The notes under the pieces: generated by a model | Told to the model about the DNA's origin: nothing | What the model saw: the letters and a program-made list of their open reading frames with translations, nothing else | Database searches by the model: none | Position numbers and translations under genes: made by a program | IMG/VR virus record: IMGVR_UViG_3300044844_001004 | Length of the DNA: 64,000 nt | Source of the DNA: a virus | Reading direction: 5' to 3' (one strand) | Shown here: positions 1 through 64,000 of the stretch, in pieces | How the letters are laid out: every line of letters begins with the position of its first letter | How positions within the stretch are numbered: position 1 is the stretch's first letter

Positions 1-3
1 GGA

Positions 4-192
4 TTACCGTCTGCCGGGAGTGTTACTGGAGCCGTACTTGATGGGGAGTACAGCGTACACCAGGCCGACGACACCGACGACCAGGCGCAGGACGACGAGT
101 AGCCGGGGCAGCTGGCCGACCAAAGGACCGCGCGAGGCAGGCCGGGGCCGACTGCCAGGCCCCCCAAACCCTTGAAACCGCACGGGTCCCAT
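4..192 (-). CDS. hypothetical small membrane protein (62 aa)
   Basis: Complete ORF in track with one hydrophobic helix (LLVVLRLVVGVVGLVYAVLPI). On the minus strand it lies downstream of the promoter-like repeat modules at 240-371. It competes with a plus-strand open frame (1..102) entering from the left edge. Confidence 0.3.
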   Translation of the reverse strand: MGPVRFQGFGGPGSRPRPASRGPLVGQLPRLLVVLRLVVGVVGLVYAVLPIKYGSSNTPGRR

Positions 193-239
193 CCGGGCCC
201 TTTAGGTATAGCCCCTCTTTACACACGACACCCCCCCCT

Positions 240-371
240 GTAATCCCAAATTCCGGCATTTGCCCACCTCAAAAAAAATGGGGGAGGTTTGCGGTGGGCG
301 CCTCGTTCGACACACCCGACGTCCGTAAATCCAAATCTCGCTCGTGCCGGCTGTCAAAAAAAATGGGGGAG
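240..371. repeat. two imperfect ~47-bp direct repeats, each ending in TCAAAAAAAATGGGGGAG
   Basis: Identical 18-bp cores at 269-286 and 354-371, 85 bp apart. The upstream arms are similar: gtaatcccaaatt (240-252) and gtaaatccaaatc (325-337). On the minus strand copy 2 reads T8 followed by TTGACA (352-357). Confidence 0.8.
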
Positions 372-409
372 AGTTTCCAGGAGTGGGGAGTTTTGAGCGC
401 TGGCGGGGC

Positions 410-513
410 GTGGTGAGGTTTTTGGGTGGTGGGTGATGGTATGAGGCTGGCGTGGTGGTTGGGAGGATGGAAGGGGTGGTTTGGAGGGGGGTGAGTGGAG
501 TGCTGGTGTGAGG
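410..513 (+). other. C-depleted G/T-rich tract with several G3-G6 runs
   Basis: I count only three C residues (447, 451, 503) in 104 nt. G runs occur at 424-426, 431-433, 461-463, 473-476 and 485-490. A second tract, 638-717, has no C at all. Confidence 0.85.
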
Positions 514-536
514 CTCCGCGGTGGCCCAAAAACACA

Positions 537-818
537 TGGAACGCTTGTCACGCATTCGGAACTCATGATTGATCGATGCGTCCCAAAACTAACTCCCTTA
601 TTTTCACATACTTATATATTATTGGAACGCATGGAACGGATAATATATAGAATTAGTATAGGAGTAGATAAGGGGTATAGGAGGGTGTGGAGAGGTGTGG
701 TGGGAATGGATGAAAAACATGCGTTCCAGCCATTCCAGCGTTAAACCCCTTTGGAATGTGTAGGTTACGTGGAACGCCATACCCGTTCCAAGATCCTGGA
801 TGGCGTTCCAAGGAACGG
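537..818. promoter_or_regulatory. iteron-like TGGAACG(C/G) array flanking an AT-rich core; candidate replication origin
   Basis: Exact octamers lie forward at 537, 623, 632 and 770, and reverse at 721, 783 and 803. There is a 7/8 copy at 811 and degenerate copies at 557 and 732. A perfect palindrome CGTTCCAAGGAACG sits at 804-817. The AT-rich core spans about 590-660, and the array abuts the primase-helicase gene. Confidence 0.45.
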
Positions 819-848
819 ATGGTACTGGTGGGAAATCGGTACCATCCG
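816..848 (-). terminator. stem-loop just downstream of the primase-helicase stop
   Basis: CGGATGGTAC (816-825) pairs with GTACCATCCG (839-848), a 10-bp stem with a 13-nt loop. It starts 9 nt after the minus-strand stop codon at 857-859. The following U-tract is weak (ttcctt), so it may belong to the origin instead. Confidence 0.35.
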
Positions 849-856
849 TACTGTGT

Positions 857-3055
857 TTAGCCGGAAATCGACCTCAATGTGAGTCCGTAGACGACTCGTT
901 TCTTCTGTGTTCCGATCCACTGCGGGTTGGCGCTGACTTCGAATCCGTGACCGCGTAGGAGTTCAGCGAACCGGCGCGGGTCGGATTGTTTGCCGGTCCA
1001 GCGGGAGTATCGTTCGCGGAGATCTGGCAGGAAGCACTTCAGAACTTCGCTTTCCTCACCTTCGTCGCTTACCTCGCATTCGTCGGCGATGAATCCGGTG
1101 AGGGGATCCTGTTCGGCGCGGTACTTCAAGACCTCTTCGTCGCCGGCGGCCGAGAAAACTCCGCCCGAGTGGTAGAGTCGCTGCGCTCCTTCGAGGGCCC
1201 AGAGGAGAATGCCTGGCAATTCGCGTTCCAGTTTTTCCTTGAGCGTGGTGTCCTGCTCGTTTTTTGGAATGACGTGGTTGAACCGGATCATGAGGAGACG
1301 GTTGTAGGTTCCGCGGCTGCGATCGTTGATACCGGGAAGCGTGTTCGTGGTGATGACGTGTTTGCAGATCGGGACGTCCATGACTGGCGTGAGGTTCTTC
1401 GGGTCGAATAGGATTGGCTCCTCAGTTGACACGAGGGTTTTGAATCCTCCATCGGCGATCATGGCGCCGGAGGTGAGTTCGGTGAGGAGGTTGACGAGTT
1501 TTCCGAGGAGAGGGGCGCGGCGCCGCGGGTCGTCCATGTCCTCGACGGATACCGAACAGGTGTTGGCTCCGCCGACTAGCATGCGAATGATGAGCGGGAT
1601 CATGGACTTGCCGCAGTCCGACTCGCCTACGCAGAGGAGCGCCTTCTTGTAGCGGGCGTGCGGCATCAGGCAGTAGCCGAAAAACTCCTGGAGGGCGGAG
1701 ATTTTCAGGTCCTTGTCGACATCCTTGCCGAAGTAGGTTTCAAGGCAGCGGAATAGTTCGCTCGAAAGTGCGTCAGCGTGAAAAGGCACCGGAGAGCACG
1801 CCTGCAGGAAGTCGTCTGATCGGTGAGGTCGGATGGACATGGACCGGATATCGACTACGCCGTTGTCGACTGGGACTTCGTAAGGAGCGATCTGGCGCCA
1901 CGTCTGCCGTTGCCGGTGTGTTTTTGCGGAGATGTAGCTGGCGATCTCGGAACGGCGCTTCTGAGTGGTCCACTTCATCGAGTCGAAGCGCATGGCGACC
2001 GACTGAAGACGCGAAGGGGAAATCAGGTTCCAGCAGTTGGTGGAGTATTCGTACAGGTAGGTGTCGACGTTGATGATTTTGTGGGCGGCGAGAATTTTCT
2101 CGGCGATGTCGTTGGGAGAAAGGCGATTCGTCGCCGTTCCATCGTCCTCCGGAGGTGGTTCGTCGTCGTAAGCGTCGGGTGCTGGTGCGGCCGGCGGATC
2201 GGGGAGCGAACGGTTGAAGGCGTTGATGGCCTTCTCAGCGAACTCCGCGGAAAGGCCGGCCGGATACTTGGCGGCGGAACGGACGATCTGGCGAACGGCT
2301 CGCTCGGTAGGAATCTCCTCGCAGGTTTGGGCGGCTTCCCAGACTTGCTCGTAGATTTCATCCTCGGTCTTCATGGTCGAGGCGCGAATCGAGCATGCGT
2401 ACTTGAACAGCGTCTCGTGCTGGTGAGGGTGCATGATGCGGTCTGGGAGGGTGAAGCGAGATGCTGGCCCTGACGGCCTGGAGAGTTTGATGCAGGCGTC
2501 AACGATCCATGGCGGTGCCTCGGCTGTAGGCCCTTGCGGGACGTCCTCCTCGCAGTCGACCCATTGGTAATTGCCAGGGCGGGTTGTCCCTGGCTTCGAA
2601 CAGGTTTTTTTGTGCTTGTCGGTAGTCTGGTTGCACTCGGTACAGATTACCGTGACCGATGGCGGCGCCACGATATAGCCGCCTACTCCGCGAACGTCGA
2701 CACCGCGGGCGATTTGACTGGCGGAGTTCGAGATCATTTTGTCTGGCATCTTGTAAAGCAGGTGCTTGCCAAGACGACCAGTGACGGACTCGTGAGTTTG
2801 CGGGAGGTCGTTTGCCTCGGCCCACGCAAGACCGTCCGGATCAATGTCAATGACGAAAAAGTCCTGGCCGGTAGCGAGTCCGATGTTGGCGTTTGGAAAC
2901 GTCGACCACCACTTCTTGATTTGTTGCTCGTCAAGGGTAGCGTCCTTGCAACCGTTTTTTGAGATCGGCGTCTTGTCTTTCGGTTTGAGCGGGTGAACTC
3001 TCCAGCCACGGCGGGCATACGCGAGGGCGGCGGCGAGTAACGGATTTTGAGTCAT
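857..3055 (-). CDS. bifunctional DNA primase/polymerase (Prim-Pol) fused to D5/P4-type SF3 helicase
   Basis: 732 aa. The N-terminus has Prim-Pol motifs (WRVHPLKPKDKTP, FVIDIDPDG, VRGVGGYIVAPPS). The middle is PriCT-like (HQHETLFKYACSIRAS...). The C-terminus is an NTPase with Walker A GESDCGKS, typical of phage/plasmid P4-family primases. Confidence 0.9.
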   Translation of the reverse strand: MTQNPLLAAALAYARRGWRVHPLKPKDKTPISKNGCKDATLDEQQIKKWWSTFPNANIGLATGQDFFVIDIDPDGLAWAEANDLPQTHESVTGRLGKHLLYKMPDKMISNSASQIARGVDVRGVGGYIVAPPSVTVICTECNQTTDKHKKTCSKPGTTRPGNYQWVDCEEDVPQGPTAEAPPWIVDACIKLSRPSGPASRFTLPDRIMHPHQHETLFKYACSIRASTMKTEDEIYEQVWEAAQTCEEIPTERAVRQIVRSAAKYPAGLSAEFAEKAINAFNRSLPDPPAAPAPDAYDDEPPPEDDGTATNRLSPNDIAEKILAAHKIINVDTYLYEYSTNCWNLISPSRLQSVAMRFDSMKWTTQKRRSEIASYISAKTHRQRQTWRQIAPYEVPVDNGVVDIRSMSIRPHRSDDFLQACSPVPFHADALSSELFRCLETYFGKDVDKDLKISALQEFFGYCLMPHARYKKALLCVGESDCGKSMIPLIIRMLVGGANTCSVSVEDMDDPRRRAPLLGKLVNLLTELTSGAMIADGGFKTLVSTEEPILFDPKNLTPVMDVPICKHVITTNTLPGINDRSRGTYNRLLMIRFNHVIPKNEQDTTLKEKLERELPGILLWALEGAQRLYHSGGVFSAAGDEEVLKYRAEQDPLTGFIADECEVSDEGEESEVLKCFLPDLRERYSRWTGKQSDPRRFAELLRGHGFEVSANPQWIGTQKKRVVYGLTLRSISG

Positions 3056-3606
3056 TTAGCGGATCCTGTTCTTGTGTTCACAGCATGTTTTTCAAAAAGT
3101 GATGTTGGCCCAGACTTCAGCCAGTAGGCAGGGTGGCATCCAAGCGTTAACGCCCAATCTCTTGGCGTTTGGCAGGCACAGCCAACTCCGTATTTTCCAG
3201 CGAGTCGAAGAGCTCCAGATGCACGCACAGCGTTGATCGGATAAGAAGGAGATAACTCGTGACCCCATGTTGAGTCGACCGGGAACAAGAAGGTATATCG
3301 CAGCCTTGAATTAAATGCGGCAGGGTACTTCTTGATCTGAGAGTTAATCAGCCTGCCTTGATAGTCAATGCACTGAGCGAGCGCTGCAGTAAAGCCTGTA
3401 AAATGGCCTTGTTCGGAATCCCACCTGGCCGGATCCTTTATTTCAAAACCGATCGGACCGGAGATTTGGTTGTTCTTTTCGAATCCGACGAAATCGATGA
3501 TCAGATCGTTTCCGGCTACCGGATGGCGCATGTAGACACTGGGAAATAGTTCGAAATACGGAGAGAATAATTCGACGAACTGCGATGAGTACGACTTCTC
3601 ATCCAT
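3052..3606 (-). CDS. hypothetical protein, possible PD-(D/E)XK-fold nuclease
   Basis: 184 aa with an ATGA-type 4-nt overlap with the primase gene. It carries a D-x(n)-E-x-K pattern (LIIDFVGFEKNNQISGPIGFEIKD). The segment is visibly AT-richer than its flanks. Confidence 0.55.
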   Translation of the reverse strand: MDEKSYSSQFVELFSPYFELFPSVYMRHPVAGNDLIIDFVGFEKNNQISGPIGFEIKDPARWDSEQGHFTGFTAALAQCIDYQGRLINSQIKKYPAAFNSRLRYTFLFPVDSTWGHELSPSYPINAVRASGALRLAGKYGVGCACQTPRDWALTLGCHPAYWLKSGPTSLFEKHAVNTRTGSAK

Positions 3607-5092
3607 ACAAAGACCTTCGCTGTTGATCTTTCGCTACGAGATCAGCGTGAGCCGATGCCCACTCTTCTCGCCATCCTCGTTTCGGCCTCTCCCTGAACTC
3701 CGACTGGTACTTCATGAACGCAAAGCCCTTGCTGTACGGCTCTCCACTGCGCTTGGACTGCGTGTGCTGCTGTAGAAGATACCAAGCGTAGCGCTGCCGC
3801 TTGACCTGCTCAGGAATGACTTTTATTTCTGAGTCAGTGATTTCTTTCAGTTCGCCTGCCGAGTGCTTGGCGTCCCTACGCTTTCGAGTCGAAAAGACAT
3901 ATCCGCAAGTGCAGGTAAGGGCAGAGGTGTCGTATACCTTTGAGCATTTTGGGCAGACCTTCACCAAGTCTGCGTAGTTAGGAGAGACTGATTTCTTCTT
4001 CGCCTTGTCAATTTCAAGCTCCCAGACTCGCTTGGTGTTCGGCAGCCCATGTCCCGGGTGATAGACGTTTCCGGCATGGTCAAGAATAATGCAGTCCGAT
4101 TTCCCTGGGTGCGGACGAAGGCCTCGGCCGCGGCGCTGCAGGTACTTGACGAGCGAAGCGGTAATAGACGCGTCGATGATGCACGATACGGATGGGCAAT
4201 CTACACCCTCATCGTAAATTCCTACATTGGAAATTACCTTTATTTCGCCGGATGCCAGGCGTGAGATTAAGGTGTCTCGAATCTCGACTGGTGTTTTTGC
4301 GTCGACGTGCTCGGCGGGAATGCCGTTGCGGCGAAACTCGTCAACGATGGCGTGGGAGTGAACGATTGTAGAGGCGAAGGCGATAGTCTGGCGCCCGGCG
4401 GCTTTCTCCATCCACTCCTTTACGACATCGCCAATTAACTCCGGCTTGTTCATTTCTGTCGCGACGTCTTCGGCGTTATAGTCTCCGCCGGTTTTCTTGT
4501 ACCCGGACATGTTGTGCTTCTTGCCGGCGAATGTGATAGCTGGAACAAGAAACCCCATCTCCGTTAAGTCGGCCACTTGTGGGCACTCGACGATGCGCTG
4601 GAATAGGTTACCGCCAAGGCCACGGCCGTCTAGCCTGCAAGGGGTAGCAGTCAAACCGATGACCACCGGGTTGCCAAGAATCTCCAGAACGGTCTTGTAC
4701 GTGTCCGCTCGCGCACGATGAGCTTCGTCGATAATCACCAGCGACGGAGGCGTGCTGAAGTCTCGATTCACGAGCGTCTGCACGCTGCCTATCTGCACCG
4801 GAAGATGAGGCTTGTTACGGCGATGCGCCCCCATAATAATTCCGTGATCGATACCCATGTCGTCGAGACGCTTTGATGGCTGCGAGATGAGCTCTCGGCG
4901 GTGGGCCATAAACAAGACTCGGCCTCCGCGGCTGACTGCAGATTCGATCAGGAATGCGGCAATGGTCGTTTTGCCGGCGCCGGTAGGGGCGACGAGAAGT
5001 TGGCCTTTGATGCCGCGGCGAACTCCGTCTCGCAGGGATTCTATGGCGGTTTCCTGAAATGGTCTAAGCGTTTGTCTCATGCGATCCGCCAC
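3599..5092 (-). CDS. SF2 DEAD/DEAH-box helicase with C-terminal zinc ribbon
   Basis: 497 aa. Motif I is VAPTGAGKT, motif II IIDEAH, motif III TATP and motif VI QRRGRGLR. The C-terminus has CPKCSKVYDTSALTCTCGY. Confidence 0.9.
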   Translation of the reverse strand: MADRMRQTLRPFQETAIESLRDGVRRGIKGQLLVAPTGAGKTTIAAFLIESAVSRGGRVLFMAHRRELISQPSKRLDDMGIDHGIIMGAHRRNKPHLPVQIGSVQTLVNRDFSTPPSLVIIDEAHRARADTYKTVLEILGNPVVIGLTATPCRLDGRGLGGNLFQRIVECPQVADLTEMGFLVPAITFAGKKHNMSGYKKTGGDYNAEDVATEMNKPELIGDVVKEWMEKAAGRQTIAFASTIVHSHAIVDEFRRNGIPAEHVDAKTPVEIRDTLISRLASGEIKVISNVGIYDEGVDCPSVSCIIDASITASLVKYLQRRGRGLRPHPGKSDCIILDHAGNVYHPGHGLPNTKRVWELEIDKAKKKSVSPNYADLVKVCPKCSKVYDTSALTCTCGYVFSTRKRRDAKHSAGELKEITDSEIKVIPEQVKRQRYAWYLLQQHTQSKRSGEPYSKGFAFMKYQSEFRERPKRGWREEWASAHADLVAKDQQRRSLYG

Positions 5093-5427
5093 TCATGCAG
5101 GAGATTCATGAACGACTCGAATGAGTCTGCCCAGCCAGCCTTGTACCCGAAGTATGTGAGCTTTGCGATGAACTCAAGCTGGTCTTTCCGGGGAGACTCC
5201 CCAGGCTTCTTGAACTCAACCCATATTGCCGGTTGACCCGGGTGAGTAAACGTCCAATCTGCCTCACCATTTTCACCCATCTGGATTGGCGTGTGGTTCT
5301 TCGTGTAGAAGAGTCCGACGTGGTTTCGCTTTGGGCGCCAGCCCAATGCGTGCATGTGCTCTACGCACAACTTAACGACGTCTGCTTCTGTGGTCGCGTG
5401 CGTCTTCGGAAGCACCTTTGGCTTCAT
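5077..5427 (-). CDS. VRR-NUC domain nuclease
   Basis: The sequence GWRPKRNHVGLF...GEADWTF...AIWVEFKKPGESPRKDQLEF matches the VRR-NUC D...ExK pattern. I prefer the start at 5427 (MKPKV, preceded by AGGTGA) to the track start at 5514. Confidence 0.75.
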   Translation of the reverse strand: MKPKVLPKTHATTEADVVKLCVEHMHALGWRPKRNHVGLFYTKNHTPIQMGENGEADWTFTHPGQPAIWVEFKKPGESPRKDQLEFIAKLTYFGYKAGWADSFESFMNLLHEWRIA

Positions 5428-5609
5428 TCTGTTCACCTGCTTTTTGGAATCCGTCCTGTCGATTAGGGTGAGGCCGGAAGGCCCGGCCTCGATTCCAAGT
5501 CGGCAGAACGACAACGGGGGATCAGTCCCGTCTTGAGAAGAATATCATGAGTCGTTCCGTTATGAGCACGTTTTATTGCTGATCTGACACAAAGGTGTAT
5601 GATGGCTCC

Positions 5610-5927
5610 ATGGGCTTTTGGAAAAAACTGGGCGAAGACGGGCGGATGGTTGAAGTGCGGTGCTCAGAATTAGCACGCCTTGATGAGTCTGAGTTGCCCG
5701 GTCGCCTTGGCGGAGATTTGTTCATGGTGTACGACTATACGGTGAAAGCAGGTCCGGTAGCGGACGTGCGGTTATTTGGGGATATTAAACCAGCTATCGA
5801 GTTTGCGCATGGGTCAATAGGTTCATATCTCGCTCCTATCGTCCCGGTAATGAAAAGCGTGCGGCGTGATGACGGATTTTTTGGGTGGGATCCGGTCTAT
5901 GAAGTGCTGCGCGCGGGTGTACACTGA
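5610..5927 (+). CDS. hypothetical protein starting MGFWKKLG
   Basis: Internal ATG of track ORF 5595..5927. It shares its first 8 residues with the next gene. Confidence 0.6.
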   Translation: MGFWKKLGEDGRMVEVRCSELARLDESELPGRLGGDLFMVYDYTVKAGPVADVRLFGDIKPAIEFAHGSIGSYLAPIVPVMKSVRRDDGFFGWDPVYEVLRAGVH

Positions 5928-5931
5928 GCGC

Positions 5932-6336
5932 ATGGGATTCTGGAAAAAGTTAGGCGCGTTCCTTGGACGAACGGCCGTGACTGCCGCGGCTGGCGCGCTG
6001 GATGCGAAGGCGAGCGGGAAACCGATCACGATTGGGACGGTTGGGCCCGGGGTGCTGGGGGATGTGCTGCGGCGGAGTGAGGAGCCACCTGCACCACCTG
6101 CACCACCTGCGGTGCTGGACATTTGGGAGGGCGACATCCGGCCCGGCGAGGTGACGGTAGGGTACTTGGCCGTATGGTACCGGGTGGACGGAAAGGTCGG
6201 ATATCGGCGGATCCGGTACTTCACGGATCTTGAATCGGCGTGGCAGTTCGCTGACGAGAAGAAGTCCAAGGTGATGCGGTTAACGGATACTGATGGGCGG
6301 AAGCATTTGGTGGAGTTGGAAAGGAAAAGAGTATAG
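5932..6336 (+). CDS. hypothetical protein starting MGFWKKLG
   Basis: In-frame ATG of track ORF 5866..6336, 4 nt after the previous stop. The N-terminal octapeptide is identical to that of the 5610 gene. It has a proline-rich linker (EEPPAPPAPPA). Confidence 0.6.
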   Translation: MGFWKKLGAFLGRTAVTAAAGALDAKASGKPITIGTVGPGVLGDVLRRSEEPPAPPAPPAVLDIWEGDIRPGEVTVGYLAVWYRVDGKVGYRRIRYFTDLESAWQFADEKKSKVMRLTDTDGRKHLVELERKRV

Positions 6337-6339
6337 CGT

Positions 6340-6699
6340 ATGGGCGGAATCATAGACCACATGGACAAGATGGATGAGCAGTATCGAAAAGACCATACCT
6401 TTGCGCCGGCCAAGCCGTACGACTTCAACAACCCGGCCGACCAGTTAAGGGGCGGGCTGCTCGGCCCTGGGTACGATAGCCAGAAGATAATGAACGATCT
6501 ACTGCAGCGGCAACAGACCCCAGCGCCGACCCCCATCAAAATCTTCACCGTCTGCGTAAACTCGGAGATAGGCGGGGAGAAGTACATGGCGTTCCTCGGA
6601 AACGACCCGTCGAAGAAAGCGACGGCCTCAACTCGCGACCAGGCGATCGTCGATTTGCTGACTGAGCAAAAGTTGATCGTGGCGGTGGAAAACGATTGA
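6340..6699 (+). CDS. hypothetical protein (119 aa)
   Basis: Track ORF that starts 3 nt after the previous stop. No motif recognised. Confidence 0.6.
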   Translation: MGGIIDHMDKMDEQYRKDHTFAPAKPYDFNNPADQLRGGLLGPGYDSQKIMNDLLQRQQTPAPTPIKIFTVCVNSEIGGEKYMAFLGNDPSKKATASTRDQAIVDLLTEQKLIVAVEND

Positions 6700-6803
6700 C
6701 TCTCATCTGACACCTTGGTACATTGGTGTAACTTGTTCGATGCGTGCAGCGTCGGACTTTCGCGGGGCTCTGGTGCAGGGGCCCTGCGAATAAAGGAGGC
6801 GAT

Positions 6804-6956
6804 ATGCAGAACGCTGAACGGGACGCTATGGCCGCGGTGATCGTGGCCGCTATCACTGGTAAGCCAAACAACGAGGCCAGCGTATTGCTGGTTCAGATGG
6901 GATCACAGAAGGCCGCCCGCGACCGGGCTTACCTCGACGACATGAGGCGTGGATGA
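6804..6956 (+). CDS. hypothetical small protein (50 aa)
   Basis: Internal ATG of track ORF 6744..6956, preceded by AAAGGAGG 5 nt upstream. Confidence 0.45.
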   Translation: MQNAERDAMAAVIVAAITGKPNNEASVLLVQMGSQKAARDRAYLDDMRRG

Positions 6957-7114
6957 GCGACGAACAGATTTTCTGCCTCTGCTGCGAGAACCCGTCGGCA
7001 GTCGACGTCCCAGGGCGAGCCGCGATCGAGGCGACGTTGCGCCAGGCGAAGGCGCGCGAACTGGGCGATGCGGCGAGCGACCCGTTTGAGATGGAGGCCC
7101 ATGAAGAGAGGTAA
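6953..7114 (+). CDS. hypothetical small protein (53 aa, CxCC N-terminus)
   Basis: Not in the track because it is under 60 aa. ATGA start/stop overlap with the previous ORF. Sequence begins MSDEQIFCLCCENPSAVD... Confidence 0.3.
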   Translation: MSDEQIFCLCCENPSAVDVPGRAAIEATLRQAKARELGDAASDPFEMEAHEER

Positions 7115-7328
7115 GCGCAAGGCACTCCCAAAGGCATCATGCGAAGTATGCGGACCGCAGCCAGGCGAGGAGATGTCCAACTGCTGTCCGACGCTATGCC
7201 ATCGCCATTGTCCGCATCCGCTGCCGCCGAAAGACGCCAGCGGATTGGAGTGGCACCGGCGATCACCGCTCACCGTCAGCGCTCACGGGCGAGAGTGGCA
7301 CCGAAGCCACAAAGGCTGCTGATACGAC

Positions 7329-7412
7329 ATGAAGCAGGTAATCCTGGTCATCGTGCTCTTGCTGCTACTCCTGTATTTTTTGATGGCAGGGCGCCGTGGT
7401 CCTGGTGTATGA
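7329..7412 (+). CDS. hypothetical 27-aa hydrophobic peptide
   Basis: MKQVILVIVLLLLLLYFLMAGRRGPGV. It is the last ORF before the terminator at 7461-7496. Confidence 0.3.
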   Translation: MKQVILVIVLLLLLLYFLMAGRRGPGV

Positions 7413-7460
7413 TCTGACTGGACACGGAAGTGAAATCTCCTTGATGGGCAAGCCACTTCG

Positions 7461-7496
7461 GCCGCCAGCCTTCACCGGTTAGGCGGCAATTTTTTT
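7461..7496 (+). terminator. rho-independent terminator candidate
   Basis: GCCGCC (7461-7466) pairs with GGCGGC (7482-7487), followed by a T7 run (7490-7496). It separates the small-ORF block from the morphogenesis operon. Confidence 0.5.
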
Positions 7497-7530
7497 GGTG
7501 GCAGCGAAACTTGGTAGGATTGAGGCGAAT

Positions 7531-9792
7531 ATGCGACTCCTCCACCAGATCACAATTATCGCGGCAGCAACGCTGTGCTTGTTCTCTCAAAAGCCTGATT
7601 ACGTGCGTGATTTGAAAAATCAGCCAGGCATCCCATCCGAGGCGTTCAACTTCCCGGCGGTGTCGTTCAGCACCACGCTCGCAGGCGCCGCGGAGGAGAC
7701 GTTCACATTCTCTAAATGTCCGCTCGGGTTGAAAGGGACGAATTTAGGCCCGTCCCTAACGATCACTGGCGTGGCCAATAACGGGAGTGGTCTAATCCGT
7801 ATCACGACAACCGCCCTGAATCTAGGAAGCGGCCAAAGAGTTTTGATATCTGGGGTGGGAGGCGTAACGGCGGCGAACGGAAACTGGGCGATCACTCGCG
7901 TCACATCAACGACTTTTGACCTAATCGGTAGCACTTTTTCCGGCGTATATACGAGCGGAGGGACCGCCAAGCAGTTAATCCACCCACTATACCTTTCCGG
8001 CGGAGTTGGCACGGCTGAGACGATTTTCGTGAGTGGAGGGACGTGTACTGGGCTCGGTTCATCCGGCACGATCAAGGCGTGGGTTAGCAACTCGCATTCC
8101 GGAACCTACTCAATAGCGCCAGCTTTTGGCGGCGTTGTGGAGGCGCTGTGGTCCCAAACCGGGACTCGCCGCTTGGTGTATATGAGCCAACCGACGATAA
8201 TCGTTCATGGTCCGCTGTGGTTAACTAGCGACTTCACGTCTGATATTTTTGGGGCTGGCATATTCAGTACGGTGTTGAGCCGGGCAAGCGATTATGCCGC
8301 CGACATAATTATTGTCGACTCAGTTGGAACTGGATCTGCCTTACATACGCTTCACGATTTTTGGATTTTCGCTCCGTACTTCAACGGAAGGTCTACTTCA
8401 GCGGCGATCCGCATTAGAGGGCATACCTGTTGTGGCGCATACCTCAACAGGATTAGGATTTGGGACGAGATCACTGGCGTGTATATAGATGCGGCTGACG
8501 ATATTCACTTGGATGAAATTTCTTTTTTGCAAACAAGAGTTTCTAATGAGCAGCCTTTCGCCGGGGTATACGTTACTGGAGGATCTACGAGTGCTGGTGG
8601 AGCATCCAGCGGGTTGTATGTCAGCAATTCTGAGTTTTCAGTTTCAGAGGGATATATCACCTCTATGCCGACAATCTCAGGCGCCGTTAATAACGGATCA
8701 GGACTGATTCGGTTGACGACGAGCGCAAATGTCTTCACCACGAACGACTGGGTGACCGTGTTTGGTGTTGGCGGAACGACAGAGGCAAACGGCAGTTGGA
8801 AGGTAACCGTCATCAACTCCACCACCATCGACCTGCAGGGCAGCACCTTCACCAACGCCTACACGACTGGTGGCCGGGCGATGTTCCAGAAGGTTCTTCA
8901 AAACGGCATGTATATTGAGAGCGCTGACGGGACAGCTATAAGCAACACGGCGCTGCGGGGAGAATTCGGGCTTAGAATCAATCCGCCTGAAGTGCTTTCT
9001 GGGGTTTTATTCGACAATGGGGTAATCGATCGAGTGCGGTACTCTTCGGTAGCGATAGGTAGCGTTAATCCGAATCCGCAAGGGCAGGTTTCAATATCAA
9101 ACTCGTGGCTAGTCGGTAATTATTACCCATCGTATCCAGGAATACAAATTGACATGAGTAATGCCACCGAGGGCAGGTTCATCCTGTCTGGAAACGATAT
9201 AGCCAGCCACCAAGGCCATTGCGTTGAATTGATAAACTCGAAGGGCGTGAAGGTATTCGGTAATACCATCGGCACCTGTGATTTATCCGGCGGCGGAGGC
9301 GGTGGAGTTGCTGTTTTAACGGCAGCCACAGGGTTATCTGTTGTTGATAATACATTCCGCGACATCGCCTCTCTTGGATCAACGACCAACTGGTGGGGGT
9401 ACTTCAACTCCAATATCACGAATTCTCAGTTCGTGAACAACGTGATGTACACGCCGGCATCAAGTTCGTTCTTCGTCCAGGCCGGGACCAACTCAAACTT
9501 CCTGACTTCGCCGAATGTGCGCGTTGACACAATCCCGTCGACCACCGTTTCGGCAAACACGATCGCCATTCCAGTCACCGTTCCAGACGTTCTGCAGGTG
9601 ACCGGCGGCGGCACTGCCACGCGGATGACAGGCGGCTGGCCAAGCCAGCGCATCAAGGTGTGGACGCAGTCGGCCACCACGTTCAACACCGGCGGGACAA
9701 ACCCGGGAGACTTCGGCGGTGCCTACACCAGCACGGCGAACCAGTGGGTGAACTTCGAGATGGCGAGCGACGGGAAGTGGTACCGGCAGTAG
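7531..9792 (+). CDS. beta-helix tailspike/fibre-like protein with N-terminal signal-like helix and an internal 69-aa duplication
   Basis: 753 aa from ATG 7531 (MRLLHQITIIAAATLCLFSQ). A module at 7762-7968 is repeated at 8674-8880, with about half of 69 positions identical by hand alignment. The C-terminal half has parallel beta-helix-like repeats (NGVIDR.., LSGNDIASHQGH.., FGNTIG.., VVDNTFRD..). Confidence 0.7.
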   Translation: MRLLHQITIIAAATLCLFSQKPDYVRDLKNQPGIPSEAFNFPAVSFSTTLAGAAEETFTFSKCPLGLKGTNLGPSLTITGVANNGSGLIRITTTALNLGSGQRVLISGVGGVTAANGNWAITRVTSTTFDLIGSTFSGVYTSGGTAKQLIHPLYLSGGVGTAETIFVSGGTCTGLGSSGTIKAWVSNSHSGTYSIAPAFGGVVEALWSQTGTRRLVYMSQPTIIVHGPLWLTSDFTSDIFGAGIFSTVLSRASDYAADIIIVDSVGTGSALHTLHDFWIFAPYFNGRSTSAAIRIRGHTCCGAYLNRIRIWDEITGVYIDAADDIHLDEISFLQTRVSNEQPFAGVYVTGGSTSAGGASSGLYVSNSEFSVSEGYITSMPTISGAVNNGSGLIRLTTSANVFTTNDWVTVFGVGGTTEANGSWKVTVINSTTIDLQGSTFTNAYTTGGRAMFQKVLQNGMYIESADGTAISNTALRGEFGLRINPPEVLSGVLFDNGVIDRVRYSSVAIGSVNPNPQGQVSISNSWLVGNYYPSYPGIQIDMSNATEGRFILSGNDIASHQGHCVELINSKGVKVFGNTIGTCDLSGGGGGGVAVLTAATGLSVVDNTFRDIASLGSTTNWWGYFNSNITNSQFVNNVMYTPASSSFFVQAGTNSNFLTSPNVRVDTIPSTTVSANTIAIPVTVPDVLQVTGGGTATRMTGGWPSQRIKVWTQSATTFNTGGTNPGDFGGAYTSTANQWVNFEMASDGKWYRQ

Positions 9793-9793
9793 G

Positions 9794-11632
9794 ATGGCCG
9801 AACGCCAACTATTCACGATCTACGACGCCAACGGCGAGGTTCTGTGGCGCGCGCAGGCTGGGCCCCAGCAGGATTTATTTGATCTCACGCTGAACCCGCA
9901 TGTGCAGGCTCAGGAAATCCTCCTGGGTGGAGCCAGGTCTGGAGGAAAAACAGAGGCGTTGATCGCGTGGATGACCATTCATATCGACAAGCCGCTGTAT
10001 CGCGGGCTGATCCTTCGCAAGACGGCCGAGTCTTTGAAGGAATTCTGCGATCGCGCTTGGCAGCTGTACGAGAAGATGGGGGCGAAGCGCGAGGGCCGGC
10101 CAACGGAATTCGTGTTCCCCTCCGGCGCCCGCATCTACACGAACCACTTCAAGGACGAGAGGTCCCTCGAAGACGTCAAGGGTCACGAATACCACCTCAT
10201 CGGCTTGGAAGAAGCCACGCAGATCGAAAAAGAGGTGATGTACGAACAACTCCTCGGTTCGAACCGTAGCACTGTTCCCGGGATTCGCGCCGCCATTCTG
10301 CTGACGACGAACCCGGATGGCCCGGGCAATTACTGGATCAAGAAGCGTTTCGTACAGGTCACCATTGATGGAATTCCGGTGGCAGCGAAGCAGCCGTTCC
10401 GAGGGAAGAACAAAAAAGTGCGGGTGTTCATCCCTGCCAGGATCACCGACAACCTCATCATGATGGAGCGGGATCCGTCGTTCTTCCACCAGTTGGCTGG
10501 CATGGAGAACGAGGCCCTGCGGCGGGCGTGGTTCCTCGGCGACTGGGATTGCCAGGAAGGAACGATGTTCCCGGAGTTCCGGCCGACTGGTCCGCGCGAC
10601 AGGGAGCCGGAGCGGGCGAACCACGTGATCCCCGCCAGGTCGCTTCCGCCGTGGTGCCACCGGTGGGCCTCTCTCGATTGGGGCTTCGCTCACCATGCCG
10701 CGGCGTATTGGTTTGGAAACGAGCTGGACAGGCGAACCCACGTCTACCGGGAGATGGTCGTTCGCGGCGTCGGCGCCGAAGAGTTGGGGATGGAGTTCGC
10801 CAGGCGCACGATGCCAGACCTGGAAGGGATGTCGGAGCCGTCGATTACGCTCTACTTCTCGCATGAGCAGTTCAGCGTGAAGAACAGCGGGAAGTCGGTG
10901 GCGGAGCAACTGGCCACCGGTATCGACCGCATCCTTGGCCCAGGGAGTTGCTTTCTCGTGGCGAAGACAGAGCAGGAACGGTTGAGTGCAGAGGCCGGCG
11001 AGGACGCCGTCGTCGCCAACGAGATGTTCGCGGAGCGGTTCCGGGACCAGTACAGCAAGGCGAAGATCGTTCTCCGCCGGTCTTCTTCCGATCGAGTCGC
11101 CCAGGCCAACGTGGCTCGCGACTTCTTGAAGTGGCGCCACATCGTCGAGAAGGTCGAGCCGGATATGGCCTATGCTCGCAAGCTCCTCGAAATGCCTCAA
11201 GGGAACCTCAAGTACCTCTCCTACATGGCGAAGTTTGAGGACCAGCAGGAGCAAATACCGCTGCCGCGCCTGCAGATTCACGATTGCTGCCGTATCCTAA
11301 TCCAGACGATCCCACTTCTCCGGCCTGACCCGAAAGACCTGGAAAAAGTAAAGAAGTTCCACGGCGACCCCGACAGAGATACAATCGGCGATGACCCTTG
11401 GGATGCGCTCTCGTATGGACTTATGGGAGCATCAGAGCAGCAGAACGTCATCCCTCGGGGCGAGTTCATCGCGAAAGAAGTTCTCCGGCAAGTCGGGAAA
11501 GACGCCGATATCAACTTGAAAATCCAGGTGGCGATCGCAGCCGCCACGCGGTACAACAAAGACAATTCCGAGAATGTGATCCACGCGAGTTTCACTCGTG
11601 ATGCAATGAGGACAAGATGGCAGCCAAATTGA
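9794..11632 (+). CDS. terL: terminase large subunit
   Basis: 612 aa with a Walker A-like motif (LLGGARSGGKTEALIAW). Size and position directly upstream of the portal gene fit TerL. Confidence 0.9.
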   Translation: MAERQLFTIYDANGEVLWRAQAGPQQDLFDLTLNPHVQAQEILLGGARSGGKTEALIAWMTIHIDKPLYRGLILRKTAESLKEFCDRAWQLYEKMGAKREGRPTEFVFPSGARIYTNHFKDERSLEDVKGHEYHLIGLEEATQIEKEVMYEQLLGSNRSTVPGIRAAILLTTNPDGPGNYWIKKRFVQVTIDGIPVAAKQPFRGKNKKVRVFIPARITDNLIMMERDPSFFHQLAGMENEALRRAWFLGDWDCQEGTMFPEFRPTGPRDREPERANHVIPARSLPPWCHRWASLDWGFAHHAAAYWFGNELDRRTHVYREMVVRGVGAEELGMEFARRTMPDLEGMSEPSITLYFSHEQFSVKNSGKSVAEQLATGIDRILGPGSCFLVAKTEQERLSAEAGEDAVVANEMFAERFRDQYSKAKIVLRRSSSDRVAQANVARDFLKWRHIVEKVEPDMAYARKLLEMPQGNLKYLSYMAKFEDQQEQIPLPRLQIHDCCRILIQTIPLLRPDPKDLEKVKKFHGDPDRDTIGDDPWDALSYGLMGASEQQNVIPRGEFIAKEVLRQVGKDADINLKIQVAIAAATRYNKDNSENVIHASFTRDAMRTRWQPN

Positions 11633-11925
11633 TGAACATGACCAAAGGCAAGCCCAGCGGGCTGCCATTTGATATCGAGGGCCCCGGCGATGAGATGGCC
11701 GGCGGGGAGATGCGTTCAGCCGGTGGTGGCCAGATCCCAGGCTACGTTGGGCCGTGGGAACATTGCGCCGCCTGCGAGTATTTCGACGGCGAAAAATCAA
11801 TGTGCAAGAAATTCAACGCGCCATGCGACATGGACGGCGGGTGCCCGGCGTTCGAAGCGGCCGATAGCGAAGGCGAGATGGAAGACGAGGGCGCCGAGAT
11901 GATGGGGGCGGGAGAAGATGAGTGA
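11617..11925 (+). CDS. hypothetical acidic Cys-rich protein (102 aa)
   Basis: Track ORF overlapping the terL end by 16 nt. It contains CAACEYFDGEKSMCKKFNAPCDMDGGCPAFE and an acidic tail. Confidence 0.6.
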   Translation: MAAKLMNMTKGKPSGLPFDIEGPGDEMAGGEMRSAGGGQIPGYVGPWEHCAACEYFDGEKSMCKKFNAPCDMDGGCPAFEAADSEGEMEDEGAEMMGAGEDE

Positions 11926-12103
11926 TGTGGACTTCGTTCTTGAACTTCGCGACGAGGGCCCGAACGCTGTTCGGGTTTTCAAAGACGGCGAGCAAACCGG
12001 AATCGGAATCCATTTCGACCGTCCTCCAACCGACCGAGAGCGGAGACAGTTTTTGGATGCGTGTCGGCAGCATTTTTCAGGGCCGCCGGCTCCGCCAGCT
12101 TGA
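11918..12103 (+). CDS. hypothetical protein (61 aa)
   Basis: Track ORF with an 8-nt overlap with the previous gene. It overlaps the next call in another frame. Confidence 0.4.
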   Translation: MSDVDFVLELRDEGPNAVRVFKDGEQTGIGIHFDRPPTDRERRQFLDACRQHFSGPPAPPA

Positions 12104-12437
12104 AGCCGACCTGGCTGAGTCCAGGGAAGCGCGCCGGCTGATCGAGGGGCAGGTAATGGCCCAGCGCGGAGAGATCGCGCGCCTCGCGTCAATGCTTGAG
12201 ACGGCGCAGGAGAACGAGCGATCGCTATTCCAGATGCACGTCAATATCGACACGCAGACGCGATACGGGTTCGTGCCGTTCCCGGGAGCGCCGTCGATCC
12301 CCACAGAAATCTACAAGGCCGCCGCCGAGGCGCCGGTCCAGATCGAATCGAATTACGTGAACCTGCAATCGGTACGCGCACAACGGAACAGCGAGTTTAT
12401 CGCCAGCGTCCGAAGGCTGACCGCGGAAGGAAATTGA
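12057..12437 (+). CDS. hypothetical coiled-coil protein (126 aa)
   Basis: Internal ATG of track ORF 11922..12437. A coiled-coil-like stretch (LRQLEADLAESREARRLIEGQ...) is present. It ends 1 nt before the portal start. Confidence 0.5.
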   Translation: MRVGSIFQGRRLRQLEADLAESREARRLIEGQVMAQRGEIARLASMLETAQENERSLFQMHVNIDTQTRYGFVPFPGAPSIPTEIYKAAAEAPVQIESNYVNLQSVRAQRNSEFIASVRRLTAEGN

Positions 12438-12438
12438 A

Positions 12439-14706
12439 ATGGGACCAACTGGCGCCACTGAAATCGACGAGAAGGCGGTAATTGAATCGATCGGCGAGAA
12501 GCTGAAGGAAGTCGTCTACAAGGAACTGGAATTGCCAGCGGAGCCAAACCGACAGGCGCAGATATCCCTCGCGAAGCGGAATCTCCTGTACATGCAGGGG
12601 AAGCAATACCTGTTCCCGCAGATGGCGTCGGACGGCAGATCCTACGACTGGAAGCCGGTTCAGGTCGAGGAGCGGGACGGCAAGAAGCGTACGTTCTCGT
12701 CGACCTACAACATTGTCTCCGCCGATGGCGTTAAGTACGTGGCGATCGTCGGGCAGCGCGCGCCGAACATCAAGGCGGTCCCGCTCGACCCGTGGGCTTC
12801 GAATCAACTCCGCATGGCCGATGACGCGCAGACTGCGACGATGCACTTGCACCGCCTCTGGGATATTCGGCGCCGGCAACGCGAGATCGCGTTCTACCAG
12901 TGGTCGACGTCGGCCGTATTTCTGCATACCCGGTACAACGCCAACGGGCTGAAGTATGGGGAGGAAAGCCTTCCGGTGATGGAGATGCGGGAGGTGGAGA
13001 TTCGGCCGGCCGGGATGATGTGCTATGTCTGCGGAGCGGTCGCCAACCAACTTCAGTGCGACCAGTGTGGGGCGAGCGTGCGGCCGGAGTCCTACCAGCC
13101 AGCGATCACGGTCGAGGTTCCGTACGAAGCTGGCCAGCAGAAGTATCCGAAAGGCGAGGTGGAGTTGGAGATTCTGACCACCTTCGACGTCGGGCACACC
13201 TTTGGCGCTAAGATCCTTGAGGATTGCCAGTTCGTCACGATCGACCTGATGAAGCCGCAATGGATGCTGAAGTCCCTGTACAACCTGCCGGATGATTTTA
13301 CGCAGGACTCCGACATGGGCCGCGGCACTCCGATGGATGCCGAGTTGGCGAAGGAAACCGTCGAGTCTCCCAACGGCGTGCCGTGCTTCGACAAGTCTTC
13401 AGGGCTCGTCCTTGAGAGCCGGAAGTACGTCCGTCCGGATGTTTACCACGCGCTCACTAAAACTGATCGCGACGAGATGATAAAGCAGTTCCCGACAGGC
13501 GTTCTCATGACCATCGTAGGGAGCAAAGTGGTCCGGATGGAGCACAAGTGCATGGACGATTACCTGTCCATCTGCAAGACCGGCACGGGCCCATACATCA
13601 GTGACCCGCCGCTCTGCCAGGGCATTATTCCCATCCAGGACGACTTGAACGACGCGGTCAATCTCGGCAAGGAAACCTTGCTGCGCATGATCCCGAAAAC
13701 GATGGTCGACTCGACGCTCCTGAGTCCGCAGCACATCAAGGAAGCTGAATCGCTCGTCGGAGAGCTCGTGCGCGTGAAGATCCAAGGCGGCCAGTCAATC
13801 GGCTCCCTGTACGGCCAGTTGCCAGTTGCCAAGATGAGCGACCAAATGATGCCGTTCATTGAGTGGCAGCGCAACATGAGCCGGGAGATCGACGGCATGC
13901 AGCCGGCAGTCTACGGCGGCGGGACACCGGCCAATACATTCCGCGGCGAGAACCAGCGGAAGAATCAGGCGCTCGCGCAACTGCAGCCAGGATTCGATGA
14001 ACTCCAGTCCTGCGTGCGTATCGCCACGAAAAACGGAATCAAGGAAATGGCGCGGTACAAGAGCGGGGAAATCTTCGTTCCCAGCAATAACCCGATGACG
14101 CCGACGCGCCGGATGGTCGTCGACAATCTACAGTTGGACGGATGGGATCTGCAGTCGGAAGAATCGGCACCGGTGACGGTGGCCGAGAAACAGGAGCGCA
14201 TCACTGGCATTTCGCAGGAGAATCCTGACCTTGCCAACGTGCTCGGGTTTAGCCACCCGATGAACATTGAGCAGATGCAGCGCATCTTCGGCGTCGAGGG
14301 CTTCTACACCCCGGGCGCCGCCCAGTTCAAGAAGTGCCTCGCGCAGATCCAGTTACTCCTGCAGGAACAACCGATCGACGAGTTCGATCCGATGACCGGC
14401 ATGCCCACGCGGATGCCGTCGCAGATGCCAGACCCGTACGAGTTCAAAGACGCGATGTTCATGTCCGAGGTCTTCCGTGCATGGGTCTTGTCAGACGTCG
14501 GGCAGGATATGGCCGAGTCCAACCCTGTTGGCCTGGAGAACGTGAAACTGTTCGGCGGCCAGTTGGACTTGATGGCAGCGCCTCCCATGCTCCCGCCGGA
14601 AGAGGGAGGTGGCGAGCAAGCCCCAGCGCCACCTCCACAGGGCGAGCCGGATCTACCTCCAGGCCCCAATGATTTCGGTCCTGGAGCGATGCCAACTGAA
14701 ATCTGA
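12439..14706 (+). CDS. portal protein (755 aa) with zinc-ribbon insertion
   Basis: Called from size and its position between terL and the scaffold/capsid genes. It contains CYVCGAVANQLQCDQCGA and a proline-rich acidic C-terminus. Confidence 0.65.
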   Translation: MGPTGATEIDEKAVIESIGEKLKEVVYKELELPAEPNRQAQISLAKRNLLYMQGKQYLFPQMASDGRSYDWKPVQVEERDGKKRTFSSTYNIVSADGVKYVAIVGQRAPNIKAVPLDPWASNQLRMADDAQTATMHLHRLWDIRRRQREIAFYQWSTSAVFLHTRYNANGLKYGEESLPVMEMREVEIRPAGMMCYVCGAVANQLQCDQCGASVRPESYQPAITVEVPYEAGQQKYPKGEVELEILTTFDVGHTFGAKILEDCQFVTIDLMKPQWMLKSLYNLPDDFTQDSDMGRGTPMDAELAKETVESPNGVPCFDKSSGLVLESRKYVRPDVYHALTKTDRDEMIKQFPTGVLMTIVGSKVVRMEHKCMDDYLSICKTGTGPYISDPPLCQGIIPIQDDLNDAVNLGKETLLRMIPKTMVDSTLLSPQHIKEAESLVGELVRVKIQGGQSIGSLYGQLPVAKMSDQMMPFIEWQRNMSREIDGMQPAVYGGGTPANTFRGENQRKNQALAQLQPGFDELQSCVRIATKNGIKEMARYKSGEIFVPSNNPMTPTRRMVVDNLQLDGWDLQSEESAPVTVAEKQERITGISQENPDLANVLGFSHPMNIEQMQRIFGVEGFYTPGAAQFKKCLAQIQLLLQEQPIDEFDPMTGMPTRMPSQMPDPYEFKDAMFMSEVFRAWVLSDVGQDMAESNPVGLENVKLFGGQLDLMAAPPMLPPEEGGGEQAPAPPPQGEPDLPPGPNDFGPGAMPTEI

Positions 14707-14732
14707 AATTTCAGATATCTGGCACCTGAAAT
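14696..14732. promoter_or_regulatory. CTGAAAT repeats including the perfect palindrome CTGAAATTTCAG
   Basis: CTGAAAT occurs at 14696, 14703 and 14726, and CTGAAAC at 14755. The 12-bp palindrome at 14703-14714 overlaps the portal stop codon. Confidence 0.35.
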
Positions 14733-14791
14733 TTAATGTTCGAAAAGGTGTAGACTGAAACCAATCGCTGAACAGCGAAAGGATTTCCCGA

Positions 14792-16162
14792 ATGCCAGAA
14801 CTTGATGGTGGACTTGACTCGATGATAGACGCGGCCTTCGATGCCGCTGCGGTTTCTACGTCGACCGCCGCCGCTACCGAAAGGTTGAGCGATACGCCGG
14901 CTCCGGCCGCCGATCCAGTGAAAGATACCGCCGTCGACGAGCCTGCCGTCGCAGATGAGCCGATTGACGAGATTCCGGAACCGGTGGTGGATGAGCCGGG
15001 CGCCGATGACCCCGCAGCGCCTCCGGCCGATGATGCGCCGAAGGATACGGTCGATGACCTCCCGGAAGACGCCGTCGTGCGCGTCGGCCGCAACGGGAAA
15101 GAGGAAGTCGTTTACTCGAAGCCTCGCGGCATGGCGATCTATGCTGGCTACAAGACCGCCCAAGCGGCGGCTGAGATTCTTGGGGAGCCGTTGACGCCGG
15201 AAGCGATGTCGACTCGTCAGACGTCGCACGAGTGGCTTTCCGCGCAGAACATGGACGCGATCAGCCCGAACGTCAAAGAGCAGGGCTACGTCTTCGCCAA
15301 CCTCTTCCGCACGGCCGCCGAAGCGATCTCCCGCGGTGAAATTTCACACGACCCGCTGGAAACGATGGGCGAGGCGTTCCTCAACACGATGGCGCAGGTG
15401 TCGCCGGAGAACCACCAGCGCACGGTCAACTTCGTTCTGAACCAGCACATCCAGCAGATGTACGACGAGGCCGCCCAGAGCGGCGACGTTAAATTGCTCA
15501 AGACGGCCCAGAACCTAGACTACAAGCTGAACAACACGTTCCTCAAAGACGAGGACATGCGGACGCGCACCAAGCCGACCGTCGATTCCCGCGAGCAGGA
15601 TCTTCGCCAGCGCGAGCAAAACATCGCGCAGCACCAGCGCCAGCAGCAGAAGGCTGCATGGGAAGGCTGGAACACGGGGACCAAGTCCTCAATTCAGCAG
15701 TCCGTTGACTCGGCTGTTAATGAGGCGATCCCAGCGGAACTCCGCAAATCTTTTGAGTCCTCCCCGGAGGGCAAGGACCGGTTGGCGAATACCATCCGAC
15801 TCCTGAACGTCGAAATTCGCGAGGCGTTGAACGGTGACCAGAAATGGGTTGCCGCCACCCGCGATCTGTATACACGCGCAAGTCGCGCCGCATCCGAAGA
15901 GGTGCGCGAGTCTCTGCGTACGCAAATCGTCCAGCGGTATCAAGCCCGGGCACGACAGGTCATCGCCGCGAACGCGGCCAAGATCATCGGCGCCCAGAGT
16001 GCCGGCCTGAAAACGGCCAATGCCGCAAAGCACAACAAACTCGCCGAGGCCCAGCAGCAGAAAAACACCCCCGGTACTGGCACGCCAGCGCCGCGCCGTG
16101 TTCCGCAGGGCGAGGGGAGACAGCGGACGTGGGAAGAACAGGTCGATGCCGTTTTCGGGTAG
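14792..16162 (+). CDS. scaffolding-like protein
   Basis: 456 aa between the portal and capsid genes. It has an acidic P/A/D-rich N-terminus and a long helical Q/E/K/R-rich body. Confidence 0.55.
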   Translation: MPELDGGLDSMIDAAFDAAAVSTSTAAATERLSDTPAPAADPVKDTAVDEPAVADEPIDEIPEPVVDEPGADDPAAPPADDAPKDTVDDLPEDAVVRVGRNGKEEVVYSKPRGMAIYAGYKTAQAAAEILGEPLTPEAMSTRQTSHEWLSAQNMDAISPNVKEQGYVFANLFRTAAEAISRGEISHDPLETMGEAFLNTMAQVSPENHQRTVNFVLNQHIQQMYDEAAQSGDVKLLKTAQNLDYKLNNTFLKDEDMRTRTKPTVDSREQDLRQREQNIAQHQRQQQKAAWEGWNTGTKSSIQQSVDSAVNEAIPAELRKSFESSPEGKDRLANTIRLLNVEIREALNGDQKWVAATRDLYTRASRAASEEVRESLRTQIVQRYQARARQVIAANAAKIIGAQSAGLKTANAAKHNKLAEAQQQKNTPGTGTPAPRRVPQGEGRQRTWEEQVDAVFG

Positions 16163-16187
16163 ACCACCTCACGTCGGGAGATAAATC

Positions 16188-17438
16188 ATGGCAACAGATG
16201 CCCTGTACGCGCAGTCCGAAGTAATCTCGAAGTCGTTCCCGGAATTCTTCGGAACGGCTCCGGTTCTCGTGAACAAGCTGAAGAAGAACGGCAAGCTGGA
16301 CCGCATCAGCGAACGCGATTTCCGTGCGCCATTCCTCACTCAGAACGGTGGTCGCACCGGTACCTTTAACAGCAACGGCGGCGCCATTGGCCGCGGCACG
16401 GCGAGCAAGGGCAACGTCTTCACCCAGACGTTTTACAGCTTCCGTATCGCGTACGAACTGCCGCAGTTGATGATCGACGCCACCGCCGACGCCTCGATCT
16501 CGAGGCTGAACGCCTTCAAAAAGGCGATCAAGAGCGCGATCCCGGAAATGGCGAACTTCGTCGACCAGGCGTTCCACTCGGACGGCACCGCGATCATCGC
16601 GACGTCGATTTCCCAGTCCACGGTTTCGTCCAAAACCGTGTACGTCATGGACACCGTGACGGCCTGCCGCAAGTTGCGCCTCGGCCAGTACGTGATCCCG
16701 TACAACAGCGGCGGCACCGCGCTGAACTCCGGTACCGCGGTGCAGATCGATATGATCGATTACGCCAACCGAGCCGTCACCCTCTCCGCCACGATCGCCT
16801 CGGCGGCCGGCGGCGACACCCTTTGCTGGGATGGCGTGACCGGCTCCAGCCCGACCGGCCCGCAGGGGTTGAAGTATTTCAACAACTCCAGCACCTCCGG
16901 TTCCCGCCTCGGCGTCTCGGCCGCGACCACCTACGAAGTCGTTTCCAACTCCGTCCCGGTGGCCGGCGTCCCGACCTTCATGAGCGGCCAGAAGTTGCTC
17001 GACCAGGTCATCGAACGGCGCAAGGGCATCGTCAAGGGGATGATGTGGGTGTCGTCCGAAAAGCAGAAGTCGAACTTGCGCTCGCAGGTTTTGACCATGT
17101 CCCGCTTCGATCTCACCGGCAACGGCAAGGGTCTGGGTACGGATCTGAACGAAGAACCGGATTCCCCGACCTTTGACTACTGCGGCCGTCCCGGCATGGT
17201 GGATCCCCACCAGGACAACGACCGCATGGATCTCATCAACTTCAGCGATTGGACTCGCTGCCAGGTGAAGGATCTCGGCTACTACGAGCAGAACGGCAAC
17301 CGGTTCTTCACGATCTACGGTTCGGACGGCTCCCCGGCCGCGACGACCTGGTTCGCGCTGTACCTGCTGGAAAACTACGTCTGCGAGAACCCCGGCAACG
17401 CCGGCTACCTCAGCGGGCTGACGCTGCCGTCCTACTAA
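16188..17438 (+). CDS. major capsid protein
   Basis: 416 aa directly after the scaffold-like gene, with a good RBS (GGGAGATAAATCATG). A strong stem-loop follows the gene. Confidence 0.7.
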   Translation: MATDALYAQSEVISKSFPEFFGTAPVLVNKLKKNGKLDRISERDFRAPFLTQNGGRTGTFNSNGGAIGRGTASKGNVFTQTFYSFRIAYELPQLMIDATADASISRLNAFKKAIKSAIPEMANFVDQAFHSDGTAIIATSISQSTVSSKTVYVMDTVTACRKLRLGQYVIPYNSGGTALNSGTAVQIDMIDYANRAVTLSATIASAAGGDTLCWDGVTGSSPTGPQGLKYFNNSSTSGSRLGVSAATTYEVVSNSVPVAGVPTFMSGQKLLDQVIERRKGIVKGMMWVSSEKQKSNLRSQVLTMSRFDLTGNGKGLGTDLNEEPDSPTFDYCGRPGMVDPHQDNDRMDLINFSDWTRCQVKDLGYYEQNGNRFFTIYGSDGSPAATTWFALYLLENYVCENPGNAGYLSGLTLPSY

Positions 17439-17446
17439 CCCAACCC

Positions 17447-17471
17447 GGGCGGCGGAGAAATACCGCCGCCC
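17447..17471 (+). terminator. GC-rich stem-loop after the capsid gene (terminator/attenuator candidate)
   Basis: GGGCGGCGG (17447-17455) pairs with CCGCCGCCC (17463-17471) around a 7-nt loop. There is no U tract. Confidence 0.45.
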
Positions 17472-17483
17472 ACAACCAACCTC

Positions 17484-18083
17484 ATGAACGAAGAACAGCG
17501 CAAAAAAATCCACGAATTGAACCGCAAGCACTTCACGGAGTTCGGCGTCACTGGCGACGGCCGCCTGTGTTACCAGTGGATGCGCACCGACGAGATGCCG
17601 ATTGAATTCGGCCGCGGTTACAAAGAACACTTCGACAGCGAGTCAACTCTTTGGCTGGCCCACCGTCAGTACAAGCGGCGCATGTTCGCCGAGACGCATG
17701 CCAATGGCGTGTGCTGGACGATTGCCGTCCTGATGACGCCCACGCGCGATCTGTGGATTAGCCAGTTTGGTACGGACTTCCCGTGGCCAGCGAACGGCAT
17801 GTATGTCCCGGTGGACAACATCGTCATGCGCGTCGACATCCTCCCGGGCGAAGAAGAGTCCCTGCGCGCCGCCTACAACATCCGCGAGACGTTGAAGATC
17901 GTGTCCAAGGGATATGAGGCAGCCTTCAAACACTTCAGCGAGGAGGATGCCGCCGAAGGGAAGAAAGTCCGCGACTCCTTCCAGAACAAGGTCAATGATT
18001 TCGTGGACGACTCGACGCCCGCGTTTGGAAATAACCCCGGCGGTAAAGGGCACGTCAGCCTTCCGTCCATAGGAGCATTATGA
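17484..18083 (+). CDS. virion-module hypothetical protein (199 aa)
   Basis: Track ORF in the structural operon. No motif recognised. Confidence 0.6.
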   Translation: MNEEQRKKIHELNRKHFTEFGVTGDGRLCYQWMRTDEMPIEFGRGYKEHFDSESTLWLAHRQYKRRMFAETHANGVCWTIAVLMTPTRDLWISQFGTDFPWPANGMYVPVDNIVMRVDILPGEEESLRAAYNIRETLKIVSKGYEAAFKHFSEEDAAEGKKVRDSFQNKVNDFVDDSTPAFGNNPGGKGHVSLPSIGAL

Positions 18084-18820
18084 TTTTCACGATCGTTTCG
18101 ATCTTTCCGCTTGAACTCCAGGAGAGTCGGCCAATGTTATCGCCGGTCAAGGTGTTCACCGTGCCGCCGGCCACTCCCGGCGGATTCTCCACTTTGCAGG
18201 TTGTCGACGCCACCCAACGCGACTACGCCGGCGCCGACCAGTACATGAACATGCTGGTTTCCGCTGAGGAGTTGGCGCGGGATCTGGTGTCCAGCTACCG
18301 GCGCTTCTCCTGCGGGAACGATGGTCGTATCGGCGTCTTCATGATGGAAGGAACGCCGACCGCACAGCAGATCTTCGAAGATCCTCAGTACCAGGAGTGC
18401 AAAGACGAACAGGATAAGCTCTGCCGGAACCTCATCATCGAGGCGCGGTACTTGGAGGCCAAGCAGTTGACCGGCGCGATCGGCGCCCGCCACTTCCGCG
18501 CGGCCGAGTACCTGCGAGTTGTCGGCGAGTCCTGGCAGAATCATGACCTCAAGCGGGACGCGCGCATGGAATGCCCGTACTGCAGCAAGTACATCGTGTC
18601 GCACGCCATCAAATGTCCCGAGTGCAAAGAGGTCGTCAACGCCGAGGCCTACGCCGCCCAGATCGCGAAGACCAATCGCTTGGTCGAGGCAGCGACACAG
18701 CAGCATCAGATTTCCGCTCTCAAGCCGTCTTCGAAGCCGGTGGATGTCCAGATCGAGGGTATTGACCCGGCAGCCATTGGCAAGGCCGTAGCGCCCAAGC
18801 AAACTCCCGTTCGGGCTTAA
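18080..18820 (+). CDS. virion-module hypothetical protein with zinc ribbon (246 aa)
   Basis: ATGA overlap with the previous gene and AGGAG 5 nt upstream. It contains CPYCSKYIVSHAIKCPECKE. Confidence 0.6.
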   Translation: MIFTIVSIFPLELQESRPMLSPVKVFTVPPATPGGFSTLQVVDATQRDYAGADQYMNMLVSAEELARDLVSSYRRFSCGNDGRIGVFMMEGTPTAQQIFEDPQYQECKDEQDKLCRNLIIEARYLEAKQLTGAIGARHFRAAEYLRVVGESWQNHDLKRDARMECPYCSKYIVSHAIKCPECKEVVNAEAYAAQIAKTNRLVEAATQQHQISALKPSSKPVDVQIEGIDPAAIGKAVAPKQTPVRA

Positions 18821-18823
18821 TCC

Positions 18824-19747
18824 ATGATCCCAACCGTAGAAGAAGTGGTAGCGCTGGCTGCGAGCCTCCTTGGTGAACGAACTCCACGTAAGTTCACCGC
18901 GGCGGTACTGCAGCCGTCGTTTGAGATGGCGTACGAGGAGTTGACTGAGGAGATGGCCCGCAACCACCTCACCAAGCAACTCCGCACGGTCATCTACCCG
19001 TTGGCGGCCAACACCACTTCTTTAACCCCGGCAGCGATTGGGGTGTCGAACTTCGGCGAGCTCTACTCGATGGAGGAGCGGATTTATGGGAGCACAGGGA
19101 TTTACACCCTGGTGACTGCTTGCACCGCTCTCCCCCAGCGCCAAGCCGTTCAACTATTAGTCAATTACGAGTGGTCGAACGACACCTGGAACTTCATCGG
19201 TGCGACTGGCGCTGTCCAACTCCGGATCCGGTACTACGATTCCGGTGCTGCGCCGACGACCGGTTCATGCGGGATCGACGGGTGCAAGAATTTCCTGGCC
19301 TACCGAGTGGCGGCCATCGCCGGCTTCACCGCTGGCAACAAGGACCTGGCCCGCGACTACGACCGGCAGGCTCGTGGCGATAGGCTGGACAACAACGGCG
19401 GGTTCATCTTCCGGCTCATTCAGGCGGCTGTCACCGGTGAGCAGTCCTCTCAATTACAGATGCCGATTTATCACGCTCAGAACTTGGCAATGCTGCCATT
19501 TGTTCCAGGGCTGATAACTTCCGAAGGAGGCTCCGTGGGGGCACCAAATACCGTCGTGCCGACCGGAACAATTGACGGGACGAACGACACATTCACATTG
19601 GCATCGGCGCCTCTCCATATGACGCTTTACCTGAATGGAGTGACACTGCTGTCCGGTACCGCGTACACGCTTTCTGGTGCGACAATTACGATGGCTCCTG
19701 GCTACATCCCGCAAGTCGGGGATTTGTTTTGGGCCGAGGTCTGGTAG
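18824..19747 (+). CDS. virion structural protein (possible head-tail adaptor, 307 aa)
   Basis: Called from position after the capsid gene. The C-terminus is a beta-rich module (GTIDGTNDTFTLASAP...LYLNGVTLLSGTAYTLSGATITM). Confidence 0.5.
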   Translation: MIPTVEEVVALAASLLGERTPRKFTAAVLQPSFEMAYEELTEEMARNHLTKQLRTVIYPLAANTTSLTPAAIGVSNFGELYSMEERIYGSTGIYTLVTACTALPQRQAVQLLVNYEWSNDTWNFIGATGAVQLRIRYYDSGAAPTTGSCGIDGCKNFLAYRVAAIAGFTAGNKDLARDYDRQARGDRLDNNGGFIFRLIQAAVTGEQSSQLQMPIYHAQNLAMLPFVPGLITSEGGSVGAPNTVVPTGTIDGTNDTFTLASAPLHMTLYLNGVTLLSGTAYTLSGATITMAPGYIPQVGDLFWAEVW

Positions 19748-19751
19748 ACAT

Positions 19752-19773
19752 CCGGGGTAGCTCCGGCTCCCGG
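19752..19773 (+). terminator. stem-loop between structural genes
   Basis: CCGGGGTAGC-TCCG-GCTCCCGG forms about 8 bp with a 2-nt bulge. There is no U tract. Confidence 0.25.
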
Positions 19774-19810
19774 CGTATCAACTGAATAAATCTCGAAAGA
19801 GCGGGGAATC

Positions 19811-20278
19811 ATGAAAAATCTCGAAACACTGTATAAGAATGGCCGACTGAACGCCGAAGTCGGACCCAATATCGGCTACCTCACGAGCACCGTGAAGACG
19901 ACGGCCGCCGCGGTGACCTACACGGCCGCCGAAATCGCCGGCGGGTACATCCGCCGCGACCCGAATGGCAGTGGCCGAACGGATGTCCTGCCGACTGCCG
20001 CGTTGCTCGTGGCGTATCTGCGCAACATCGCCGGTCAGCTTGGCGCCGAGTTGACGGCACGGATCGAGATGCAGTTCACGATCCAGAACGACGCCGACGC
20101 CGCCGAAACGATCACGATGAGCGTTGGCACCGGTGGCTCGCTTGGCCCGAATGTGGCCGGCAGCGTCACGGTCACTGTTCCGCAGAACACGTCGAAGCGG
20201 TTTTCGATCCAGTTCACCAGCACCACGCCTGGCTCCGAAGCCTACGTCCTGCGCAACCTTGGCGGGTACACTACCTAA
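19811..20278 (+). CDS. virion structural protein (155 aa)
   Basis: Track ORF preceded by a 63-nt gap and GAGCGGGGAATCATG. The sequence is beta-rich. Confidence 0.6.
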   Translation: MKNLETLYKNGRLNAEVGPNIGYLTSTVKTTAAAVTYTAAEIAGGYIRRDPNGSGRTDVLPTAALLVAYLRNIAGQLGAELTARIEMQFTIQNDADAAETITMSVGTGGSLGPNVAGSVTVTVPQNTSKRFSIQFTSTTPGSEAYVLRNLGGYTT

Positions 20279-20281
20279 CCA

Positions 20282-22171
20282 ATGGCTGTCGCGGTTGACG
20301 GGTTCAAAACGTCGCGTATTGTGGGGCCCCGCGGTCCTTGGAGTCGCCTCGATAACAGGCCGGTTCCAAAGGAGCGGGGCTCTCTCGCGCAAAACGTGCG
20401 CTTCGAGTTGAACCGCGTCAAGTCGAGGGATGGATTCGCGCATGACTTCGCCACCGCCGGGAAGGTTACCAGCTTTTATCACTGGATCACCAACGACAAC
20501 GCGGTGGAGGTAAATCGCATCGTCTACTACGAGAGCGAGGCGACTCTGAAGATGCGGAATGTCGTCGACGGAAGCACCGTCACGCTGCTTTCGCAGGCTG
20601 GGCGTTCCGTCGTTCCTGCCGAGGCCGGATCGAGGCTCTACGTTGGCGTGACGCAGACCAGTGGCATCGCCACGTCACAGGCTCGCGTCATCAACGCGCT
20701 CATCGGCGGCGCGCCGGCTGACAAGGCTTTCGCCGGCCCGATGACGACGGCCCCGGTCATCACCGAGACTGGCGCCGGGAACTGCAGCGCAGGCGACCAC
20801 AAGTTTGGGTACATCCTGGAGTCGCGCACTGGTTTCACGGGGAAGCCTGGACCGTATTCGGCTGGAGTGTTCACTCCTGTCACGTTCACGGTCACTGCCG
20901 GCGGCAAGACGCTAAACATGGCCGTCACCGCCACCACGCCGACTGACGCCGCCTACCTGCACCCCATCATGACCCGCAAGGATAATCCGGATCGCTGGTA
21001 CTTCGTTCCAGACGCATCCGTCGCCATTCCAGCCGGCACCGCCTGGACGGCGAACATGGTAATCGACATCGCTGACGAGACGTTGGCGGATTCGGCCGAG
21101 GAGTGCAGCGAGAACTTCGACTTGCTGACGCAGGACACGAGCGGGAACGGCCCGTTCAACCCGTTCAAAGTCGTAGCGGTCGGCCAGCGGATGATGTACT
21201 TGACGCCGCAGAAGCTCTACATCTCCGACCCCAAGGATTATCAGTACCTCACCGAAATCGAGCATGCGATCACGCTCCCCGGGCAGCGCCAGATCATCAC
21301 GGCATTCCCGATGCGCGGCAACATCTACGTGCTGGGGCCGTCCTGGACATACGCCTTCTCGATGAGCGGCGAACGGCCGCGGTTCTGGGGTGACCCAGAG
21401 TTGGTGTCTGGCACCATCGGCACCACCGGCACGAACGCGGTTTGCTGGGCCACCGGCGGCGACTATGCGTGGGTGGCGAACTCCACCGGCTTCTACCGCT
21501 TCGACGGACAGTACGATCCCATCGCGATCTCCTACATGAACAAGGACGAATGGGACCGCATTAACTGGGCGGCGCCGTGGTGCATTCAGATCGTCGACGA
21601 CCCGGTCAACAACCGCGTCTATTTGTCCGCGCCACTCGACGGCGCGACTGAGCCGACCCACCTCCTGACGTGGGATTATTCGCGCGGCATGTCCTGGTCG
21701 CAGGTGGATTTCTCCCTCGACAATCTGCCGACCAGCCATTCCTCGATCGGGATGGTGCAGAGCCGTTCGACGGGGCAGACGGCGTTATGGGCGGGACCGG
21801 CCGCCGCCGGAAACATGCTCCGCCAAGTCGTAGGCCAACACGACGACGCCGGCAATGGATTCACCAGCCTGTACGAGACGTCCTACCTCATCCCCGCTGG
21901 ATCGAAATGGCGCGATATCAAATTGGGCGCAGCGGAAATGCAGGTCGTCGGCGAAGGAGATTTGGCCGTTGTCGCGTATGGGAAAAACCGCCAATACTCC
22001 GAAACGCTGGAAAGCGTCACGCTCGAAGCGGACCCGTCCGACGACCAGCTTCTTGGCGCTGATTTCAACGACGACAATGTCACGATCCGCGTCAGTACGA
22101 CGGGCGCCGGCAATTGGTTTGACCTGTCCACGATCACGGCATACTTTGTAGATTGGATGCAAAACGCATGA
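20282..22171 (+). CDS. large virion structural protein (629 aa; tail/nozzle candidate)
   Basis: Track ORF. The assignment rests on position only. Confidence 0.55.
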   Translation: MAVAVDGFKTSRIVGPRGPWSRLDNRPVPKERGSLAQNVRFELNRVKSRDGFAHDFATAGKVTSFYHWITNDNAVEVNRIVYYESEATLKMRNVVDGSTVTLLSQAGRSVVPAEAGSRLYVGVTQTSGIATSQARVINALIGGAPADKAFAGPMTTAPVITETGAGNCSAGDHKFGYILESRTGFTGKPGPYSAGVFTPVTFTVTAGGKTLNMAVTATTPTDAAYLHPIMTRKDNPDRWYFVPDASVAIPAGTAWTANMVIDIADETLADSAEECSENFDLLTQDTSGNGPFNPFKVVAVGQRMMYLTPQKLYISDPKDYQYLTEIEHAITLPGQRQIITAFPMRGNIYVLGPSWTYAFSMSGERPRFWGDPELVSGTIGTTGTNAVCWATGGDYAWVANSTGFYRFDGQYDPIAISYMNKDEWDRINWAAPWCIQIVDDPVNNRVYLSAPLDGATEPTHLLTWDYSRGMSWSQVDFSLDNLPTSHSSIGMVQSRSTGQTALWAGPAAAGNMLRQVVGQHDDAGNGFTSLYETSYLIPAGSKWRDIKLGAAEMQVVGEGDLAVVAYGKNRQYSETLESVTLEADPSDDQLLGADFNDDNVTIRVSTTGAGNWFDLSTITAYFVDWMQNA

Positions 22172-23226
22172 GCCTCAAACTCATCGGCCAGCAGCTCCTC
22201 GCAACTCGCGAACGCTTCGGCGTCCTGCTTGCGAATGCCCTGGACAAAATCGACATTGCGTTCAGCAACACCTACCGTGACATGGGGTGGTTCCGCATCA
22301 CTGATTCGACAAGCGGGCTTCGGAAAGATGTTGTCGCCACTCCAGTGCTGCAGATCCTTGGGAACCTGAAAAACGGTGACCCGGTCGGGCAGATCAGGTC
22401 GATCGACGGCAGGTTTGTGATCCTCTTGGATGCGTCTGGCCGGGCAGGCAACGGGACGCTGAATATCGAAAGCCGTAACCCCGATATCGGCGAGAGCATG
22501 TCTATCTCCCCCGACAATTTATTCATCACTGATATCGACGGGCAGCTTCTTTTTTCCATTACCGCCGAGCAAGATTCGCTTGGAAACGATATAGTGCTTG
22601 TCCTTGGGCAAGTCGATGCCGGCGCCGTCAACTCGTTCTCGCTGGAATCAAACCCGTTCTGGGCGCGCCTTATCAACACGTTCAAAGATGCCGTCGATGG
22701 TGACGTTATCACGCTCCTGCAATCCGAAGAGGCGACCGGGACTATCTCTGTTAAGAAGGGTGCCGACAACGAAATCATCGGCACCGTGAGTGCGGCGGCA
22801 GTTGTCCTCACTGTCAAAAACGTATCGAGCGACACCACTATCAAACCGGAAAGCGTTGTCACTCCTCGCCTCGGCGTTGGCGGAGCCGCGCCGGCGACCG
22901 ATGGGTACGCATCGGTATCTGACTTTCTCGGGGTTGGCGCATCCACCCCCAGCGCGGCCGAAGCCGTCAAGATCGTTGGCGACACAAACATGGTTGGCGC
23001 TCTCGATGTCAGTGGCGCCGTAACGAACCCGCTGCTGACGTCGACATACGTGATTGCCCTGCCAGGTGGCACCCTGTCATCGCAAGACGCCGCAACGACT
23101 CGGACCGGGCTCGACGTCTATTCGAAATCGGAAGTCGACGCCGCTATCGCCGCCGCCATCGCCGCCATCGTGGTCGACAACGCCCTCGTCGGAACGCCGG
23201 AAGAACACAGCCACTCGCTCTCGTAA
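22168..23226 (+). CDS. tail-fibre-like protein (352 aa)
   Basis: ATG at 22168 overlaps the previous stop (ATGA). It has a fibre-like C-terminal motif (TRTGLDVYSKSEVDAAIAAAIAAI). Confidence 0.55.
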   Translation: MSLKLIGQQLLATRERFGVLLANALDKIDIAFSNTYRDMGWFRITDSTSGLRKDVVATPVLQILGNLKNGDPVGQIRSIDGRFVILLDASGRAGNGTLNIESRNPDIGESMSISPDNLFITDIDGQLLFSITAEQDSLGNDIVLVLGQVDAGAVNSFSLESNPFWARLINTFKDAVDGDVITLLQSEEATGTISVKKGADNEIIGTVSAAAVVLTVKNVSSDTTIKPESVVTPRLGVGGAAPATDGYASVSDFLGVGASTPSAAEAVKIVGDTNMVGALDVSGAVTNPLLTSTYVIALPGGTLSSQDAATTRTGLDVYSKSEVDAAIAAAIAAIVVDNALVGTPEEHSHSLS

Positions 23227-23231
23227 CCACC

Positions 23232-23693
23232 ATGGAACTCATCGCCATACTTCCGAAAGACCGCAGCCAGACCGGCGAACTGCAAATCTGGCGCAGCGGC
23301 GCGCTCGTCCAGAAGTTTCCGGTTCTCGGCAAGGCCGACAACGCGATGGCGAAGAAGTCTGGCAACGCCACTCGCGACCAATTGTTCCCGTTCGGGGACA
23401 CGCCGACCGGGAAATGGAAGGTGACCGCCGCCGTCAAGCCGCAGGCCGACACGTCCACCTACGGGATTCATCCAGTTTTCATGTTGTGGCCGCTTGATGG
23501 CAATGCGATGACATCTCACGACGCCAAGCACCGCCGCGTCGGCATCTGGCTGCATGCAGGAGTTTTGAATGGCGCCGGGCAACTTCGTCCCACGTACGGA
23601 TGCCTTCGGGTGCACAATGAAACCATGGCACGGCTTCACGAATTGATCGCGCAGCACGGGCCGATAACCACGCTTGAGGTAAAGGAAACCTGA
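23232..23693 (+). CDS. YkuD-like (L,D-transpeptidase catalytic fold) protein
   Basis: 153 aa. RVGIWLHAG...RPTYGCLRVHNETMARLHELI matches the YkuD His...(S/T)xGC(I/L)R(M/V)HN active-site pattern. Confidence 0.55.
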   Translation: MELIAILPKDRSQTGELQIWRSGALVQKFPVLGKADNAMAKKSGNATRDQLFPFGDTPTGKWKVTAAVKPQADTSTYGIHPVFMLWPLDGNAMTSHDAKHRRVGIWLHAGVLNGAGQLRPTYGCLRVHNETMARLHELIAQHGPITTLEVKET

Positions 23694-24265
23694 TGTCGAA
23701 TCTCTACAAATCCACCTACGAAGGCAAGTTGCCCGCCGACCTGGCCAGCATCGAAGAGGGCCGAATTTTGATGGGCGAACTGCAGAAGCACGCTCCCCGC
23801 TTCCGCGGCGGCATGGGCCTGCCGGAATCCTCGCTTCTGGCTATCGGCAGCAAGGGTGGCCCGACCGCTCTGTATATCCCGGTCGACGAGCTGGTCGCCA
23901 ACGGGTTTCCGGAATCCCAGCCGATCCATCTCCAGCTCAAGATCGAGCAGGGCCCCAAGCGCTCCACTGACGACGACTTCGGCGACGAGTATATCAACCC
24001 GTTCCGCACCACCAATGGCGTGATGCTCGAAGTCCGCGACAGCCTCGATATCATCCGGAAGTACGGCGATTTCGGTTTTCAGCGCCTCTTCACCGCGATC
24101 AACGACGCCGGCAACTATGCGGCGCCAAAGGTGATTCTCGCTGCTTCCATCGTTCCGCCTGCACCGCCGGCCGCCGCCCCGTTCGTCGAACCGACTCCCG
24201 GGGCCGAGCCGACCCACGACGCGCCACCACCGGTCCACGAACCGGCCGTCTCCAAGAAGAAGTAA
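23693..24265 (+). CDS. hypothetical protein (190 aa)
   Basis: Start overlaps the previous stop (TGATG). The C-terminus is proline-rich. Confidence 0.6.
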   Translation: MSNLYKSTYEGKLPADLASIEEGRILMGELQKHAPRFRGGMGLPESSLLAIGSKGGPTALYIPVDELVANGFPESQPIHLQLKIEQGPKRSTDDDFGDEYINPFRTTNGVMLEVRDSLDIIRKYGDFGFQRLFTAINDAGNYAAPKVILAASIVPPAPPAAAPFVEPTPGAEPTHDAPPPVHEPAVSKKK

Positions 24266-24326
24266 TCCCCGGCTGGCGGTAGGTGTTCCTGCCGCCAGCG
24301 TCCATATGTAGTCGAAAGGTTCGACG

Positions 24327-24563
24327 ATGCCAAAAGCCAAAAATCAGATCAATATCCCTCCTTACCTGCAGATAATCCTGCACATTTTGTGCGCGATATT
24401 CTACAGCGCTAACGGGCAAGGATTGATCCAGGATGAACACACAGCCAAGTGGATCATCACTATAATTGGAAGCACGCAGTCGGTTCTGGCTATCTATGGC
24501 ATCTTTACGCCGTCACCAAATGCTCCCGCCCAGCCGCCGCCGCCGGGCGGAGCGAAACGCTGA
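24327..24563 (+). CDS. two-TM small membrane protein (holin-like topology)
   Basis: 78 aa with hydrophobic helices YLQIILHILCAIFYSA and WIITIIGSTQSVLAIYGIF. The segment is AT-richer than its flanks. Confidence 0.5.
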   Translation: MPKAKNQINIPPYLQIILHILCAIFYSANGQGLIQDEHTAKWIITIIGSTQSVLAIYGIFTPSPNAPAQPPPPGGAKR

Positions 24564-24588
24564 GGTCGTTCAGCTAGGAGAAAAGACC

Positions 24589-24915
24589 GTGCAAGAATTC
24601 GCCGCAATTATTCCGGAGCAAATCCATCTCATGGATGACAAAGAGAAGTGGCAGTTAATCATTAAACTCCTTGAGGCCACTAACTCGAAAGTCGAGTCAA
24701 TGACCCGGGAGATGCAGCAGATGCAGTTCTCGATGACGAGAATGGCTGACGACGTCGACGCGATCAAGGAAGAATTGCAGAACGCCAAAGAAAAAATCAC
24801 CGAGTTCGAGAAGTTGCGGATAATGGCAAATGGAGTGAGGGCCGCATTGGTCGCCGGTGGCGGAGTTCTCGCCTGGGGCGCAAGTCAGATCTGGGAACAG
24901 TTTCACAAGAAGTAG
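24589..24915 (+). CDS. coiled-coil protein with C-terminal TM helix (108 aa)
   Basis: GTG at 24589 is preceded by TAGGAG. The track ORF 24466..24915 has an Arg-rich N-terminal extension that I judge non-coding. C-terminal helix: ALVAGGGVLAWGASQIW. Confidence 0.5.
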   Translation: MQEFAAIIPEQIHLMDDKEKWQLIIKLLEATNSKVESMTREMQQMQFSMTRMADDVDAIKEELQNAKEKITEFEKLRIMANGVRAALVAGGGVLAWGASQIWEQFHKK

Positions 24916-24924
24916 GAGGCGTCC

Positions 24925-25854
24925 ATGCCTTTCTTATCAGGAGTTCAACCGCAGCAGGCGCCTAAGCCTGTTGAGCAACAGCCGGCACCAGTCAAGAAGC
25001 CAGCGGTCCAAGCGCAGCCAGCGCCTCCGCCAGCCCAACAGCCGAGCGCACAACCACGCCAAGCCACTGCGCCGATGTCGAAATACGACCAACCGCAGCA
25101 GATGGCCTACAGCCGAACGCTACAACCGAAGCAGCCGCAAGCCCAGTCGTACGGACGTCAGCCTCAAAGACAGCAGGCCCAGCAGCCACGCCAGCAGGTC
25201 CAGCCGCAGAGTGGCACTTACTCCCCGCGCCAACAGTCGAGCATGGGGTATGGATACCAGCCGCAACCGCAGCCCCGGCAGCGGCAGCAACCGCAGCCAC
25301 AACTACCAGCGCAGGGCAGCGACGAGTACAATAACTACGACCCCAGAGCGCGAGCGGAAATTGACGCGCAGCGGCGGTATCAAGGCCAGAGCGGCGGCAT
25401 GAATGGCTATCGGTCGACATACGATCAAATAAAACCGCAGCCGCAAAATGGCGGATACAACCCGCGAGAGATGCAGTCTCGTGCCGCGCAGCAAGCGCAG
25501 GTGCCGTCTAGCCGCCTACAGCAAGGAACATACGTTGGAGAAGGCGTCTACGCTGACGGCTCGCCGATGCCGCCAGACTCGGGAATGGCTAACTTCCAGG
25601 ATGACGGTCGCAGGTTTGCAGCGGCAGCCTTCCCTGGACAAGCGCCGACGCCCTCTAGCGGTTTCAATGGCCAGTCACTCGTCCAGTCCAACGGCGGCCC
25701 AGACGGTGGGGTGTATAGCGGGTTCGATCAAGGCGCACCAGATATTCCACTGCCGCTTGAGCAGCCAGAAGAAGGAATGAGGCGAATGACCGAACGCGGT
25801 AACGCTGGCGGCGGTGATGCTTGGTGGCAGAGATTGATTCAGAGGGGGCGCTAA
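24925..25854 (+). CDS. Q/P/Y/G-rich low-complexity protein (309 aa)
   Basis: Track ORF with runs such as QPQPQPRQRQQPQPQLPAQ. Confidence 0.6.
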   Translation: MPFLSGVQPQQAPKPVEQQPAPVKKPAVQAQPAPPPAQQPSAQPRQATAPMSKYDQPQQMAYSRTLQPKQPQAQSYGRQPQRQQAQQPRQQVQPQSGTYSPRQQSSMGYGYQPQPQPRQRQQPQPQLPAQGSDEYNNYDPRARAEIDAQRRYQGQSGGMNGYRSTYDQIKPQPQNGGYNPREMQSRAAQQAQVPSSRLQQGTYVGEGVYADGSPMPPDSGMANFQDDGRRFAAAAFPGQAPTPSSGFNGQSLVQSNGGPDGGVYSGFDQGAPDIPLPLEQPEEGMRRMTERGNAGGGDAWWQRLIQRGR

Positions 25855-27507
25855 ATGGGAACTCAGATGGCTATGCCGCGTCCTAGCAAATACCAGCGCA
25901 GGCCAGCTCCTCTACCGATGGAGTGGGAGGGTGAGGCCTACAATAAAGACGGATCTCCGCCGATGAGCAATCGCCTTGGCGAAGGAACGCCGGTTGGTGG
26001 CGACCCGTACAACGGAAGCGATGCTGGAGACGGCCAGTACAATCCAGGAAGTTACCCCGGCGGCGCCCCCGGCTACGATCGCTATAGCGGCGACAACGTC
26101 GGCGACATGATTACGAACGACCGGAACTTCGCCTACGGTCGCGGTGACGAGTTATTCCAGAACGCCAAGGACAACACCGCCAACAACGAGCGCATCAAGG
26201 AAAACTACCGCTCCTACGGCGACGAGGTCTACGACCCGCTCATTGGCGGCCGTGGCGGGTACAATCCCGACGAGGCCAGCCGGATCGACCGATCTGGTGA
26301 GTTCGACCAGTTCACGGCGAACGACGCCGATTACGAAGGCAACTTCCTGACTGGCGACGAGACGAACCAGATCATGGGCAACCCGTGGGAGCGAGCCGCC
26401 TACTTTAATCCGGAAGCCGCCGAAGGTCAACAAAACGAATCCTCTGCGCGCCAGCGCGGTGCCGTCGACGACATGGAACGCGGGATGTACGAGAGCCTGG
26501 ACGGCCAGCTCGGCCTTTCCGACGAATACTCGCAAGGCGTCGACCGGACTCTTTCCGGAACCGCTGATCGAGCTCGCGGCTCGTACGACCCAGCCTCGCT
26601 CCGCGCCGACAAGACCTCCCTCGACCGGATCAAGATGACTCCGGAAGAGGAGGCGATGATCGTCACGAAGGCGGGAATCGATGGTGGCGCGAAATACCGC
26701 TCCGCCGCCGGTGAACTGGACCGCCGGAACCGCGCCGCTGGCGGTGATCCAATCGCCGGTGCCGCAATGCGTGGCCGGTATCTGCGAGACGCCGCCGGTG
26801 ACGCCGCTGACGCTATGACCGGGGCCCGCGTGGCCGCTTCGAACGCCCGCGCCAGTCGCGAGGGGACAGCCGAAACTCTCCGCATGGGCGGCGAGCGCAC
26901 GGCGGCCGACATCGGGACCGGCGTTGAGTTGTCTCTCGGGAACCAGGCGCTCCAGGCGAACACGACGAAGGAAGGCCTGCGGCTGGGCTCGCAGCGCGAC
27001 ATCGCCAACCGCCGCATGGATATCGCCACCACCGGCGGGAAAACTCGCCTCGGCGCCGAACAGGACATCAACGCCCAGCAGCGGCAAGTCGGGCAGTTCA
27101 ACACGACGACCGGGACCGGCATCGCCACCGGGATCGAGCGGGACACGTCCGATCGCGCCGCATCGGTCGCCGGAAATCGGCAGGCCACCCGCCGAGGAAA
27201 CCAGACGCAGCGCTTCAGCCAGGGAGCCACCAGAACTGGAGCCTCGTCCGATATGGCCCAGACGGTCGCAAACGCTCGCCGGGACGACGCGAAGGAAGGC
27301 CGCGGCTACATCCGCGAGCAGCAGACGCAGGCGAACGCCAACTCGCAAGCCGGGATGAACCGCCAGGCGAACATCTACGCGACTCAGGGTCAACTCGGCC
27401 AGGGAGCGACGAACACGGCGCTTCGCAGGGATCAGGCGCCGAAGTGGTGGGAGAAAGTGATGGCCGCCGGGGCGCAGGCCGCCGGCGCAGCAGCGGGGGC
27501 GTCGTAA
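25855..27507 (+). CDS. internal-virion/ejection-like hypothetical protein (550 aa)
   Basis: Track ORF that starts immediately after the previous stop. It is G/D/R/A-rich. Confidence 0.6.
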   Translation: MGTQMAMPRPSKYQRRPAPLPMEWEGEAYNKDGSPPMSNRLGEGTPVGGDPYNGSDAGDGQYNPGSYPGGAPGYDRYSGDNVGDMITNDRNFAYGRGDELFQNAKDNTANNERIKENYRSYGDEVYDPLIGGRGGYNPDEASRIDRSGEFDQFTANDADYEGNFLTGDETNQIMGNPWERAAYFNPEAAEGQQNESSARQRGAVDDMERGMYESLDGQLGLSDEYSQGVDRTLSGTADRARGSYDPASLRADKTSLDRIKMTPEEEAMIVTKAGIDGGAKYRSAAGELDRRNRAAGGDPIAGAAMRGRYLRDAAGDAADAMTGARVAASNARASREGTAETLRMGGERTAADIGTGVELSLGNQALQANTTKEGLRLGSQRDIANRRMDIATTGGKTRLGAEQDINAQQRQVGQFNTTTGTGIATGIERDTSDRAASVAGNRQATRRGNQTQRFSQGATRTGASSDMAQTVANARRDDAKEGRGYIREQQTQANANSQAGMNRQANIYATQGQLGQGATNTALRRDQAPKWWEKVMAAGAQAAGAAAGAS

Positions 27508-27731
27508 TGGACTGGGCAAAAGTAGGTAAAGTCGCTGGTGCAGCCGCGCAGGGATACACTCGCGGCGGAGGTGCCGGTGCTGCTATCGGCGTCTTCGGCA
27601 GTCTCATGGACAAGCGGAAAAAGAAAAAGAAGGCCAGTGAACTTTCGACGGAAGCGTCTGACATGGGCGACTCCCCTGCCGACGAAAACCAGATCAAGAT
27701 GTGGGGAGAGGACGAAGAGGGGGACTGGTAA
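27507..27731 (+). CDS. hypothetical small protein with a Gly/Ala-rich helix, a K-run and an acidic tail (74 aa)
   Basis: TAATG overlap with the previous gene. Sequence: MDWAKVGKVAGAAAQGY...KRKKKKKASELS...EDEEGDW. Confidence 0.5.
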   Translation: MDWAKVGKVAGAAAQGYTRGGGAGAAIGVFGSLMDKRKKKKKASELSTEASDMGDSPADENQIKMWGEDEEGDW

Positions 27732-29035
27732 TGCCGACGATTCTCGATAGGATCCACTCACGCACTCGGCCGCAACCGTACCGCTCGGACGGCCAGCCGG
27801 AAGCCGACTTCGAGCTCTGGGAGAACGGCGACGACATCCCTGTCCCGAAGGTCAGCATGGATGCCAACGACGGTTTGGATGATGACGAATCCGGTCCAGG
27901 CAGTCAGACCGACGACTATGGCAACATGCCGAACGCGAATCCAACGTCATACGACCGGTACCGTGGCGCCATCGAGAAGAAGGCGGCTTGGGAGCAAACG
28001 CGCCCGGGTATCTCCGACCACAAGCCGAAGGGTTGGCAGCGAGCGCTGGCCGGTGCCGCAAACTTCGGCGCCGGGTACGTCAACGCCGGCGGCCGAGTGC
28101 GCGTGGACCCAAAAGCCATGGAGTCGATCAACTCATCGTTATTGCGACCGGGCTATCAACGCGATATGGAGAAGTGGAGCGATCAGGCTGGAAGGATCAA
28201 TGCCGAGGTCGACGCCACAGGGCGCGAGATGCAGATGGACAACCAGCAGACCCGGGCGCGGCTGGATGCAGAGCGGGCGACGGCCTACAATGCAAACCAG
28301 AACGCGCAGGCGTCGCGGGCTCGGCGGCAAGAGCAGGAGATCGGCCGGCGGAAGTGGATGTCTAGCGACGGACTCAACGCTTGGCGAGAAAACGAAGACG
28401 GAACCGGCATTGAAAAGCGGGAGATCCGCCCGCCGTCACCTGGCCGCCCGGTGCCGGAAACGAAGGCTGAAGAGAAGGCCCGCTTATTGAAAGAGTCGCG
28501 AGAGGTCATGGGCCACAAGGACGGCTCTGACGAACAGAAGGCGTATCTCGGAGACTTCGCCGCGAAAGAACGCTTGAAGGCCGCAAATCGACCAGCGCGT
28601 GGTGGCGGCCGTGGCCGCGCAGAACCTCGTCGCATCGGCACGCCAGGAGAGTTCAATGGTGTCCGGAAGGACAAAGTCAGCGCGCTGCAGAAGTTGGAAG
28701 CCGACCTTTCGAAGCAGTTGGAAGAACTGAACACCACCTACCCAGGCGACGGAGATGATCCGACGACTAAGAATCTCCGCGTGGAGTGGCAAAAGAAGCA
28801 CGACAAAGAGGTTGCCGACCACGAGGCGAAAAAGAAGATGGTCATGGCCGAGTACGACGCCGGAGTCACCGGGCTCGGCGGATCAGTGGTGCCACGGCAA
28901 GCCACCGCCGCCCCGCCGCCATCGGCTCCGGCTGGTGGTGGGGAGGTAAGAGTGATGCTCCCAAATGGCAAAGAGGCCATTCTTCCGAATGAGCAGGCAG
29001 CAAAAGCGTATAAGTTGAAGTACGGACTTAAATAA
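27731..29035 (+). CDS. charged coiled-coil hypothetical protein (434 aa)
   Basis: TAATG overlap (internal ATG of track ORF 27701..29035). It is K/E/R/Q-rich. Confidence 0.6.
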   Translation: MPTILDRIHSRTRPQPYRSDGQPEADFELWENGDDIPVPKVSMDANDGLDDDESGPGSQTDDYGNMPNANPTSYDRYRGAIEKKAAWEQTRPGISDHKPKGWQRALAGAANFGAGYVNAGGRVRVDPKAMESINSSLLRPGYQRDMEKWSDQAGRINAEVDATGREMQMDNQQTRARLDAERATAYNANQNAQASRARRQEQEIGRRKWMSSDGLNAWRENEDGTGIEKREIRPPSPGRPVPETKAEEKARLLKESREVMGHKDGSDEQKAYLGDFAAKERLKAANRPARGGGRGRAEPRRIGTPGEFNGVRKDKVSALQKLEADLSKQLEELNTTYPGDGDDPTTKNLRVEWQKKHDKEVADHEAKKKMVMAEYDAGVTGLGGSVVPRQATAAPPPSAPAGGGEVRVMLPNGKEAILPNEQAAKAYKLKYGLK

Positions 29036-32000
29036 TGGCCGATCAGAAAATCGACTACGAGGCTGGCCTGAAGGAGTTTGGAGGCGTCCTCGCTCCGGAC
29101 TACGAAACAGGGTTGAAAGAGTTCGGCGGAACCATCGCCCCCTCGCGTCCCCTCGCATCCTCGCATAGCGAGGAGCCAATTCCCCTCGCTACGAGGGGCG
29201 CAGAATCCTCGCCTCCTCGCCTTGCTCCTCGCGTCCAAGATGTGTTCGGCCCAGAGCAATCCTGGATCCGCGAGCAGGCCGCCAGCAAGCCGCCAGCATT
29301 CAACTCTCCCGTCAAGGATCCATCTCCAGTTGTCCAAGACCGCCCAGGACCGGAATCGGTGCGCCCGATGGCCCCCACCTCTATCCCTCCTACGGTGGAG
29401 ACAACTCCAGTCGGTCGCGCCAATGCTCCTGTTCCCGGCCGAATCCCGGGGATGGAGCGATTGGGCGGCGCGGCACCTGGTGTGCCGCCGGTATCCGCGC
29501 AGATCAACGAAACCAACGCCCCTTCGCTTTCCGGTGATGTCGGTGGAGGATTTGTCCGCGGTGTGGCGTCTGGCGCCTTTGCAATCCCGCGCGCTCTCAG
29601 TCGCGTACCCAGCGGGTTCCGTGACGACATTAACTCCCTTCGCAGGACGCGGGAAGACATCGAGCCGAACCGCTTTGGACTCCGCACTCCAGAGCAGGTG
29701 GCCGAAGATGACGCCCGCCTGCGGCAGATTTCCAACAGCGATATCAACCGGTTTGAGCAGGCCGCGCTCCCCGCCGCCCCCGTGACAGGCGCTGGTAAGT
29801 TCACAGAAGCGCTCGGCTCGACGGCGCCGTACATGGCCGCCGGCGTTGCTGGCCCGGCTGGCCCGGCGGCACTTGGCATTCTCGCCGGTACCGAGGAGTC
29901 TCTTGGCCGTTCTGATGCCAGCGGGATCCCGTTGAGTGACGCCCAGCGGCTTGGCGTGGGTGCGGCCGGCGCCGCCATCGGATCCACGGAGGCCTTGCCG
30001 TTCGGCCGGCTGCTTGGACGACTCAAAGGTGCCGGCGTGATTGCCGACGCGGTCGACGAGACGCAGTTGGTGAAGCAGTTGTTCCCGGGGCTCAAGGACT
30101 ACGCGGTATCCGCCGGCAAGCAGGCGATAGAGGAAGGTGTCCAGGAAGGAACCTCCAACATCCTGCAGGATGTCACCGAGGCGTCGTACGGTGGCCGTCC
30201 CGTCAACCGCATCGGCGAAGGACTTGGCGAGTCAGTTACGACCGGCGGCGGTGTCGGGGCGCTCGTCGACGTGCTGACCACGCTCGCAGGTTCCCGCGCT
30301 GGCCGCGCCCGCCTTTCGCAGAACGGCGTTGACCCGGCCGCTTTGATGGCGTGGGTGCAATCGCAGGAAGTCTCCCCGTCGATGACGGCCGAGTTCGACG
30401 CGCTCGCCCGTGAGAACCGCGCCCCCAACCCTCCCCAAGCGGCGCCCATGGCCGCTCCCACCCCAAATCCAGCCGAGTCCCCCGCTTCGCCCCCACCCCA
30501 GCAGGCGGAGGTGGCCGCCCAGGTTCCTCCGCCCCCGCCCGGCTTCACGGTCGACCCCACTCCGGACGCGCTCGACCAGTTGGCGCAGGAGTTGAAGGCA
30601 AGGCAGCAGGGCGAAAATGCGGGAAATGCCACAAATAGCCTGAAAACGCCTGAAAACGCCTTAAATCCGCCCGCAAATGCCCCGGATGCGGGGATTGCGG
30701 GTATTGTTGCAAACAATGGAGTTAGCGGATTTAATCCCGCAAACACCCCCGCAAATCCCGCAACATCCCCCCGCACTATGGAAAACGCGGGGGGTGCGGG
30801 AATCTCCAGTAACTTCTCAAATAATCCTGCCCAGCCAGTTCCCGCACCGGGGCCGAGAGAGGAGGTGGTCCAGCCGGTACCCGTCGACGCTGCGGCCCCG
30901 GTGGCGGCAAGGATCAATGAGCCAGACTGGAAGCCTGTCGCGGCGAAGTGGTATGGCGACGCCTCTGGCGCCGTCGACTACGTGTGGAAGATCGGCGAGG
31001 ACCGGTCGTACGAGATGGTTCCGTTCGGGAACGAGGATCAGGCGCGCCTCATCCGCAAGTGGGACGGCGAGGATCAAGACCTTGGAGTGGTTGACAGCCT
31101 GGAAGAAGCCAGCCGAGTCGCAAAACAAGATGCCTCGGAAATGTTTGCGTACGACAATCCAGCACAGGAGTCCGATGCCCCGATTCCACCCGAAGCTCCT
31201 CCGCCGCCCAGTGCCGTGGAGGCTGCGGCGCCTGAAGCGCAACCACCAGCCGCGCCGAAAGAACCTCCGGCGGGAGTAGCAGCGTCGGTCAAGCGCTACC
31301 TCGACACGATCGCCGACGTCAACCGGCAGTTGGCCGAAGCACGCACCGTCGACGACAAGTTCGGCGGCGAAGGCCGTTACGAGAACGAAGTGTGGGACCG
31401 CCTGATGGGCGAAGGCGGAGCTATCACCGCCGAAGCGAGCAAGAAGCTGCAGGTGTTCCGCGACCTCGCCGTTAAGAACGGTGTCGACGCCGAGGCCTTC
31501 ATCGAAAAGATGGGCGGTATGCCGGAGTCGCCGGCGCTGAGTGATCGCGCGAAGAAGTACCGCGGTGAGTCTGTTCCGCCGGCTCTGGAGTCGCCTGGCG
31601 AGCGCAGTGAGGCGGAGAAGGTAGTAGACGAGATTGTAGGCGACAGCGGCGGGACCGTGGCGAGCGTCGACGGATTGATTGACTCGTACTTCAGCGACCC
31701 TCGCAAGGCAGTGCTGGATGAGATCAAGAAGCGGCTGACGGACCTGCAATACAACCAGGTCGCGTTCGACGAACTGACGAACGAGCAGCAAACCGCCATC
31801 AGCTTTATCATGGCGAACAAGGTGACCGACGACGCGGACCTGCCGACCGTCAAGATCCGCCGCGCCGGCCAGCCTTTCTCCACCCCGACCGTCCCGATTG
31901 AGGATCGCGGCGATGCCTACATGGATCGGATGTTTGCCATCAAGCGCAGAATCCGCAAGGGAGAGGTGCCTTCGAACAAGGACATGGCCATCCTTTCCGA

Positions 32001-35000
32001 CGCCGACCGCGCCTACATGGTGAAGTTCGGCGAGGCGGAGGGAGTTGTCATTCCGCCCCGGGCGGCCAAAGGGAAGAAGTCGGCCGCCGTGGAGGAGCCA
32101 GTGGCACCGCCGGCGCCCGTCGAGCAACCCAAAGACTTCCAGTGGAACGGCCCGGTGCCGAACTTCGAGAACTTCAAGGGGCGGGAGCCTAATCCTGCAC
32201 CCAGCGCGCCGCCCCCGGCAGACTCGAAGGTTGTGTACGGGAAGAAGTCCGGAACCGCCAAATTATCCCGTGGATACTCGGTACCGTTCACTTGGGGTGT
32301 TGTCCCGGCTGAATCGCTCATCCTCTCCAATGAAGACAATGGCGATATCAATAATCGGTTTCCGAAAGACCTGCAGCCACGGCAGCGCGACCGCGCCGCG
32401 TCAGAGATGCAGATTCAAGGCATCGCCGACAAGCTCGACCCTGAACAGGTGGCAGAGAGCTATGTTGCCGGTGACGGCGCCCCATTCATTTTTGACGACA
32501 TGGCCGTCGAGAGCGGCAACGGCCGCGGGCTCGCTATTCGCCGCGCCTACCGCCGGAAGATGGCCCAGGCAGAGGCATATCGCAACTGGCTGGAGAACAA
32601 CGCGGAACGGTTCGGGCTGTCAACCGCCGACGTCATGGCGATCGAGAATCCAGTTCTTGTCCGCGTCCGAACCGGCCTCCCGGAAGGTGTCTCCCGCCAG
32701 GACTTCGCCCGGGACGCCAACGAAGACACGAAGGCGCAGATGGCCGAAGGCGAGCAGGCGATGGTCGACGCGAAGTCGATGTCGGATGAACTCGTCTCGA
32801 TGTTCATGCCGAACGAAACCGGCGAGATTGCCACGCGCGCCAACTTCCCGTTCATCCTGCGATTCATTGAGCAGGTGGTTCCGGAGGGGCAGCGCGGCGC
32901 AATGCAATTGCCAGACAAGTCGATTTCGAAGAAGGGAATTGACCGGATCCGCAACGCTGTCTTCGCCCGCGCCTACAATGACCGCGGTATCGTCGAGCGG
33001 CTGGCCGAAGATCCGGACGACAACATCAAGTCGGTCGTTGGCGGGCTCACGATCGCGGCGCCGAAAATCATCTGGATGCGCAGTGGCATTGAGGCCGGCG
33101 ACTTCCACGATCTCGATATCTCCCCGGAGATTGCCGCCGCCGCCGCGCGCCTGTCGTACCTGCGAGAGAACCGGATTCCGCTGTCCGACTACCTGAACCA
33201 GATGACGTTGGAGCCGCGCGATCCGATCGAGGACGCGCTGTTGACGATGTTCAATGGGTACGGGCGGTCCAGCGCGAATGTCGCCGAAGTCCTTGGTGAG
33301 TACGTGGACGCAGTGCAGGCGCTCGGCAATCCAAAACAGGAGTCAATGTTCGGCGAGTCGACCATCCCGACCAAGCTGGAGTTGCTGGGTGCTATCGTTG
33401 AGGAGAAGAGGGCGCGAGATGAAGCCGCAAAGCGAGAAAAGCAGCAGCGTAAAGCAGGCCGAGAAGCCGACCAGGCCGGCGGATTGGATGCAGAAGGTGA
33501 GCCCGGCGGGACTGGAGCGGGCGAAGGCAGTCCTGGCCCGCGTCCGCGAGCAAAAGGCGAAGGCGAATCCGAAGTAGTCGGCTACGCCCCGGGAGGCACG
33601 CTCGGCGCCAAGCCGCCCAGCAACGGCAGCCGCGGCAAGAAAGCCACGCCGCCACCCGCCGGCCCCCGCACCGGAACCGCCGTCTCCCGCTCGGAGATCG
33701 TCAAGAACCTCTCGTCGTTCCTGAACAACATCCCGATCCGCACCGGTGGATTCCGCGAGCGCGCCGCCGGCATCTTCAAGGTTCGGCAGAACGTCATCCG
33801 CACCGCGAAGGCGCTGGACCTGGAAACCATCTCTCATGAGATCGGCCATGCCATCCACAAATACCTGTGGGGAACTCGCAAGGGAAGCCTCGTGGCTCTC
33901 AATCTGGCACCGCTGCGGCCGTTCCGCAACGAACTCGGCTTGCTCGACTACGACCAGAACAAGAAACGCGCCTACGAGGGGTTCGCGGAGTACATCCGCC
34001 TGCGCATCACGAAGCCTGCAGAGGCAAAGCAGCGGGCGCCGAAGTTCCACGCTTGGTTCAACCAGAAGCTCGGCGAGGCGCCGGAACTGGCTGACGTGCT
34101 GAAGAAGGCGCAGGATCAATACCTGAGCTGGGATATCCAGCCGTCGACGGTGAAGCTCGCAAAAAGCATCGACACGAAGCCAAACCACGAGACGTTCATG
34201 AAGCGCGTGACGGACGGGCTCACTGACTTCCGCTACAACTGGATCGACGACAAGACCGGCCTGCGGGACGCCGTCGAACTGTTCCAGAAGCTCGGCGCGA
34301 CCGTCGCGGACACCGCCAACGCCTACCGGCTGGCCCGCACCCTGAGCGGCACGTTTACCCGCGCCAATTTCGCCATCACCAACAAGACCGTGGGGGCCGA
34401 CAACGCCCCGAACGGCGCCGGCCTGGGAGAGATCCTGAAGCCGATCGCCGATCGCGATGTCTCCGAACGGAATCCGGCCTTCCAAAAGCTCGTGGATGAC
34501 TGGGGGATCCGGTTGTCCGATGACGGCGACGGCGACGGCATGGATGACTTCCGCGTCTACATCGTGGCCCGCCGGCTCCTCGACTACCGCGACAAAGGGC
34601 TGGAAACCGGCTTCACGCTGCGGGAATTGAAACGGGCGGTAGCCGATACTGAGACGCCAGCGTTGAAAGCAGCGGCAGATGAACTGCACGAATATTCCGG
34701 CCGGATCCTGGACTACGCCTACGAGAAAGGCGCCATGTCGGAAGCCACGCGCGAGGCCATCCGGAGCAAGAATGAATTCTACGTCCCACTGCACCGCGTC
34801 ATGGACAACGTATCCGAGGAGGACGCGAAGGCGATGCTCGGGCGCAAGATGCTCGACCTCAACTCGCCGATCCTGAAGCGCAAAGGAAGTACCCGGGAGA
34901 TCATCGACCCGCTCGAAAGCGTCATCAAGAACACCTACGCCATCATGTCGTTTGCCGACCGCAATGCCGTCGCGCAGGCGCTCGTGAAGCAGGCGGAGCG

Positions 35001-36828
35001 AGTGTCCGACCAAGGGTACCTCGTTGAGTCTGGAATCGTGAACCCGATGAAGGCGACGACGTTCAACCTGAAAGAAGTCAGCAAGGACATCATGGCCGCG
35101 CTGGAGGAGGCCGGGATCGACGGCAGTGAGTTGGAGCTCGACCACATGTCGACCATCTTCCGGCCGAACATGGACCCGCGCCGGTCCAACGGGGTGGTTC
35201 GCGTCATTGTCGACGGCGTGCCGAAGCTGTTCCAGATGGACAAGAACCTGATTCGCGCGCTCGACAATACGGAGGCGCAATTAGTTGACCCGTTCAAAAA
35301 GGCCGCCGCTAATGCCGCTGCTTCATTGCGCTTCGGCGCCACCGCCGGCAACCCGGAATTCATTCTCACCAACTTCTTCCGCGATCAGGGCATCGCTGGC
35401 ATCCAGAGCCGCAATGGATACCTCCCGATCATCTCCGGAATGTGGGGTGCCTTCAAAATGCTGTCGGATCCGAAGGCTTTCCAGGAGTGGCAGTTGGCTG
35501 GAGGTGCCACGGCGGCGATGATGCCGCTGACGCGCAAGAATCTCCGCCTCACCGTCGATAAAGTGACGAAGTCGAAGAAGGATCTCGTCCTCACTCATCC
35601 GGCGCAAATCTTCCCGCTCATGCGTGATGCGCTGACGTTCTTCGGAGAGAAATCGGAAGCGTCGACCAGGTTCGCTGAATACCTGCTGGCCAAGGGCAAG
35701 GGCAAGACCACCGCGGAGGCAGTGTTCGACTCCAGGGACGTATCGCTCGACTTTGAACGCATGGGCAAAATCGCAAAGACGGTCAACCAATTCGTCCCAT
35801 TCTTCTCCGTGGCGCTGAACGCCGGCGAGCGGTTCGTGGAGATGCACAACCCGCGGAACAAGAAGCAGTTCGCGCAGTCGCTCGCGAAAGGGCTCCTTGG
35901 CATCACGATCCCGACGATGATGCTGTGGTTACTGAACAAGGACGACGAGGAGTACAAGAACGTCGAGGCGTGGAAGCGCGATCTGTTCTGGCTGATCCCG
36001 ACGAAGTATTTCGACCCGTATTTATCGAAGGCCATTGGGGTTACTGCACGAGAAGCAGCCGGCCCGTTCATCCGGATCCCGAAGCCGCCGATGTGGGGGC
36101 AACTCTACGGATCGTTCTTCGAGCGCCTGGCTGATAGCCTGTACTCCAAAAACAAGCACGCCTTCGACGACTTCAAAAAGACGGCATTCCAGACGATCAT
36201 GCCGCCGGCCGCCATCCAAGCGATAAAGCCATTCGAGGAGGTGTTCAGTAACTACAACGCCTTCACCGATCGGCCCATTGAGACGGCTCAAATGCAAAAG
36301 CTGTCGGCGGAAAACCGGTATACGCCGACCACCTCGGAACTGTCGAAGGGTATTTCGAAAGTTATCGGCGGATCGCTCTCGCCGGTCCAGGTCGAGCACT
36401 TGCTCCTCGGCTACACCGCCGGGCTCGGCCGAGTTGCAATCACCGGCGGCGAGGAATTGGCCGGGCTCCGCAAGGACAGGCCAGCAATGGAGGCATCAGA
36501 GCGGCCGTTCGTGCGCGCGTTCGCCACCCCGTCTAGCCCATACTTGTCGACCAACTTCAAACTGTTCAAGGAGCGCTTGGAAAAGCTGAAACAGAAGCGG
36601 GAAGACTTTAAGTTCTCCAAGAATCCGAAGTACCGGATGACGTCCGCGGATGAGGCGAAACTCGCCAAGCTGGAAGACATCAACGAAAGCGTCAACGAGA
36701 TTCGATCGAAGCAGTTCAAGGTGTACGGAAACAAAGCATTATCCAGGGATGAGAAGCGGCGGCAGATCGACCTGATGAACAAGCAGCGCGACGAGATCCT
36801 GAAGCGCACAAAGCCGTTGTACGATTAA
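29035..36828 (+). CDS. giant polyvalent virion protein (2597 aa) with a ParB/Srx-like region and an HExxH zincin motif
   Basis: Single uninterrupted ORF. It starts with a tandem DYE(A/T)GLKEFGG repeat and has P/A/N-rich linkers. A ParB-like stretch (DLQPRQRDR...ESGNGRGLAIRRAY) and HEIGH plus a downstream EGFAEY are present, followed by a ~900-aa conserved-looking C-terminal body. Confidence 0.85.
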   Translation: MADQKIDYEAGLKEFGGVLAPDYETGLKEFGGTIAPSRPLASSHSEEPIPLATRGAESSPPRLAPRVQDVFGPEQSWIREQAASKPPAFNSPVKDPSPVVQDRPGPESVRPMAPTSIPPTVETTPVGRANAPVPGRIPGMERLGGAAPGVPPVSAQINETNAPSLSGDVGGGFVRGVASGAFAIPRALSRVPSGFRDDINSLRRTREDIEPNRFGLRTPEQVAEDDARLRQISNSDINRFEQAALPAAPVTGAGKFTEALGSTAPYMAAGVAGPAGPAALGILAGTEESLGRSDASGIPLSDAQRLGVGAAGAAIGSTEALPFGRLLGRLKGAGVIADAVDETQLVKQLFPGLKDYAVSAGKQAIEEGVQEGTSNILQDVTEASYGGRPVNRIGEGLGESVTTGGGVGALVDVLTTLAGSRAGRARLSQNGVDPAALMAWVQSQEVSPSMTAEFDALARENRAPNPPQAAPMAAPTPNPAESPASPPPQQAEVAAQVPPPPPGFTVDPTPDALDQLAQELKARQQGENAGNATNSLKTPENALNPPANAPDAGIAGIVANNGVSGFNPANTPANPATSPRTMENAGGAGISSNFSNNPAQPVPAPGPREEVVQPVPVDAAAPVAARINEPDWKPVAAKWYGDASGAVDYVWKIGEDRSYEMVPFGNEDQARLIRKWDGEDQDLGVVDSLEEASRVAKQDASEMFAYDNPAQESDAPIPPEAPPPPSAVEAAAPEAQPPAAPKEPPAGVAASVKRYLDTIADVNRQLAEARTVDDKFGGEGRYENEVWDRLMGEGGAITAEASKKLQVFRDLAVKNGVDAEAFIEKMGGMPESPALSDRAKKYRGESVPPALESPGERSEAEKVVDEIVGDSGGTVASVDGLIDSYFSDPRKAVLDEIKKRLTDLQYNQVAFDELTNEQQTAISFIMANKVTDDADLPTVKIRRAGQPFSTPTVPIEDRGDAYMDRMFAIKRRIRKGEVPSNKDMAILSDADRAYMVKFGEAEGVVIPPRAAKGKKSAAVEEPVAPPAPVEQPKDFQWNGPVPNFENFKGREPNPAPSAPPPADSKVVYGKKSGTAKLSRGYSVPFTWGVVPAESLILSNEDNGDINNRFPKDLQPRQRDRAASEMQIQGIADKLDPEQVAESYVAGDGAPFIFDDMAVESGNGRGLAIRRAYRRKMAQAEAYRNWLENNAERFGLSTADVMAIENPVLVRVRTGLPEGVSRQDFARDANEDTKAQMAEGEQAMVDAKSMSDELVSMFMPNETGEIATRANFPFILRFIEQVVPEGQRGAMQLPDKSISKKGIDRIRNAVFARAYNDRGIVERLAEDPDDNIKSVVGGLTIAAPKIIWMRSGIEAGDFHDLDISPEIAAAAARLSYLRENRIPLSDYLNQMTLEPRDPIEDALLTMFNGYGRSSANVAEVLGEYVDAVQALGNPKQESMFGESTIPTKLELLGAIVEEKRARDEAAKREKQQRKAGREADQAGGLDAEGEPGGTGAGEGSPGPRPRAKGEGESEVVGYAPGGTLGAKPPSNGSRGKKATPPPAGPRTGTAVSRSEIVKNLSSFLNNIPIRTGGFRERAAGIFKVRQNVIRTAKALDLETISHEIGHAIHKYLWGTRKGSLVALNLAPLRPFRNELGLLDYDQNKKRAYEGFAEYIRLRITKPAEAKQRAPKFHAWFNQKLGEAPELADVLKKAQDQYLSWDIQPSTVKLAKSIDTKPNHETFMKRVTDGLTDFRYNWIDDKTGLRDAVELFQKLGATVADTANAYRLARTLSGTFTRANFAITNKTVGADNAPNGAGLGEILKPIADRDVSERNPAFQKLVDDWGIRLSDDGDGDGMDDFRVYIVARRLLDYRDKGLETGFTLRELKRAVADTETPALKAAADELHEYSGRILDYAYEKGAMSEATREAIRSKNEFYVPLHRVMDNVSEEDAKAMLGRKMLDLNSPILKRKGSTREIIDPLESVIKNTYAIMSFADRNAVAQALVKQAERVSDQGYLVESGIVNPMKATTFNLKEVSKDIMAALEEAGIDGSELELDHMSTIFRPNMDPRRSNGVVRVIVDGVPKLFQMDKNLIRALDNTEAQLVDPFKKAAANAAASLRFGATAGNPEFILTNFFRDQGIAGIQSRNGYLPIISGMWGAFKMLSDPKAFQEWQLAGGATAAMMPLTRKNLRLTVDKVTKSKKDLVLTHPAQIFPLMRDALTFFGEKSEASTRFAEYLLAKGKGKTTAEAVFDSRDVSLDFERMGKIAKTVNQFVPFFSVALNAGERFVEMHNPRNKKQFAQSLAKGLLGITIPTMMLWLLNKDDEEYKNVEAWKRDLFWLIPTKYFDPYLSKAIGVTAREAAGPFIRIPKPPMWGQLYGSFFERLADSLYSKNKHAFDDFKKTAFQTIMPPAAIQAIKPFEEVFSNYNAFTDRPIETAQMQKLSAENRYTPTTSELSKGISKVIGGSLSPVQVEHLLLGYTAGLGRVAITGGEELAGLRKDRPAMEASERPFVRAFATPSSPYLSTNFKLFKERLEKLKQKREDFKFSKNPKYRMTSADEAKLAKLEDINESVNEIRSKQFKVYGNKALSRDEKRRQIDLMNKQRDEILKRTKPLYD
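32280..32650 (+). other. ParB/sulfiredoxin-like domain inside the giant ORF
   Basis: VVPAESLILSNED...FPKDLQPRQRDRAASEMQIQGIADKLDPEQV...APFIFDDMAVESGNGRGLAIRRAY matches the ParB N-terminal pattern (xxQPRxR ... GxGRxxA). Confidence 0.5.
33700..34100 (+). other. zincin-like metallopeptidase motif region inside the giant ORF
   Basis: HEIGH is encoded at 33835-33849 (ETISHEIGHAIHKYLWG). A downstream Glu candidate lies in YEGFAEYIRL at about 33973-33993. Confidence 0.45.
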
Positions 36829-36839
36829 CCAAGCGAGGA

Positions 36840-37391
36840 ATGAAAATGAAAACCCTTTTGATACTGGCGCTTCTCGCCCTACCGGCCTTCGGGCAAAACT
36901 GCCAGATCGGCTCAACTTCCGGCAATCCGCCCACGGGCTGCCAGCGGATCCTTGGCTATAGCGGGACCAACTTGATCTACATGTGCCAGGCGCGCAGCGT
37001 GCAGCCGCAGGCGTCGAAAATGACGGTGGCTAGCGCGTCGACGGCCAATCCCGTTGTCTTCACGATCTCCGGCGGCCACGGGTTTGACTTATCCTCGCTG
37101 CCCATTGTCACCCTCACCGGCGGAACCGGCAATTGGACCGCGGTGAACATCACGGCTACGGCGACGATCATCAACTCAACGACGTTTAGCATCCCGGTCA
37201 ACTCCACGTCATTCGGCTCGCTTGCTGGCACAGTGGTTGTGTCGACTAACTCTCCGCTCACTACCAGCAGCGTTTGGAGCGTGATGAAATTAGTGTACGA
37301 CGGATCCGACAACCTGATTTGGACTGGGTTTGTCGGTGGATCGCCAGGCGAACGGAATACCTGTTCAGCGGCGCCGGCGCAGGCGCAGTAA
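36840..37391 (+). CDS. signal-peptide protein carrying the fibre-associated ~68-aa module (183 aa)
   Basis: MKMKTLLILALLALPAFG|QN looks like a Sec signal. The segment 37029-37232 (...TLTGGTGNWTAVNITATATIINSTTFSIPVNSTSF...) resembles the duplicated module of the 7531 gene. Confidence 0.65.
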   Translation: MKMKTLLILALLALPAFGQNCQIGSTSGNPPTGCQRILGYSGTNLIYMCQARSVQPQASKMTVASASTANPVVFTISGGHGFDLSSLPIVTLTGGTGNWTAVNITATATIINSTTFSIPVNSTSFGSLAGTVVVSTNSPLTTSSVWSVMKLVYDGSDNLIWTGFVGGSPGERNTCSAAPAQAQ

Positions 37392-37401
37392 GGATCTACC
37401 C

Positions 37402-38358
37402 ATGAAACACCTACTCCTTCTCATCGCGCTGGCCGCATCCGCCCAGCAAATCAAGATCAATCCGATCACCGGGTTGCCTGATCTGGTTGGTTCCAACAGT
37501 GGTGCCGTCTCCAGCGTCACGGCTGGCCCGCTGGGCGCTCTAGTCTGCACGCCGACGACAGGCGCGGTGGTGTGCGATGCGGACCCTTTGTATGTCCCGA
37601 ACAAGACCGGCAGCAATACGTGGACTGGAGTGAATGACTTTACAGGGGCTACGGTAACTGGGATCGGCGGTGGCACCGCCCGCACCACCTACGCCGCGCT
37701 CCCGGCTTGCACTTTGGCTAACTCCGGCACGCTGTACAAGTTGACGGATTCCATCTACGAAGCGCAGTGCAACGGGACTTCGTACTCATATTGGACCGGG
37801 CAGAAGTACATCCCGACGCTGCCGTGGAGCAACGGCACCACATTCGGCGCTGGTGCGACAATTACTGCGACGACCGGGAGCGTGTTGTTTGATAGTGGGG
37901 CTGGTACAGGCGGGGATTCCATTCGAGCAGCGATCAAAGCTGTGCCCGCCGCCCCGTACACGATTATTCTCGATGTTGACGTTGCGATAAACGCCACTGT
38001 AAGTTCGTCGTGCGGGTTGGTTTTAACTGACGGAACCACCGCCGCATCGAACAAAGTCATTACCCTCATGCAAAGTCACATTGGCCTCAATTCGACCAAA
38101 CTAAATAACGCGACGTCGTGGAACTCCACCTACCTGAACTACGTTCAATCGACGTCCCGAGGTAAGATATCCTTTCGCATGGTTGACGACAATGTGAATC
38201 GAACGTGGTCCGTCTCGCCTGATCGGATCAACTGGAAACAAGTCATGCAGCAAGGGAGGACGGACTTTTTGACCGCGACCCATTATGGGTATGGCTGCAA
38301 TATGAACGGTGTCAGCGGGGACACTGTGATGGTGGTTGAAGGGTTGTATGCGCAGTAG
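37402..38358 (+). CDS. signal-peptide fibre-like protein (318 aa)
   Basis: Internal ATG of track ORF 37330..38358. Sequence begins MKHLLLLIALAASA|QQIKINPITGLPDLVG. Confidence 0.6.
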   Translation: MKHLLLLIALAASAQQIKINPITGLPDLVGSNSGAVSSVTAGPLGALVCTPTTGAVVCDADPLYVPNKTGSNTWTGVNDFTGATVTGIGGGTARTTYAALPACTLANSGTLYKLTDSIYEAQCNGTSYSYWTGQKYIPTLPWSNGTTFGAGATITATTGSVLFDSGAGTGGDSIRAAIKAVPAAPYTIILDVDVAINATVSSSCGLVLTDGTTAASNKVITLMQSHIGLNSTKLNNATSWNSTYLNYVQSTSRGKISFRMVDDNVNRTWSVSPDRINWKQVMQQGRTDFLTATHYGYGCNMNGVSGDTVMVVEGLYAQ

Positions 38359-40879
38359 CTTACTACTCCTGCTGTGTGCCCCGCTCATAGCCCAGACCTA
38401 CAGCGCTGTCAGCGTGGACAAAATCACCCCCTCGGGGGCCCGCGTCTTGTGGACCACCAGCATTGCCACGCCTTCGCACATCAACTGGGGTACGGTATCC
38501 GGTTCGCTGACTAGCAGTAACGCCTCGGTCAACGGATTCAACACCACCGCGCATCAATGGTATGTCTCAGGCGCTCCACCGGCCACAGTCATCTACTACA
38601 AAGTGTGCGCTTCAGCCGGATCATGCGATGCGACTGAGAGAAGTTTCACGACTTCCGCCCTGCCATCTCCGTACCCAGCTATCCCGATTGCACCAGCGGC
38701 GTTTGCCCTTCCGGCGATGCCGACGATTGACGGGACGACTCTAACGGTCGATTCGACGTGCAGTAATTTCAAGGCGCACATCGACACTCTCAAGGCGCTC
38801 GATGGGAACCTGAATCACAAACTAGTGATCCCGGCTGGCGTTGTATGCGCGCCGCACAGTGGGGCCACTACGGGAAACGCAAACTCCTCTCAAGTCGCCT
38901 TTCCCACGAAGACCGGTGCAAACCCAAGTGGAACCGGAGTAATCATCATCACGACGGACGCAACCTTGCCACCTGAAGGGGCGCGGATCACGTCGGCTTG
39001 GTCCACCTCCTACATGGTTAACACCGTAGTTGGGATTCTGGAACTATCTACGGCACCGTCAAGCGGCGGTTTATGCGTGTCTGGTCAGATGTACTGGGAT
39101 TACCTAATTGCCGTTGGTGGGACATGGGCGTTAAAGGAATGCACTACGCCAGCGGCTGGCGCTGGTGGCTACACCCTCGTCGCAAAAACTACATTCACTG
39201 GCACTCCGCCGACGCCATGCACCGCCAATACGTGGTACCAGAAGACAGACGCCTCTGACGTGGCCCTAGGGCTGTACCGCTGCGACGACCTGGGCCGGAT
39301 GTTGCAAGTCCAGATCGGTCTGCAATCGGCGTTTGAGTTCTCCATAGGCACGACGGCTAAAGGGTATCGCTTTGTAGGCATCACCTTCGACGCTCTTCGC
39401 TGGCCTACTGCCAGCCCTCCCAGTTGGCTCACCTCCAATTCGTTCGTCTATGGCTCGTATTTTTCATCGCTGTTTGATTTCTCCACGGCCACAAACGTAG
39501 CCATCGATCGATGCCGCTTCATCGGTGGCTCGTACCCAAACCGCTATCAGAACTTCATCAAGCTGGCTGGAACCTACAACTACATTGCCAACTCTTCCAT
39601 CGAAGGTATCTCCCTTGCGCTGACGCCAGCCGGTGGCGCGGAACCATCGAACCAAACTGAGTTCACTGGCATCAATATCAGCGGCGGTCAATACATCCTG
39701 TTCGACAATAACTGGATGGAGGGTCCAGGAATACTACTGCATGGCACCGACGATACCGCATCCCAATACGCCCAAGACGTCCGGGTAACGCGGAACTACT
39801 TCTCCATCCCCGACACTTACTGGTACAACTCTGCGACCAGCAACGGGCACTTCTATCACAACCGGCACGGCGTCGAATTGAAGCGCGGCGTCCGCTGGTT
39901 GATCGAGGGGAACACCTTCGCTGGCGGGTTTTCAACGGTCAATCAGGCCCACGCCGTCGATGTCAGTTTCCGGCCAGGCAGCTATGGCGCCACGGTGCTG
40001 CTGACCGACATCGACATCACGAACAACACCATCACGGACCACAGCAACGCGGTCTACCTGTCCGGGCACAACGACAACGACTCCGAACAGGGACAAGCCG
40101 TCCAGCGGGTCCGAGTGGCGAACAACCTGATGTACGGCATCGACGGGGACCGCTTTGCTGCCGGCTACGGACAACGTTTTGGCAACTGCGTCCAGACCGC
40201 CCTCGGCGGCGAAGACGTCATCGTCGAAAACAACATCTGCCTCCAAACCGGGAACGGCCAATACCCAGCGGTTCTGCTCACCGACACCGCCGGAGGTCTT
40301 TACGGCTCCTTGAAGTACGTCCGGAACTTCGCCACCCACGTCGTCCCTCAGAACCTGACCACGGGGATTAGCCGGGCTAACAACGCCAACCGGGGCACTG
40401 CAACCCTCACTGCCGCCTTCCAGCAGTACACGGCGACGCAAAACGGCTTCATTAACCTCAGCAGCCAAACGACGACGGACTACCCCGCCGGGAACTCCTG
40501 GCCCGCGACTCTTGCTGACGTCGGTTTTGCCAACACCGCGGTGAACGACTATCGCCTGAAGTTCTCCAGCACCTACGCGCCAACCGGGGCCGGGGCCGAC
40601 ATCGACTCGATCCGCGCCACCTACGGCGAGGTGTACAACCTTCGCGCCCTGTCCATCACTTCAACGGGGGCGACGGTCTACTACACCGCGCCGGATGCTA
40701 CGACGGCTTGCACGGTCGAGGTAGGCACATCGGCTACCCCTGGCACCGGCACCCGCGTGACGGACTCCACGGGTAGCCGGTTTAGATCAAAGGCGCTCAC
40801 TGGGCTGGCGTCGGGGACTGGGTATTATTACAGGATCTATTGTTCGCAGATGGCGTCGGGGACGTTTACGACGAACTAA
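38348..40879 (+). CDS. signal-peptide FN3 / right-handed beta-helix / FN3 protein (polysaccharide depolymerase or tailspike-like, 843 aa)
   Basis: Starts MRSSLLLLLCAPLIA|QT. FN3-like ends are present (ITPSGARVLWTT...YYKVC and LSITSTGATVYYTA...YYYRIYC). The central part has beta-helix repeats (NNTITDHSNAVYLSG, RVANNLMYG, VENNICLQ). Confidence 0.7.
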   Translation: MRSSLLLLLCAPLIAQTYSAVSVDKITPSGARVLWTTSIATPSHINWGTVSGSLTSSNASVNGFNTTAHQWYVSGAPPATVIYYKVCASAGSCDATERSFTTSALPSPYPAIPIAPAAFALPAMPTIDGTTLTVDSTCSNFKAHIDTLKALDGNLNHKLVIPAGVVCAPHSGATTGNANSSQVAFPTKTGANPSGTGVIIITTDATLPPEGARITSAWSTSYMVNTVVGILELSTAPSSGGLCVSGQMYWDYLIAVGGTWALKECTTPAAGAGGYTLVAKTTFTGTPPTPCTANTWYQKTDASDVALGLYRCDDLGRMLQVQIGLQSAFEFSIGTTAKGYRFVGITFDALRWPTASPPSWLTSNSFVYGSYFSSLFDFSTATNVAIDRCRFIGGSYPNRYQNFIKLAGTYNYIANSSIEGISLALTPAGGAEPSNQTEFTGINISGGQYILFDNNWMEGPGILLHGTDDTASQYAQDVRVTRNYFSIPDTYWYNSATSNGHFYHNRHGVELKRGVRWLIEGNTFAGGFSTVNQAHAVDVSFRPGSYGATVLLTDIDITNNTITDHSNAVYLSGHNDNDSEQGQAVQRVRVANNLMYGIDGDRFAAGYGQRFGNCVQTALGGEDVIVENNICLQTGNGQYPAVLLTDTAGGLYGSLKYVRNFATHVVPQNLTTGISRANNANRGTATLTAAFQQYTATQNGFINLSSQTTTDYPAGNSWPATLADVGFANTAVNDYRLKFSSTYAPTGAGADIDSIRATYGEVYNLRALSITSTGATVYYTAPDATTACTVEVGTSATPGTGTRVTDSTGSRFRSKALTGLASGTGYYYRIYCSQMASGTFTTN

Positions 40880-41094
40880 TCTGCGACATGTAGCACCTCC
40901 GCATCCTCGACAGCCTTCTTGAACCGCTCGCCGTAGCACGAAATGCCTTTAAGCGTCACTTGGTCGTAGCAGACGCGCGGCCTGCCTTCGACGCATACGC
41001 CAACTGATGTTATCGTGCGGGTCTTGTTCCGTAGGCGCAGAACATCCCCCGGCCTCGGATCTTTTCGCGGGTCTCTAATTCTGTTTTCCATCAT
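40876..41094 (-). CDS. hypothetical small protein, paralog of 45651..45872
   Basis: 72 aa from the ATG that makes an ATGA overlap with the upstream gene. N-terminus RDPRKDPRPGD and C-terminus AEVLHVAD are shared with the paralog. Confidence 0.65.
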   Translation of the reverse strand: MMENRIRDPRKDPRPGDVLRLRNKTRTITSVGVCVEGRPRVCYDQVTLKGISCYGERFKKAVEDAEVLHVAD

Positions 41095-41519
41095 CCTCTC
41101 CCCTCCCACAAACTCTCACGCTCCCAGCGCGACTGCACCGTAACAGCCTCTCGTTGCGCCCGTGCCCGCTCCAGCAACTCAGCCACCCTCGCCCGCTCGG
41201 CCTCGGTGTCAAGCACGGGCAGCACTTCGACCTCGCGCTTCTCGGCCTTCGTCATGCGCTTCATCTTGTACTCGTCGGGGGGCTTCTGGTACACGCGGGG
41301 CTGGCGGTGCTCCTCTCCGGATGTGCCCCAGATGCAGGTGTAGCAGCGCTTCGCCTGCGCACCCATCGGGCGACCGCAACGGCACGTCTTCGAGGCGGCG
41401 GCTCGACGCGCGGCCTGTTGTTCCTTGTGCGACTGGTTGAAGCACTCCTTACATCGTGCGCCCTTGTACGGGGGCTTGCCGCAGTGCTTGCAGGCGGTGG
41501 CTTTTGGTTTGGTTATCAT
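41091..41519 (-). CDS. hypothetical multi-CxxC zinc-ribbon protein (142 aa)
   Basis: Track ORF with an ATGA overlap. It contains CKHCG...CKEC and CRCG...CYTC. Confidence 0.6.
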   Translation of the reverse strand: MITKPKATACKHCGKPPYKGARCKECFNQSHKEQQAARRAAASKTCRCGRPMGAQAKRCYTCIWGTSGEEHRQPRVYQKPPDEYKMKRMTKAEKREVEVLPVLDTEAERARVAELLERARAQREAVTVQSRWERESLWEGRG

Positions 41520-41731
41520 ATCTTCGTCCTCGGAATACCATATATATCGCAGGTCAACCGCTCAAACTCTTCATTCCACGGCAGCACGGCATTGTAGCGA
41601 TCACTCATAGCGAAATACGTATTGCATGAAGTGCATCTAAGTTTTCGTGTCTGCGAGTCGTAAGTCTCGATGATCTCTGGGTCGTGGAGCCATATCGGCC
41701 ACGGCAGTCGGCAAAGTATCCATTGAATCAT
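41516..41731 (-). CDS. hypothetical protein (71 aa)
   Basis: Track ORF with ATGA coupling on both sides. Confidence 0.55.
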   Translation of the reverse strand: MIQWILCRLPWPIWLHDPEIIETYDSQTRKLRCTSCNTYFAMSDRYNAVLPWNEEFERLTCDIYGIPRTKI

Positions 41732-42081
41732 GGATTGCCTCGTGCGGCGTCGATGGCGGCGCGCATCGTCTCGAACGGCCCAGCTTTACATGCAGCAGTG
41801 AACCACGCCCAATCGCACTCGGGGTTAGCGGAAGTTGGCTCCCAGCGAGGCCAAACGTACAGGCCCTCGAATGATGTTTGACGCTCCAGCCAATCCAGCC
41901 GCGCCGAATCCTCCCGCGCCTCCGCCAGCGCGGCTCGCAGGTCCAGATACCCGTGGCACAACAGCGCAATATCAGCCACCCCTTTCGGCCACTCGTGCGG
42001 CGAGGCGTCGATGTAGGCGGCAAGTACAGCGGCCTTCGCTGTCTCAGCGTCGGTCAGTCGTCGTCCGATTTTCGGTGTCAT
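41728..42081 (-). CDS. hypothetical protein (117 aa)
   Basis: Internal ATG (MTPKIGRR) gives an ATGA overlap with the upstream stop. Confidence 0.55.
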   Translation of the reverse strand: MTPKIGRRLTDAETAKAAVLAAYIDASPHEWPKGVADIALLCHGYLDLRAALAEAREDSARLDWLERQTSFEGLYVWPRWEPTSANPECDWAWFTAACKAGPFETMRAAIDAARGNP

Positions 42082-42314
42082 CGTATCTTCCTCTCCTTCT
42101 CCCACTCGGCTTTGCAGTAGTCGAGGAATCCGATACCAACAGGCCAATAGTTATACAGCTCACCAACTCGCGACGAACCGTTGGGCAGATGGCCGTTTAT
42201 CCACGCCAGCAACTCCAGCGCCTCAGCGCCCATCCGCAGAGCGTCATGCTCCTCGCAGATCAACGCGTCACGATCGATTCCCCGCAGCACCTCCGCCGCG
42301 CGTGCGGGGGTCAT
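42078..42314 (-). CDS. hypothetical protein (78 aa)
   Basis: Track ORF, translationally coupled. Confidence 0.55.
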   Translation of the reverse strand: MTPARAAEVLRGIDRDALICEEHDALRMGAEALELLAWINGHLPNGSSRVGELYNYWPVGIGFLDYCKAEWEKERKIR

Positions 42315-42445
42315 GCGATCCCCAGATATTTGAGCGTCAAGCCTAGCAATGCGACCAGCCCAGTCAGCAAGACGACAACGCCAAATAAGGCAAGCACGAT
42401 GAGAGCCATCGACTCCCAGCCTTTGAGCAAAGACCCTTTACTCAT
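42311..42445 (-). CDS. hypothetical 44-aa membrane peptide
   Basis: Not in the track. MSKGSLLKGWESMALIVLALFGVVVLLTGLVALLGLTLKYLGIA. It overlaps both neighbours. Confidence 0.4.
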   Translation of the reverse strand: MSKGSLLKGWESMALIVLALFGVVVLLTGLVALLGLTLKYLGIA

Positions 42446-42797
42446 TCCCCACCTCCACAACCCAGCCCCACTTGCCGCCGCGCTTCTCGACGGTGATGGC
42501 GGTGATGGTCGACTGCTGCCCGCAGGTGTTGCGCTCGGCGAGAATGATGCGGTCGCCGGCGCCGCCGTAGGGGCAGGTGACGCCCCACTGGTACTTCAGC
42601 CCGCGCCCGTCCTCGTTGATCGGTCCCCACCACTCCCATTCACTCAGTTTGGTCTCGATTTCTCGGCACCATGTCGCGTTCTCATGCGGCTGCGCCGTGT
42701 CGAAGCCTTGTTTTCGCAGGTCAATCGCACGCCAGAACCGCCGCTCGCCGTTGGCGAAGGCAGCGGATTCGGCTCGGTTGAGTCGTAGGGTCTTCAT
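42438..42797 (-). CDS. hypothetical protein (119 aa)
   Basis: Track ORF with an ATGA overlap upstream. Confidence 0.55.
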   Translation of the reverse strand: MKTLRLNRAESAAFANGERRFWRAIDLRKQGFDTAQPHENATWCREIETKLSEWEWWGPINEDGRGLKYQWGVTCPYGGAGDRIILAERNTCGQQSTITAITVEKRGGKWGWVVEVGNE

Positions 42798-43114
42798 GCT
42801 GGGCCTCCGGTTGACTCATACAGGCACCACGCTAACCCGTCCTCGCCCTCATGAATCACTTGATGCCCGTCATCCATGCACTGTATGAGCAGTGTCCCTG
42901 CGCGGTGTAATGACCACGTGCGGTACTCTGCGTCTTTCGCCGCCCACGCTTCAGCCGCGCGGAGGCAGGCGGCCGGGTCGGTGTTGTATGTGGCGACGGG
43001 CTTCCACGGCCCGTTAAAACGGATCTCGTGCGGCTCCGCGCCAAACTCGGTCGATACCTCCAGTCCCTCGCAGTGCTCGGCAATCCATGCGTCGTGCGCT
43101 CTTGTCCACTTCAT
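42794..43114 (-). CDS. hypothetical protein (106 aa)
   Basis: Internal ATG (MKWTRAHD) gives an ATGA overlap with the upstream stop. Confidence 0.55.
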   Translation of the reverse strand: MKWTRAHDAWIAEHCEGLEVSTEFGAEPHEIRFNGPWKPVATYNTDPAACLRAAEAWAAKDAEYRTWSLHRAGTLLIQCMDDGHQVIHEGEDGLAWCLYESTGGPA

Positions 43115-43344
43115 GCGATCCAATCCTTTCTGCGCTCGATGGCGCGGAGGCGATACGACTCGCGTATCAATTCCCCCTTTGATTTGCACATTAGGTTCAT
43201 CTCCACCCACACGTAGTCTTCAGGCGTTTCAGGATCAAGCTTGATGTAGGCGTCGGTCGCAGCGCGGTCCTTAGCCAACGCCTTCGCCTCCCTCTCCCGC
43301 GCCACCATCAGCCGCTTGCGGGCCATGCGGACGCGGCGGATCAC
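43111..43344 (-). CDS. hypothetical basic protein (77 aa)
   Basis: Track ORF with ATGA coupling. Confidence 0.5.
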   Translation of the reverse strand: MIRRVRMARKRLMVAREREAKALAKDRAATDAYIKLDPETPEDYVWVEMNLMCKSKGELIRESYRLRAIERRKDWIA

Positions 43345-43619
43345 GGCTTCACCTCCGGCGCGGCTTCGACGGCGGCGATGGCGGTGTCGCCACTACCCGT
43401 AGATCGGCCACCTGGACGGAAATACCACTTCGCGCCTTGCGGCCAGTTCCAGCGTTCAATCATCGGGTTAGCACTCCGCTCCACCTTCGCCCAAGCCTTC
43501 GCGCAGCGGGCGAGGTCGGCGATGTCCTCGGCTTGCAGGAAGTTGTCCAGCCAATATTCTGGCGACTTCAAAGCCGCCTCACACTTCTCCGCCAACTCCT
43601 CCAGCCGTTTAGCGTCCAT
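43341..43619 (-). CDS. hypothetical protein (92 aa)
   Basis: Track ORF, coupled. Confidence 0.55.
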   Translation of the reverse strand: MDAKRLEELAEKCEAALKSPEYWLDNFLQAEDIADLARCAKAWAKVERSANPMIERWNWPQGAKWYFRPGGRSTGSGDTAIAAVEAAPEVKP

Positions 43620-43881
43620 CGGTGGTCTCCTTCTTCATCGCGTCCAGCACGCAGCCGTAGAGTGTTGCGCCAACGGACAACTTGCCATCGTTGTAATAGA
43701 TGTTCACCCAGCCGTCTCCCGTGCGCCAGTCCCCGCTGAGTACGATGTCATCCACATGCTTCGCCACCCACTCCCAAGCCGCCAGCGCGTCCGCCCCCAT
43801 GTCCGCCGCGATCTGAGGGTGCAGCACGGACGCCGACGATGTCGTGCCGCGTAGGATGGCGATGGCTTCAGTTGGTTCCAT
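43609..43881 (-). CDS. hypothetical protein (90 aa)
   Basis: Track ORF with overlapping starts and stops. Confidence 0.5.
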   Translation of the reverse strand: MEPTEAIAILRGTTSSASVLHPQIAADMGADALAAWEWVAKHVDDIVLSGDWRTGDGWVNIYYNDGKLSVGATLYGCVLDAMKKETTDGR

Positions 43882-44413
43882 TGGTGGCCTTCTTCTCCAG
43901 TCGGTCGGCTTCGGCGTTGCAAAACCGCGCCGCTAAGTCTCGGTTGTGATAGCTCAGGTCGCTATTGGCAGTTGCCATAAAAAGCCGCGCCATCTCCCGC
44001 AACGCCTCCGCCTTCATCCGGCCCAGCGACTGCGCCGGGGTGCGGGCGCAGACGGCGCGAATGCGGTCGTGAACGTCCAGCCCACAGCCACCACGCCGAT
44101 TGATCCAATCCAGCGCCCCGCGAAGGTCGGCGACGTGCGCCATGGCCTCGTCTCGCTCCCGCTCGGCGGCGTCGGCAGCGTTCGTTTCCGCTAATCCCCG
44201 CAGCCGCTCGTTATCGGCGCGGAGGTCGTCGCGCTCGGCGGTGAGAGCCTTATTTTTTTCCTCTGCCTTCTTCGCCCGCTTAAAAAGGCTGTCGGCTTCC
44301 ACGCGCAACCGAGCCACCTCGTCAATCAGGTTGAAGTCTGGCGGGCGTGGCATACTTTCCTCTTCTTCCGGTTCCCAGCTTTCGCTCATGCCGTCCATTC
44401 CTTGTCCCATCAC
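43868..44413 (-). CDS. hypothetical coiled-coil protein (181 aa)
   Basis: Track ORF containing LRVEADSLFKRAKKAEEKNKALTAERDDLRADNERLRG. Confidence 0.55.
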   Translation of the reverse strand: MMGQGMDGMSESWEPEEEESMPRPPDFNLIDEVARLRVEADSLFKRAKKAEEKNKALTAERDDLRADNERLRGLAETNAADAAERERDEAMAHVADLRGALDWINRRGGCGLDVHDRIRAVCARTPAQSLGRMKAEALREMARLFMATANSDLSYHNRDLAARFCNAEADRLEKKATNGTN

Positions 44414-44871
44414 TTTCCCTCCTCCCGAAGCCGCTGGGCCTCTGCCAATAACTGCTCGTACCGTTCTCGTTGCCCTGCGTCCAAAAGCATCGCCTCAGCC
44501 TCCCGGCGCAGTCCTGTTTCGTCCCATGCGAACCCGCCGAGCGACATGTCCAGGAGCTTCATCACCGCACCCTCCCGCCGCTGTTGGGCGTCGCGGGCAG
44601 CGAGCCATTGCCGCAACTGCTCTTCGTTGCCAAGCCCGTCGAAGTAGTCGCACAGGTTTTCCGGGTCGAGTCGGCGGATGATATCCACCCAGTGTCGAGA
44701 CTCGTCCGCGACAGCCCGTGCTTTCTCCCCTTCCAACTCCCGCACGTAGGCCAGGATGCCGGGGAAGGATCGGTAGCACTCAGCCACAAACTGCTCGTTT
44801 TTCGGCCCGTGGATCTCGGCCATCGCGTATTCGTGCAGCCGCGCCAGTTCGTCCAACTTCGATTTATCCAC
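44410..44871 (-). CDS. hypothetical protein (153 aa)
   Basis: Track ORF with an ATGA overlap downstream. Confidence 0.55.
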   Translation of the reverse strand: MDKSKLDELARLHEYAMAEIHGPKNEQFVAECYRSFPGILAYVRELEGEKARAVADESRHWVDIIRRLDPENLCDYFDGLGNEEQLRQWLAARDAQQRREGAVMKLLDMSLGGFAWDETGLRREAEAMLLDAGQRERYEQLLAEAQRLREEGK

Positions 44872-45664
44872 CGTGGGCCTCCTTGTATTTGGCGATTAGG
44901 GTGAGGGCGGAATACAGGTCGTCTGTATCGGTCGATACATCCTCTCGCCCTAGTTTTTTCAGTACGGTTAGCCGGAACGCAGCGCTATTTAGCGCCTTTT
45001 CCGCCGCCGCGATCACCTCCGCCGCTTTCTCCAGCCGAGTTTCAGCGTTGAACAGTTCGACAGCCAGCTCCGCGTGCTTGATTTGAAGTTGCGGCAGTTC
45101 AAGAGCCTCCGCCGCCGTGGGCTGCTGGGCCTCGCGGGGCTGTGACAGTAGCGGGATAAGCGCGTCTAGCGCATGGAGAGCAACCAGAATATTCGACTGC
45201 CGAGAACTGTCATCGAGAGCCAGCTTGATCTCCGGTCCAACGCCACCTAAGTGGTAACGGATCGCCGGAAGATCACGGCGTAACCGATCAAGCAGAGATT
45301 CATGGATCGCCACGCTGGCCTCGGCCGTCTTCGGCCTCACCCTCCAGCCGTGGCAGAGAGGGTCTTTGCAGTCGGCGCACGGCACCACTTCAAATCCTTC
45401 GCGGTCCAGCACCGCCTGGCCGCCGTACATTTCAATCCACCGCTCTTTTGTGACCTTGCTGGCCTCGCGGGCTTCGGCTTCGGCGAGGAGGGCGCGGTAG
45501 CGGTCAAGTTGGTTGTGTAGTTCGTTGCCCGCCGCCATTAGACCCTGCCGCGCAGGATGGCTCTTAGTGGCCGATGTTATCGACGTGATGAGATTGCAGG
45601 TGTTGATGTGTGATTCCACCGCGCCCCGCAACCACTCCGCGCTCCGCTCGTTACTCGGCGACAT
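44864..45664 (-). CDS. hypothetical protein (266 aa)
   Basis: Internal ATG (MSPSNERS) is preceded by GGAGGTG. The longer track form overlaps the paralog gene. Confidence 0.55.
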   Translation of the reverse strand: MSPSNERSAEWLRGAVESHINTCNLITSITSATKSHPARQGLMAAGNELHNQLDRYRALLAEAEAREASKVTKERWIEMYGGQAVLDREGFEVVPCADCKDPLCHGWRVRPKTAEASVAIHESLLDRLRRDLPAIRYHLGGVGPEIKLALDDSSRQSNILVALHALDALIPLLSQPREAQQPTAAEALELPQLQIKHAELAVELFNAETRLEKAAEVIAAAEKALNSAAFRLTVLKKLGREDVSTDTDDLYSALTLIAKYKEAHGG

Positions 45665-45872
45665 GCAGCACCTCCGCGTTTTCTGCCTCAATCCGCCACT
45701 CTTCCAACAGGCACCCAAAATCGCAGCGCAATCCATGCACGTCGATTTCGTACCATACGCTCATCTCATTGCTGGCCTTTACCTGCCGAATAGCTCCGGA
45801 TTTTGACTTGATTCCATCCCCCGGCCTCGGATCTTTGCGTGGGTCACGTTCGTTACTTTCCGGCATCTTCAA
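45651..45872 (-). CDS. hypothetical small protein, paralog of 40876..41094
   Basis: 73 aa with ERDPRKDPRPGD ... AEVLHVAE. Two ~21-nt stretches are nearly identical to the paralog at the DNA level. Confidence 0.65.
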   Translation of the reverse strand: MKMPESNERDPRKDPRPGDGIKSKSGAIRQVKASNEMSVWYEIDVHGLRCDFGCLLEEWRIEAENAEVLHVAE

Positions 45873-46032
45873 ACCTCCGTGCGATCTCTTCCTGTTCCGG
45901 CGTGCATCGCGTCATCGCCTCCGCGCACTGCTCGGGCGTAGCGTGGTTGATGGCGTGGGCAAGCCGCCGTGATTGATACACTCCAAGAAATCTTGCATAC
46001 GAATCCCAGACAGACTGATGTTCAGCTACCAT
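45853..46032 (-). CDS. hypothetical protein (59 aa)
   Basis: Internal ATG (MVAEHQSV) is preceded by GAAGGAGG. The N-terminal part of the track ORF is Arg-rich and probably not coding. Confidence 0.4.
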   Translation of the reverse strand: MVAEHQSVWDSYARFLGVYQSRRLAHAINHATPEQCAEAMTRCTPEQEEIARRFEDAGK

Positions 46033-46342
46033 GCTTGGCCTCCTTCGGCTGCGCGGGGATGGGGGTCCAGAGCGTAAACTCCATTGTCGCCACGCCGTCC
46101 CCGCACATAATCGTCCAGTCGTCGTAGTGCTTACTCCAAATAACCTGGAATGCCATGCGGCGCTCCGGTGACCACGCGAGGATGTACCCATCCTTCGGCG
46201 CGCTCTCCATCGAACGCCACCGCCGCGCCTCGTACTCATGAATTATGGCGTCGGCAATTTGGTCCCAAGTGTAAAGCTTACCTCCGTTAATCGGGCTACC
46301 ATACAGCGATGCAGCCAACTGCCCTAAAGGTCTATCGCTCAT
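46022..46342 (-). CDS. hypothetical protein (106 aa, ESAPKDG...LWTPIP motif)
   Basis: Internal ATG (MSDRPLGQ) is preceded by AAGGAAG. Confidence 0.5.
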   Translation of the reverse strand: MSDRPLGQLAASLYGSPINGGKLYTWDQIADAIIHEYEARRWRSMESAPKDGYILAWSPERRMAFQVIWSKHYDDWTIMCGDGVATMEFTLWTPIPAQPKEAKHGS

Positions 46343-46910
46343 CTCTGCTTCCTTTGATGGATGATGGCTGCCTTGATGGCAGCTTGGATTTATGAGTTCG
46401 CCCTGTGAGATGATTCCAGTTTTCTCCAGAGCAAATATTTGAAATGCAGGGCCTGCTAACGCCAAGGTCAGCGGCAACCGCCGTCATTGTTCTCCCTGAA
46501 TCAACTTGCTCAATGGCCCACAAGACCTGGGCTGAAGAAAGGATGGCGAAATTAGACCTCTCTCCAAGCACCTTGGTTCCGTGAAGGATCTTGTCAGCTT
46601 CGTTTTCTGCTGGCGTGCCGATCTTCAAATTACTGATATTCCTGTTCATCGGGTCGCCGTCGAGATGCCGAACATACAACTTCGAGCCGAGAGAATGCCC
46701 AAGAAAAGCACACGCCATACACATGTGTACTGTTTGCGTCATGCCAGTCTCACGGCCTCGATTGACTACAAGGCATAAGTAAACGCTTGGGTATCCACGC
46801 TTCGATATGTAGATATTTTTTACTTTGCCAGTTACGCGATTGCGCACCCTGCCTTTATTACTTACCTCATAGCGAGTGGCGAATGGGATCACTTTCCATG
46901 TCTCAGCCAT
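46332..46910 (-). CDS. HNH homing endonuclease with NUMOD4-like N-terminus
   Basis: WKVIPFATRYEVSNKGRVRN is NUMOD4-like, and YVRHLDGDPMNRNISNLKIGTPAEN is HNH_3-like. The gene is clearly AT-richer than its flanks. Confidence 0.8.
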   Translation of the reverse strand: MAETWKVIPFATRYEVSNKGRVRNRVTGKVKNIYISKRGYPSVYLCLVVNRGRETGMTQTVHMCMACAFLGHSLGSKLYVRHLDGDPMNRNISNLKIGTPAENEADKILHGTKVLGERSNFAILSSAQVLWAIEQVDSGRTMTAVAADLGVSRPCISNICSGENWNHLTGRTHKSKLPSRQPSSIKGSRDER

Positions 46911-47256
46911 TCCCCACCTCCTCCCGCGCGGGCGGCGGCGGCAGTTGCGGACGGTAGAAGTGGGTGTATCCGCTCTTTATCGCTTCAGACTTGCTCATAT
47001 GGCCGCAGTTTCCAAAGCACCATCGCTCTGGAGGTTGTCCGTACCACCAGCCCCATCGCCCGAGTATCGTGGCTTGGTTGAATGCCTCATGGTCCGCCAT
47101 CTCCGCAATCGGCCGCCAGCCACACTCAGCGCGGGCGGCGCGGATGGCGGCCAGGGCGTCTACGTAGGCCTCCTGTGATTGAGTGGTCATAGGATGCTCA
47201 ACCTCACCACGAACAAGCTCCAGCGCCTCTTCCGCCAGCTTCAAAACGTCGGTCAT
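46903..47256 (-). CDS. hypothetical protein (117 aa)
   Basis: Track ORF with a W-rich C-terminus ending THFYRPQLPPPP. Confidence 0.55.
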   Translation of the reverse strand: MTDVLKLAEEALELVRGEVEHPMTTQSQEAYVDALAAIRAARAECGWRPIAEMADHEAFNQATILGRWGWWYGQPPERWCFGNCGHMSKSEAIKSGYTHFYRPQLPPPPAREEVGNG

Positions 47257-47681
47257 ATAGCTCCATTCCCCTTCCGCCGGCGCTCCCGTAACGCGCGGTT
47301 ATTCTTGCGTTTCCGCGCCCCCTGGCACTTCACCTTGCGGCAGTATTCCTGATTTGGAGTTGTTGTCTCGCAAGTCTGCCGGCAGTGCTTGCAGTTGAAC
47401 GTCATCGGCGGATCTGGCTGGATGTTAGTCACCCCGGTCCGAACAACGAACACCCGGTCCCGCAGGCGCATCGTCGAAACTGTGATCCCAACGCGCCTGG
47501 CAGCGCAGTGGATCGACGACACGGCCGCGGATGACGTCTGCCCTTTCAGTTCCACGCGAACTGCTTGATCGGGCGCCAGGAGGCGCATTGTGCGGGCCAT
47601 CGCCAGCCACTCGCCGTAGTGCTCATTGGTCGATGGTGTAGGTGGAGGAATAGCGCTGCGGGGGATGATGGAGTAGGTCAC
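47253..47681 (-). CDS. hypothetical protein with C-terminal Cys cluster and basic tail (142 aa)
   Basis: Track ORF containing CKHCRQTCETTTPNQEYCRKVKCQGARKRKNNR. Confidence 0.55.
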   Translation of the reverse strand: MTYSIIPRSAIPPPTPSTNEHYGEWLAMARTMRLLAPDQAVRVELKGQTSSAAVSSIHCAARRVGITVSTMRLRDRVFVVRTGVTNIQPDPPMTFNCKHCRQTCETTTPNQEYCRKVKCQGARKRKNNRALRERRRKGNGAI

Positions 47682-47866
47682 CGCAACTCCGCCAGGTCCG
47701 CTCTCGCCGCGGCAAACTCAGCATCTCTCGCATCCCGGGCCCGCGCGTCGGCCAGCAGTAGGCGAGCAAACCGACGCTCCACCGTGGCAACTCCGGTGTA
47801 CATGATCCAGCCGGCGCCGGCCATCGCTGCCAGCACAGAAACTCCCATGATGAGTTGCATAATCAT
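47678..47866 (-). CDS. hypothetical membrane protein (62 aa)
   Basis: Internal ATG is preceded by GAGGAAAGGGAA. Sequence begins MIMQLIMGVSVLAAMAGAGWIMY... Confidence 0.45.
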   Translation of the reverse strand: MIMQLIMGVSVLAAMAGAGWIMYTGVATVERRFARLLLADARARDARDAEFAAARADLAELR

Positions 47867-48078
47867 TTCCCTTTCCTCTTCGGTAAATCCGCTTGCACTA
47901 GCGACCGAACGTACTCGCTCACGTTCAGCCCAAGTTGCGCTGCTCGCTCCTCCATCGAATCGTGCATGGATGGTCGGAGCATGACCACCAGCATTTTTGA
48001 AAGTTTTTCTCGCATCCACTCCAGTATAGATGATTACATATATGGATGCAATGGGATTATGGAGGTTATTTCGAGCCG

Positions 48079-48543
48079 TTACTTGCCTGAAACCCAAGCG
48101 CCGTGAGCCTGCCTATGGTGTTTCAAACACAGCCATTTCACGTCGAGTGGCTTCGAGTAGTCTTCGTGGTGTGCTTCAGACTTGGCATCCCCACATACCT
48201 CGCATGAAAGACGAACTAGCCGGCCATCTCTGATCGCATTTGCTACAGCTTGGCGACTCCGATACTTATCAGGGTGATTCTTCCTGAATTTCTGTTGAGT
48301 AGTCAACTTACTTGCTTTTCTTTCGGGACGCTGGTTCCTTCCCTTGTCGTATTCACGAATAACTTCGTGCTTGTCGACGTACCGGACTTTAACGTCCTTC
48401 TTCGTGCAAGTCTTGCACTTTCCAAGGTGGCCGTCTGCCATCATTGGGTGACTGTAAAAGTCTCCAATTGGAAAGACATGCCCACACTTGAAGCATCTCT
48501 TGCTTGGTGATTCAGTTTGGTGTAACTGGCAAACTTGATTCAT
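48079..48543 (-). CDS. HNH endonuclease
   Basis: CEVCGDAKSEAHHEDYSKPLDVKWLCLKHHRQAH is the HNH signature. N-terminal CxxC pairs are present. The gene is AT-richer than its flanks. Confidence 0.8.
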   Translation of the reverse strand: MNQVCQLHQTESPSKRCFKCGHVFPIGDFYSHPMMADGHLGKCKTCTKKDVKVRYVDKHEVIREYDKGRNQRPERKASKLTTQQKFRKNHPDKYRSRQAVANAIRDGRLVRLSCEVCGDAKSEAHHEDYSKPLDVKWLCLKHHRQAHGAWVSGK

Positions 48544-48574
48544 GAGTGGGCACTCCTTTTATTAAAAACCTGTA

Positions 48575-48997
48575 TCAAAACGGGACTGATCCGTCGTCCT
48601 CATCATCCACAGGTGCCTGCGCCGCCGGCCGAGAACTCCGCGGCTGCGAGACAAGCCCGCCTTGATCCTGCCGCTCGCGCTTCTCCCAGATCGGAACGTG
48701 GATTAGGTCGGCAACCACGACCATCTTCGACTTCTTCTCGCCGGTCTTCTTGTCCTCCCAGGACTCGCTATCCAAGCGCCCGGTGACTGTGATGGCGGCG
48801 CCCTTGCGGAGCATGTCCATAGCCGACTCCGGCTGGTTCCATGCTTTAATATCCACCCAGCAGGTGCGGGGTTTGTCTTTTGTCCCGGTGTTCAGCGCGA
48901 TCGAGAAACTAGTGATCGAGTGGCCGGATGGCAGGTGTTTCATTTCGGCATCGCGGCCGAGGTGACCTGTGATGAGTACGGAGTTATTGTGTGGCAC
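48575..48997 (-). CDS. ssb: single-stranded DNA-binding protein
   Basis: A GTG start is preceded by AAGGAAA. It has an OB-fold-like core (VLITGHLGRDAEMKHL...VTVTGRL) and an acidic tip DDEDDGSVPF typical of SSB. Confidence 0.8.
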   Translation of the reverse strand: MPHNNSVLITGHLGRDAEMKHLPSGHSITSFSIALNTGTKDKPRTCWVDIKAWNQPESAMDMLRKGAAITVTGRLDSESWEDKKTGEKKSKMVVVADLIHVPIWEKRERQDQGGLVSQPRSSRPAAQAPVDDEDDGSVPF

Positions 48998-49823
48998 AGT
49001 TATTTTCCTTTGGGTAACGGCAATCGTTATGATAGACCTGCTTCTCGCTTTTGAACCACTGCGGACCTGTCCCGTGCCAGCTATCCGAAGTCGGGCAGTA
49101 ACCCCATGTAAACCGGCCACCGCATTTACAGCACCGGGAGAATGCCCAGCGTTTGAAGTCCTGGATAGGGTGGATCTGTATGCGCCAGTGGTGGATGTGC
49201 CAGCGTGGGTGTTGCCACCAGCGGCGATGGAATCGGCGGTAGGCAATCAGCACGCATTTGAAGAACGTGCGTACGGCTCGCTCCCTGTCTAAGTCGTTCA
49301 GGCAACTTTGGATATTGTCGTGAGGGTACTGCGACAACTGAACCACTTGCCACCATTCGGCAGTGCTGAGTGACGCCACCTTGCGCCATCCGCCGTGGTC
49401 CTTTCCGGTGGAGTGGGCGATCTGCTTCGCCACCAGCATCCACGCGCAGGCGGTTAGGGCGAGCGCGTCTCCTGGCAGTAGCTCGCCGTATTCATACTCG
49501 GGATTCCTAACTCGATGCGGGATCGAATCCGAGATAAAGGTGTGAGATGAGCGGTCATCTTTGCACAACTCGTCCAGTATTTGGCGGTCGGCGGCGGTAA
49601 GCGTTGGCCGGCTAAATCCGCAATAATCATCAGTGCCGTCCGTTTCCGGATCTACGTGCCAGATCGTCACCAGCGCCGGCCGGTAGTCGCCGATACTGCC
49701 GTCCTTCATGCGCCCTCGGAATGGGCTTGGAATAGTCCAAGCAACTGTCATTGGATCGTGCATATTACCCTCCGCGAGCCGATCAACCCAGCCTGAATCT
49801 CCCCAGACGTCAGACCAAGCCAA
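48984..49823 (-). CDS. hypothetical protein with W/H/R-rich C-terminal region (279 aa)
   Basis: Track ORF. No family recognised. Confidence 0.55.
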   Translation of the reverse strand: MAWSDVWGDSGWVDRLAEGNMHDPMTVAWTIPSPFRGRMKDGSIGDYRPALVTIWHVDPETDGTDDYCGFSRPTLTAADRQILDELCKDDRSSHTFISDSIPHRVRNPEYEYGELLPGDALALTACAWMLVAKQIAHSTGKDHGGWRKVASLSTAEWWQVVQLSQYPHDNIQSCLNDLDRERAVRTFFKCVLIAYRRFHRRWWQHPRWHIHHWRIQIHPIQDFKRWAFSRCCKCGGRFTWGYCPTSDSWHGTGPQWFKSEKQVYHNDCRYPKENNCATQ

Positions 49824-49860
49824 TCGGCTCGCGCAAGGCCCGCCGAAGCGGGCGCTGCGG

Positions 49861-50367
49861 TTAGTACGTGGTGGACAGGAGGACTTCGCGTTCGCACGCC
49901 GCCGCGACCGAGGCGCGCGCCTTCCGTCTGTCAGCGTGATATCGATTTATTATTTTCACGCATGCTTTACAGTAATCGTGCAACCCATCTCCCCTGGCGG
50001 CGCATTTATTGAAATCAGTCCTTGGTACAGGTCGCTTGCATCGTCCGCAAACCTTATCTCTGTCTGGATTGCCGCCAGCCTTTACTATGTTCATGCGAGC
50101 ATGAATCATTCTGTGGTAAGCCTCATCCTGGCAGATAACCAAGTTCTGGTTCCTACAATCGCCTCTGTCTTCGTTGATGTGGTGCACGCTGGCCATTGGC
50201 GGCAATGGCTTGCCGAGAGCTTTTTCTGCAACGACTATGTGTTCCAAGACATAACCGTTGCTGTTTGATCTCGGGTGGTCTGGCATGAGCAACGTAGGGT
50301 AACCACACACTTTGGACCTTCCGCTGCCCCGCCCCATCTGGGCCAGTACGCCTGTGATGTCGTTCAT
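49861..50367 (-). CDS. HNH endonuclease (HNH_3-like)
   Basis: Internal ATG is preceded by GGAGAGAAGGAA. The HNH region reads YVLEHIVVAEKALGKPLPPMASVHHINEDRGDCRNQNLVICQDEAYH. The gene is AT-richer than its flanks. Confidence 0.75.
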   Translation of the reverse strand: MNDITGVLAQMGRGSGRSKVCGYPTLLMPDHPRSNSNGYVLEHIVVAEKALGKPLPPMASVHHINEDRGDCRNQNLVICQDEAYHRMIHARMNIVKAGGNPDRDKVCGRCKRPVPRTDFNKCAARGDGLHDYCKACVKIINRYHADRRKARASVAAACEREVLLSTTY

Positions 50368-50413
50368 GTTGGTTCCTTCTCTCCAGGATTCCCGCTCCTG
50401 GTTGCGGCTGGAT

Positions 50414-51313
50414 TTACTGCGGAGCGTCCTCGGTGATCGGCGCATCAAACTCATTCGCCGTCGCCTTGTTCTCTTCGTGGATGGTATCCGTCAAGAACTT
50501 CTGCTCAGGCTTGGAGAGCGCAGAGAAGAACGCCTTGTACGCGACCATCCCCTCGCTCGCCGCCATGCGAGACTGCCGCTTCAGCTTTTCGCCAGCATCG
50601 GACGCCGGCGCTAGTTCGTTCCATTGGCGGATCTTCTCGCCATCCTCCTTGGTCAGCATCTTCGGCGCGGAGAACATCGCCTGAAACTGCTCAGGGAGTT
50701 TGATCGGTTTCGCCAGGTGGGTCATCTCCTCGACGAGAAAGGACACGATCATCTCGTATGGGAAATTCTTCTCCGACACCGGCAGGATGCCCAGCGGGAT
50801 CACGTGCTCTTTGCCGTCCGAGGAGTCGCGCTTGTCGATAATCTTCGACTTCTCGCGGGCTCGCAGGCAGACAATAATGTGCATGTTCGAGTTGAGCAGC
50901 CGCATCACGAACCGCTTGTTCTCGCGCTTGGCACGGTTCCAGCGGCCTTTATCAGCCTCGGCGATGTCAGTACATCCTCCGATGCCTTCCCACTCGTGAG
51001 AGGCGCTGTCGATGACCACGACCTCGTACCCCGCTCGCTCAAACTCGTCGATCGCCTCGATGTATCGAGCCGGCGTGAATGGTGCCGTGAGCTCGATGAC
51101 GTCGTAGGTTTGCGGGATGGCGGCCATGATCCCCGGGGAGTCGGCGTACATGCAGCCGCGCCCATTCTCCGTGTCAATGAACCCGATCTTTCCTCCTGGC
51201 TTGGCAAGGCCGCCGGCGAGGAGTAGCGCGGAGTAAGTTTTGCCTGAACCAGAAACACCGGAGATCGACATAATGAGGTTGACGGCGTGGCGAACTGCCT
51301 TCTTGATAATCAT
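50414..51313 (-). CDS. Sak4-like RecA-core ATPase (AAA_24-type)
   Basis: Walker A is ISGVSGSGKTYSAL and Walker B is VVVIDSASHEWEG. It sits in a recombination-module context. Confidence 0.7.
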   Translation of the reverse strand: MIIKKAVRHAVNLIMSISGVSGSGKTYSALLLAGGLAKPGGKIGFIDTENGRGCMYADSPGIMAAIPQTYDVIELTAPFTPARYIEAIDEFERAGYEVVVIDSASHEWEGIGGCTDIAEADKGRWNRAKRENKRFVMRLLNSNMHIIVCLRAREKSKIIDKRDSSDGKEHVIPLGILPVSEKNFPYEMIVSFLVEEMTHLAKPIKLPEQFQAMFSAPKMLTKEDGEKIRQWNELAPASDAGEKLKRQSRMAASEGMVAYKAFFSALSKPEQKFLTDTIHEENKATANEFDAPITEDAPQ

Positions 51314-52281
51314 GCGTATGACAGCCCTTTCAAATCCTCGTCTTCGAGGAGTTCGACATTCTGTTCAGTGCGCCACGGCTTGTCGCCAAACTTCTCCCAG
51401 CACTCGGCGTACAGGCGAATCAAGGCCCGTACCTCGACCTTTGCCATTTGCCAGTACAGGTTGCCTGCGTCCTGCACCTGGACGATGCGGGCCTCGTGCG
51501 GCTCCTCTGACTCGATGAAGCCAAAGATGAAGCCATTCTCCCCGCCCTCGGCGATAGTCCGGATGTGATCGTACAAGCAGGCTTGCCGATGGTACCCCTC
51601 GTAATAAATCGCGTCGGCCACGGACTTGTCGATGGACTTTCCGCGCGATTGCGAGAACGACTTCAGGTCGAACGTCATCCCGTCGCGTACCCAATCCATC
51701 TTCGCCTTGAGTTTCACGCCGGTTTCCGGATCCTCCACTACGTAGGCGACCTCGGGCCGCCCATCGGAAAGAATCTTTTGGATCACCGGCTCGCTGGTCA
51801 AAGCGCGAGTCATCCCGCAAACCCGGCGCCACTCCTCCGGCGCGAGTATCGTCTTACCGTCGTGCTTGGCTGCGTAAATGCGCTTTTCGTGGTCGAGGAT
51901 AGGCACGCGCACCCCAAGCAGCGACATGATACCTAGTGCCTGGTCGATCACTTCGTCCTTCCGAGTTCCCTTGGGTTTCTGGCCTTGGTCGGTGATCCAC
52001 CCGCGGATATCGGCGATAGTGTCCAAGCACACCGGGAAGTCGGACGGGTCAATCGCGGCGGCGTACCGCCGGTCAAAAGCCTCGTCCCCTTCCAGCACTG
52101 CGCAGTGCAGAGCCGACCCCAGTTTCATGGCGGCCGTCTCCTCCCGCTCCTGGCGCTCTAGGTTGACATGGCGGAACCAGTACCGCATCGGAGAGATTGC
52201 CAAGTCCTTCATCCCGGAGTGGGAGAGCGCCTGGATTGCGAAATACTCGGCGTTGGGGATTTGCTGGACCATATTAGACAT
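51310..52281 (-). CDS. PD-(D/E)XK exonuclease, RecE/DUF3799-like
   Basis: GSALHCAVLEG plus KAKMDWVRDGMTFDLKSFSQ gives the D...DxK pattern. ATGA-coupled to the ATPase gene. Confidence 0.6.
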   Translation of the reverse strand: MSNMVQQIPNAEYFAIQALSHSGMKDLAISPMRYWFRHVNLERQEREETAAMKLGSALHCAVLEGDEAFDRRYAAAIDPSDFPVCLDTIADIRGWITDQGQKPKGTRKDEVIDQALGIMSLLGVRVPILDHEKRIYAAKHDGKTILAPEEWRRVCGMTRALTSEPVIQKILSDGRPEVAYVVEDPETGVKLKAKMDWVRDGMTFDLKSFSQSRGKSIDKSVADAIYYEGYHRQACLYDHIRTIAEGGENGFIFGFIESEEPHEARIVQVQDAGNLYWQMAKVEVRALIRLYAECWEKFGDKPWRTEQNVELLEDEDLKGLSYA

Positions 52282-53773
52282 CCGCCTTCTCCTTCTTCTT
52301 CGCCACTCGCGCCGTCAAGTCTGCCAGGTCGGCTTCGTTCGGCGCCAGCGTGTCGCGGATCTCCAGCGGGCCGGAATTGCTGACGGCGCCGATCACCTGC
52401 CCGGTGTACTGGTAGACCGACTTCTCAAACAGTTCCCGGCTATCGAGGGTCAATTCCGCCAGCGCGTCGATGATGATCGGCTGGCCGTGCTTCGCGTACC
52501 GCTTGGCCACCTCCCACCACTTCATGTACCGGGCGGCCGTGTTGACGATGCTGGAGAGAACCCCTCCGATATACAGGCGCCCGCCCTTGATCTCCATGCC
52601 GTCGAGTTGCATCTCGGCCAGCTTGTTCGACCGCAGCAAGTCCAGTTGGTCGCAGGCAACGCCGATGCGGTCAAGGTCCATCTGCTTCTCGCGCGTCGCC
52701 TTCTCCCAGGCTTCCACCTGAGTCTTGGCGCCAGCCAGCTTGTCGGCTTCTCTGGCCTTCTCTTCCAGCGAGACGACATTCGCCTGCGCGGTCGAGATGG
52801 CGTTGCGAATGGGGATAAGCACCGCGTCGGACTGGGCGATGAACTCCTCGTCGGCCACCGTCTTCGCCGTCGAGAGAGCGGAGGATATCTCGGTCAACTT
52901 GGAGTTTTTGGTGGTGACGAGGTTGGCGAGGGAGCTGGCGTACTCCGCATCCAGCTTCGCCCGCGCGTCTTCGTACTCCTTGTTGACGACTTCCTCGGAC
53001 TTCCGGCTGGTCGCATCCGCCTCGGCCTTCGCCGTGGTGCGGACCCCCATCAACAGCGACTCTCCGGTGGTCAACTTGACGGTATTCTCTACCACCTGCT
53101 GTCGCGCCGCTTCCAAGTCAGCCTGCACGTCCTCCGCGGTCTTTCCTTCGAACGTCTTCTTGAACGTGAGCACCTGCGCGCTCAGTTCCTTGATGCCGGC
53201 GCGCAACCCTGTGGCCCGCTCCTTCAGTTGCTTCGTGAAAAACTCAATCGCGCCGATGCCGTTCTCGTAGACTTCCTTATCGAGCCCGTCAATCTTCACG
53301 AGGCTCGCGGCGTCCTTGATCTCGGCGGCTTTGACCGGGACAAACAGCAGCGTCTTCAGCGCTTGCGCCCGCTCCTCGTCCGTCAGCGCATCGAACGCAA
53401 GCGGGTCAAACCCCATGACCGGCAGGAACGTCTTCACGAACGTCGCTTCCTTGGGGATCTTCTTGCCGTTGGGCCCCTTGACGTCCAACCCGAACCCGTC
53501 ACGCTTGACGGTCCGGGTGATCTTGTAGACGCCAGCCGGGTAGTCGGCGTGGTCGCCCTCCTGAATCTCCCAAACGGAGTGGATTACCGCCTCGTCGGCC
53601 CATGTGCTGATGGAGTCCGGATCGGCGCCGCCCTCGGCCAGCGAGCGGAAGGAGTCCAGCACGGCCGTTTTGCCGACGCCGTTCTCGCCAAACAGGAACG
53701 ACACCTTGCCCGGCTGGATCTCGAAATTGCGCAGGCCGCGCCAGTTGGTTAGACGGTGGAGTAGCAGCTTCAT
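52274..53773 (-). CDS. SMC/Rad50/RecN-like coiled-coil ATPase
   Basis: Start MKLLLHRLTNWRGL makes an ATGA overlap. Walker A is FGENGVGKTAV. A long central coiled coil is followed by a C-terminal Walker B-like PIIIDALAEL. Confidence 0.7.
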   Translation of the reverse strand: MKLLLHRLTNWRGLRNFEIQPGKVSFLFGENGVGKTAVLDSFRSLAEGGADPDSISTWADEAVIHSVWEIQEGDHADYPAGVYKITRTVKRDGFGLDVKGPNGKKIPKEATFVKTFLPVMGFDPLAFDALTDEERAQALKTLLFVPVKAAEIKDAASLVKIDGLDKEVYENGIGAIEFFTKQLKERATGLRAGIKELSAQVLTFKKTFEGKTAEDVQADLEAARQQVVENTVKLTTGESLLMGVRTTAKAEADATSRKSEEVVNKEYEDARAKLDAEYASSLANLVTTKNSKLTEISSALSTAKTVADEEFIAQSDAVLIPIRNAISTAQANVVSLEEKAREADKLAGAKTQVEAWEKATREKQMDLDRIGVACDQLDLLRSNKLAEMQLDGMEIKGGRLYIGGVLSSIVNTAARYMKWWEVAKRYAKHGQPIIIDALAELTLDSRELFEKSVYQYTGQVIGAVSNSGPLEIRDTLAPNEADLADLTARVAKKKEKADV

Positions 53774-54039
53774 TCCGCTACTTCCTTCGCCGTCTTCGGC
53801 TTCCGGGGCTTCAACTCGCGGGCTTCCACGCGGGTAACGCTGAACGTGTCCGCGTCCTTGTCGGCAGAGCGGCTGGCTGTGCGCGCGCCCCACGTAGACT
53901 CAATCGCCCGCACTAACTGACCGGCTTCAGTCTTGGTCAGTCCGGGGTATCGCTGCCCAACTTCCATGGCCCCGGCGACTTCCAACACCTCGTGGTTTGC
54001 CGGTAATGCCTTCACGATGTTCTCAATATTCCAACCCAT
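53770..54039 (-). CDS. hypothetical protein (89 aa)
   Basis: Track ORF, coupled on both sides. Confidence 0.55.
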   Translation of the reverse strand: MGWNIENIVKALPANHEVLEVAGAMEVGQRYPGLTKTEAGQLVRAIESTWGARTASRSADKDADTFSVTRVEARELKPRKPKTAKEVAE

Positions 54040-54190
54040 TATCGTCTCCTCGCCGAGTTAATGGCCGCGGCGTCGGCTCTCCGCTGGCTTGCGTGCGCCA
54101 GGCTGTATTCTTCGTTGTCTGATAAGTCCCGGTCGAACGGCTTTTCTTCCGCTTGATCCGGGTCCAAGGCTTCGCGCTGTTCTTCGTCCA
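54038..54190 (-). CDS. hypothetical acidic protein (50 aa)
   Basis: Not in the track. MDEEQREALDPDQAEEKPFDRDLSDNEEYSLAH... with a TAATG overlap downstream. Confidence 0.4.
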
Positions 54191-54335
54191 TTTACTTCGC
54201 CGCCTTCTTCAAAACCTTGTCAACCAACTGGCGCAAAAGGGATTCAATCGTGATCCCTTTCGCCGCGCAGTGTGTTTTCAGGGCAGTGTGATCGGCTTCC
54301 GGAACGCGGACGCTAACACGTTTTAGTTCTGGCAT
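54191..54335 (-). pseudogene. ribbon-helix-helix (Arc/CopG-like) regulator with interrupted frame
   Basis: From ATG 54335 the frame reads MPELKRVSVRVPEADHTALKTHCAAKGITIES, then runs out of frame at a C4 run (plus-strand G4 at 54238-54241) and stops at 54219. The other frame continues LLRQLVDKVLKKAAK-TAA, directly abutting the next ATG. That continuation would complete a canonical RHH. Confidence 0.5.
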
Positions 54336-54342
54336 TCCACCT

Positions 54343-54371
54343 ATTTTAACTCATTGGTGTTTTGGTGTCAA
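54343..54371 (-). promoter_or_regulatory. sigma70-like promoter TTGACA-N17-TAAAAT
   Basis: On the minus strand, TTGACA lies at 54371-54366, followed by a 17-nt spacer and TAAAAT at 54348-54343. Only 7 nt (AGGTGGA) separate it from ATG 54335, so the RHH transcript would be leaderless or nearly so. Confidence 0.5.
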
Positions 54372-54389
54372 TGTGAATTGGCGGCAGAG

Positions 54390-54566
54390 TTAATCGAGGT
54401 ATGGACAGGGCTTTTCGGCGCGCGGTATCTTCACGGCCCCAGTGCCGAGATAGCACGTGGCGTGGTCGAGGCCAGCGCAGTCCTCATCGAAGTCTTCGCA
54501 GAACCGCTCGTCGCCGTACTCTGGAAGCGCGAGGACTCCGTTGGTGATCTGGATAAGGCGGCTCAT
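54390..54566 (-). CDS. hypothetical protein (58 aa)
   Basis: Not in the track. ATGA overlap with the upstream gene. Sequence begins MSRLIQITNGVLALPEYGDERFCEDFDEDCAGL... Confidence 0.4.
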   Translation of the reverse strand: MSRLIQITNGVLALPEYGDERFCEDFDEDCAGLDHATCYLGTGAVKIPRAEKPCPYLD

Positions 54567-54760
54567 TCCACCTCCAAATACACAGCCGCCCCACGCTCCG
54601 TGAAGTGGTCAAACTTGAACCGCTGCTGGCGCCCCTCGATGAACTCGACGGGCGCCGCGAAGTGGTAGCCCAAGAGCCCGTCGAAATGCACGATCGCCAC
54701 ATGCCCGTCGTGGATGTCTCCGTTGCTCTCGATGATGCGGCAGGGGATGACGTCAGGCAT
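54563..54760 (-). CDS. hypothetical protein (65 aa)
   Basis: Track ORF. Confidence 0.5.
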   Translation of the reverse strand: MPDVIPCRIIESNGDIHDGHVAIVHFDGLLGYHFAAPVEFIEGRQQRFKFDHFTERGAAVYLEVE

Positions 54761-54771
54761 GGGGTTGATCC

Positions 54772-54984
54772 TCAGTGGTTTTCAGCAAAACCGCCCTCCC
54801 ATCCTGCCGGATCAGGCGGTTCGTAGTTGTCTCGATAGGCGGCGATGGCTTCATCGAGCGAGAACGTAGGCCACAACTCTCCCTCGCGCCACCATCGCTC
54901 TCCATCCTCGTTGGACTCCCATCCGTGGCTATACAGTTCCTCGATGTCGAACGTGTCGGGGTCGCCCCAGGCTTCCCAACTCAT
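54772..54984 (-). CDS. hypothetical acidic W-rich protein (70 aa)
   Basis: Internal ATG (MSWEAWGD) gives an ATGA overlap. Confidence 0.5.
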   Translation of the reverse strand: MSWEAWGDPDTFDIEELYSHGWESNEDGERWWREGELWPTFSLDEAIAAYRDNYEPPDPAGWEGGFAENH

Positions 54985-55202
54985 ATCCAGTCCTCTTCGT
55001 GAGTCAACTCGTGCAAGTCCATGCACCGCGCGCAGTCGTCGGTGACCCCGGTGCCTCGGCAATCATCACACGACTCTAAATCCCACTCCGGATATCCGCC
55101 GGTTGGAACGCGCATCCGTCCGGTACCGTTGCACATGCAACACCGCTCACAGGTGCAAGGAGCCGCCTTCGGTCTGGCTATTTCCGCGTCCTTTGAACTC
55201 AC
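54981..55202 (-). CDS. DnaJ-type CxxCxGxG zinc-finger protein (73 aa)
   Basis: It contains the CMCNGTG and CDDCRGTG motifs. Confidence 0.55.
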   Translation of the reverse strand: MSSKDAEIARPKAAPCTCERCCMCNGTGRMRVPTGGYPEWDLESCDDCRGTGVTDDCARCMDLHELTHEEDWI

Positions 55203-55423
55203 ACCACCTCCTTCTTCCCCGCTTCCAAACGCCGCAGTGTTTCGTATTCAATCGCCTTTGTTACCGCAGCATTGAGTGTTTCCCCGAAGAACTCTTTGCG
55301 GTGAGCAGGATGGGCGTCGCAATTCAGAACCCGCCACCGCTTGCTCATTTCCGGCGGCAGTATGGTGAGCCGATATTCTTCAATCAACGTTAGTATCTTT
55401 GCGCAATCACAGTAGAATGGCAT
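55199..55423 (-). CDS. hypothetical protein (74 aa)
   Basis: Track ORF that starts directly after the integrase stop. Confidence 0.5.
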   Translation of the reverse strand: MPFYCDCAKILTLIEEYRLTILPPEMSKRWRVLNCDAHPAHRKEFFGETLNAAVTKAIEYETLRRLEAGKKEVV

Positions 55424-56398
55424 TCACGCCCCCTCCTTCTTCGCCTTCTTAATCATCCCCGGCAGCGCATCGCAAGGCGCATTCCGGAAGTCCTGGTTCG
55501 AACCCACATACTTCTGCGTCGTGGTGACCGACGAGTGGCCCAGGTCCGCTTGGATCTGGTCGAGCGCCACGCCGGCATCGCGGGACACGCGCGCCTTCGT
55601 GCGCCGCAGGTCATGCGGGGCAATATCCGGCCGCCCCATCATCGCCGCGTACTTTTTCACCACTTTCCAGATGTTGACGCGGGCGAGCGGGGTGTCCGTG
55701 CAAATCTTCCGCGCATGCCCTTCAAGGGAACGGATGAGGTAGCCATCGGTGAGCCCGGCATCCTCCACCCAGTCCTGGATGGCGTAGAACAGTTCGGCAG
55801 GGATGGCCACCGACCGCGGCTTCTCCCCCTTGCCGACGAAGTCCACCAACACCGGCCGCCCGTCTCTCACCTGCAAATGCTCGAAGCGGATGCCGGCCGC
55901 CTCAGTCGCGCGGAGACCTCCGTATAGCAGCAGGCCTAGGATCACGTAATCGCGCTTCCCCAGCCGCGTGGTGCGATCAGGGAGGGCCATCAGTTCCGGG
56001 ATGTCGTCAGCAGTGAGCCAATTGCCCAGCTTCGTCGCGTGGACTTTCGGCCCCTTGCAATGCAGGATGGAGTCGAGGTCGATACCGTCGATCCACCGCC
56101 GCACCGCCGCCGCCCTGGCAAGGGTCTTGATCGCCGATAGCGCGTGGCCGATCTGGAATGGCCGCTTGCCGGCGTCCCGCAAGGCACCGGCATATTCCAG
56201 GACGAGTTCGCCCGACAACCGCTGGCGCCCAGTGGCAACCCACCATGCGAGGAATAGCCGCAGGTCGCGCCGGTACCGTGCCTTAGTACTGGGGGCGAGC
56301 GGAGACTTCAGGATCACGTCGATGAGGTAGTTCAGGTCGCGGGACTCTTGGAGCGGACCCGGAAGCGGTTCCATGAGGGCGGTGTGGCTAATGCTCAT
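55424..56398 (-). CDS. int: tyrosine recombinase / phage integrase family
   Basis: C-terminal catalytic pattern: LRATEAAG...HDLRRTKARV...LGHSSVTTTQKYV. The start at 56398 (MSISHTAL) gives an ATGA overlap. Confidence 0.85.
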   Translation of the reverse strand: MSISHTALMEPLPGPLQESRDLNYLIDVILKSPLAPSTKARYRRDLRLFLAWWVATGRQRLSGELVLEYAGALRDAGKRPFQIGHALSAIKTLARAAAVRRWIDGIDLDSILHCKGPKVHATKLGNWLTADDIPELMALPDRTTRLGKRDYVILGLLLYGGLRATEAAGIRFEHLQVRDGRPVLVDFVGKGEKPRSVAIPAELFYAIQDWVEDAGLTDGYLIRSLEGHARKICTDTPLARVNIWKVVKKYAAMMGRPDIAPHDLRRTKARVSRDAGVALDQIQADLGHSSVTTTQKYVGSNQDFRNAPCDALPGMIKKAKKEGA

Positions 56399-56601
56399 GA
56401 CACCCGCCTCGCAATCCACCAGCCGCTCCCGGCCCGTGTCAGCATACAGCGCAGCATGAATATCCGGATCTGAGCGTCCTGCTTCGCCGCTGCTTCAAGG
56501 TTCACTCGTGCCTCGGCTTCCGTCTCCGACTTCACGCGCAGGAGGGTGATCCCCTTCGAGTTGCGCTGAACCTGGATCTCCGCCGTCACTTCGCCGCCCA
56601 T
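56395..56601 (-). CDS. hypothetical protein (68 aa)
   Basis: Track ORF. Confidence 0.45.
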   Translation of the reverse strand: MGGEVTAEIQVQRNSKGITLLRVKSETEAEARVNLEAAAKQDAQIRIFMLRCMLTRAGSGWWIARRVS

Positions 56602-56678
56602 ATCGCACCCCCAATAAACAACGCGACCACCGCAAACGCGAGGCCCAAGCCAATCACAATTTCATTTGCTCTTTTCAT
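56586..56678 (-). CDS. hypothetical 30-aa membrane peptide
   Basis: MKRANEIVIGLGLAFAVVALFIGGAIWAAK, preceded by AAGGAAAGGGA. Confidence 0.35.
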   Translation of the reverse strand: MKRANEIVIGLGLAFAVVALFIGGAIWAAK

Positions 56679-56868
56679 CTTGTCCCTTTCCTTTGTACGG
56701 CCGTTGCGCCAGTTCCAGCGCCACGGCAATCTTCTTTCGCGCCCGTAGGCGCAGCACCTCATCCGGCCCATGCGGAATCTGGTAGGCATCGATCGCCTGC
56801 AAGACCACCTGCAATTCAGTATCGAGCAAATGCAACGCATCGCCCGTGTGTGTCGCTATTCCTGCCAT
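56662..56868 (-). CDS. hypothetical protein (68 aa)
   Basis: Internal ATG (MAGIATHTG) is preceded by GGAAAGGGAAAA. Confidence 0.45.
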   Translation of the reverse strand: MAGIATHTGDALHLLDTELQVVLQAIDAYQIPHGPDEVLRLRARKKIAVALELAQRPYKGKGQDEKSK

Positions 56869-56948
56869 TATTTTCCCTTTCCATGATATATTGAGGGCTG
56901 CCGGGCTCCCTTTCCCTCGGCCCCATGAACCCCGCGAAGCTCTCGCCC

Positions 56949-57191
56949 TTAGCTTTGCGGGGTTTCTGCTTTTGGTGGTAGCCGGCGAATAATGTCGATC
57001 GCCGTCACAATCGGGTTTTTCTCGGTTAGATCGGCGCAATACCGCTCGCCGGCCGCGTAGATCGAGCGGTTTGTGTATCCGCCGCCAGGGTAGCCGATGT
57101 ACTCCTCTCGGTACTCCATGGGGATGTCTCGCAAGCCCATCTCGGCCAGCACGGAGAGGAGTTTAGGTAGGGCGGGGTGTTCGGTGGTCAC
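56949..57191 (-). CDS. hypothetical protein (80 aa)
   Basis: A GTG start forms a GTGA overlap with the upstream stop. Confidence 0.4.
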   Translation of the reverse strand: MTTEHPALPKLLSVLAEMGLRDIPMEYREEYIGYPGGGYTNRSIYAAGERYCADLTEKNPIVTAIDIIRRLPPKAETPQS

Positions 57192-57310
57192 ACCAGCCTC
57201 CACAGCCAGTAGGCCATCGCTCCGCCGATAAACCCGGCCTCCAGCCACGCAACCCACCGCGGCAAGATGCGAACCACGTCATCGGTCAGGTAGGCGAGGA
57301 GGCGGGTCAT
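57188..57310 (-). CDS. hypothetical 40-aa membrane peptide
   Basis: MTRLLAYLTDDVVRILPRWVAWLEAGFIGGAMAYWLWRLV with an ATGA overlap upstream. Confidence 0.4.
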   Translation of the reverse strand: MTRLLAYLTDDVVRILPRWVAWLEAGFIGGAMAYWLWRLV

Positions 57311-57486
57311 GCGGACTGTCTCCCCTTCTCTAACGCAGTGATTCTGCGGTCTAATATCTGGATCGACTTCAACAGGTTCTGAATCGTAGCACCCTGCAAA
57401 TCGATAATCATTTTGTCCTCCGGCGATGTCGCAGCAATTGCGACAGTCGCGGCGGCGGTCCCAAGTAATACGCCACGTCTTAACAT
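57307..57486 (-). CDS. hypothetical 59-aa protein with signal-like N-terminus
   Basis: Not in the track. MLRRGVLLGTAAATVAIAATSPEDK..., preceded by GAGGGAGAGAAA. I prefer it to the 114-aa track frame 57188..57532. Confidence 0.4.
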   Translation of the reverse strand: MLRRGVLLGTAAATVAIAATSPEDKMIIDLQGATIQNLLKSIQILDRRITALEKGRQSA

Positions 57487-57583
57487 TTTCTCTCCCTCTC
57501 AGGCGTTTTGCGCCACCTCTGCGATCTGTCACACCGCATAGGCGGCGGCTCCAGTTTGACGGCTGAAGCCGCGCCGAATCTCA

Positions 57584-57766
57584 CTAAAGCACTTCGCTGT
57601 TCCGTCTAGGCGTCCCTCCTTTCAACTCCAACAACTCCCGCACCACCGCCGCCGCCTCTCCCCACTCCTGCGATTGCTCGGCACCGGTTTCGATCATACG
57701 CCAAGCGTGCTTCTCGCGCTCACGAATGGCGAGGGCCAGGAGGTAGTTGAGGGTGGGGGCGGTCAT
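57584..57766 (-). CDS. hypothetical protein (60 aa)
   Basis: Track ORF with an ATGA overlap upstream. Confidence 0.45.
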   Translation of the reverse strand: MTAPTLNYLLALAIREREKHAWRMIETGAEQSQEWGEAAAVVRELLELKGGTPRRNSEVL

Positions 57767-58074
57767 ACCTCGACATCCGTGTTAATCACAGGCCGCTCGA
57801 CTCGTGCCGCACGGATCACGGCCATAGCCTTTTCAGTGTGATTTAATATCACTTCCCCGCAATTCTTCACCTGTTCCTCGGTCCACGGCTGGCAGTGGTT
57901 CCGCAGTGTGAGAGCGCAAAACGCGGCCTGATTTAACTCCTCCATCGCGTCCTTCACGGCGTTCTCCAGTGCGTAGATCTCGCGGACGGCCTTCTTCTGT
58001 TTCTCTACGGCCTGATTGTACAGGCGCTTCCATTGATCGTTTGTGAGTCCCACATTCCCCTCCTCGTTACTCAT
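57763..58074 (-). CDS. hypothetical protein (103 aa)
   Basis: Internal ATG (MSNEEGNV) gives an ATGA overlap with the upstream small ORF. Confidence 0.5.
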   Translation of the reverse strand: MSNEEGNVGLTNDQWKRLYNQAVEKQKKAVREIYALENAVKDAMEELNQAAFCALTLRNHCQPWTEEQVKNCGEVILNHTEKAMAVIRAARVERPVINTDVEV

Positions 58075-58238
58075 CGCCGCCCCCGCTGCTTCCCCGTTAT
58101 CAGGTTCTCCACAAACCCCATCGCCGCTTTCCAAGTCGGGAACTGGTAGGTGTTGCAAGTGCCGGGACACTGCGCCATCCACGGCCCCCGGCGGTCAAGC
58201 GGGTTGGTGTACTTCCATACCCTGTACTTGCCGCTCAT
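58071..58238 (-). CDS. hypothetical protein (55 aa)
   Basis: Not in the track. MSGKYRVWKYTNPLDRRGPWMAQCPGTCNTYQFPTW... with ATGA overlaps at both ends. Confidence 0.4.
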   Translation of the reverse strand: MSGKYRVWKYTNPLDRRGPWMAQCPGTCNTYQFPTWKAAMGFVENLITGKQRGRR

Positions 58239-58432
58239 CGCGCGTTCCTCCCAAAGTAGAATGCCGCCAACACCAGCAATCCAAACCCGCTAAACAGCAG
58301 GAAGGGCAGCGCCAACAGCGCCACAAATACGGACGTGTCGGTATGACAACTGCACGTCAACGCCCAGTACAGCGCCGCGCCATCGGCTCCCCAGAGGCAC
58401 AGAAACAGGATCGCCTTGTGTTTGTCGGTCAT
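58235..58432 (-). CDS. hypothetical two-TM membrane protein (65 aa)
   Basis: Internal ATG (MTDKHKAILFLCLWG...) gives an ATGA overlap. Confidence 0.5.
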   Translation of the reverse strand: MTDKHKAILFLCLWGADGAALYWALTCSCHTDTSVFVALLALPFLLFSGFGLLVLAAFYFGRNAR

Positions 58433-58752
58433 TCCCGATCCTCCCCGGCGAAGTCGCAAGCGCTGTCGTGCTGGTCGCCGTACCACGAACGGTCGTCGCA
58501 GGTGCATTCCTTGCCGGTGTCGTCGGCCTCCTCTTTCACTTCATTCTCAAAACACGCCCGCGCGTTGCGGTCGCATTGCTCGAAGTCTACGCCCACCTTC
58601 GCGGCCCAGTGGCGCAGGTCGCCCAGGAGATCGCCGAGAAGTTCCGGCAGTATTTCCGATGGGCTGTATGCCTTGTACTCACCAGCCTTCTGGTACGCCG
58701 TTATGGCCTCACCAGCCACCACCGCCCGCTGTTCGTTCGTCATTTCACGCAT
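58429..58752 (-). CDS. hypothetical acidic protein (107 aa)
   Basis: Track ORF. Confidence 0.55.
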   Translation of the reverse strand: MREMTNEQRAVVAGEAITAYQKAGEYKAYSPSEILPELLGDLLGDLRHWAAKVGVDFEQCDRNARACFENEVKEEADDTGKECTCDDRSWYGDQHDSACDFAGEDRE

Positions 58753-58849
58753 ACTGCACCGCCTTCAACCAAACCAGGCGCGCGACACTCCGCCGGCGAC
58801 GTCTCGCTGCACGCCAGTAGGCGCGGCGGTAGAGCTTGCCGGCGTTCAT
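58745..58849 (-). CDS. hypothetical Arg-rich 34-aa peptide
   Basis: Not in the track. ATGA overlap upstream and an 8-nt overlap downstream. Confidence 0.3.
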   Translation of the reverse strand: MNAGKLYRRAYWRAARRRRRSVARLVWLKAVQYA

Positions 58850-59103
58850 GCGGTGGCCTCTTCCGACTCCGGCACCAGAGCCGGACGCCGCTTCTGTTCG
58901 GCGTAGTACGCCTTCCAAAGTGCTGTTCTCGCATCGTTGATATCAGGCGGTAATGCGTCAATCGTGAAGCCCCACTCATGCCGCAATCGGCCTAGTTGGT
59001 GGATAGCGGCCTCGATGCACTCAAGCCGCGCTTTGTGGCTGTAGAACGCTACATCGGCAGCGTGTACGCCTGTTGTCAATCTCTTCATATCGTTCCTTTC
59101 CAT
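58846..59103 (-). CDS. hypothetical protein (85 aa)
   Basis: Track ORF preceded by GGAAAGGAACGAT. Confidence 0.5.
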   Translation of the reverse strand: MERNDMKRLTTGVHAADVAFYSHKARLECIEAAIHQLGRLRHEWGFTIDALPPDINDARTALWKAYYAEQKRRPALVPESEEATA

Positions 59104-59157
59104 CGAGCGATAATCCCGCCCCCTAAGCGGCCCGCTTGGAGCCGCCAGGGGGAAGGA

Positions 59158-59325
59158 CTAAACCGACCGCGACCACGACCCCGACCGCGACCCCGACCGC
59201 GACCCCGACCCCGACCACGACCACGACCCCGACCCCGACCACGACCCCGACCGCGACCACGACCCCGACCGCGACCACGACCGCGACCCCGACCCCGACC
59301 GTTTGTTTCTTTTAGATCGAATCAC
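59158..59325 (-). CDS. candidate 55-aa repeat peptide MIRSKRNK-(R/G/W-S)23-V
   Basis: GTG starts 1 nt after the upstream stop, with GGAGGT 5 nt upstream. It fills the only gap in the operon, but the repeat variation is non-synonymous in this frame. Confidence 0.25.
   Translation of the reverse strand: MIRSKRNKRSGSGSRSWSRSGSWSRSGSWSGSGSWSWSGSGSRSGSRSGSWSRSV
59164..59301. repeat. 23 tandem CGACCN hexamers
   Basis: Hand-parsed with no indels. Five positions are invariant. N is C ten times, G seven times, A six times and never T. Confidence 0.95.
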
Positions 59326-59326
59326 G

Positions 59327-59587
59327 TTACACCTCCCGATACGATTCGATGGACGCTACGCGCACGTACAGCGGCCCGCCGAACTTCTGCTCGTCCTGGA
59401 ATATTCCGGCGTTGAGCGGCCCGGTCTCGTACACAATCCCGGCGTCCTCTAAAAGCACGTCCGACGTGTTCACCCCGGCCAGCACACCGCTGTAGAAGTA
59501 GTTAGCGCAGAGAAGCAGCACGCGCTTCCCCAAAAGCCCCACAAGGCCCTCGCCTTCAACTTCCGTCACTGTGACTATCTTTTTCAT
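59327..59587 (-). CDS. hypothetical protein with Sm/LSm-like sequence pattern (86 aa)
   Basis: Track ORF with RBS AGAGGA. LLGKRVLLLCANYFYSGVLAGVNTSDVLLEDAGIVYE resembles Sm1, and PLYVRVASIESY resembles Sm2. The fold assignment is by eye only. Confidence 0.5.
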   Translation of the reverse strand: MKKIVTVTEVEGEGLVGLLGKRVLLLCANYFYSGVLAGVNTSDVLLEDAGIVYETGPLNAGIFQDEQKFGGPLYVRVASIESYREV

Positions 59588-59607
59588 GTGTCCTCTGTTT
59601 TCTCGCT

Positions 59608-59648
59608 CTGCATTATACGAGGGCTTGCGACCTCCGGTGGCTGCATTA
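59608..59648 (-). promoter_or_regulatory. possible internal promoter: TATAAT box flanked by two TAATGCAG repeats
   Basis: Minus-strand TATAAT lies at 59617-59612, 24 nt upstream of ATG 59587. CTGCATTA occurs at 59608-59615 and 59641-59648. No good -35 box is present. Confidence 0.3.
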
Positions 59649-59681
59649 CTCCGGGGTATAGCTCCCGGTCGCTGTGATGGA

Positions 59682-59996
59682 CTAGCGCCGTGCGCGTTCC
59701 ATGTCGTCCTCTTCGCTGATGCCGCGGGCCTTGGCGCAGGCGGCGCGGGCTTGCTGAAGCAGCGCTTCCCCCGGCACTGCGCCAGGGTAGGGCGGGTTTG
59801 CGAACCACTCCAAGCACTCCAGCAGCTCCGGCGCGGCGGCGATCAGGCGCGCGTTGGCCTGATTGACTTCTGGCGAGTCGGCCATGCCGCCAACCCCAGC
59901 GACTAAGGTGGCGGTGGGGCCCTTCACGTAGCCGCCATATTTCCAATTGCTCCGGTTTTCTATGGTCCACGGTCCCGGCGTGTATTTCGCTTCCAT
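59682..59996 (-). CDS. hypothetical protein (104 aa; GPW...NARLIAAAPELLE motif)
   Basis: Internal ATG (MEAKYTPGPW). Confidence 0.55.
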   Translation of the reverse strand: MEAKYTPGPWTIENRSNWKYGGYVKGPTATLVAGVGGMADSPEVNQANARLIAAAPELLECLEWFANPPYPGAVPGEALLQQARAACAKARGISEEDDMERARR

Positions 59997-59998
59997 GT

Positions 59999-60196
59999 CT
60001 AACGCCCCCCTCTCGCCGCCCGCAACTCCGCCCAGGCGCTCTCGCACTCGCCGTCAGTCTCGCAGGACTCCACCGCTTCCAATGCCCGCGCCATGTGCCG
60101 GAACCGCGCGATGTCGGCCCCGAACGTCAGGCCGATGTACGCGGCGGCGAGAACCAGCCCCAGGCCTAAGGCGTGGAGTAGTTGAAGCTTAGACAT
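59999..60196 (-). CDS. hypothetical membrane protein (65 aa)
   Basis: Internal ATG (MSKLQLLHALGLGLVLAAAYIGL). Confidence 0.45.
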   Translation of the reverse strand: MSKLQLLHALGLGLVLAAAYIGLTFGADIARFRHMARALEAVESCETDGECESAWAELRAARGGR

Positions 60197-60419
60197 CTTC
60201 TTCGTCCTCCTCTTCGTCCTCAATTTCGAACTCTTCAGCAATCGCCTGAAATCCGCACTCCCGGCAAATCATCACGCTGTTGTTATCCCACTCGTGATCA
60301 CTGCCATGCTGGGCCTCATCGGCCAGCGTTTGCGGCCCGTCCTCGTCCTGCACAAGTCGCGCCATGGTCTGCACCGTGACGTCTAACTCCATTGATTCGC
60401 AATCAGGGCATTTATACAT
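60189..60419 (-). CDS. zinc-ribbon protein with polyacidic tail (76 aa)
   Basis: MYKCPDCES...CRECG, ending EEFEIEDEEEDEEDV. Preceded by GGAAAGGGAAGAG. Confidence 0.55.
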   Translation of the reverse strand: MYKCPDCESMELDVTVQTMARLVQDEDGPQTLADEAQHGSDHEWDNNSVMICRECGFQAIAEEFEIEDEEEDEEDV

Positions 60420-60505
60420 TACTCTTCCCTTTCCTTCCCGGCTTTCACCGCCGCGCAACACCCGCAAGTGTCGCCCGGTGGCGGGGCTCGTGGGAGCCCT
60501 GCCAG

Positions 60506-60721
60506 CTATGCGTTCAGTCTCCAAACGCTGGCCACATGTACCGCCCGCGTTCCCTCAATCCGGTAGATCGGAGAACGGCGCGATGCGTTCGCCTGGGCCA
60601 GAAACACCGCCGACTCGATTGTCTCGGCGTGTCGCGCCCGCATGTTCACGCGGCCGATATAGGCGTATCCGGTGGTGGGTACGCCGAACAAGTCTTGTGT
60701 GCTGTAGTTCAGATTTTCCAT
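60506..60721 (-). CDS. hypothetical protein (71 aa)
   Basis: Track ORF. Confidence 0.5.
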   Translation of the reverse strand: MENLNYSTQDLFGVPTTGYAYIGRVNMRARHAETIESAVFLAQANASRRSPIYRIEGTRAVHVASVWRLNA

Positions 60722-60731
60722 GGTCCCCTCT

Positions 60732-60926
60732 CTACTCGAACAAACTGCCCTGTTCAGCCGGGAGCGGCGGCAACCCTGCCCCGCCCCCTTTCCGTATCAA
60801 CTCCATCCGCGCCTGGTGGAGCTTGCGCGCCCGGTCGGCGTCAGCCTCCATGCCGGCCCGCAGAGTCTCATAGATAGCCTCGCGCAGTGCGCTGGCGTCG
60901 ATGCCTTCTTGAATTGTGACCGTCAT
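60732..60926 (-). CDS. hypothetical protein (64 aa)
   Basis: Track ORF. Confidence 0.5.
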   Translation of the reverse strand: MTVTIQEGIDASALREAIYETLRAGMEADADRARKLHQARMELIRKGGGAGLPPLPAEQGSLFE

Positions 60927-60927
60927 A

Positions 60928-61161
60928 TTACTCGCCCTCCGTGGGGATTAATTCAATGTCATCCTTCAACGCCTTCAACTCCAGAAACTTGTCCAGATTG
61001 GCGTCCACAAACCCGGCCATGTCGCCTAACCGCTGGGCGATCAGCTTGTGAGACAACGGCAAGAGCTTGTCCGCATACCGCGCCTCAGCGTGCCGTTTCG
61101 CGGCCTTCTCCGTCTCGTGAACCATGCCGTCTCGCGTCTGAATACGCTGCACCCACTTCAT
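60928..61161 (-). CDS. hypothetical protein (77 aa)
   Basis: Track ORF adjacent to the upstream stop. Confidence 0.5.
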   Translation of the reverse strand: MKWVQRIQTRDGMVHETEKAAKRHAEARYADKLLPLSHKLIAQRLGDMAGFVDANLDKFLELKALKDDIELIPTEGE

Positions 61162-61839
61162 TTACTTGCCCCCCGTCAGAATCGCGGCCTTCGCGGCCCG
61201 CAGGGTCTTGTACCCTTGGAACTCTCCCACCGTGTCAATGTCGCCGTTCGGCTGGGCCTCGCGGATGGTATAGGCGCGCGGGCTGTGATCGTGCGGCCCT
61301 TGTTCGCTGGAAATAAACCGCGCCCGCGTGAAACGCTGCGCCGCCCCTTCGCCAACGCTGCCGCATTTCACAATGCCCGTCTCGATGCGAGTCTTGAAAA
61401 ACCGCATCGTGTCCCGGTCAAACCAATGGCCGCCGCTCCCCGCGTTGGCGCGCTTCACGTCCGCGATGGAGTTGTAGACATACTCGCGCGGCTGTTCTTT
61501 CGCGGTCGCCGCCTTGCAAGCGCTGATGTAGGTATTCAGCACCGCCCGCGCGGCCTTGCGGTACTCGGTCGGGTAATACTGCCCGGTGCAATAGCTCAGG
61601 CGTTCCCCGTTCCACTCCAGACGGCCAGAGAACGCGCGGAATGAGTCGATCAGGACCTCGTACCGCTGCGGGGTGATAGCGCGCGCCTCAGCGAGTGCCG
61701 CAAGCGCTTCGCGGCGGTCCTTGGTGATGCTGCGTTGCTCGGAACGGAACGCCGTGACGTTGCCATAGTTGCGGTAGTCCATACCGCTACGCCCCTTGAT
61801 AAACTTCTCAATCGCTTCAAATACTTTCGTGGTTTCCAT
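61162..61839 (-). CDS. hypothetical protein (225 aa)
   Basis: Internal ATG (METTKVFEA) is preceded by AGGAAAGGAAAAGGGAA. Confidence 0.55.
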   Translation of the reverse strand: METTKVFEAIEKFIKGRSGMDYRNYGNVTAFRSEQRSITKDRREALAALAEARAITPQRYEVLIDSFRAFSGRLEWNGERLSYCTGQYYPTEYRKAARAVLNTYISACKAATAKEQPREYVYNSIADVKRANAGSGGHWFDRDTMRFFKTRIETGIVKCGSVGEGAAQRFTRARFISSEQGPHDHSPRAYTIREAQPNGDIDTVGEFQGYKTLRAAKAAILTGGK

Positions 61840-61909
61840 TTCCCTTTTCCTTTCCTGTGGACCAATCAGGCCCCGCCGATACACTCGTGGAATGTAGCGG
61901 CAGCGCGGA

Positions 61910-62089
61910 CTACTCCGGCAACCGATCCGGCTGCAAATATCCCGCCGCTTGCATCCGTGCGCAATTGGCAACCACTCGCCGCGCCATGTCCCGACGTGCT
62001 TCCCATATCGCCCGGCTGTAGTTGCGGTCAATGATGGCTTGCAACTCTATCGCCCGCCAAAATGCCCGTGCTGGTGTCCTCTGTGCCAT
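61910..62089 (-). CDS. hypothetical protein (59 aa)
   Basis: Internal ATG (MAQRTPAR) gives a TAATG overlap. Confidence 0.4.
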   Translation of the reverse strand: MAQRTPARAFWRAIELQAIIDRNYSRAIWEARRDMARRVVANCARMQAAGYLQPDRLPE

Positions 62090-62337
62090 TACCGTCCCGC
62101 CTTTCCGTCCATCGCCCAAGTCACCCGCGACACCTGCCGGATATACCACTCTCGCGAGCTCGCCCCGTCCCGCCCCCGCGTTGCTTCGAAGCGGAGTAAC
62201 AGCAGGGACCGCAAACGGCGCAGACGTTCCAGCCGGAACCCTTGAGCTCGACTAAACCCAAGACCGCGCCGCGCCGCTATCGTCACAATCCGCGCCCGTT
62301 CCATGGCTGCAATCTCGCGTTGCTCAGTGGCCGTCAT
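62089..62337 (-). CDS. hypothetical basic protein (82 aa)
   Basis: Track ORF with an ATGA overlap upstream. Confidence 0.5.
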   Translation of the reverse strand: MTATEQREIAAMERARIVTIAARRGLGFSRAQGFRLERLRRLRSLLLLRFEATRGRDGASSREWYIRQVSRVTWAMDGKAGR

Positions 62338-62699
62338 CGGGATACCTCAACCATTTTCGTATCGTGCCGCGCATCAAAGCCGGGAATCTCAAAGAACAGC
62401 GATTGCGGACCAACTGCCGCCCAAGTCGTGTTTACCTCCGGGAATGCTTGCTTGACCAACTCCCAAGCCGCTACCTTTGCCGACTCTTCATGCGCCTTGT
62501 ACGCTTCGTAGCGGTCCCAACCTAACGGCATAGCCCGGACCGCATCCGGCAATGTTGCATCAGTGAAGGTTAAGTATTCTTTGCCATCTCTCACGATGAG
62601 ATAGCTACGATCCTGTCCCGCCTCTAGCGGTACCGTGACGTCATAGCTGTAGTAGTTGCCCTTCATGGCCATGCGAACCCGATCAACCCGCGCCATCAT
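62334..62699 (-). CDS. hypothetical protein (121 aa)
   Basis: Track ORF with an ATGA overlap upstream. Confidence 0.55.
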   Translation of the reverse strand: MMARVDRVRMAMKGNYYSYDVTVPLEAGQDRSYLIVRDGKEYLTFTDATLPDAVRAMPLGWDRYEAYKAHEESAKVAAWELVKQAFPEVNTTWAAVGPQSLFFEIPGFDARHDTKMVEVSR

Positions 62700-62995
62700 G
62701 CTGCACCGCCCGATAACACCGCCTGAACTTCATCGTTACGAACCCGCACAGACTCGTACTCCGGGATTCCATCGGGACTCTTATACGAGTGCCACCAGCG
62801 CCCGTTTAACTTCGTGCTGCCATACAACACGCCGTGCCGGTTGATCCCGCCGATACGCTCTCCGCGCATGTTGTAGAGGATAACGCCGGTTGCCGTGCGC
62901 TTGTACCAGCCGCTAGCCGTGCCACCGGGAGAGAATAACGTGTCAACTACCTCACGCTTGCTTGCGGCGAACCTAACGCCGTTCAGGGTAATCAC
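62696..62995 (-). CDS. hypothetical protein (99 aa)
   Basis: A GTG start forms a GTGA overlap with the first gene of the operon. Confidence 0.5.
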   Translation of the reverse strand: MITLNGVRFAASKREVVDTLFSPGGTASGWYKRTATGVILYNMRGERIGGINRHGVLYGSTKLNGRWWHSYKSPDGIPEYESVRVRNDEVQAVLSGGAA

Positions 62996-63156
62996 AGCCC
63001 ACCCCCCGACACCACAAGCTCCCCCCGCAGCGCGTCCAACTCCATCGACGTCTCCAACCATTCAGGGTAGAGCCCCACCTCGCCCTGGTCCCGCCGCGCC
63101 ATCAACTCCCGGCGGTATGCCTTTAACTCGTTGATTCTGTTAGTATTCTCGCTCAT
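62992..63156 (-). CDS. first ORF of the minus-strand operon (54 aa)
   Basis: Not in the track. MSENTNRINELKAYRRELMARRDQGEV..., preceded by AAGGGAAGGAACAG. Confidence 0.4.
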   Translation of the reverse strand: MSENTNRINELKAYRRELMARRDQGEVGLYPEWLETSMELDALRGELVVSGGGL

Positions 63157-63211
63157 CTGTTCCTTCCCTTGTCCCTCAGGACACCTATAGAGTTACATAG
63201 ATGCTTTTACC

Positions 63212-63255
63212 TGTCAAGCCCTTTGATAACATAATTTTATCTCCTTTGTTATCAA
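63212..63255. promoter_or_regulatory. divergent control region: 9-bp inverted repeat TTGATAACA-N15-TGTTATCAA next to a minus-strand TTGACA box
   Basis: The arms lie at 63223-63231 and 63247-63255. Minus-strand TTGACA sits at 63217-63212, 5 nt from the left arm. The region lies between the divergent starts at 63156 (-) and 63345 (+). Confidence 0.5.
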
Positions 63256-63344
63256 CAGTTTAGCTGCTGACGGCAGGCGGTGAGCACCCGGCGCGCCACG
63301 GCGCGTCACATTGCCACCTTTGCGCCTGGTGCGACAATGGAACT

Positions 63345-64000
63345 ATGGCAACCCCTTCAAAATGCCCCATCTGTAATGATCCCGCGCGCCGGCCCGACAT
63401 TGACAAGCTGATCGCCGCCAGCATGCACCCGCAGGCTATCTGCGATCGCTTCCCCGACCTCACCCCGGCTATTATCGCCACTCACACTGAGAAGCACTGC
63501 CGCATCGAGTCCGCCCAGCTCAAAAAATATCAAGCCATCCAACACCGCGAAGCGCTGCTTAAAATCGGCTGCGCCAATCGCCTCCGCCGCCTCGAACGCA
63601 TCGAGAAGCTACTACAGGACCTCGAAGCCGTTCAGGCCCAGCGTGCCGATGACGCCCGCGCCAGGCGCGACAACGGTCTCACCATTCACCCCGGCGACCT
63701 AACCGGACTCATGATGCCTAAGACCGGAGTATTGGACGTCTCCTATATTGCCTCCGTCAGGCAGCTATTGGACGCGGCTGGAAGGGAGATGAGCCAACTA
63801 GACGCAGTGGAGACCCCCGACCAGAAGCAAGGGGGTAGCGTGACGATCATCACCGGGTCAACCTCCGGCCCCATGCAGATCATCGGACAAGTCGATAACA
63901 CAGGTCGAGATAAGGGTGATTCATCTGATATATCAGGGGCATCTGATATATCAGCTACCAGCGTTCCGCTCTTAAAACGTCTCGAAATGCAGCTAAATCA
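63345..64000 (+). CDS. partial ORF running off the right edge: N-terminal CPIC zinc/HTH-like protein (regulator or small-terminase candidate)
   Basis: Open from ATG 63345 to the window end. MATPSKCPICNDPARRPDIDKLIAASMHPQAICDRFPDLTPAIIATHTEKHC, then a coiled coil. Not in the track because no stop is present. Confidence 0.6.
   Translation, partial: MATPSKCPICNDPARRPDIDKLIAASMHPQAICDRFPDLTPAIIATHTEKHCRIESAQLKKYQAIQHREALLKIGCANRLRRLERIEKLLQDLEAVQAQRADDARARRDNGLTIHPGDLTGLMMPKTGVLDVSYIASVRQLLDAAGREMSQLDAVETPDQKQGGSVTIITGSTSGPMQIIGQVDNTGRDKGDSSDISGASDISATSVPLLKRLEMQLN
63925..63954. repeat. two copies of the perfect 12-bp palindrome CTGATATATCAG
   Basis: Copies at 63925-63936 and 63943-63954, 18 bp centre to centre. 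They are AT-rich and lie inside the partial ORF. Confidence 0.9.

Follow-up and report, generated by a model that had tools for sequence, protein, structure and literature searches.

A giant phage-type polyvalent protein combining a DdrB-like module, a putative zincin peptidase and an LPD38 body

The window (the whole stretch of phage DNA that was analysed, 64,000 nucleotides) carries, on the + strand, the giant gene as one uninterrupted ORF of 2597 aa, with exactly the extent and the motif positions given in the first-pass annotation. The gene lies within a co-directional + strand block that runs from 18080 to 40879. Directly before it, the ORFs between 24925 and 29035 encode Q/P/G/N/R-rich proteins of low complexity, as had been described, and the fibre genes expected behind it find support in a downstream 847-aa ORF with a weak fibre- or spike-like match (Pur_ac_phosph_N, 30.2 bits against a cutoff of 30 bits). 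The homolog of this ORF in the related metagenomic contig L001 has a faint fn3 match as well, and matches of the Pur_ac_phosph_N and fn3 kind are frequent in tail fibre or spike proteins. The same gene order (low-complexity proteins, giant protein, large tail protein) is found in L001 and in the Vibrio podophage 41E34.2. No model identified a portal gene in the window, and its candidate capsid and portal genes gave zero matches by tblastn against a phage collection, in which megablast of the giant gene also found no match. The features of the locus are as follows.

9794-11629, + strand: large terminase, in the late block with the giant gene
19811-20275, + strand: scaffold-like gene, in the late block with the giant gene
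29035..36828, + strand: whole ORF, 2597 aa, ATG start; phage-type large polyvalent protein
29053..29142, + strand: twin 15-aa motif, DYEAGLKEFGGVLAP / DYETGLKEFGGTIAP; some relatives have a comparable twin motif
29143..29481, + strand: Pro-rich linker; FGPEQSW and TVETTPVGRANAPVPGRIPGMERLGG are short conserved motifs in it
29443-29469, + strand: IPGMERLGG, within the Pro-rich linker
29482..30384, + strand: Gly/Ala-rich N-domain, aa ~150-450, delimited by homolog alignment
30385..32229, + strand: P/A/N-rich linker (aa ~451-640) and middle region (aa ~641-1065)
32230..33534, + strand: DdrB-like module, aa 1066-1500 (Pfam PF18763, phrog_5143, phrog_2299)
32272-32670, + strand: DdrB-ParB core; a helical extension completes the module
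33196-33216, + strand: NQMTLEP, a degenerate upstream copy (QMTLE) of the next motif
33334..33357, + strand: KQESMFGE (Q-x-x-[ML]-F-G), towards the end of the DdrB module; resembles a beta-clamp-binding motif
33685..34179, + strand: zincin (gluzincin-type) domain, with HEIGH at 33835-33849 and the predicted third-ligand Glu in EGFAEY at 33976-33993
34180..36825, + strand: C-terminal body, mostly helical, aa 1716-2597, with a hydrophobic helix, NKDDEEY and LPD38
35878-35934, + strand: hydrophobic helix, aa 2282-2300
35944-36513, + strand: LPD38 (PF18857), aa 2304-2493, E=4.9e-33

The start codon at 29035 and the stop codon of the preceding gene overlap (TAATG). In the public gene call (P0001), the protein is 2458 aa long and begins at M140. 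This database start is rejected on account of conservation upstream of M140, and the start at 29035 is preferred because a homolog (P0002, 83% identity) aligns from residue 1 and because M140 falls within the conserved motif IPGMERLGG.

The polypeptide combines DdrB-ParB, zincin and LPD38 domains with at least two further globular regions that have no family match. Pfam searches with pieces of 400-500 aa found nothing besides ddrB-ParB and LPD38, and an NCBIfam search with the whole protein gave no match. BLAST maps divide the protein into three independent blocks, at aa ~125-445, ~1050-1520 and 1505-2597, the last of which is C-terminal in all homologs mapped in this way.

The tandem repeat reported at the N-terminus is present as DYEAGLKEFGGVLAP and DYETGLKEFGGTIAP at aa 7-21 and 22-36. 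A comparable twin motif that starts within the first 11 residues occurs in 27 of 71 relatives; its sequence varies between lineages, and the scores are above the 95th percentile of control windows. It is possible that the twin motif is a capsid-targeting or docking signal. The P/A-rich linkers noted earlier are real in the ORF, and the linker motifs FGPEQSW and TVETTPVGRANAPVPGRIPGMERLGG are kept in P0002-P0009, P0011 and P0014. The N-domain that follows has no Pfam match and is rare, with 33 matches in an exhaustive HMMER search of 1.84 billion representative proteins. The matched proteins are nearly all 1300-4450 aa long and carry the domain near the N-terminus, and seven of the distant matches have the C-module (the peptidase and the C-terminal body described below) at the C-terminus as well. 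The linker and middle region that come next matched nothing in Pfam, PHROG, NCBIfam or PDB sequences (the PDB sequence search with aa 601-1059 was likewise empty). In P0004 and P0007, aa 849-1059 are conserved jointly with the ParB block.

The DdrB-like module contains the ParB-like stretch that had been proposed, and the Pfam profile search places it far above the cutoff: ddrB-ParB (PF18763) matches aa 1080-1212 with E=2.7e-30 and 105.4 bits against a cutoff of 27.6 bits. DLQPRQRDR lies at aa 1112-1120 (32368-32394) and ESGNGRGLAIRRAY at aa 1159-1172 (32509-32550). Profile comparison shows homology between the whole block of ~430 aa and the N-terminal 400 aa of phage P1 DdrB, with P1 DdrB aa 28-428 matching the module HMM at E=2.1e-110. 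Invariant in the module family are Q-P-R-x-R-x-R, S-G-N-x-R (N1161 and R1163 in ORF numbering), a tyrosine (Y1181) and P-x-L-V. The hallmarks of DdrB-like ParB domains are an active-site arginine, an Asp or Asn that ends strand 2, and a tyrosine carried by an additional helix ahead of the terminal strand (PMC5512222). These hallmark residues are present here, in the invariant S-G-N-x-R, in Y1181 and in the P-x-L-V terminal strand, and the AF2 model of the module (pLDDT 88.9) has strand 98-101, helix 103-115, helix 117-129 and strand 147-153 around them. The link of the core to the ParB/Srx superfamily comes from the Pfam family name and from Iyer et al. A Foldseek search of the PDB with the 441-aa model returned only weak helical-bundle matches and no ParB, neither the module HMM nor the core HMM matched a ParB among PDB sequences, and an hhalign comparison of the core alignment with a hand-entered sequence of B. 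subtilis Spo0J was negative.

The zincin domain has HEIGH at aa 1601-1605 and EGFAEY at aa 1648-1653, and the zincin call made from these motifs is upheld by the invariance of H1601, E1602, H1605 and E1648 across 16 homologs with identities as low as 20%. The HExxH with its downstream glutamate is a conserved gluzincin-type site, and the domain is a putative peptidase. No curated peptidase model, including the Pfam polyvalent-peptidase models, reaches threshold with the window protein. The profile of the peptidase family matches lethal factor (E=1.8e-4) and Pro-Pro endopeptidase/Zmp1 (E=0.011) in the PDB, and Pfam ATLF (PF07737) is matched by four of the 16 members, with a best E of 3.8e-5, the window sequence being below threshold. 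Foldseek also returned lethal factor, with a probability of 0.8-0.9 over ~172 columns and E>1, the query being 1050 aa long. These similarities weakly suggest that the nearest known peptidase family is anthrax lethal factor/M34, as a neighbor of the domain rather than as the family to which it belongs. Shared with lethal factor and Pro-Pro endopeptidase (MEROPS M34) are the HExxH, a glutamate ~43 residues downstream in an E-x-F-A-E helix, and a mostly conserved tyrosine 9-14 residues ahead of the third-ligand glutamate; the aligned site in lethal factor is presumably H686, E687, H690 and E735. Lethal factor is a secreted toxin, whereas the present domain is internal to a giant phage protein.

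The C-terminal body had been regarded as ~900 aa free of motifs, which does not hold, since it contains LPD38 and many conserved positions. LPD38 scores 115.3 bits against a cutoff of 27 bits, with the full length of the Pfam model covered. A recurring feature of 34 aligned homologs is a hydrophobic segment with an acidic DD/DE-rich motif after it. The AF2 model of aa 1548-2597 (pLDDT 82.4, pTM 0.76) presents the C-module as one confident unit, for which Foldseek found no fold match in the PDB apart from the peptidase. About 880 residues have a confident predicted fold unlike anything in the PDB, which makes them a structural target. In BFVD the model has 77 matches at E<=0.001, of which those that bear a name are large polyvalent proteins of phages, and the targets are mostly second or third fragments of long entries. 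The HMM of the C-module detects phi24B gp47 (E=3.9e-65) and Bcep22 gp75 (E=6.4e-61). One homolog is annotated 'putative portal', and a portal was considered as the identity of the body; it was rejected, as related phages have a separate portal gene (41E34.2) and no portal fold was matched by Foldseek.

On these features, the giant ORF is a fairly typical representative of the phage-type large polyvalent proteins already described (Iyer et al. 2017, J Bacteriol; PMC5512222) and not a new system. As in those proteins, DdrB-ParB, zincin and LPD38 are combined in one giant polypeptide, P/A-rich linkers lie between the domains, and the gene is found among the late structural genes of a terminase-bearing phage. 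DdrB-ParB and LPD38 are both restricted to phage-type polyvalent proteins (PMC5512222). The present protein differs in its peptidase, which has no Pfam polyvalent-peptidase match and is nearest to lethal factor/M34, and in its N-domain and aa 641-1065, which have no assigned family. It had been suggested that the domain combination, together with the parts lacking a family match, may hide new anti-defence or cell-envelope activities. The novelty of the former is overrated, the combination being a documented theme (Iyer et al. 2017), and no envelope activity was found in the parts without a family match. Otherwise, all parts of the first-pass interpretation that could be checked were upheld. 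What the protein does add is a new lineage for the class, from a very divergent metagenomic phage of ~64 kb. Large polyvalent proteins make up 12-22% of some podophage genomes, and none has a defined mechanism.

P1 DdrB aa 28-428 and aa ~1075-1460 of the giant protein are 37% identical by tblastn. The two share the QPR, SGNGR and Q-x-x-M-F motifs, and an HExxH peptidase lies further downstream in both. DdrB is a stand-alone protein of 995 aa, without the LPD38 body or the N-domain, and its HELGH peptidase belongs to another clade that is missed by the HMM of the present peptidase. The 400-residue module ties this Dar protein of P1 to the large polyvalent class. P1 itself is a myovirus in which incorporation of Dar proteins needs DarA and Hdf, and no relatives of DarA or Hdf were noticed in the present phage. 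DdrB belongs to the Dar anti-restriction system (PMC12810830; PMC5512222), and the Dar proteins, DdrB among them, are internal head proteins that are co-ejected with the DNA (PMC12810830).

phi24B gp47 (2807 aa) and the 'DarB-like' Bcep22 gp75/JC1 gp69 (~4600 aa) share the C-terminal body with LPD38, and their giant genes likewise close the structural module of a podophage. Their N-terminal cargo is unlike that of the present protein, with LPD1, LPD5 and MuF-C in phi24B gp47 and methylase and helicase in Bcep22 gp75, and the lethal-factor-like peptidase before the body (HMM positions 1-165) is not aligned in either gp47 or gp75. gp47 is abundant in purified phi24B virions by mass spectrometry and absent from the cryo-EM map (bioRxiv 10.64898/2026.04.10.717836), and JC1 gp69, which is 79% identical to Bcep22 gp75, had the second-highest score in virion mass spectrometry (PMC9144972). 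By analogy with such virion-protein homologs, at 22-28% identity, the present protein is probably packaged in the capsid and injected with the DNA.

The best explanation, with a probability of roughly 0.7, is that a conserved frame of N-domain and C-module surrounds variable cargo in a phage-type polyvalent protein that is made late, packaged, and expelled with the DNA. The N-terminal part of the frame would consist of the twin short motif, the IPGMERLGG linker motif and the Gly/Ala-rich N-domain, and the C-terminal part of the ~1050-aa module of zincin peptidase, helical body and LPD38. The cargo would here be the P1 DdrB-like module, viewed as a ParB/Srx-type nucleotide- or DNA-directed domain plus its helical extension, with about 400 aa that have no family match. 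Homologs carry instead methylase, helicase, 2H-phosphoesterase, Zeta-toxin and lysozyme domains (Pfam). In the proposed course of events, the protein would be synthesized late and packaged in the capsid alongside the low-complexity internal proteins encoded just upstream, with the frame guiding its entry into the head and its passage out through the tail, and would be expelled into the host together with the DNA. The peptidase may cut the polypeptide at the flexible P/A/G-rich linkers, which lie at aa ~450-640, 720-760, 1040-1075 and 1480-1550, and so free the DdrB-like module, which would act on or beside the incoming DNA and blunt host restriction, perhaps held at the DNA by a Q-x-x-M-F-G docking motif. 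Self-processing is no safe default, because N4 vRNAP and ArdC have similar peptidase domains and yet are transferred unprocessed (PMC5512222). A term search of PMC5512222 did not find the frame-plus-cargo layout, the twin N-terminal motifs or Q-x-x-M-F-G, with 0 occurrences of 'clamp'. The dissection of frame from exchangeable cargo indicates where such proteins could be engineered or deleted, and, if the frame-and-cargo reading is true, they would be natural vehicles for protein delivery into bacteria.

A less probable but serious alternative is a mainly structural role in ejection, in which the C-terminal body and its hydrophobic helix form or extend a trans-envelope conduit for the DNA and the peptidase attacks envelope components (peptidoglycan peptides, lipoproteins) instead of its own polypeptide. 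For gp47, such a conduit or envelope role has been put forward in the phi24B study (bioRxiv 10.64898/2026.04.10.717836). The gene position, here and in Vibrio phage 41E34.2, is that of the ejection proteins of P22-like podophages, and no other recognisable ejection protein was found in the window. The C-terminal body is also the sole part common to every relative, and the recurrence in 34 homologs of the hydrophobic helix with the acidic motif behind it would suit a conduit. The helix itself is less persuasive, since its hydropathy is borderline (0.6-2.3) and it lies inside a confident fold, where it is not obviously a free membrane segment. Outside the peptidase, the protein has no similarity to solved structures, and hence to no solved ejection protein (Foldseek PDB, Pfam, PHROGs). 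Homology to P22-type (gp7/gp20/gp16) or T7-type (gp14/15/16) ejection proteins was absent from the Pfam, PHROGs, PDB sequence and Foldseek PDB results, the PDB sequence search with the whole protein included, and with these proteins only the gene position is analogous. An attack on the envelope also fits poorly with lethal factor and Pro-Pro endopeptidase, which cleave proteins and not peptidoglycan. The conduit explanation overlaps with the frame-and-cargo reading, and places the main function in the envelope.

It is improbable that the protein stays out of the virion, either as a late anti-defence or superinfection-exclusion factor in the producing cell or as a co-opted remnant of a polyvalent protein. 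Some polyvalent proteins were apparently acquired by hosts for defence (Iyer et al., PMC5512222), but the present gene lies amid the + strand structural block with its start overlapping the upstream stop, its synteny is kept in related phages, and the homologs of both the C-terminal body and the cargo are virion proteins. A tail component, tape-measure-like or central-fibre, with enzymatic domains acting at the cell surface is more improbable still: the gene is directly followed by putative genes for fibres or spikes, searches of the window recognised no gene for a tape measure, tail tube or sheath, and a DdrB-like homolog in Alcaligenes phage Piluca is annotated 'tail protein', but the protein has globular domains and disordered linkers with no continuous coiled coil, its relatives are in short-tailed podophages with genomes of 34-40 kb, and phi24B gp47 is missing from the tail reconstruction.

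The Q-x-x-[ML]-F-G motif of the DdrB-like module is conserved, with Q in 18 of 19 aligned sequences, [ML] in 17/19, F in 15/19 and G in 14/19. The corresponding regular expression has 45 matches, against 8.6 +/- 3.0 in shuffled sequences. The pattern is also found in P1 DdrB (QGDMF) and in P0026 (QADMF), and at the extreme C-termini of solo homologs, as QIGLF in P0059 (a complete internal gene) and QMGMF in P0061. Motifs that bind the beta sliding clamp form the QL[SD]LF class, with the internal QADMF of E. coli DnaE as an example; beta-clamp-binding motifs were reportedly described by Dalrymple et al. in 2001. KQESMFG of the giant protein fits the Q-x-x-[LM]-F pattern of this class. Unlike a disordered tail, it forms a short helix in the AF2 model, with a pLDDT of ~87, and its upstream copy is degenerate. 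It is conceivable, though rather unlikely, that the DdrB-like module, here and in P1 DdrB and the solo relatives, acts after injection as an effector, docking on the beta sliding clamp of the host through this motif. If so, a ParB/Srx-type enzyme would be placed on or beside the entering phage DNA, for restriction protection or for commandeering clamp-dependent processes, and what DdrB does in the P1 Dar system, so far unexplained, would acquire a concrete and testable target. The motifs were also considered as cleavage sites for the peptidase, which is unlikely, since they are kept in solo proteins that have no peptidase and two proteins end exactly at the motif. A processed form of P1 DdrB of 76 kDa (~700 aa) has been reported (PMC5512222), and the DdrB motifs, at ~aa 355-410, do not fit with cleavage to that size.

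The giant protein (2597 aa) is encoded by one ATG-started ORF, 29035..36828 on the + strand, and belongs to a class that has been characterised before, the phage large polyvalent proteins. The first-pass annotation was accurate in its observations and essentially right in its interpretation; a sequence check located each feature it had noted at its position in the translated ORF, and the P/A-rich stretches are genuine. What is new here is limited to a lineage-specific domain combination, a peptidase clade without a curated model, two unassigned domains, and the twin-motif and clamp-motif leads. The features seen in the translation are:

aa 7-21 and 22-36, + strand: two 15-aa repeats
aa 1112-1120, + strand: DLQPRQRDR
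aa 1159-1172, + strand: ESGNGRGLAIRRAY
aa 1601-1605 (nt 33835-33849), + strand: HEIGH
aa 1648-1653, + strand: EGFAEY

In the public database the identical protein (P0001) is called with 2458 aa, beginning at M140, 139 codons late, and leaving ~400 nt upstream uncalled (1584-2001 of its locus L009; 29035-29451 of the window). This start was rejected because the upstream stretch is conserved in homologs. M140 sits within a conserved motif (IPGMERLGG), the alignment with homolog P0002 (83% identity) begins at residue 1, several homologs share motifs upstream of M140, and the start at 29035 overlaps the stop of the upstream gene (TAATG), as it also does in the syntenic contig L001. Position 29035 is thus the better start, and conservation in homologs shows 29035-29451 to be coding sequence.

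This N-terminal extension carries the twin motif. Pairs of 8-23-aa motifs that begin in the first 11 residues and outscore 95% of control windows occur in 27 of 71 relatives against ~3.5 expected by chance. Their sequences vary by lineage: DYEAGLKEFGG here, and DPLADILASAPP, KYPGAYDD, GAFDDLIPA or FDFDDDGxPV elsewhere. A recurring feature with non-conserved sequence suggests that they may serve as a lineage-specific docking or capsid-targeting signal.

BLAST maps of 43 homologs divide the protein into three independently distributed blocks, aa ~125-445, ~1050-1520 and 1505-2597, the last being C-terminal without exception. The domains preceding this C-module in relatives are, by Pfam, N6-methylase, SNF2 or helicase, 2H-phosphoesterase, Zeta-toxin and lysozyme. 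The N-domain (aa ~150-450) is rare: a search of 1.84 billion representative proteins gives 33 matches at E<=0.001. With few exceptions these are giant proteins with the domain close to the N-terminus, and seven distant ones also carry the C-module at their end. The block distribution, these two placements and the co-occurrence favour reading the giant protein as a putative conserved frame, made up of N-domain and C-module, that surrounds exchangeable cargo. The stretch aa 641-1065 gave no family match by Pfam on pieces or by PDB sequence search. Across the whole protein, PHROGs matched solely function-unknown families and NCBIfam nothing.

The C-terminal ~900 aa had been described as lacking a recognisable motif, which does not hold, since Pfam finds LPD38 (PF18857) at aa 2304-2493 (E=4.9e-33, far over the curated cutoff). 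AlphaFold2 of aa 1548-2597 with 34 aligned sequences gives a single confident unit (mean pLDDT 82.4, pTM 0.76). Foldseek of this model against PDB returned no fold match outside the peptidase, and there were 77 matches at E<=0.001 among predicted viral structures; of these, the ones that carry a name are phage large polyvalent proteins, and the target is mostly the second or third fragment of a long entry. One pairing recurs in the 34 aligned homologs: a hydrophobic segment (in the giant protein aa 2282-2300) and, after it, an acidic motif rich in DD/DE (in the giant protein N-K-D-D-E-E-Y).

The proposed HExxH zincin motif is borne out by 16 aligned homologs, the most distant at 20% identity: H1601, E1602, H1605 and E1648 never vary, and G1649 and E1652 hardly do, while no curated model matches the HEIGH region of the giant protein. 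The site is clearly under selection, and the invariant H, E, H with a downstream E is the gluzincin signature. Searched against PDB, the alignment profile matches anthrax lethal factor in its catalytic domain (E=1.8e-4) and, at E=0.011, Pro-Pro endopeptidase/Zmp1; in both, the HExxH aligns and so does the E-x-F-A-E helix. Pfam ATLF is matched by 4 of the 16 members (best E=3.8e-5). Lethal factor is also the sole specific Foldseek match in PDB, with probability 0.8-0.9 across ~172 columns, though E exceeds 1 owing to the query length of 1050 residues. From the profile, ATLF and Foldseek evidence, the domain is called a putative zincin peptidase nearest M34, yet not an M34 member.

The suggested ParB-like region corresponds to Pfam ddrB-ParB (PF18763, aa 1080-1212, E=2.7e-30, far over the curated cutoff), the core of a ~430-aa module. 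Another 25 proteins keep this module intact, and many of these are solo proteins 450-770 aa long. P1 DdrB is 37% identical to it by tblastn, and residues 28-428 of P1 DdrB match the module HMM (E=2.1e-110). P1 DdrB is a Dar internal head protein, co-ejected with DNA and implicated in protection from EcoB and EcoK (PMC12810830). The module invariants (Q-P-R-x-R-x-R, S-G-N-x-R, a Tyr and a P-x-L-V strand) agree with the description of the DdrB-like ParB family by Iyer et al., with an active-site Arg, an Asn/Asp ending strand 2 and a Tyr carried by an additional helix that precedes the final strand (PMC5512222). In a confident model (pLDDT 88.9) the invariants map to the matching structural elements. 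No ParB fold was among the Foldseek or HMM matches of the module in PDB, and hhalign of the core against an approximate Spo0J sequence gave no ParB match; the ParB/Srx fold is taken wholly from the literature. One solo DdrB-like gene (P0059, locus L011) is followed, after one small gene, by an 885-aa protein (9898-12555) that bears an ADP-ribosyltransferase toxin domain (ADPrib_exo_Tox) and may be another injected effector of that phage.

Two Q-x-x-[LM]-F-[GDE] motifs are conserved in the DdrB module; in the terminal one, 18 of 19 sequences have Q, 17 M or L, 15 F and 14 G, and the regex gives 45 matches against 8.6 +/- 3.0 in shuffled sequences. In the giant protein the upstream copy is degenerate, and the other is:

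aa 1434-1440, + strand: KQESMFG

P1 DdrB has QGDMF and QALGDMFG. The C-termini of P0059, a complete internal gene of a 35-kb contig, and of homolog P0061 are exactly QIGLF and QMGMF. Close homologs P0004-P0009 have a further Q-x-x-M-F-G copy ahead of the C-module, P-D-E-R-Q-S-S-M-F-G-D-(x)-E-V-V-G-Y-A-P (P0004 aa ~1795-1815), of which the giant protein retains just EVVGYAP. These motifs fit the beta-clamp-binding consensus QL[SD]LF (for example QADMF in DnaE). Clamp binding is rather unlikely; against it, AlphaFold2 places KQESMFG in a short confident helix, not a free tail; Iyer et al. do not mention clamps (PMC5512222).

The case for packaging is indirect and begins with the C-module. Its HMM matches phi24B gp47 (E=3.9e-65, aa 1903-2790), which is abundant in purified virions, invisible in the cryo-EM reconstruction and proposed by the study authors to be an encapsidated ejection protein (bioRxiv 10.64898/2026.04.10.717836). 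It also matches Bcep22 gp75 (E=6.4e-61, aa 3708-4593), and JC1 gp69, 79% identical to the latter, had the second-highest score in JC1 virion mass spectrometry (PMC9144972). The gene sits in a + strand late block with the large terminase and a scaffold-like gene, in identical order in L001 (62.8 kb). The low-complexity proteins reported ahead of it are three consecutive ORFs at 24925-29035 (309, 550 and 444 aa), extremely Q/P/G/N/R-rich, free of family matches and kept in position in L001; an internal or ejection role is plausible for them. Downstream, the 847-aa ORF 38336-40876, also conserved 3' of the giant gene in L001, has a weak C-terminal Pur_ac_phosph_N match, with an additional faint fn3 match in the L001 homolog, and is likely a tail fibre or spike. 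In Vibrio podophage 41E34.2 (36.8 kb) several coiled-coil proteins in a row stand ahead of the homolog and a 750-aa protein comes after it, and that phage has its own portal gene elsewhere in the genome.

In the best-supported account, the giant protein would be produced late, taken into the head and released together with the DNA; the peptidase may then cleave it at flexible linkers, after which the DdrB-like module would work on or near incoming DNA, countering restriction. What the analysis itself shows is which domains are present, which residues are conserved, how the parts are arranged and what they are homologous to; packaging, processing and anti-restriction activity are extrapolated from P1 and the polyvalent-protein literature. 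As a caveat on processing, N4 vRNAP and ArdC have comparable peptidase domains, yet travel unprocessed (PMC5512222). The main rival reading, possible but less likely, puts the chief role in the envelope, with the C-terminal body as a conduit; known ejection proteins give no fold or sequence match by Pfam, PHROGs or Foldseek against PDB.

The phage appears to represent a highly divergent lineage. For the large ORFs of 7495-23226 at the expected portal and major capsid positions, Pfam and PHROGs give no match, and neither does tblastn against 50,697 phage records. The portal-position ORF (12439-14703, 755 aa) follows the terminase, and the capsid-position ORF (20282-22168, 629 aa) follows the scaffold-like gene. 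ARAGORN finds no tRNA genes in the whole window, which is nearly all of a 64,134-bp JGI metagenome contig. Between the portal-position and scaffold-like genes, a minus-strand block at 14711-18053, with ORFs of 172, 71, 114, 548 and 136 aa, breaks the + strand morphogenesis genes.

Follow-up and report, generated by a model that had tools for sequence, protein, structure and literature searches.

The viral stretch analysed here (64,000 nucleotides, IMG/VR record IMGVR_UViG_3300044844_001004, hereafter the window) contains an indel-free tandem array of hexamers that reads as a repetitive peptide in three different frames, directly downstream of an ORF for a small Sm-like protein. The locus raises the question of which of these frames, if any, is the gene, and of what its product might do beside the Sm-like protein.

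The hexamer array and the small gene that contains it

On the plus strand, the array comprises 23 indel-free CGACCN units at 59164-59301, in which N is C 10 times, G 7 times, A 6 times and never T, exactly as given in the preliminary description of this DNA; Tandem Repeats Finder reports a period of 6, 23.0 copies and 0% indels at 59163-59300. The pattern GGTCGNGGTCGNGGTCG has 21 matches, every one of them inside 59164-59300, compared with the 0.58 predicted from shuffles, and neither the tandem-repeat search nor the pattern search reveals a second copy of the array in the 64-kb window. Read on the minus strand, the same nucleotides are 23 TCG codons and 23 NGG codons (GGG 10, CGG 7, TGG 6, AGG 0).

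All three readings that had been described are present: a plus-strand Arg-Pro frame (58996..59415), a minus-strand Gly-Arg frame that is closed by a TGA at 59324-59322 and has no start, and a minus-strand ORF at 59158..59325, whose GTG lies 1 nt past the TAA of an 86-aa ORF and is preceded by GGAGG 5 nt upstream. The comparison of related loci given below shows that a genuine small minus-strand gene, predicted at 59158-59325 with its own Shine-Dalgarno site, has the array as its coding core. The features of the locus are as follows.

59327..59587, minus strand: gene of an 86-aa acidic protein with a predicted Sm fold, the first gene of the module (AF2 and Foldseek)
59332..59336, minus strand: Shine-Dalgarno GGAGG of the small gene, within the last codons of the Sm-like gene and 5 nt before the GTG (read from the sequence)
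59158..59325, minus strand: gene of a 55-aa microprotein, MIRSKRNKR-(Ser-X)n-V (ORF list and frame conservation across related loci)
59302..59325, minus strand: leader of 8 codons, GTG ATT CGA TCT AAA AGA AAC AAA, A-rich and basic
59164..59301, minus strand: array of 23 NGG-TCG units (CGACCN on the plus strand), encoding X-Ser with X = Gly 10, Arg 7 and Trp 6
59158..59163, minus strand: tail of GTT (Val) and the TAG stop (tail length compared across arrays)
59119..59152, minus strand: GC-rich hairpin CCCCCU...AGGGGG without a U-tract, in the 54-nt gap before the next gene (MFE and centroid folds)

Translation and modelling show a strongly basic product (net charge +11, pI 12; 24 Ser, 10 Gly, 9 Arg and 6 Trp) in which a basic leader of about 9 residues is followed by (Ser-X)23, and which is predicted to be unstructured, with AF2 assigning no secondary structure to the single sequence (pTM 0.16). 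The layout recurs in the related arrays: the distance from the start codon to the array has a median of 10 codons (IQR 9-12.5, 27 arrays), the motifs KRNK, KQK and TKR recur in the leader, and the tail after the array has a median of 2 codons (IQR 1.5-3), with the relative L148 carrying GGT at the position of GTT in the window. No signal peptide is present. The gene lies in an early minus-strand block surrounded by early and nucleotide-metabolism genes, with no lysis-gene context, and is far from the structural genes, which occupy 7.5-41 kb on the plus strand.

A protein database search with the 55-aa peptide returned 2286 word-sharing candidates, none of them at E ≤ 1e-3, and this empty result is probably due to composition correction. 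Pfam, PHROGs, NCBIfam and PADLOC give no useful match for either the peptide or the Sm-like protein; the NCBIfam matches to the peptide are weak and of low complexity, one of them being to SdrC.

Conservation of the Ser-X reading frame

A comparison of about 150 related loci reveals that only one of the readings is conserved, namely the minus-strand TCG-NGG frame that encodes (Ser-X)n. This sense frame is open in all 27 arrays found through the Sm-like protein and in all 121 found by pattern. Serine occupies 621 of 684 unit positions and is encoded by all six of its codons (TCT, AGC, TCG, AGT, TCC and TCA), which differ by lineage. The X codon is almost always NGG, so that X is Gly, Trp or Arg, each at a fraction of about 0.33. 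These three fractions are independent of locus GC (rho -0.10, 0.14 and 0.02 for Gly, Trp and Arg, respectively), whereas the two synonymous Arg codons AGG and CGG swap with it (rho -0.49 and +0.55, p about 1e-9 to 1e-12). The order of Gly, Trp and Arg along the arrays is indistinguishable from shuffled order, and no positional pattern of the three residues was found. The reading that had been listed third in the preliminary description, in which Ser alternates with Gly, Arg or Trp, is thus the conserved one, and the selection at the peptide level proposed there can be counted as supported, though in the Ser-X frame. The absence of T at N, which had been noted in the preliminary description, is an effect of codon usage, because CGG replaces AGG for Arg in the GC-rich TCG-type arrays.

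The frames preferred at first do not hold up. In them the array would be read as poly-(Arg-Pro) on the plus strand or as poly-(Gly-Arg) on the minus strand, N being a silent wobble position. Their attraction comes from the array in the window itself, where changes at N are silent in both frames and none of the other five positions varies, and the antisense frame does keep Arg-Pro in TCT- and TCG-type arrays. In AGC, AGT and TCC arrays, however, the antisense frame reads Ala-Pro, Thr-Pro or Gly-Pro; it contains 22 internal TGA stops in locus L017, is startless in 11 of the 27 arrays, has tails that range from 3 to 147 codons, and runs opposite to all neighbouring genes. The Gly-Arg frame is confined to TCG-type arrays; in the others it reads Gly-Leu, Gly-Ala, Gly-Pro or Gly-Val, and in the window it is startless and closed by TGA. 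A neutral wobble base would also track GC, whereas the T and G fractions remain constant. This reading is largely refuted and deserves next to no weight. Assignment of the product to the poly-PR/poly-GR or Pro/Arg-rich antimicrobial peptides was rejected on the same grounds, namely that the frames required are not conserved and the antisense frame is so often startless.

The 86-aa protein adopts a predicted Sm fold

The product of the upstream gene is acidic (net charge -4, pI 4.6) and has 779 homologues, which form at least 513 clusters at 50% identity. The AF2 model obtained from a 57-sequence alignment (pLDDT 90.1, pTM 0.77) contains one helix (residues 14-17) and five strands, in keeping with the Sm fold, in which a strongly bent antiparallel sheet of five strands comes after a short N-terminal helix, and all 50 of the matches listed by Foldseek against the PDB are Sm, LSm or SmAP proteins (target-normalised TM 0.55-0.83, E 1e-4 to 1.5e-3), with the SmAPs of P. 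abyssi and P. aerophilum among the top structural matches. We are therefore confident, on the basis of the predicted structure, that the 86-aa ORF encodes an Sm-fold protein, as had been guessed by eye. The check proposed earlier, a comparison of this ORF with Sm/Hfq folds, was positive for structure prediction and negative for curated profiles: Pfam has no match at E ≤ 1, NCBIfam and PADLOC have none and PHROG has none that is significant, while a profile search against PDB sequences returned only a spurious match to Mx1.

A conserved 20-residue insert (YETGP...D.Q) separates strands 3 and 4. The canonical Sm RNA-binding pocket is built from an aromatic residue and Asn in loop 3 and from Arg in loop 5; in a by-eye alignment of this region, Asn40 is invariant, the L3 loop is one residue shorter than the canonical loop, and relatives have Gln or Met in place of Arg76. 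Proteins of the Sm/LSm/Hfq superfamily form homo-oligomeric rings with six or seven subunits. Three relatives (P0125, P0130 and P0180) carry two Sm-like domains in one chain, a hint in their sequences that the Sm-like domains may associate with each other.

Linkage of the two genes and distribution of the module

The array lies just downstream of the Sm-like gene in about 20 of the 24 viral loci that were found through the Sm-like protein and in most of the MAG contigs. In the converse direction, 49 of 73 pattern-found loci show a same-strand Sm-like gene upstream of the array (family A1 in 29, family A3 in 20), which bears out the suspected link between the array and an Sm-like module, and 24 of the 73 have none directly upstream. 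The two Sm-like families, both of which show the pairing, are distant homologues of each other (hhalign probability 96.7%, E = 4e-10), and their net charges range from -1 to -6, against +11 for the peptide. Clustering of the neighbours at 63 non-redundant loci reveals no conserved third gene besides the Sm-like gene.

The junction between the two genes is tight. The gap from stop to start is 1 nt in the window and has a median of 2 nt across 59 junctions, of which 18 have a 4-nt overlap in which the start codon lies 1 nt before the stop codon. The genes are separate cistrons at all 59 junctions and their frame offset is not fixed, which rules out the frameshift-dependent tail that had been suggested. 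An in-frame fusion of the Sm-like domain to a Ser-X tail, sought in relatives as the preliminary description proposed, is absent from all nine fetched relatives that have sequence beyond the Sm-like match; the longer Sm-like homologues owe their length to a miscalled N-terminus, a doubled Sm-like domain or a chimeric assembly.

The number of tandem copies of the small gene per locus ranges from 1 to about 12-19, with amplification seen in L026 and L045, and TCT-type arrays are carried by at least 120 viral contigs. Sequence comparison shows that the array genes make up a large predicted family of uncultured phages without database annotation, and the Ser-X gene together with the Sm-like gene appears to be an undescribed two-gene module of hundreds of such phages. 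Neither Sm-like subfamily is encoded by a cultured phage, and the search for them matched only two metagenome phages (Manatee Spring); a DNA similarity search of the 4-kb region against GenBank phages gives only a chance-like match of 42 nt; and a scan of bacterial genomes finds only nine MAG contigs, which are probably binned phage and so assign no host. Pfam, NCBIfam and PADLOC do not contain the module, PHROGs gives no significant match to it, and a literature search that extended to the literal peptide strings uncovered no account of the family. Of two public annotations of the same phage, one calls the array in a Val/Gly/Ala-rich frame and the other calls no gene there; such microproteins have therefore probably been missed or wrongly framed elsewhere.

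Variation between near-identical genomes

Locus L146 has 8 TCGNGG units where the window and L145 have 22 (the window having 23 by the CGACCN count); it lacks 14 units, or 84 nt in frame, between flanks that are 99.96-100% identical, in a short-read assembly. Over about 14 kb of aligned near-identical contigs, three of the four SNPs sit inside the 168-nt gene, although SNPs inside a repeat between metagenome assemblies could be assembly artefacts. Near-identical genomes thus differ almost only within the array, by a single in-frame deletion of 14 units and by substitutions at N, and this comparison of assemblies shows an array that probably evolves faster than its flanks, through in-frame gain or loss of units and through changes at N. 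The length variability anticipated earlier is borne out by genomes that are otherwise about 100% identical. The related proposal of a contingency locus stands as far as the number of units varies and fails as to on/off switching through slippage that shifts the frame or changes promoter spacing, since 6-nt units within an ORF cannot work as a frameshift switch and the change observed keeps the frame. As a whole, the preliminary description was right about the array, the Sm-like fold, the variation in length and selection on the peptide, and wrong in its preference of frame and its frameshift tail.

A diversity-generating retroelement was considered as the source of the variation and rejected, since the 64-kb window contains no template copy and none of the ten large ORFs scanned is a reverse transcriptase.

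Proposed function and alternative explanations

The explanation that we favour, with somewhat better than even confidence, is that the Ser-X gene behind the Sm-like gene encodes a multivalent cationic/aromatic peptide that partners the Sm-like protein and acts on RNA. The peptide would be a disordered polycation in which Arg and Trp are the sticky residues and Ser and Gly the spacers; it would be made together with, and bound by, an acidic Tyr/Glu-rich oligomer of the Sm-like protein, and the pair may bind RNA (or possibly DNA) or condense it at an early stage of infection. The opposite charges of the peptide and the Sm-like families count for this partner model. Counting against it are the 24 of 73 array loci without an Sm-like gene directly upstream, the lack of a fusion to a Ser-X tail among the nine fetched relatives with additional sequence, the canonical RNA-pocket residues, which are not clearly kept in the by-eye alignment, and the low variability of synonymous sites described below. 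The random order of Gly, Trp and Arg, together with the predicted disorder, argues for a role that would be driven by composition; with the one-third composition held and the order free, the arrays offer a natural test case for evolvability and for protein function that is driven by composition.

Because X is an NGG codon, any change among Trp, Gly and Arg needs one base, and NGG is the only codon box in which a single base toggles these three residues. Fast diversification and copy amplification suggest a target that is contested by the host. A more elaborate proposal, which we hold tentatively and consider possible but doubtful, is a phage two-component system in which an acidic Sm-fold oligomer works with one or many hypervariable (Ser-[Trp/Arg/Gly])n microproteins, NGG is an evolved one-base toggle for re-patterning the sticky residues, and the pair forms RNA-protein assemblies or condensates, or neutralises a host factor, during takeover under arms-race selection. 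If true, it would represent a class of effector not previously recognised in viruses and a novel genetic design that favours evolvability, in genes that gene callers would be missing or misframing.

Alternatively, the Arg/Trp-rich peptide might be a toxic or inhibitory effector (membrane-active, nucleic-acid-binding, or a decoy or inhibitor of host defence), for which the Sm-like oligomer serves as chaperone or neutraliser while an arms race drives the paralogues and the Trp/Gly/Arg switching. The opposite charges (+11 against -4), the tight coupling of the cistrons, the up to about 12-19 diversified copies per locus and the concentration of differences between near-identical genomes in the small gene would all fit such an effector, as would the canonical Sm RNA pocket, which is not clearly kept in the by-eye alignment. 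Trp/Arg-rich peptides are, moreover, classic antimicrobials: indolicidin, tritrpticin and the synthetic (RW)n peptides are short and cationic, and the phage peptide resembles them in its length, charge and richness in Arg and Trp. It differs from them in that Ser alternates, one third of X is Gly, a secretion signal is lacking and the gene lies in an early operon outside any lysis context. PADLOC, in addition, gives no match to known defence or anti-defence models, and random order at fixed composition fits the specific interface of an inhibitor poorly. We judge this alternative unlikely.

A different possibility is that the array acts mainly as nucleic acid, the RNA or DNA with its GG every 6 nt serving as a protein-binding platform that the Sm-like protein would occupy, as a G-rich structure or as an iteron, with the ORF being secondary. 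The third base of the X codons is G in 92% of units, a choice that is silent for Gly and Arg and goes against codon bias in AT-rich phages; GGG and AGG are likewise used against genome codon bias, and within the arrays synonymous positions vary no more than non-synonymous positions do. Selection on the peptide alone does not explain this pattern at synonymous sites or the use of GGG and AGG. The 3-nt spacer, however, is always a Ser codon drawn from two unrelated boxes (TCN and AGY); the start codon, Shine-Dalgarno site, leader motif and stop about 2 codons past the array are all conserved; and the proportions of G, T and A+C show no dependence on GC, whereas A and C exchange with it. The sense RNA folds no better than shuffled sequence (z = -1.26) and no Rfam family covers the array. 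We consider a primary role as nucleic acid rather improbable. RNA structure as such was set aside on the same z value and on our own reasoning that the GGUCGN self-pairing register fails in AGC- and AGT-type arrays, and tRNA supply was set aside since the phage encodes no tRNA.

It is also improbable that the peptide is a protamine-like genome-condensing or packaged internal protein with the Sm-like neighbour incidental or an assembly chaperone. Its strong basicity, its richness in Ser and Arg and its length of about 55 aa recall baculovirus P6.9 and the protamines, and its copy number is high in some phages, but Trp at one third of X is unusual in protamines, an early minus-strand gene is far from the plus-strand structural genes, and the specific link to Sm-like genes of two subfamilies would be left unexplained. 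A RiPP precursor, cross-linked at Trp-x-Arg or Trp-x-Trp as in darobactin and the triceptides with the leader as recognition sequence, is suggested by the short leader, the repetitive Trp/Ser/Arg-rich core and the tandem precursor-like paralogues, but is very improbable given that the Sm-like gene is the only conserved neighbour at the 63 loci, with no modifying enzyme conserved nearby, that the leader is very short and that the random X order does not match a defined cross-link motif.

Comparison with known systems

Returning to the favoured RNA-acting partner model, a close parallel is found in the eukaryotic proteins SmD1, SmD3, SmB and LSm4, in which an Sm fold carries an Arg/Gly-rich C-terminal tail. 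The phage module likewise pairs an Sm fold with a basic, low-complexity, disordered segment containing Arg and Gly; by analogy, the pairing suggests joint action on RNA, and the peptide may be the separately encoded counterpart of those tails. Several differences are evident: the tails are covalently attached, whereas the phage repeat is its own cistron; the repeat alternates Ser and has Trp at one third of X, and its Gly-Arg frame is not conserved; and the phage Sm-like protein is acidic and matches no LSM/Hfq profile. Arginine-methylation machinery is not known from this phage context. An Sm-fold protein linked to a disordered Arg/Trp-rich partner outside eukaryotes would provide a simple, testable system of two small genes in which to study how Sm-like scaffolds cooperate with basic partners that are disordered.

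Hfq and the archaeal SmAPs share with the 86-aa protein a single-domain Sm fold of about 70-90 aa; the 86-aa protein differs in being unrecognised by curated profiles and in its insert between strands 3 and 4. Other small phage proteins, among them three early proteins of T4, also have a predicted LSm-like fold, and a GoF mutant affects mRNA stability. The T4 proteins have extra C-terminal domains, however, no sequence relationship between them and the 86-aa protein was detected, and the paper on them describes no adjacent repeat microgene.

The strict alternation of Ser and the short tandem DNA repeats are reminiscent of the RS domains found in SR proteins and of the Ser-Asp repeats in the staphylococcal Sdr/Clf adhesins, but those are regions of large proteins in which Ser has one fixed partner, whereas the phage repeat takes up nearly all of its protein and the residue partnering Ser varies among Gly, Trp and Arg. 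The tandem repeats of Borg mobile elements are perfect head-to-tail repeats inside ORFs, with units divisible by three, fast evolution and disordered low-complexity products (PMC9879509). The phage array resembles them as a near-perfect in-ORF repeat with fast turnover and a product predicted to be disordered. Borg repeats, however, arose independently in many unrelated genes (PMC9879509), whereas the dipeptide design of the phage array is conserved over hundreds of phages, in different codons and with a specific partner gene.

Noncoding elements around the module

A scan for promoters and terminators gave nothing informative, and the GC-rich hairpin that follows the small gene at 59119..59152 was not called by the terminator scan. 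Upstream of the Sm-like gene, at 59600-59652 on the minus strand, lies a twister-like match that is the sole hit (E = 0.007 over the whole window); it scores 31.6 bits, below the Rfam gathering threshold of 67.2. Its core nucleotides, P2 and P4 are present and P1 is absent, and one pseudoknot appears, in our reading and partly by comparison with the Osa-1-4 sequence, to be compensated, with CGC:GCG in place of CCC:GGG.

The hexamer array and its gene

Direct reading of the sequence confirms the 23 CGACCN units described at 59164-59301, and Tandem Repeats Finder reports a single period-6 array (59163-59300, 23.0 copies, 0 indels). The three-unit pattern has 21 matches, every one within the array, against 0.58 by chance. 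On the minus strand, 23 TCG and 23 NGG codons alternate (GGG 10, CGG 7, TGG 6, AGG 0), in agreement with the preliminary tally of C10/G7/A6/T0 for N, the variable sixth base of the unit. The window is a nearly complete phage genome of about 64 kb, whose genes include a primase-polymerase, a helicase, a terminase, an integrase and a 2597-aa polyvalent protein. All genes around the array lie on the minus strand:

59327..59587, minus strand, 86-aa ORF (Sm-like)
59158..59325, minus strand, 55-aa ORF (array gene)
58846..59103, minus strand, 85-aa ORF

The small gene has a GGAGG 5 nt upstream of its GTG at 59325, which lies 1 nt past the TAA of the Sm-like gene, and encodes MIRSKRNKR-(Ser-X)n-V, where X is Gly, Trp or Arg, up to a TAG stop at 59160-59158. 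In L001, the closest viral relative among those fetched (Sm-like protein 97% identical), the start is an ATG 3 nt further on and the basic leader differs (MRGRKQRVAR). The window peptide has a net charge of +11, a pI of 12, and 24 Ser, 10 Gly, 9 Arg and 6 Trp; AF2 on the single sequence gives no secondary structure and a pTM of 0.16, which weakly suggests that the peptide is disordered.

A hairpin lies just past the microgene (59119-59152, minus strand), and strong hairpins are found between the Sm-like stop and the small-gene start in five related loci (L010, L018, L019, L021 and L023), all without a clear U-tract; a processing site, an attenuator or a stabiliser are candidate roles.

Reading frame of the array

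Within the window array, N is silent in two frames, Arg-Pro (plus strand) and Gly-Arg (minus strand), and for this reason the preliminary description preferred these frames. The preference does not survive comparison, as related arrays keep only the Ser-X frame. In almost all of the 24 viral loci retrieved via the 86-aa protein, a short ORF lies directly behind the homologue and consists of a basic leader (e.g., M.R.KRNK or KQK) followed by a hexamer array. One triplet is NGG, and the spacer triplet varies by lineage among TCT, TCG, TCC, TCA, AGC and AGT, the full set of six Ser codons, which spans two unrelated codon boxes. In 28 non-redundant arrays with 684 units between them, Ser occupies the first position of 621 units; the second position holds Gly 240 times, Trp 189 times and Arg 186 times. 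All 27 Sm-anchored and all 121 pattern-found arrays keep the sense Ser-X frame open, with a median leader of 10 codons (IQR 9-12.5) and a median tail of 2 codons (IQR 1.5-3).

Only TCT and TCG arrays give Arg-Pro in the antisense frame, which elsewhere reads Ala-Pro, Thr-Pro or Gly-Pro; this frame contains 22 TGA stops in one locus (L017), lacks a start codon in 11 of 27 arrays, and has tails of 3 to 147 codons. The sense Gly-Arg frame turns into Gly-Leu, Gly-Ala, Gly-Pro or Gly-Val at related loci.

The strongest single argument for the Ser-X frame is the GC independence of the Gly/Trp/Arg fractions. Over 142 non-redundant arrays, N is G (Gly) in 0.33, T (Trp) in 0.33 and A+C (Arg) in 0.34 on the minus strand, and none of these fractions correlates with locus GC (rho -0.10, 0.14 and 0.02, respectively), whereas A and C singly follow it (rho -0.49 and +0.55, p about 1e-9 to 1e-12). 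This pattern fits a pair of synonymous Arg codons and not a neutral wobble base. The absence of T from N in the window is explained by the use of CGG rather than AGG for Arg in GC-rich TCG-type arrays.

Because the comparison favours the Ser-X frame, such microgenes may be misframed or missed in other annotations. The JGI call on an identical contig is a 51-aa gene in a Val/Gly/Ala-rich frame (window 59123..59278, minus strand; L145:2810-2965), and a second assembly, from Logan, has no gene called over the array.

The Sm-like partner and its linkage to the array

The 86-aa protein has 779 homologues in 513 clusters at 50% identity. It has no match in Pfam, NCBIfam, PADLOC or PDB sequences and one non-significant hit in PHROG. 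Its AF2 model (57-sequence alignment; pLDDT 90.1, pTM 0.77) comprises a short helix and five strands, and every one of the 50 listed Foldseek PDB matches is an Sm, LSm or archaeal SmAP chain (TM 0.55-0.83, normalised to target), which supports the Sm fold that had been proposed by eye. The family is acidic (median net charge -3, pI about 4.9), with invariant Tyr30, Tyr32, Gly34, Asn40, Thr55-Gly56, Asp65, Gln67 and Glu81. Strands 3 and 4 are separated by a conserved insert of 20 residues. Three relatives (P0125, P0130 and P0180) carry two Sm-like domains in polypeptides of 186-218 aa, which hints that the domains may associate with each other.

An exact scan finds six-unit GGTCTN arrays in at least 120 IMG/VR contigs. 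The linkage to the Sm-like gene is specific. Among 73 loci that have a bona fide small Ser-X ORF and extend far enough upstream, 49 carry a same-strand Sm-like gene ahead of the ORF, 29 from the family of the window protein (A1) and 20 from a second family (A3) of 90-115 aa, whose homology to A1 is detectable at profile level only (hhalign probability 96.7%, E = 4e-10). In several further loci, the Sm-like gene is flanked by arrays on either side, and no neighbouring gene of the array loci is conserved besides it. The median gap from Sm-like stop to small-gene start is 2 nt, the two genes overlap by 4 nt at 18 of 59 junctions (start 1 nt before stop), and the frame offset varies among junctions. 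The two genes are separate, translationally coupled cistrons, and the frameshift-dependent tail suggested previously is not upheld.

A locus may hold a single microgene or up to about 12-19 tandem paralogues. In L026 (about 5.5-9 kb, minus strand), ~12-19 copies with MITKRTRWRR-type leaders span ~3.5 kb, and L045:1548-4114 has ~8-10 copies with MRYLFEGS leaders; the GGAG ending one array is often the ribosome-binding site of the next copy. On the contig of L002 and L075, the whole two-gene module is duplicated in tandem (L075:9192-10221), with Sm-like matches at E = 1e-45 and 1e-42 and an array behind each.

Evolution and codon usage of the array

The Sm-like protein is identical in five contigs. 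One of them, L145, matches the window without a difference across 5261 nt. L146 is shorter by exactly 14 units (an in-frame difference of 84 nt) and carries a single SNP elsewhere, so that unit number does vary between related genomes, as the idea of a length-variable locus had implied. L147 has one SNP in 3556 nt, at N (GGG to TGG), and L148 has two in 2959 nt, both inside the array gene (at N, TGG to GGG; in the tail, GTT to GGT). Three of these four SNPs fall within the 168-nt gene, with the caveat that near-identical units can be scrambled during assembly. Along the arrays, Gly, Trp and Arg follow an order indistinguishable from shuffled; the peptide is conserved in composition, not in residue order. 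Two MAG contigs carry irregular arrays, one with 5-nt units that shift the reading among the Gly-Arg, Val and Ser-X frames (L156:546-773) and one with an in-frame TAG (L152:3261-3332); sequencing errors or decay of the copies probably account for both.

In 92% of units, the X codon ends in G, though this base is synonymous for Gly and Arg, and it deviates as seldom (56/684) as the non-synonymous second base does (59/684). A larger set of arrays, with a bias towards perfect units, shows fewer synonymous deviations (2-5%) than amino-acid changes (10-12%). Even AT-rich phages, in which GGG and AGG are the rarest codons, use both of them. NGG is the only codon box where one base switches between Trp, Gly and Arg. 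Fast unit turnover and homogenisation combined with selection for the Trp/Gly/Arg mix is a possible explanation, as is an additional nucleic-acid-level requirement for GG every 6 nt; the sense RNA of the array has no unusual structure (z = -1.26).

Possible function of the module

The identity of the gene and of the module is assigned with high confidence: a conserved, coupled gene pair with a predicted Sm fold and opposite charges, in which the peptide is fixed in composition, not order, and changes faster than its flanks. The mechanism is proposed tentatively, with rather less than even confidence. The peptide would be a multivalent disordered polycation that makes contacts via Arg and Trp, with Ser and Gly as spacers; it may associate with the acidic, Tyr/Glu-rich Sm-like oligomer, and the two may act jointly on RNA early in infection. 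The main rival, which we consider unlikely, accepts the same gene; in it, the peptide would be a toxic or inhibitory effector chaperoned by the Sm-like protein. Still lower in probability are the nucleic-acid-only, protamine-like, RiPP and Arg-Pro/Gly-Arg readings.

Among known systems, eukaryotic Sm proteins with RG tails are similar to the module but defined by features that it lacks: its repeat is unfused and not Arg-Gly, and its Sm-like sequence matches no curated Sm profile. In Borgs, in-frame tandem repeats create disordered regions (PMC9879509), whereas the phage module keeps one dipeptide design across many lineages, tied to one partner. A literature search for the module family found no description, and a genuinely new type of viral system is possible, if somewhat improbable.

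Other features of the window

The only Rfam match in the window is a twister-P1-like element (59600-59652, minus strand; E = 0.007, 31.6 bits against a gathering threshold of 67.2), located in the 94-nt gap upstream of the Sm-like gene, 12 nt before its ATG. It has the core UAA..GCC..GGUCGCAAGCCC..GAGCG, P2 (UGCA/UGCA) and P4 (GAGG/CCUC) and lacks P1 and one optional hairpin; one pseudoknot appears to be compensated, with CGC:GCG replacing CCC:GGG. The element is limited to this phage and its identical copies (L145-L149), does not occur upstream of other Sm-like genes, and therefore lies outside the module.

The 2597-aa ORF (29035-36828, plus strand) contains a ddrB-like ParB domain and an LPD38 domain; some phages and conjugative elements have large polyvalent proteins of this type. 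A 765-aa ORF (7495-9792, plus strand) immediately upstream of the terminase gene matches, over residues 412-462, the FCCH domain of ubiquitin-activating enzyme E1 (E = 1.2e-10), which is unexpected within a phage structural block.
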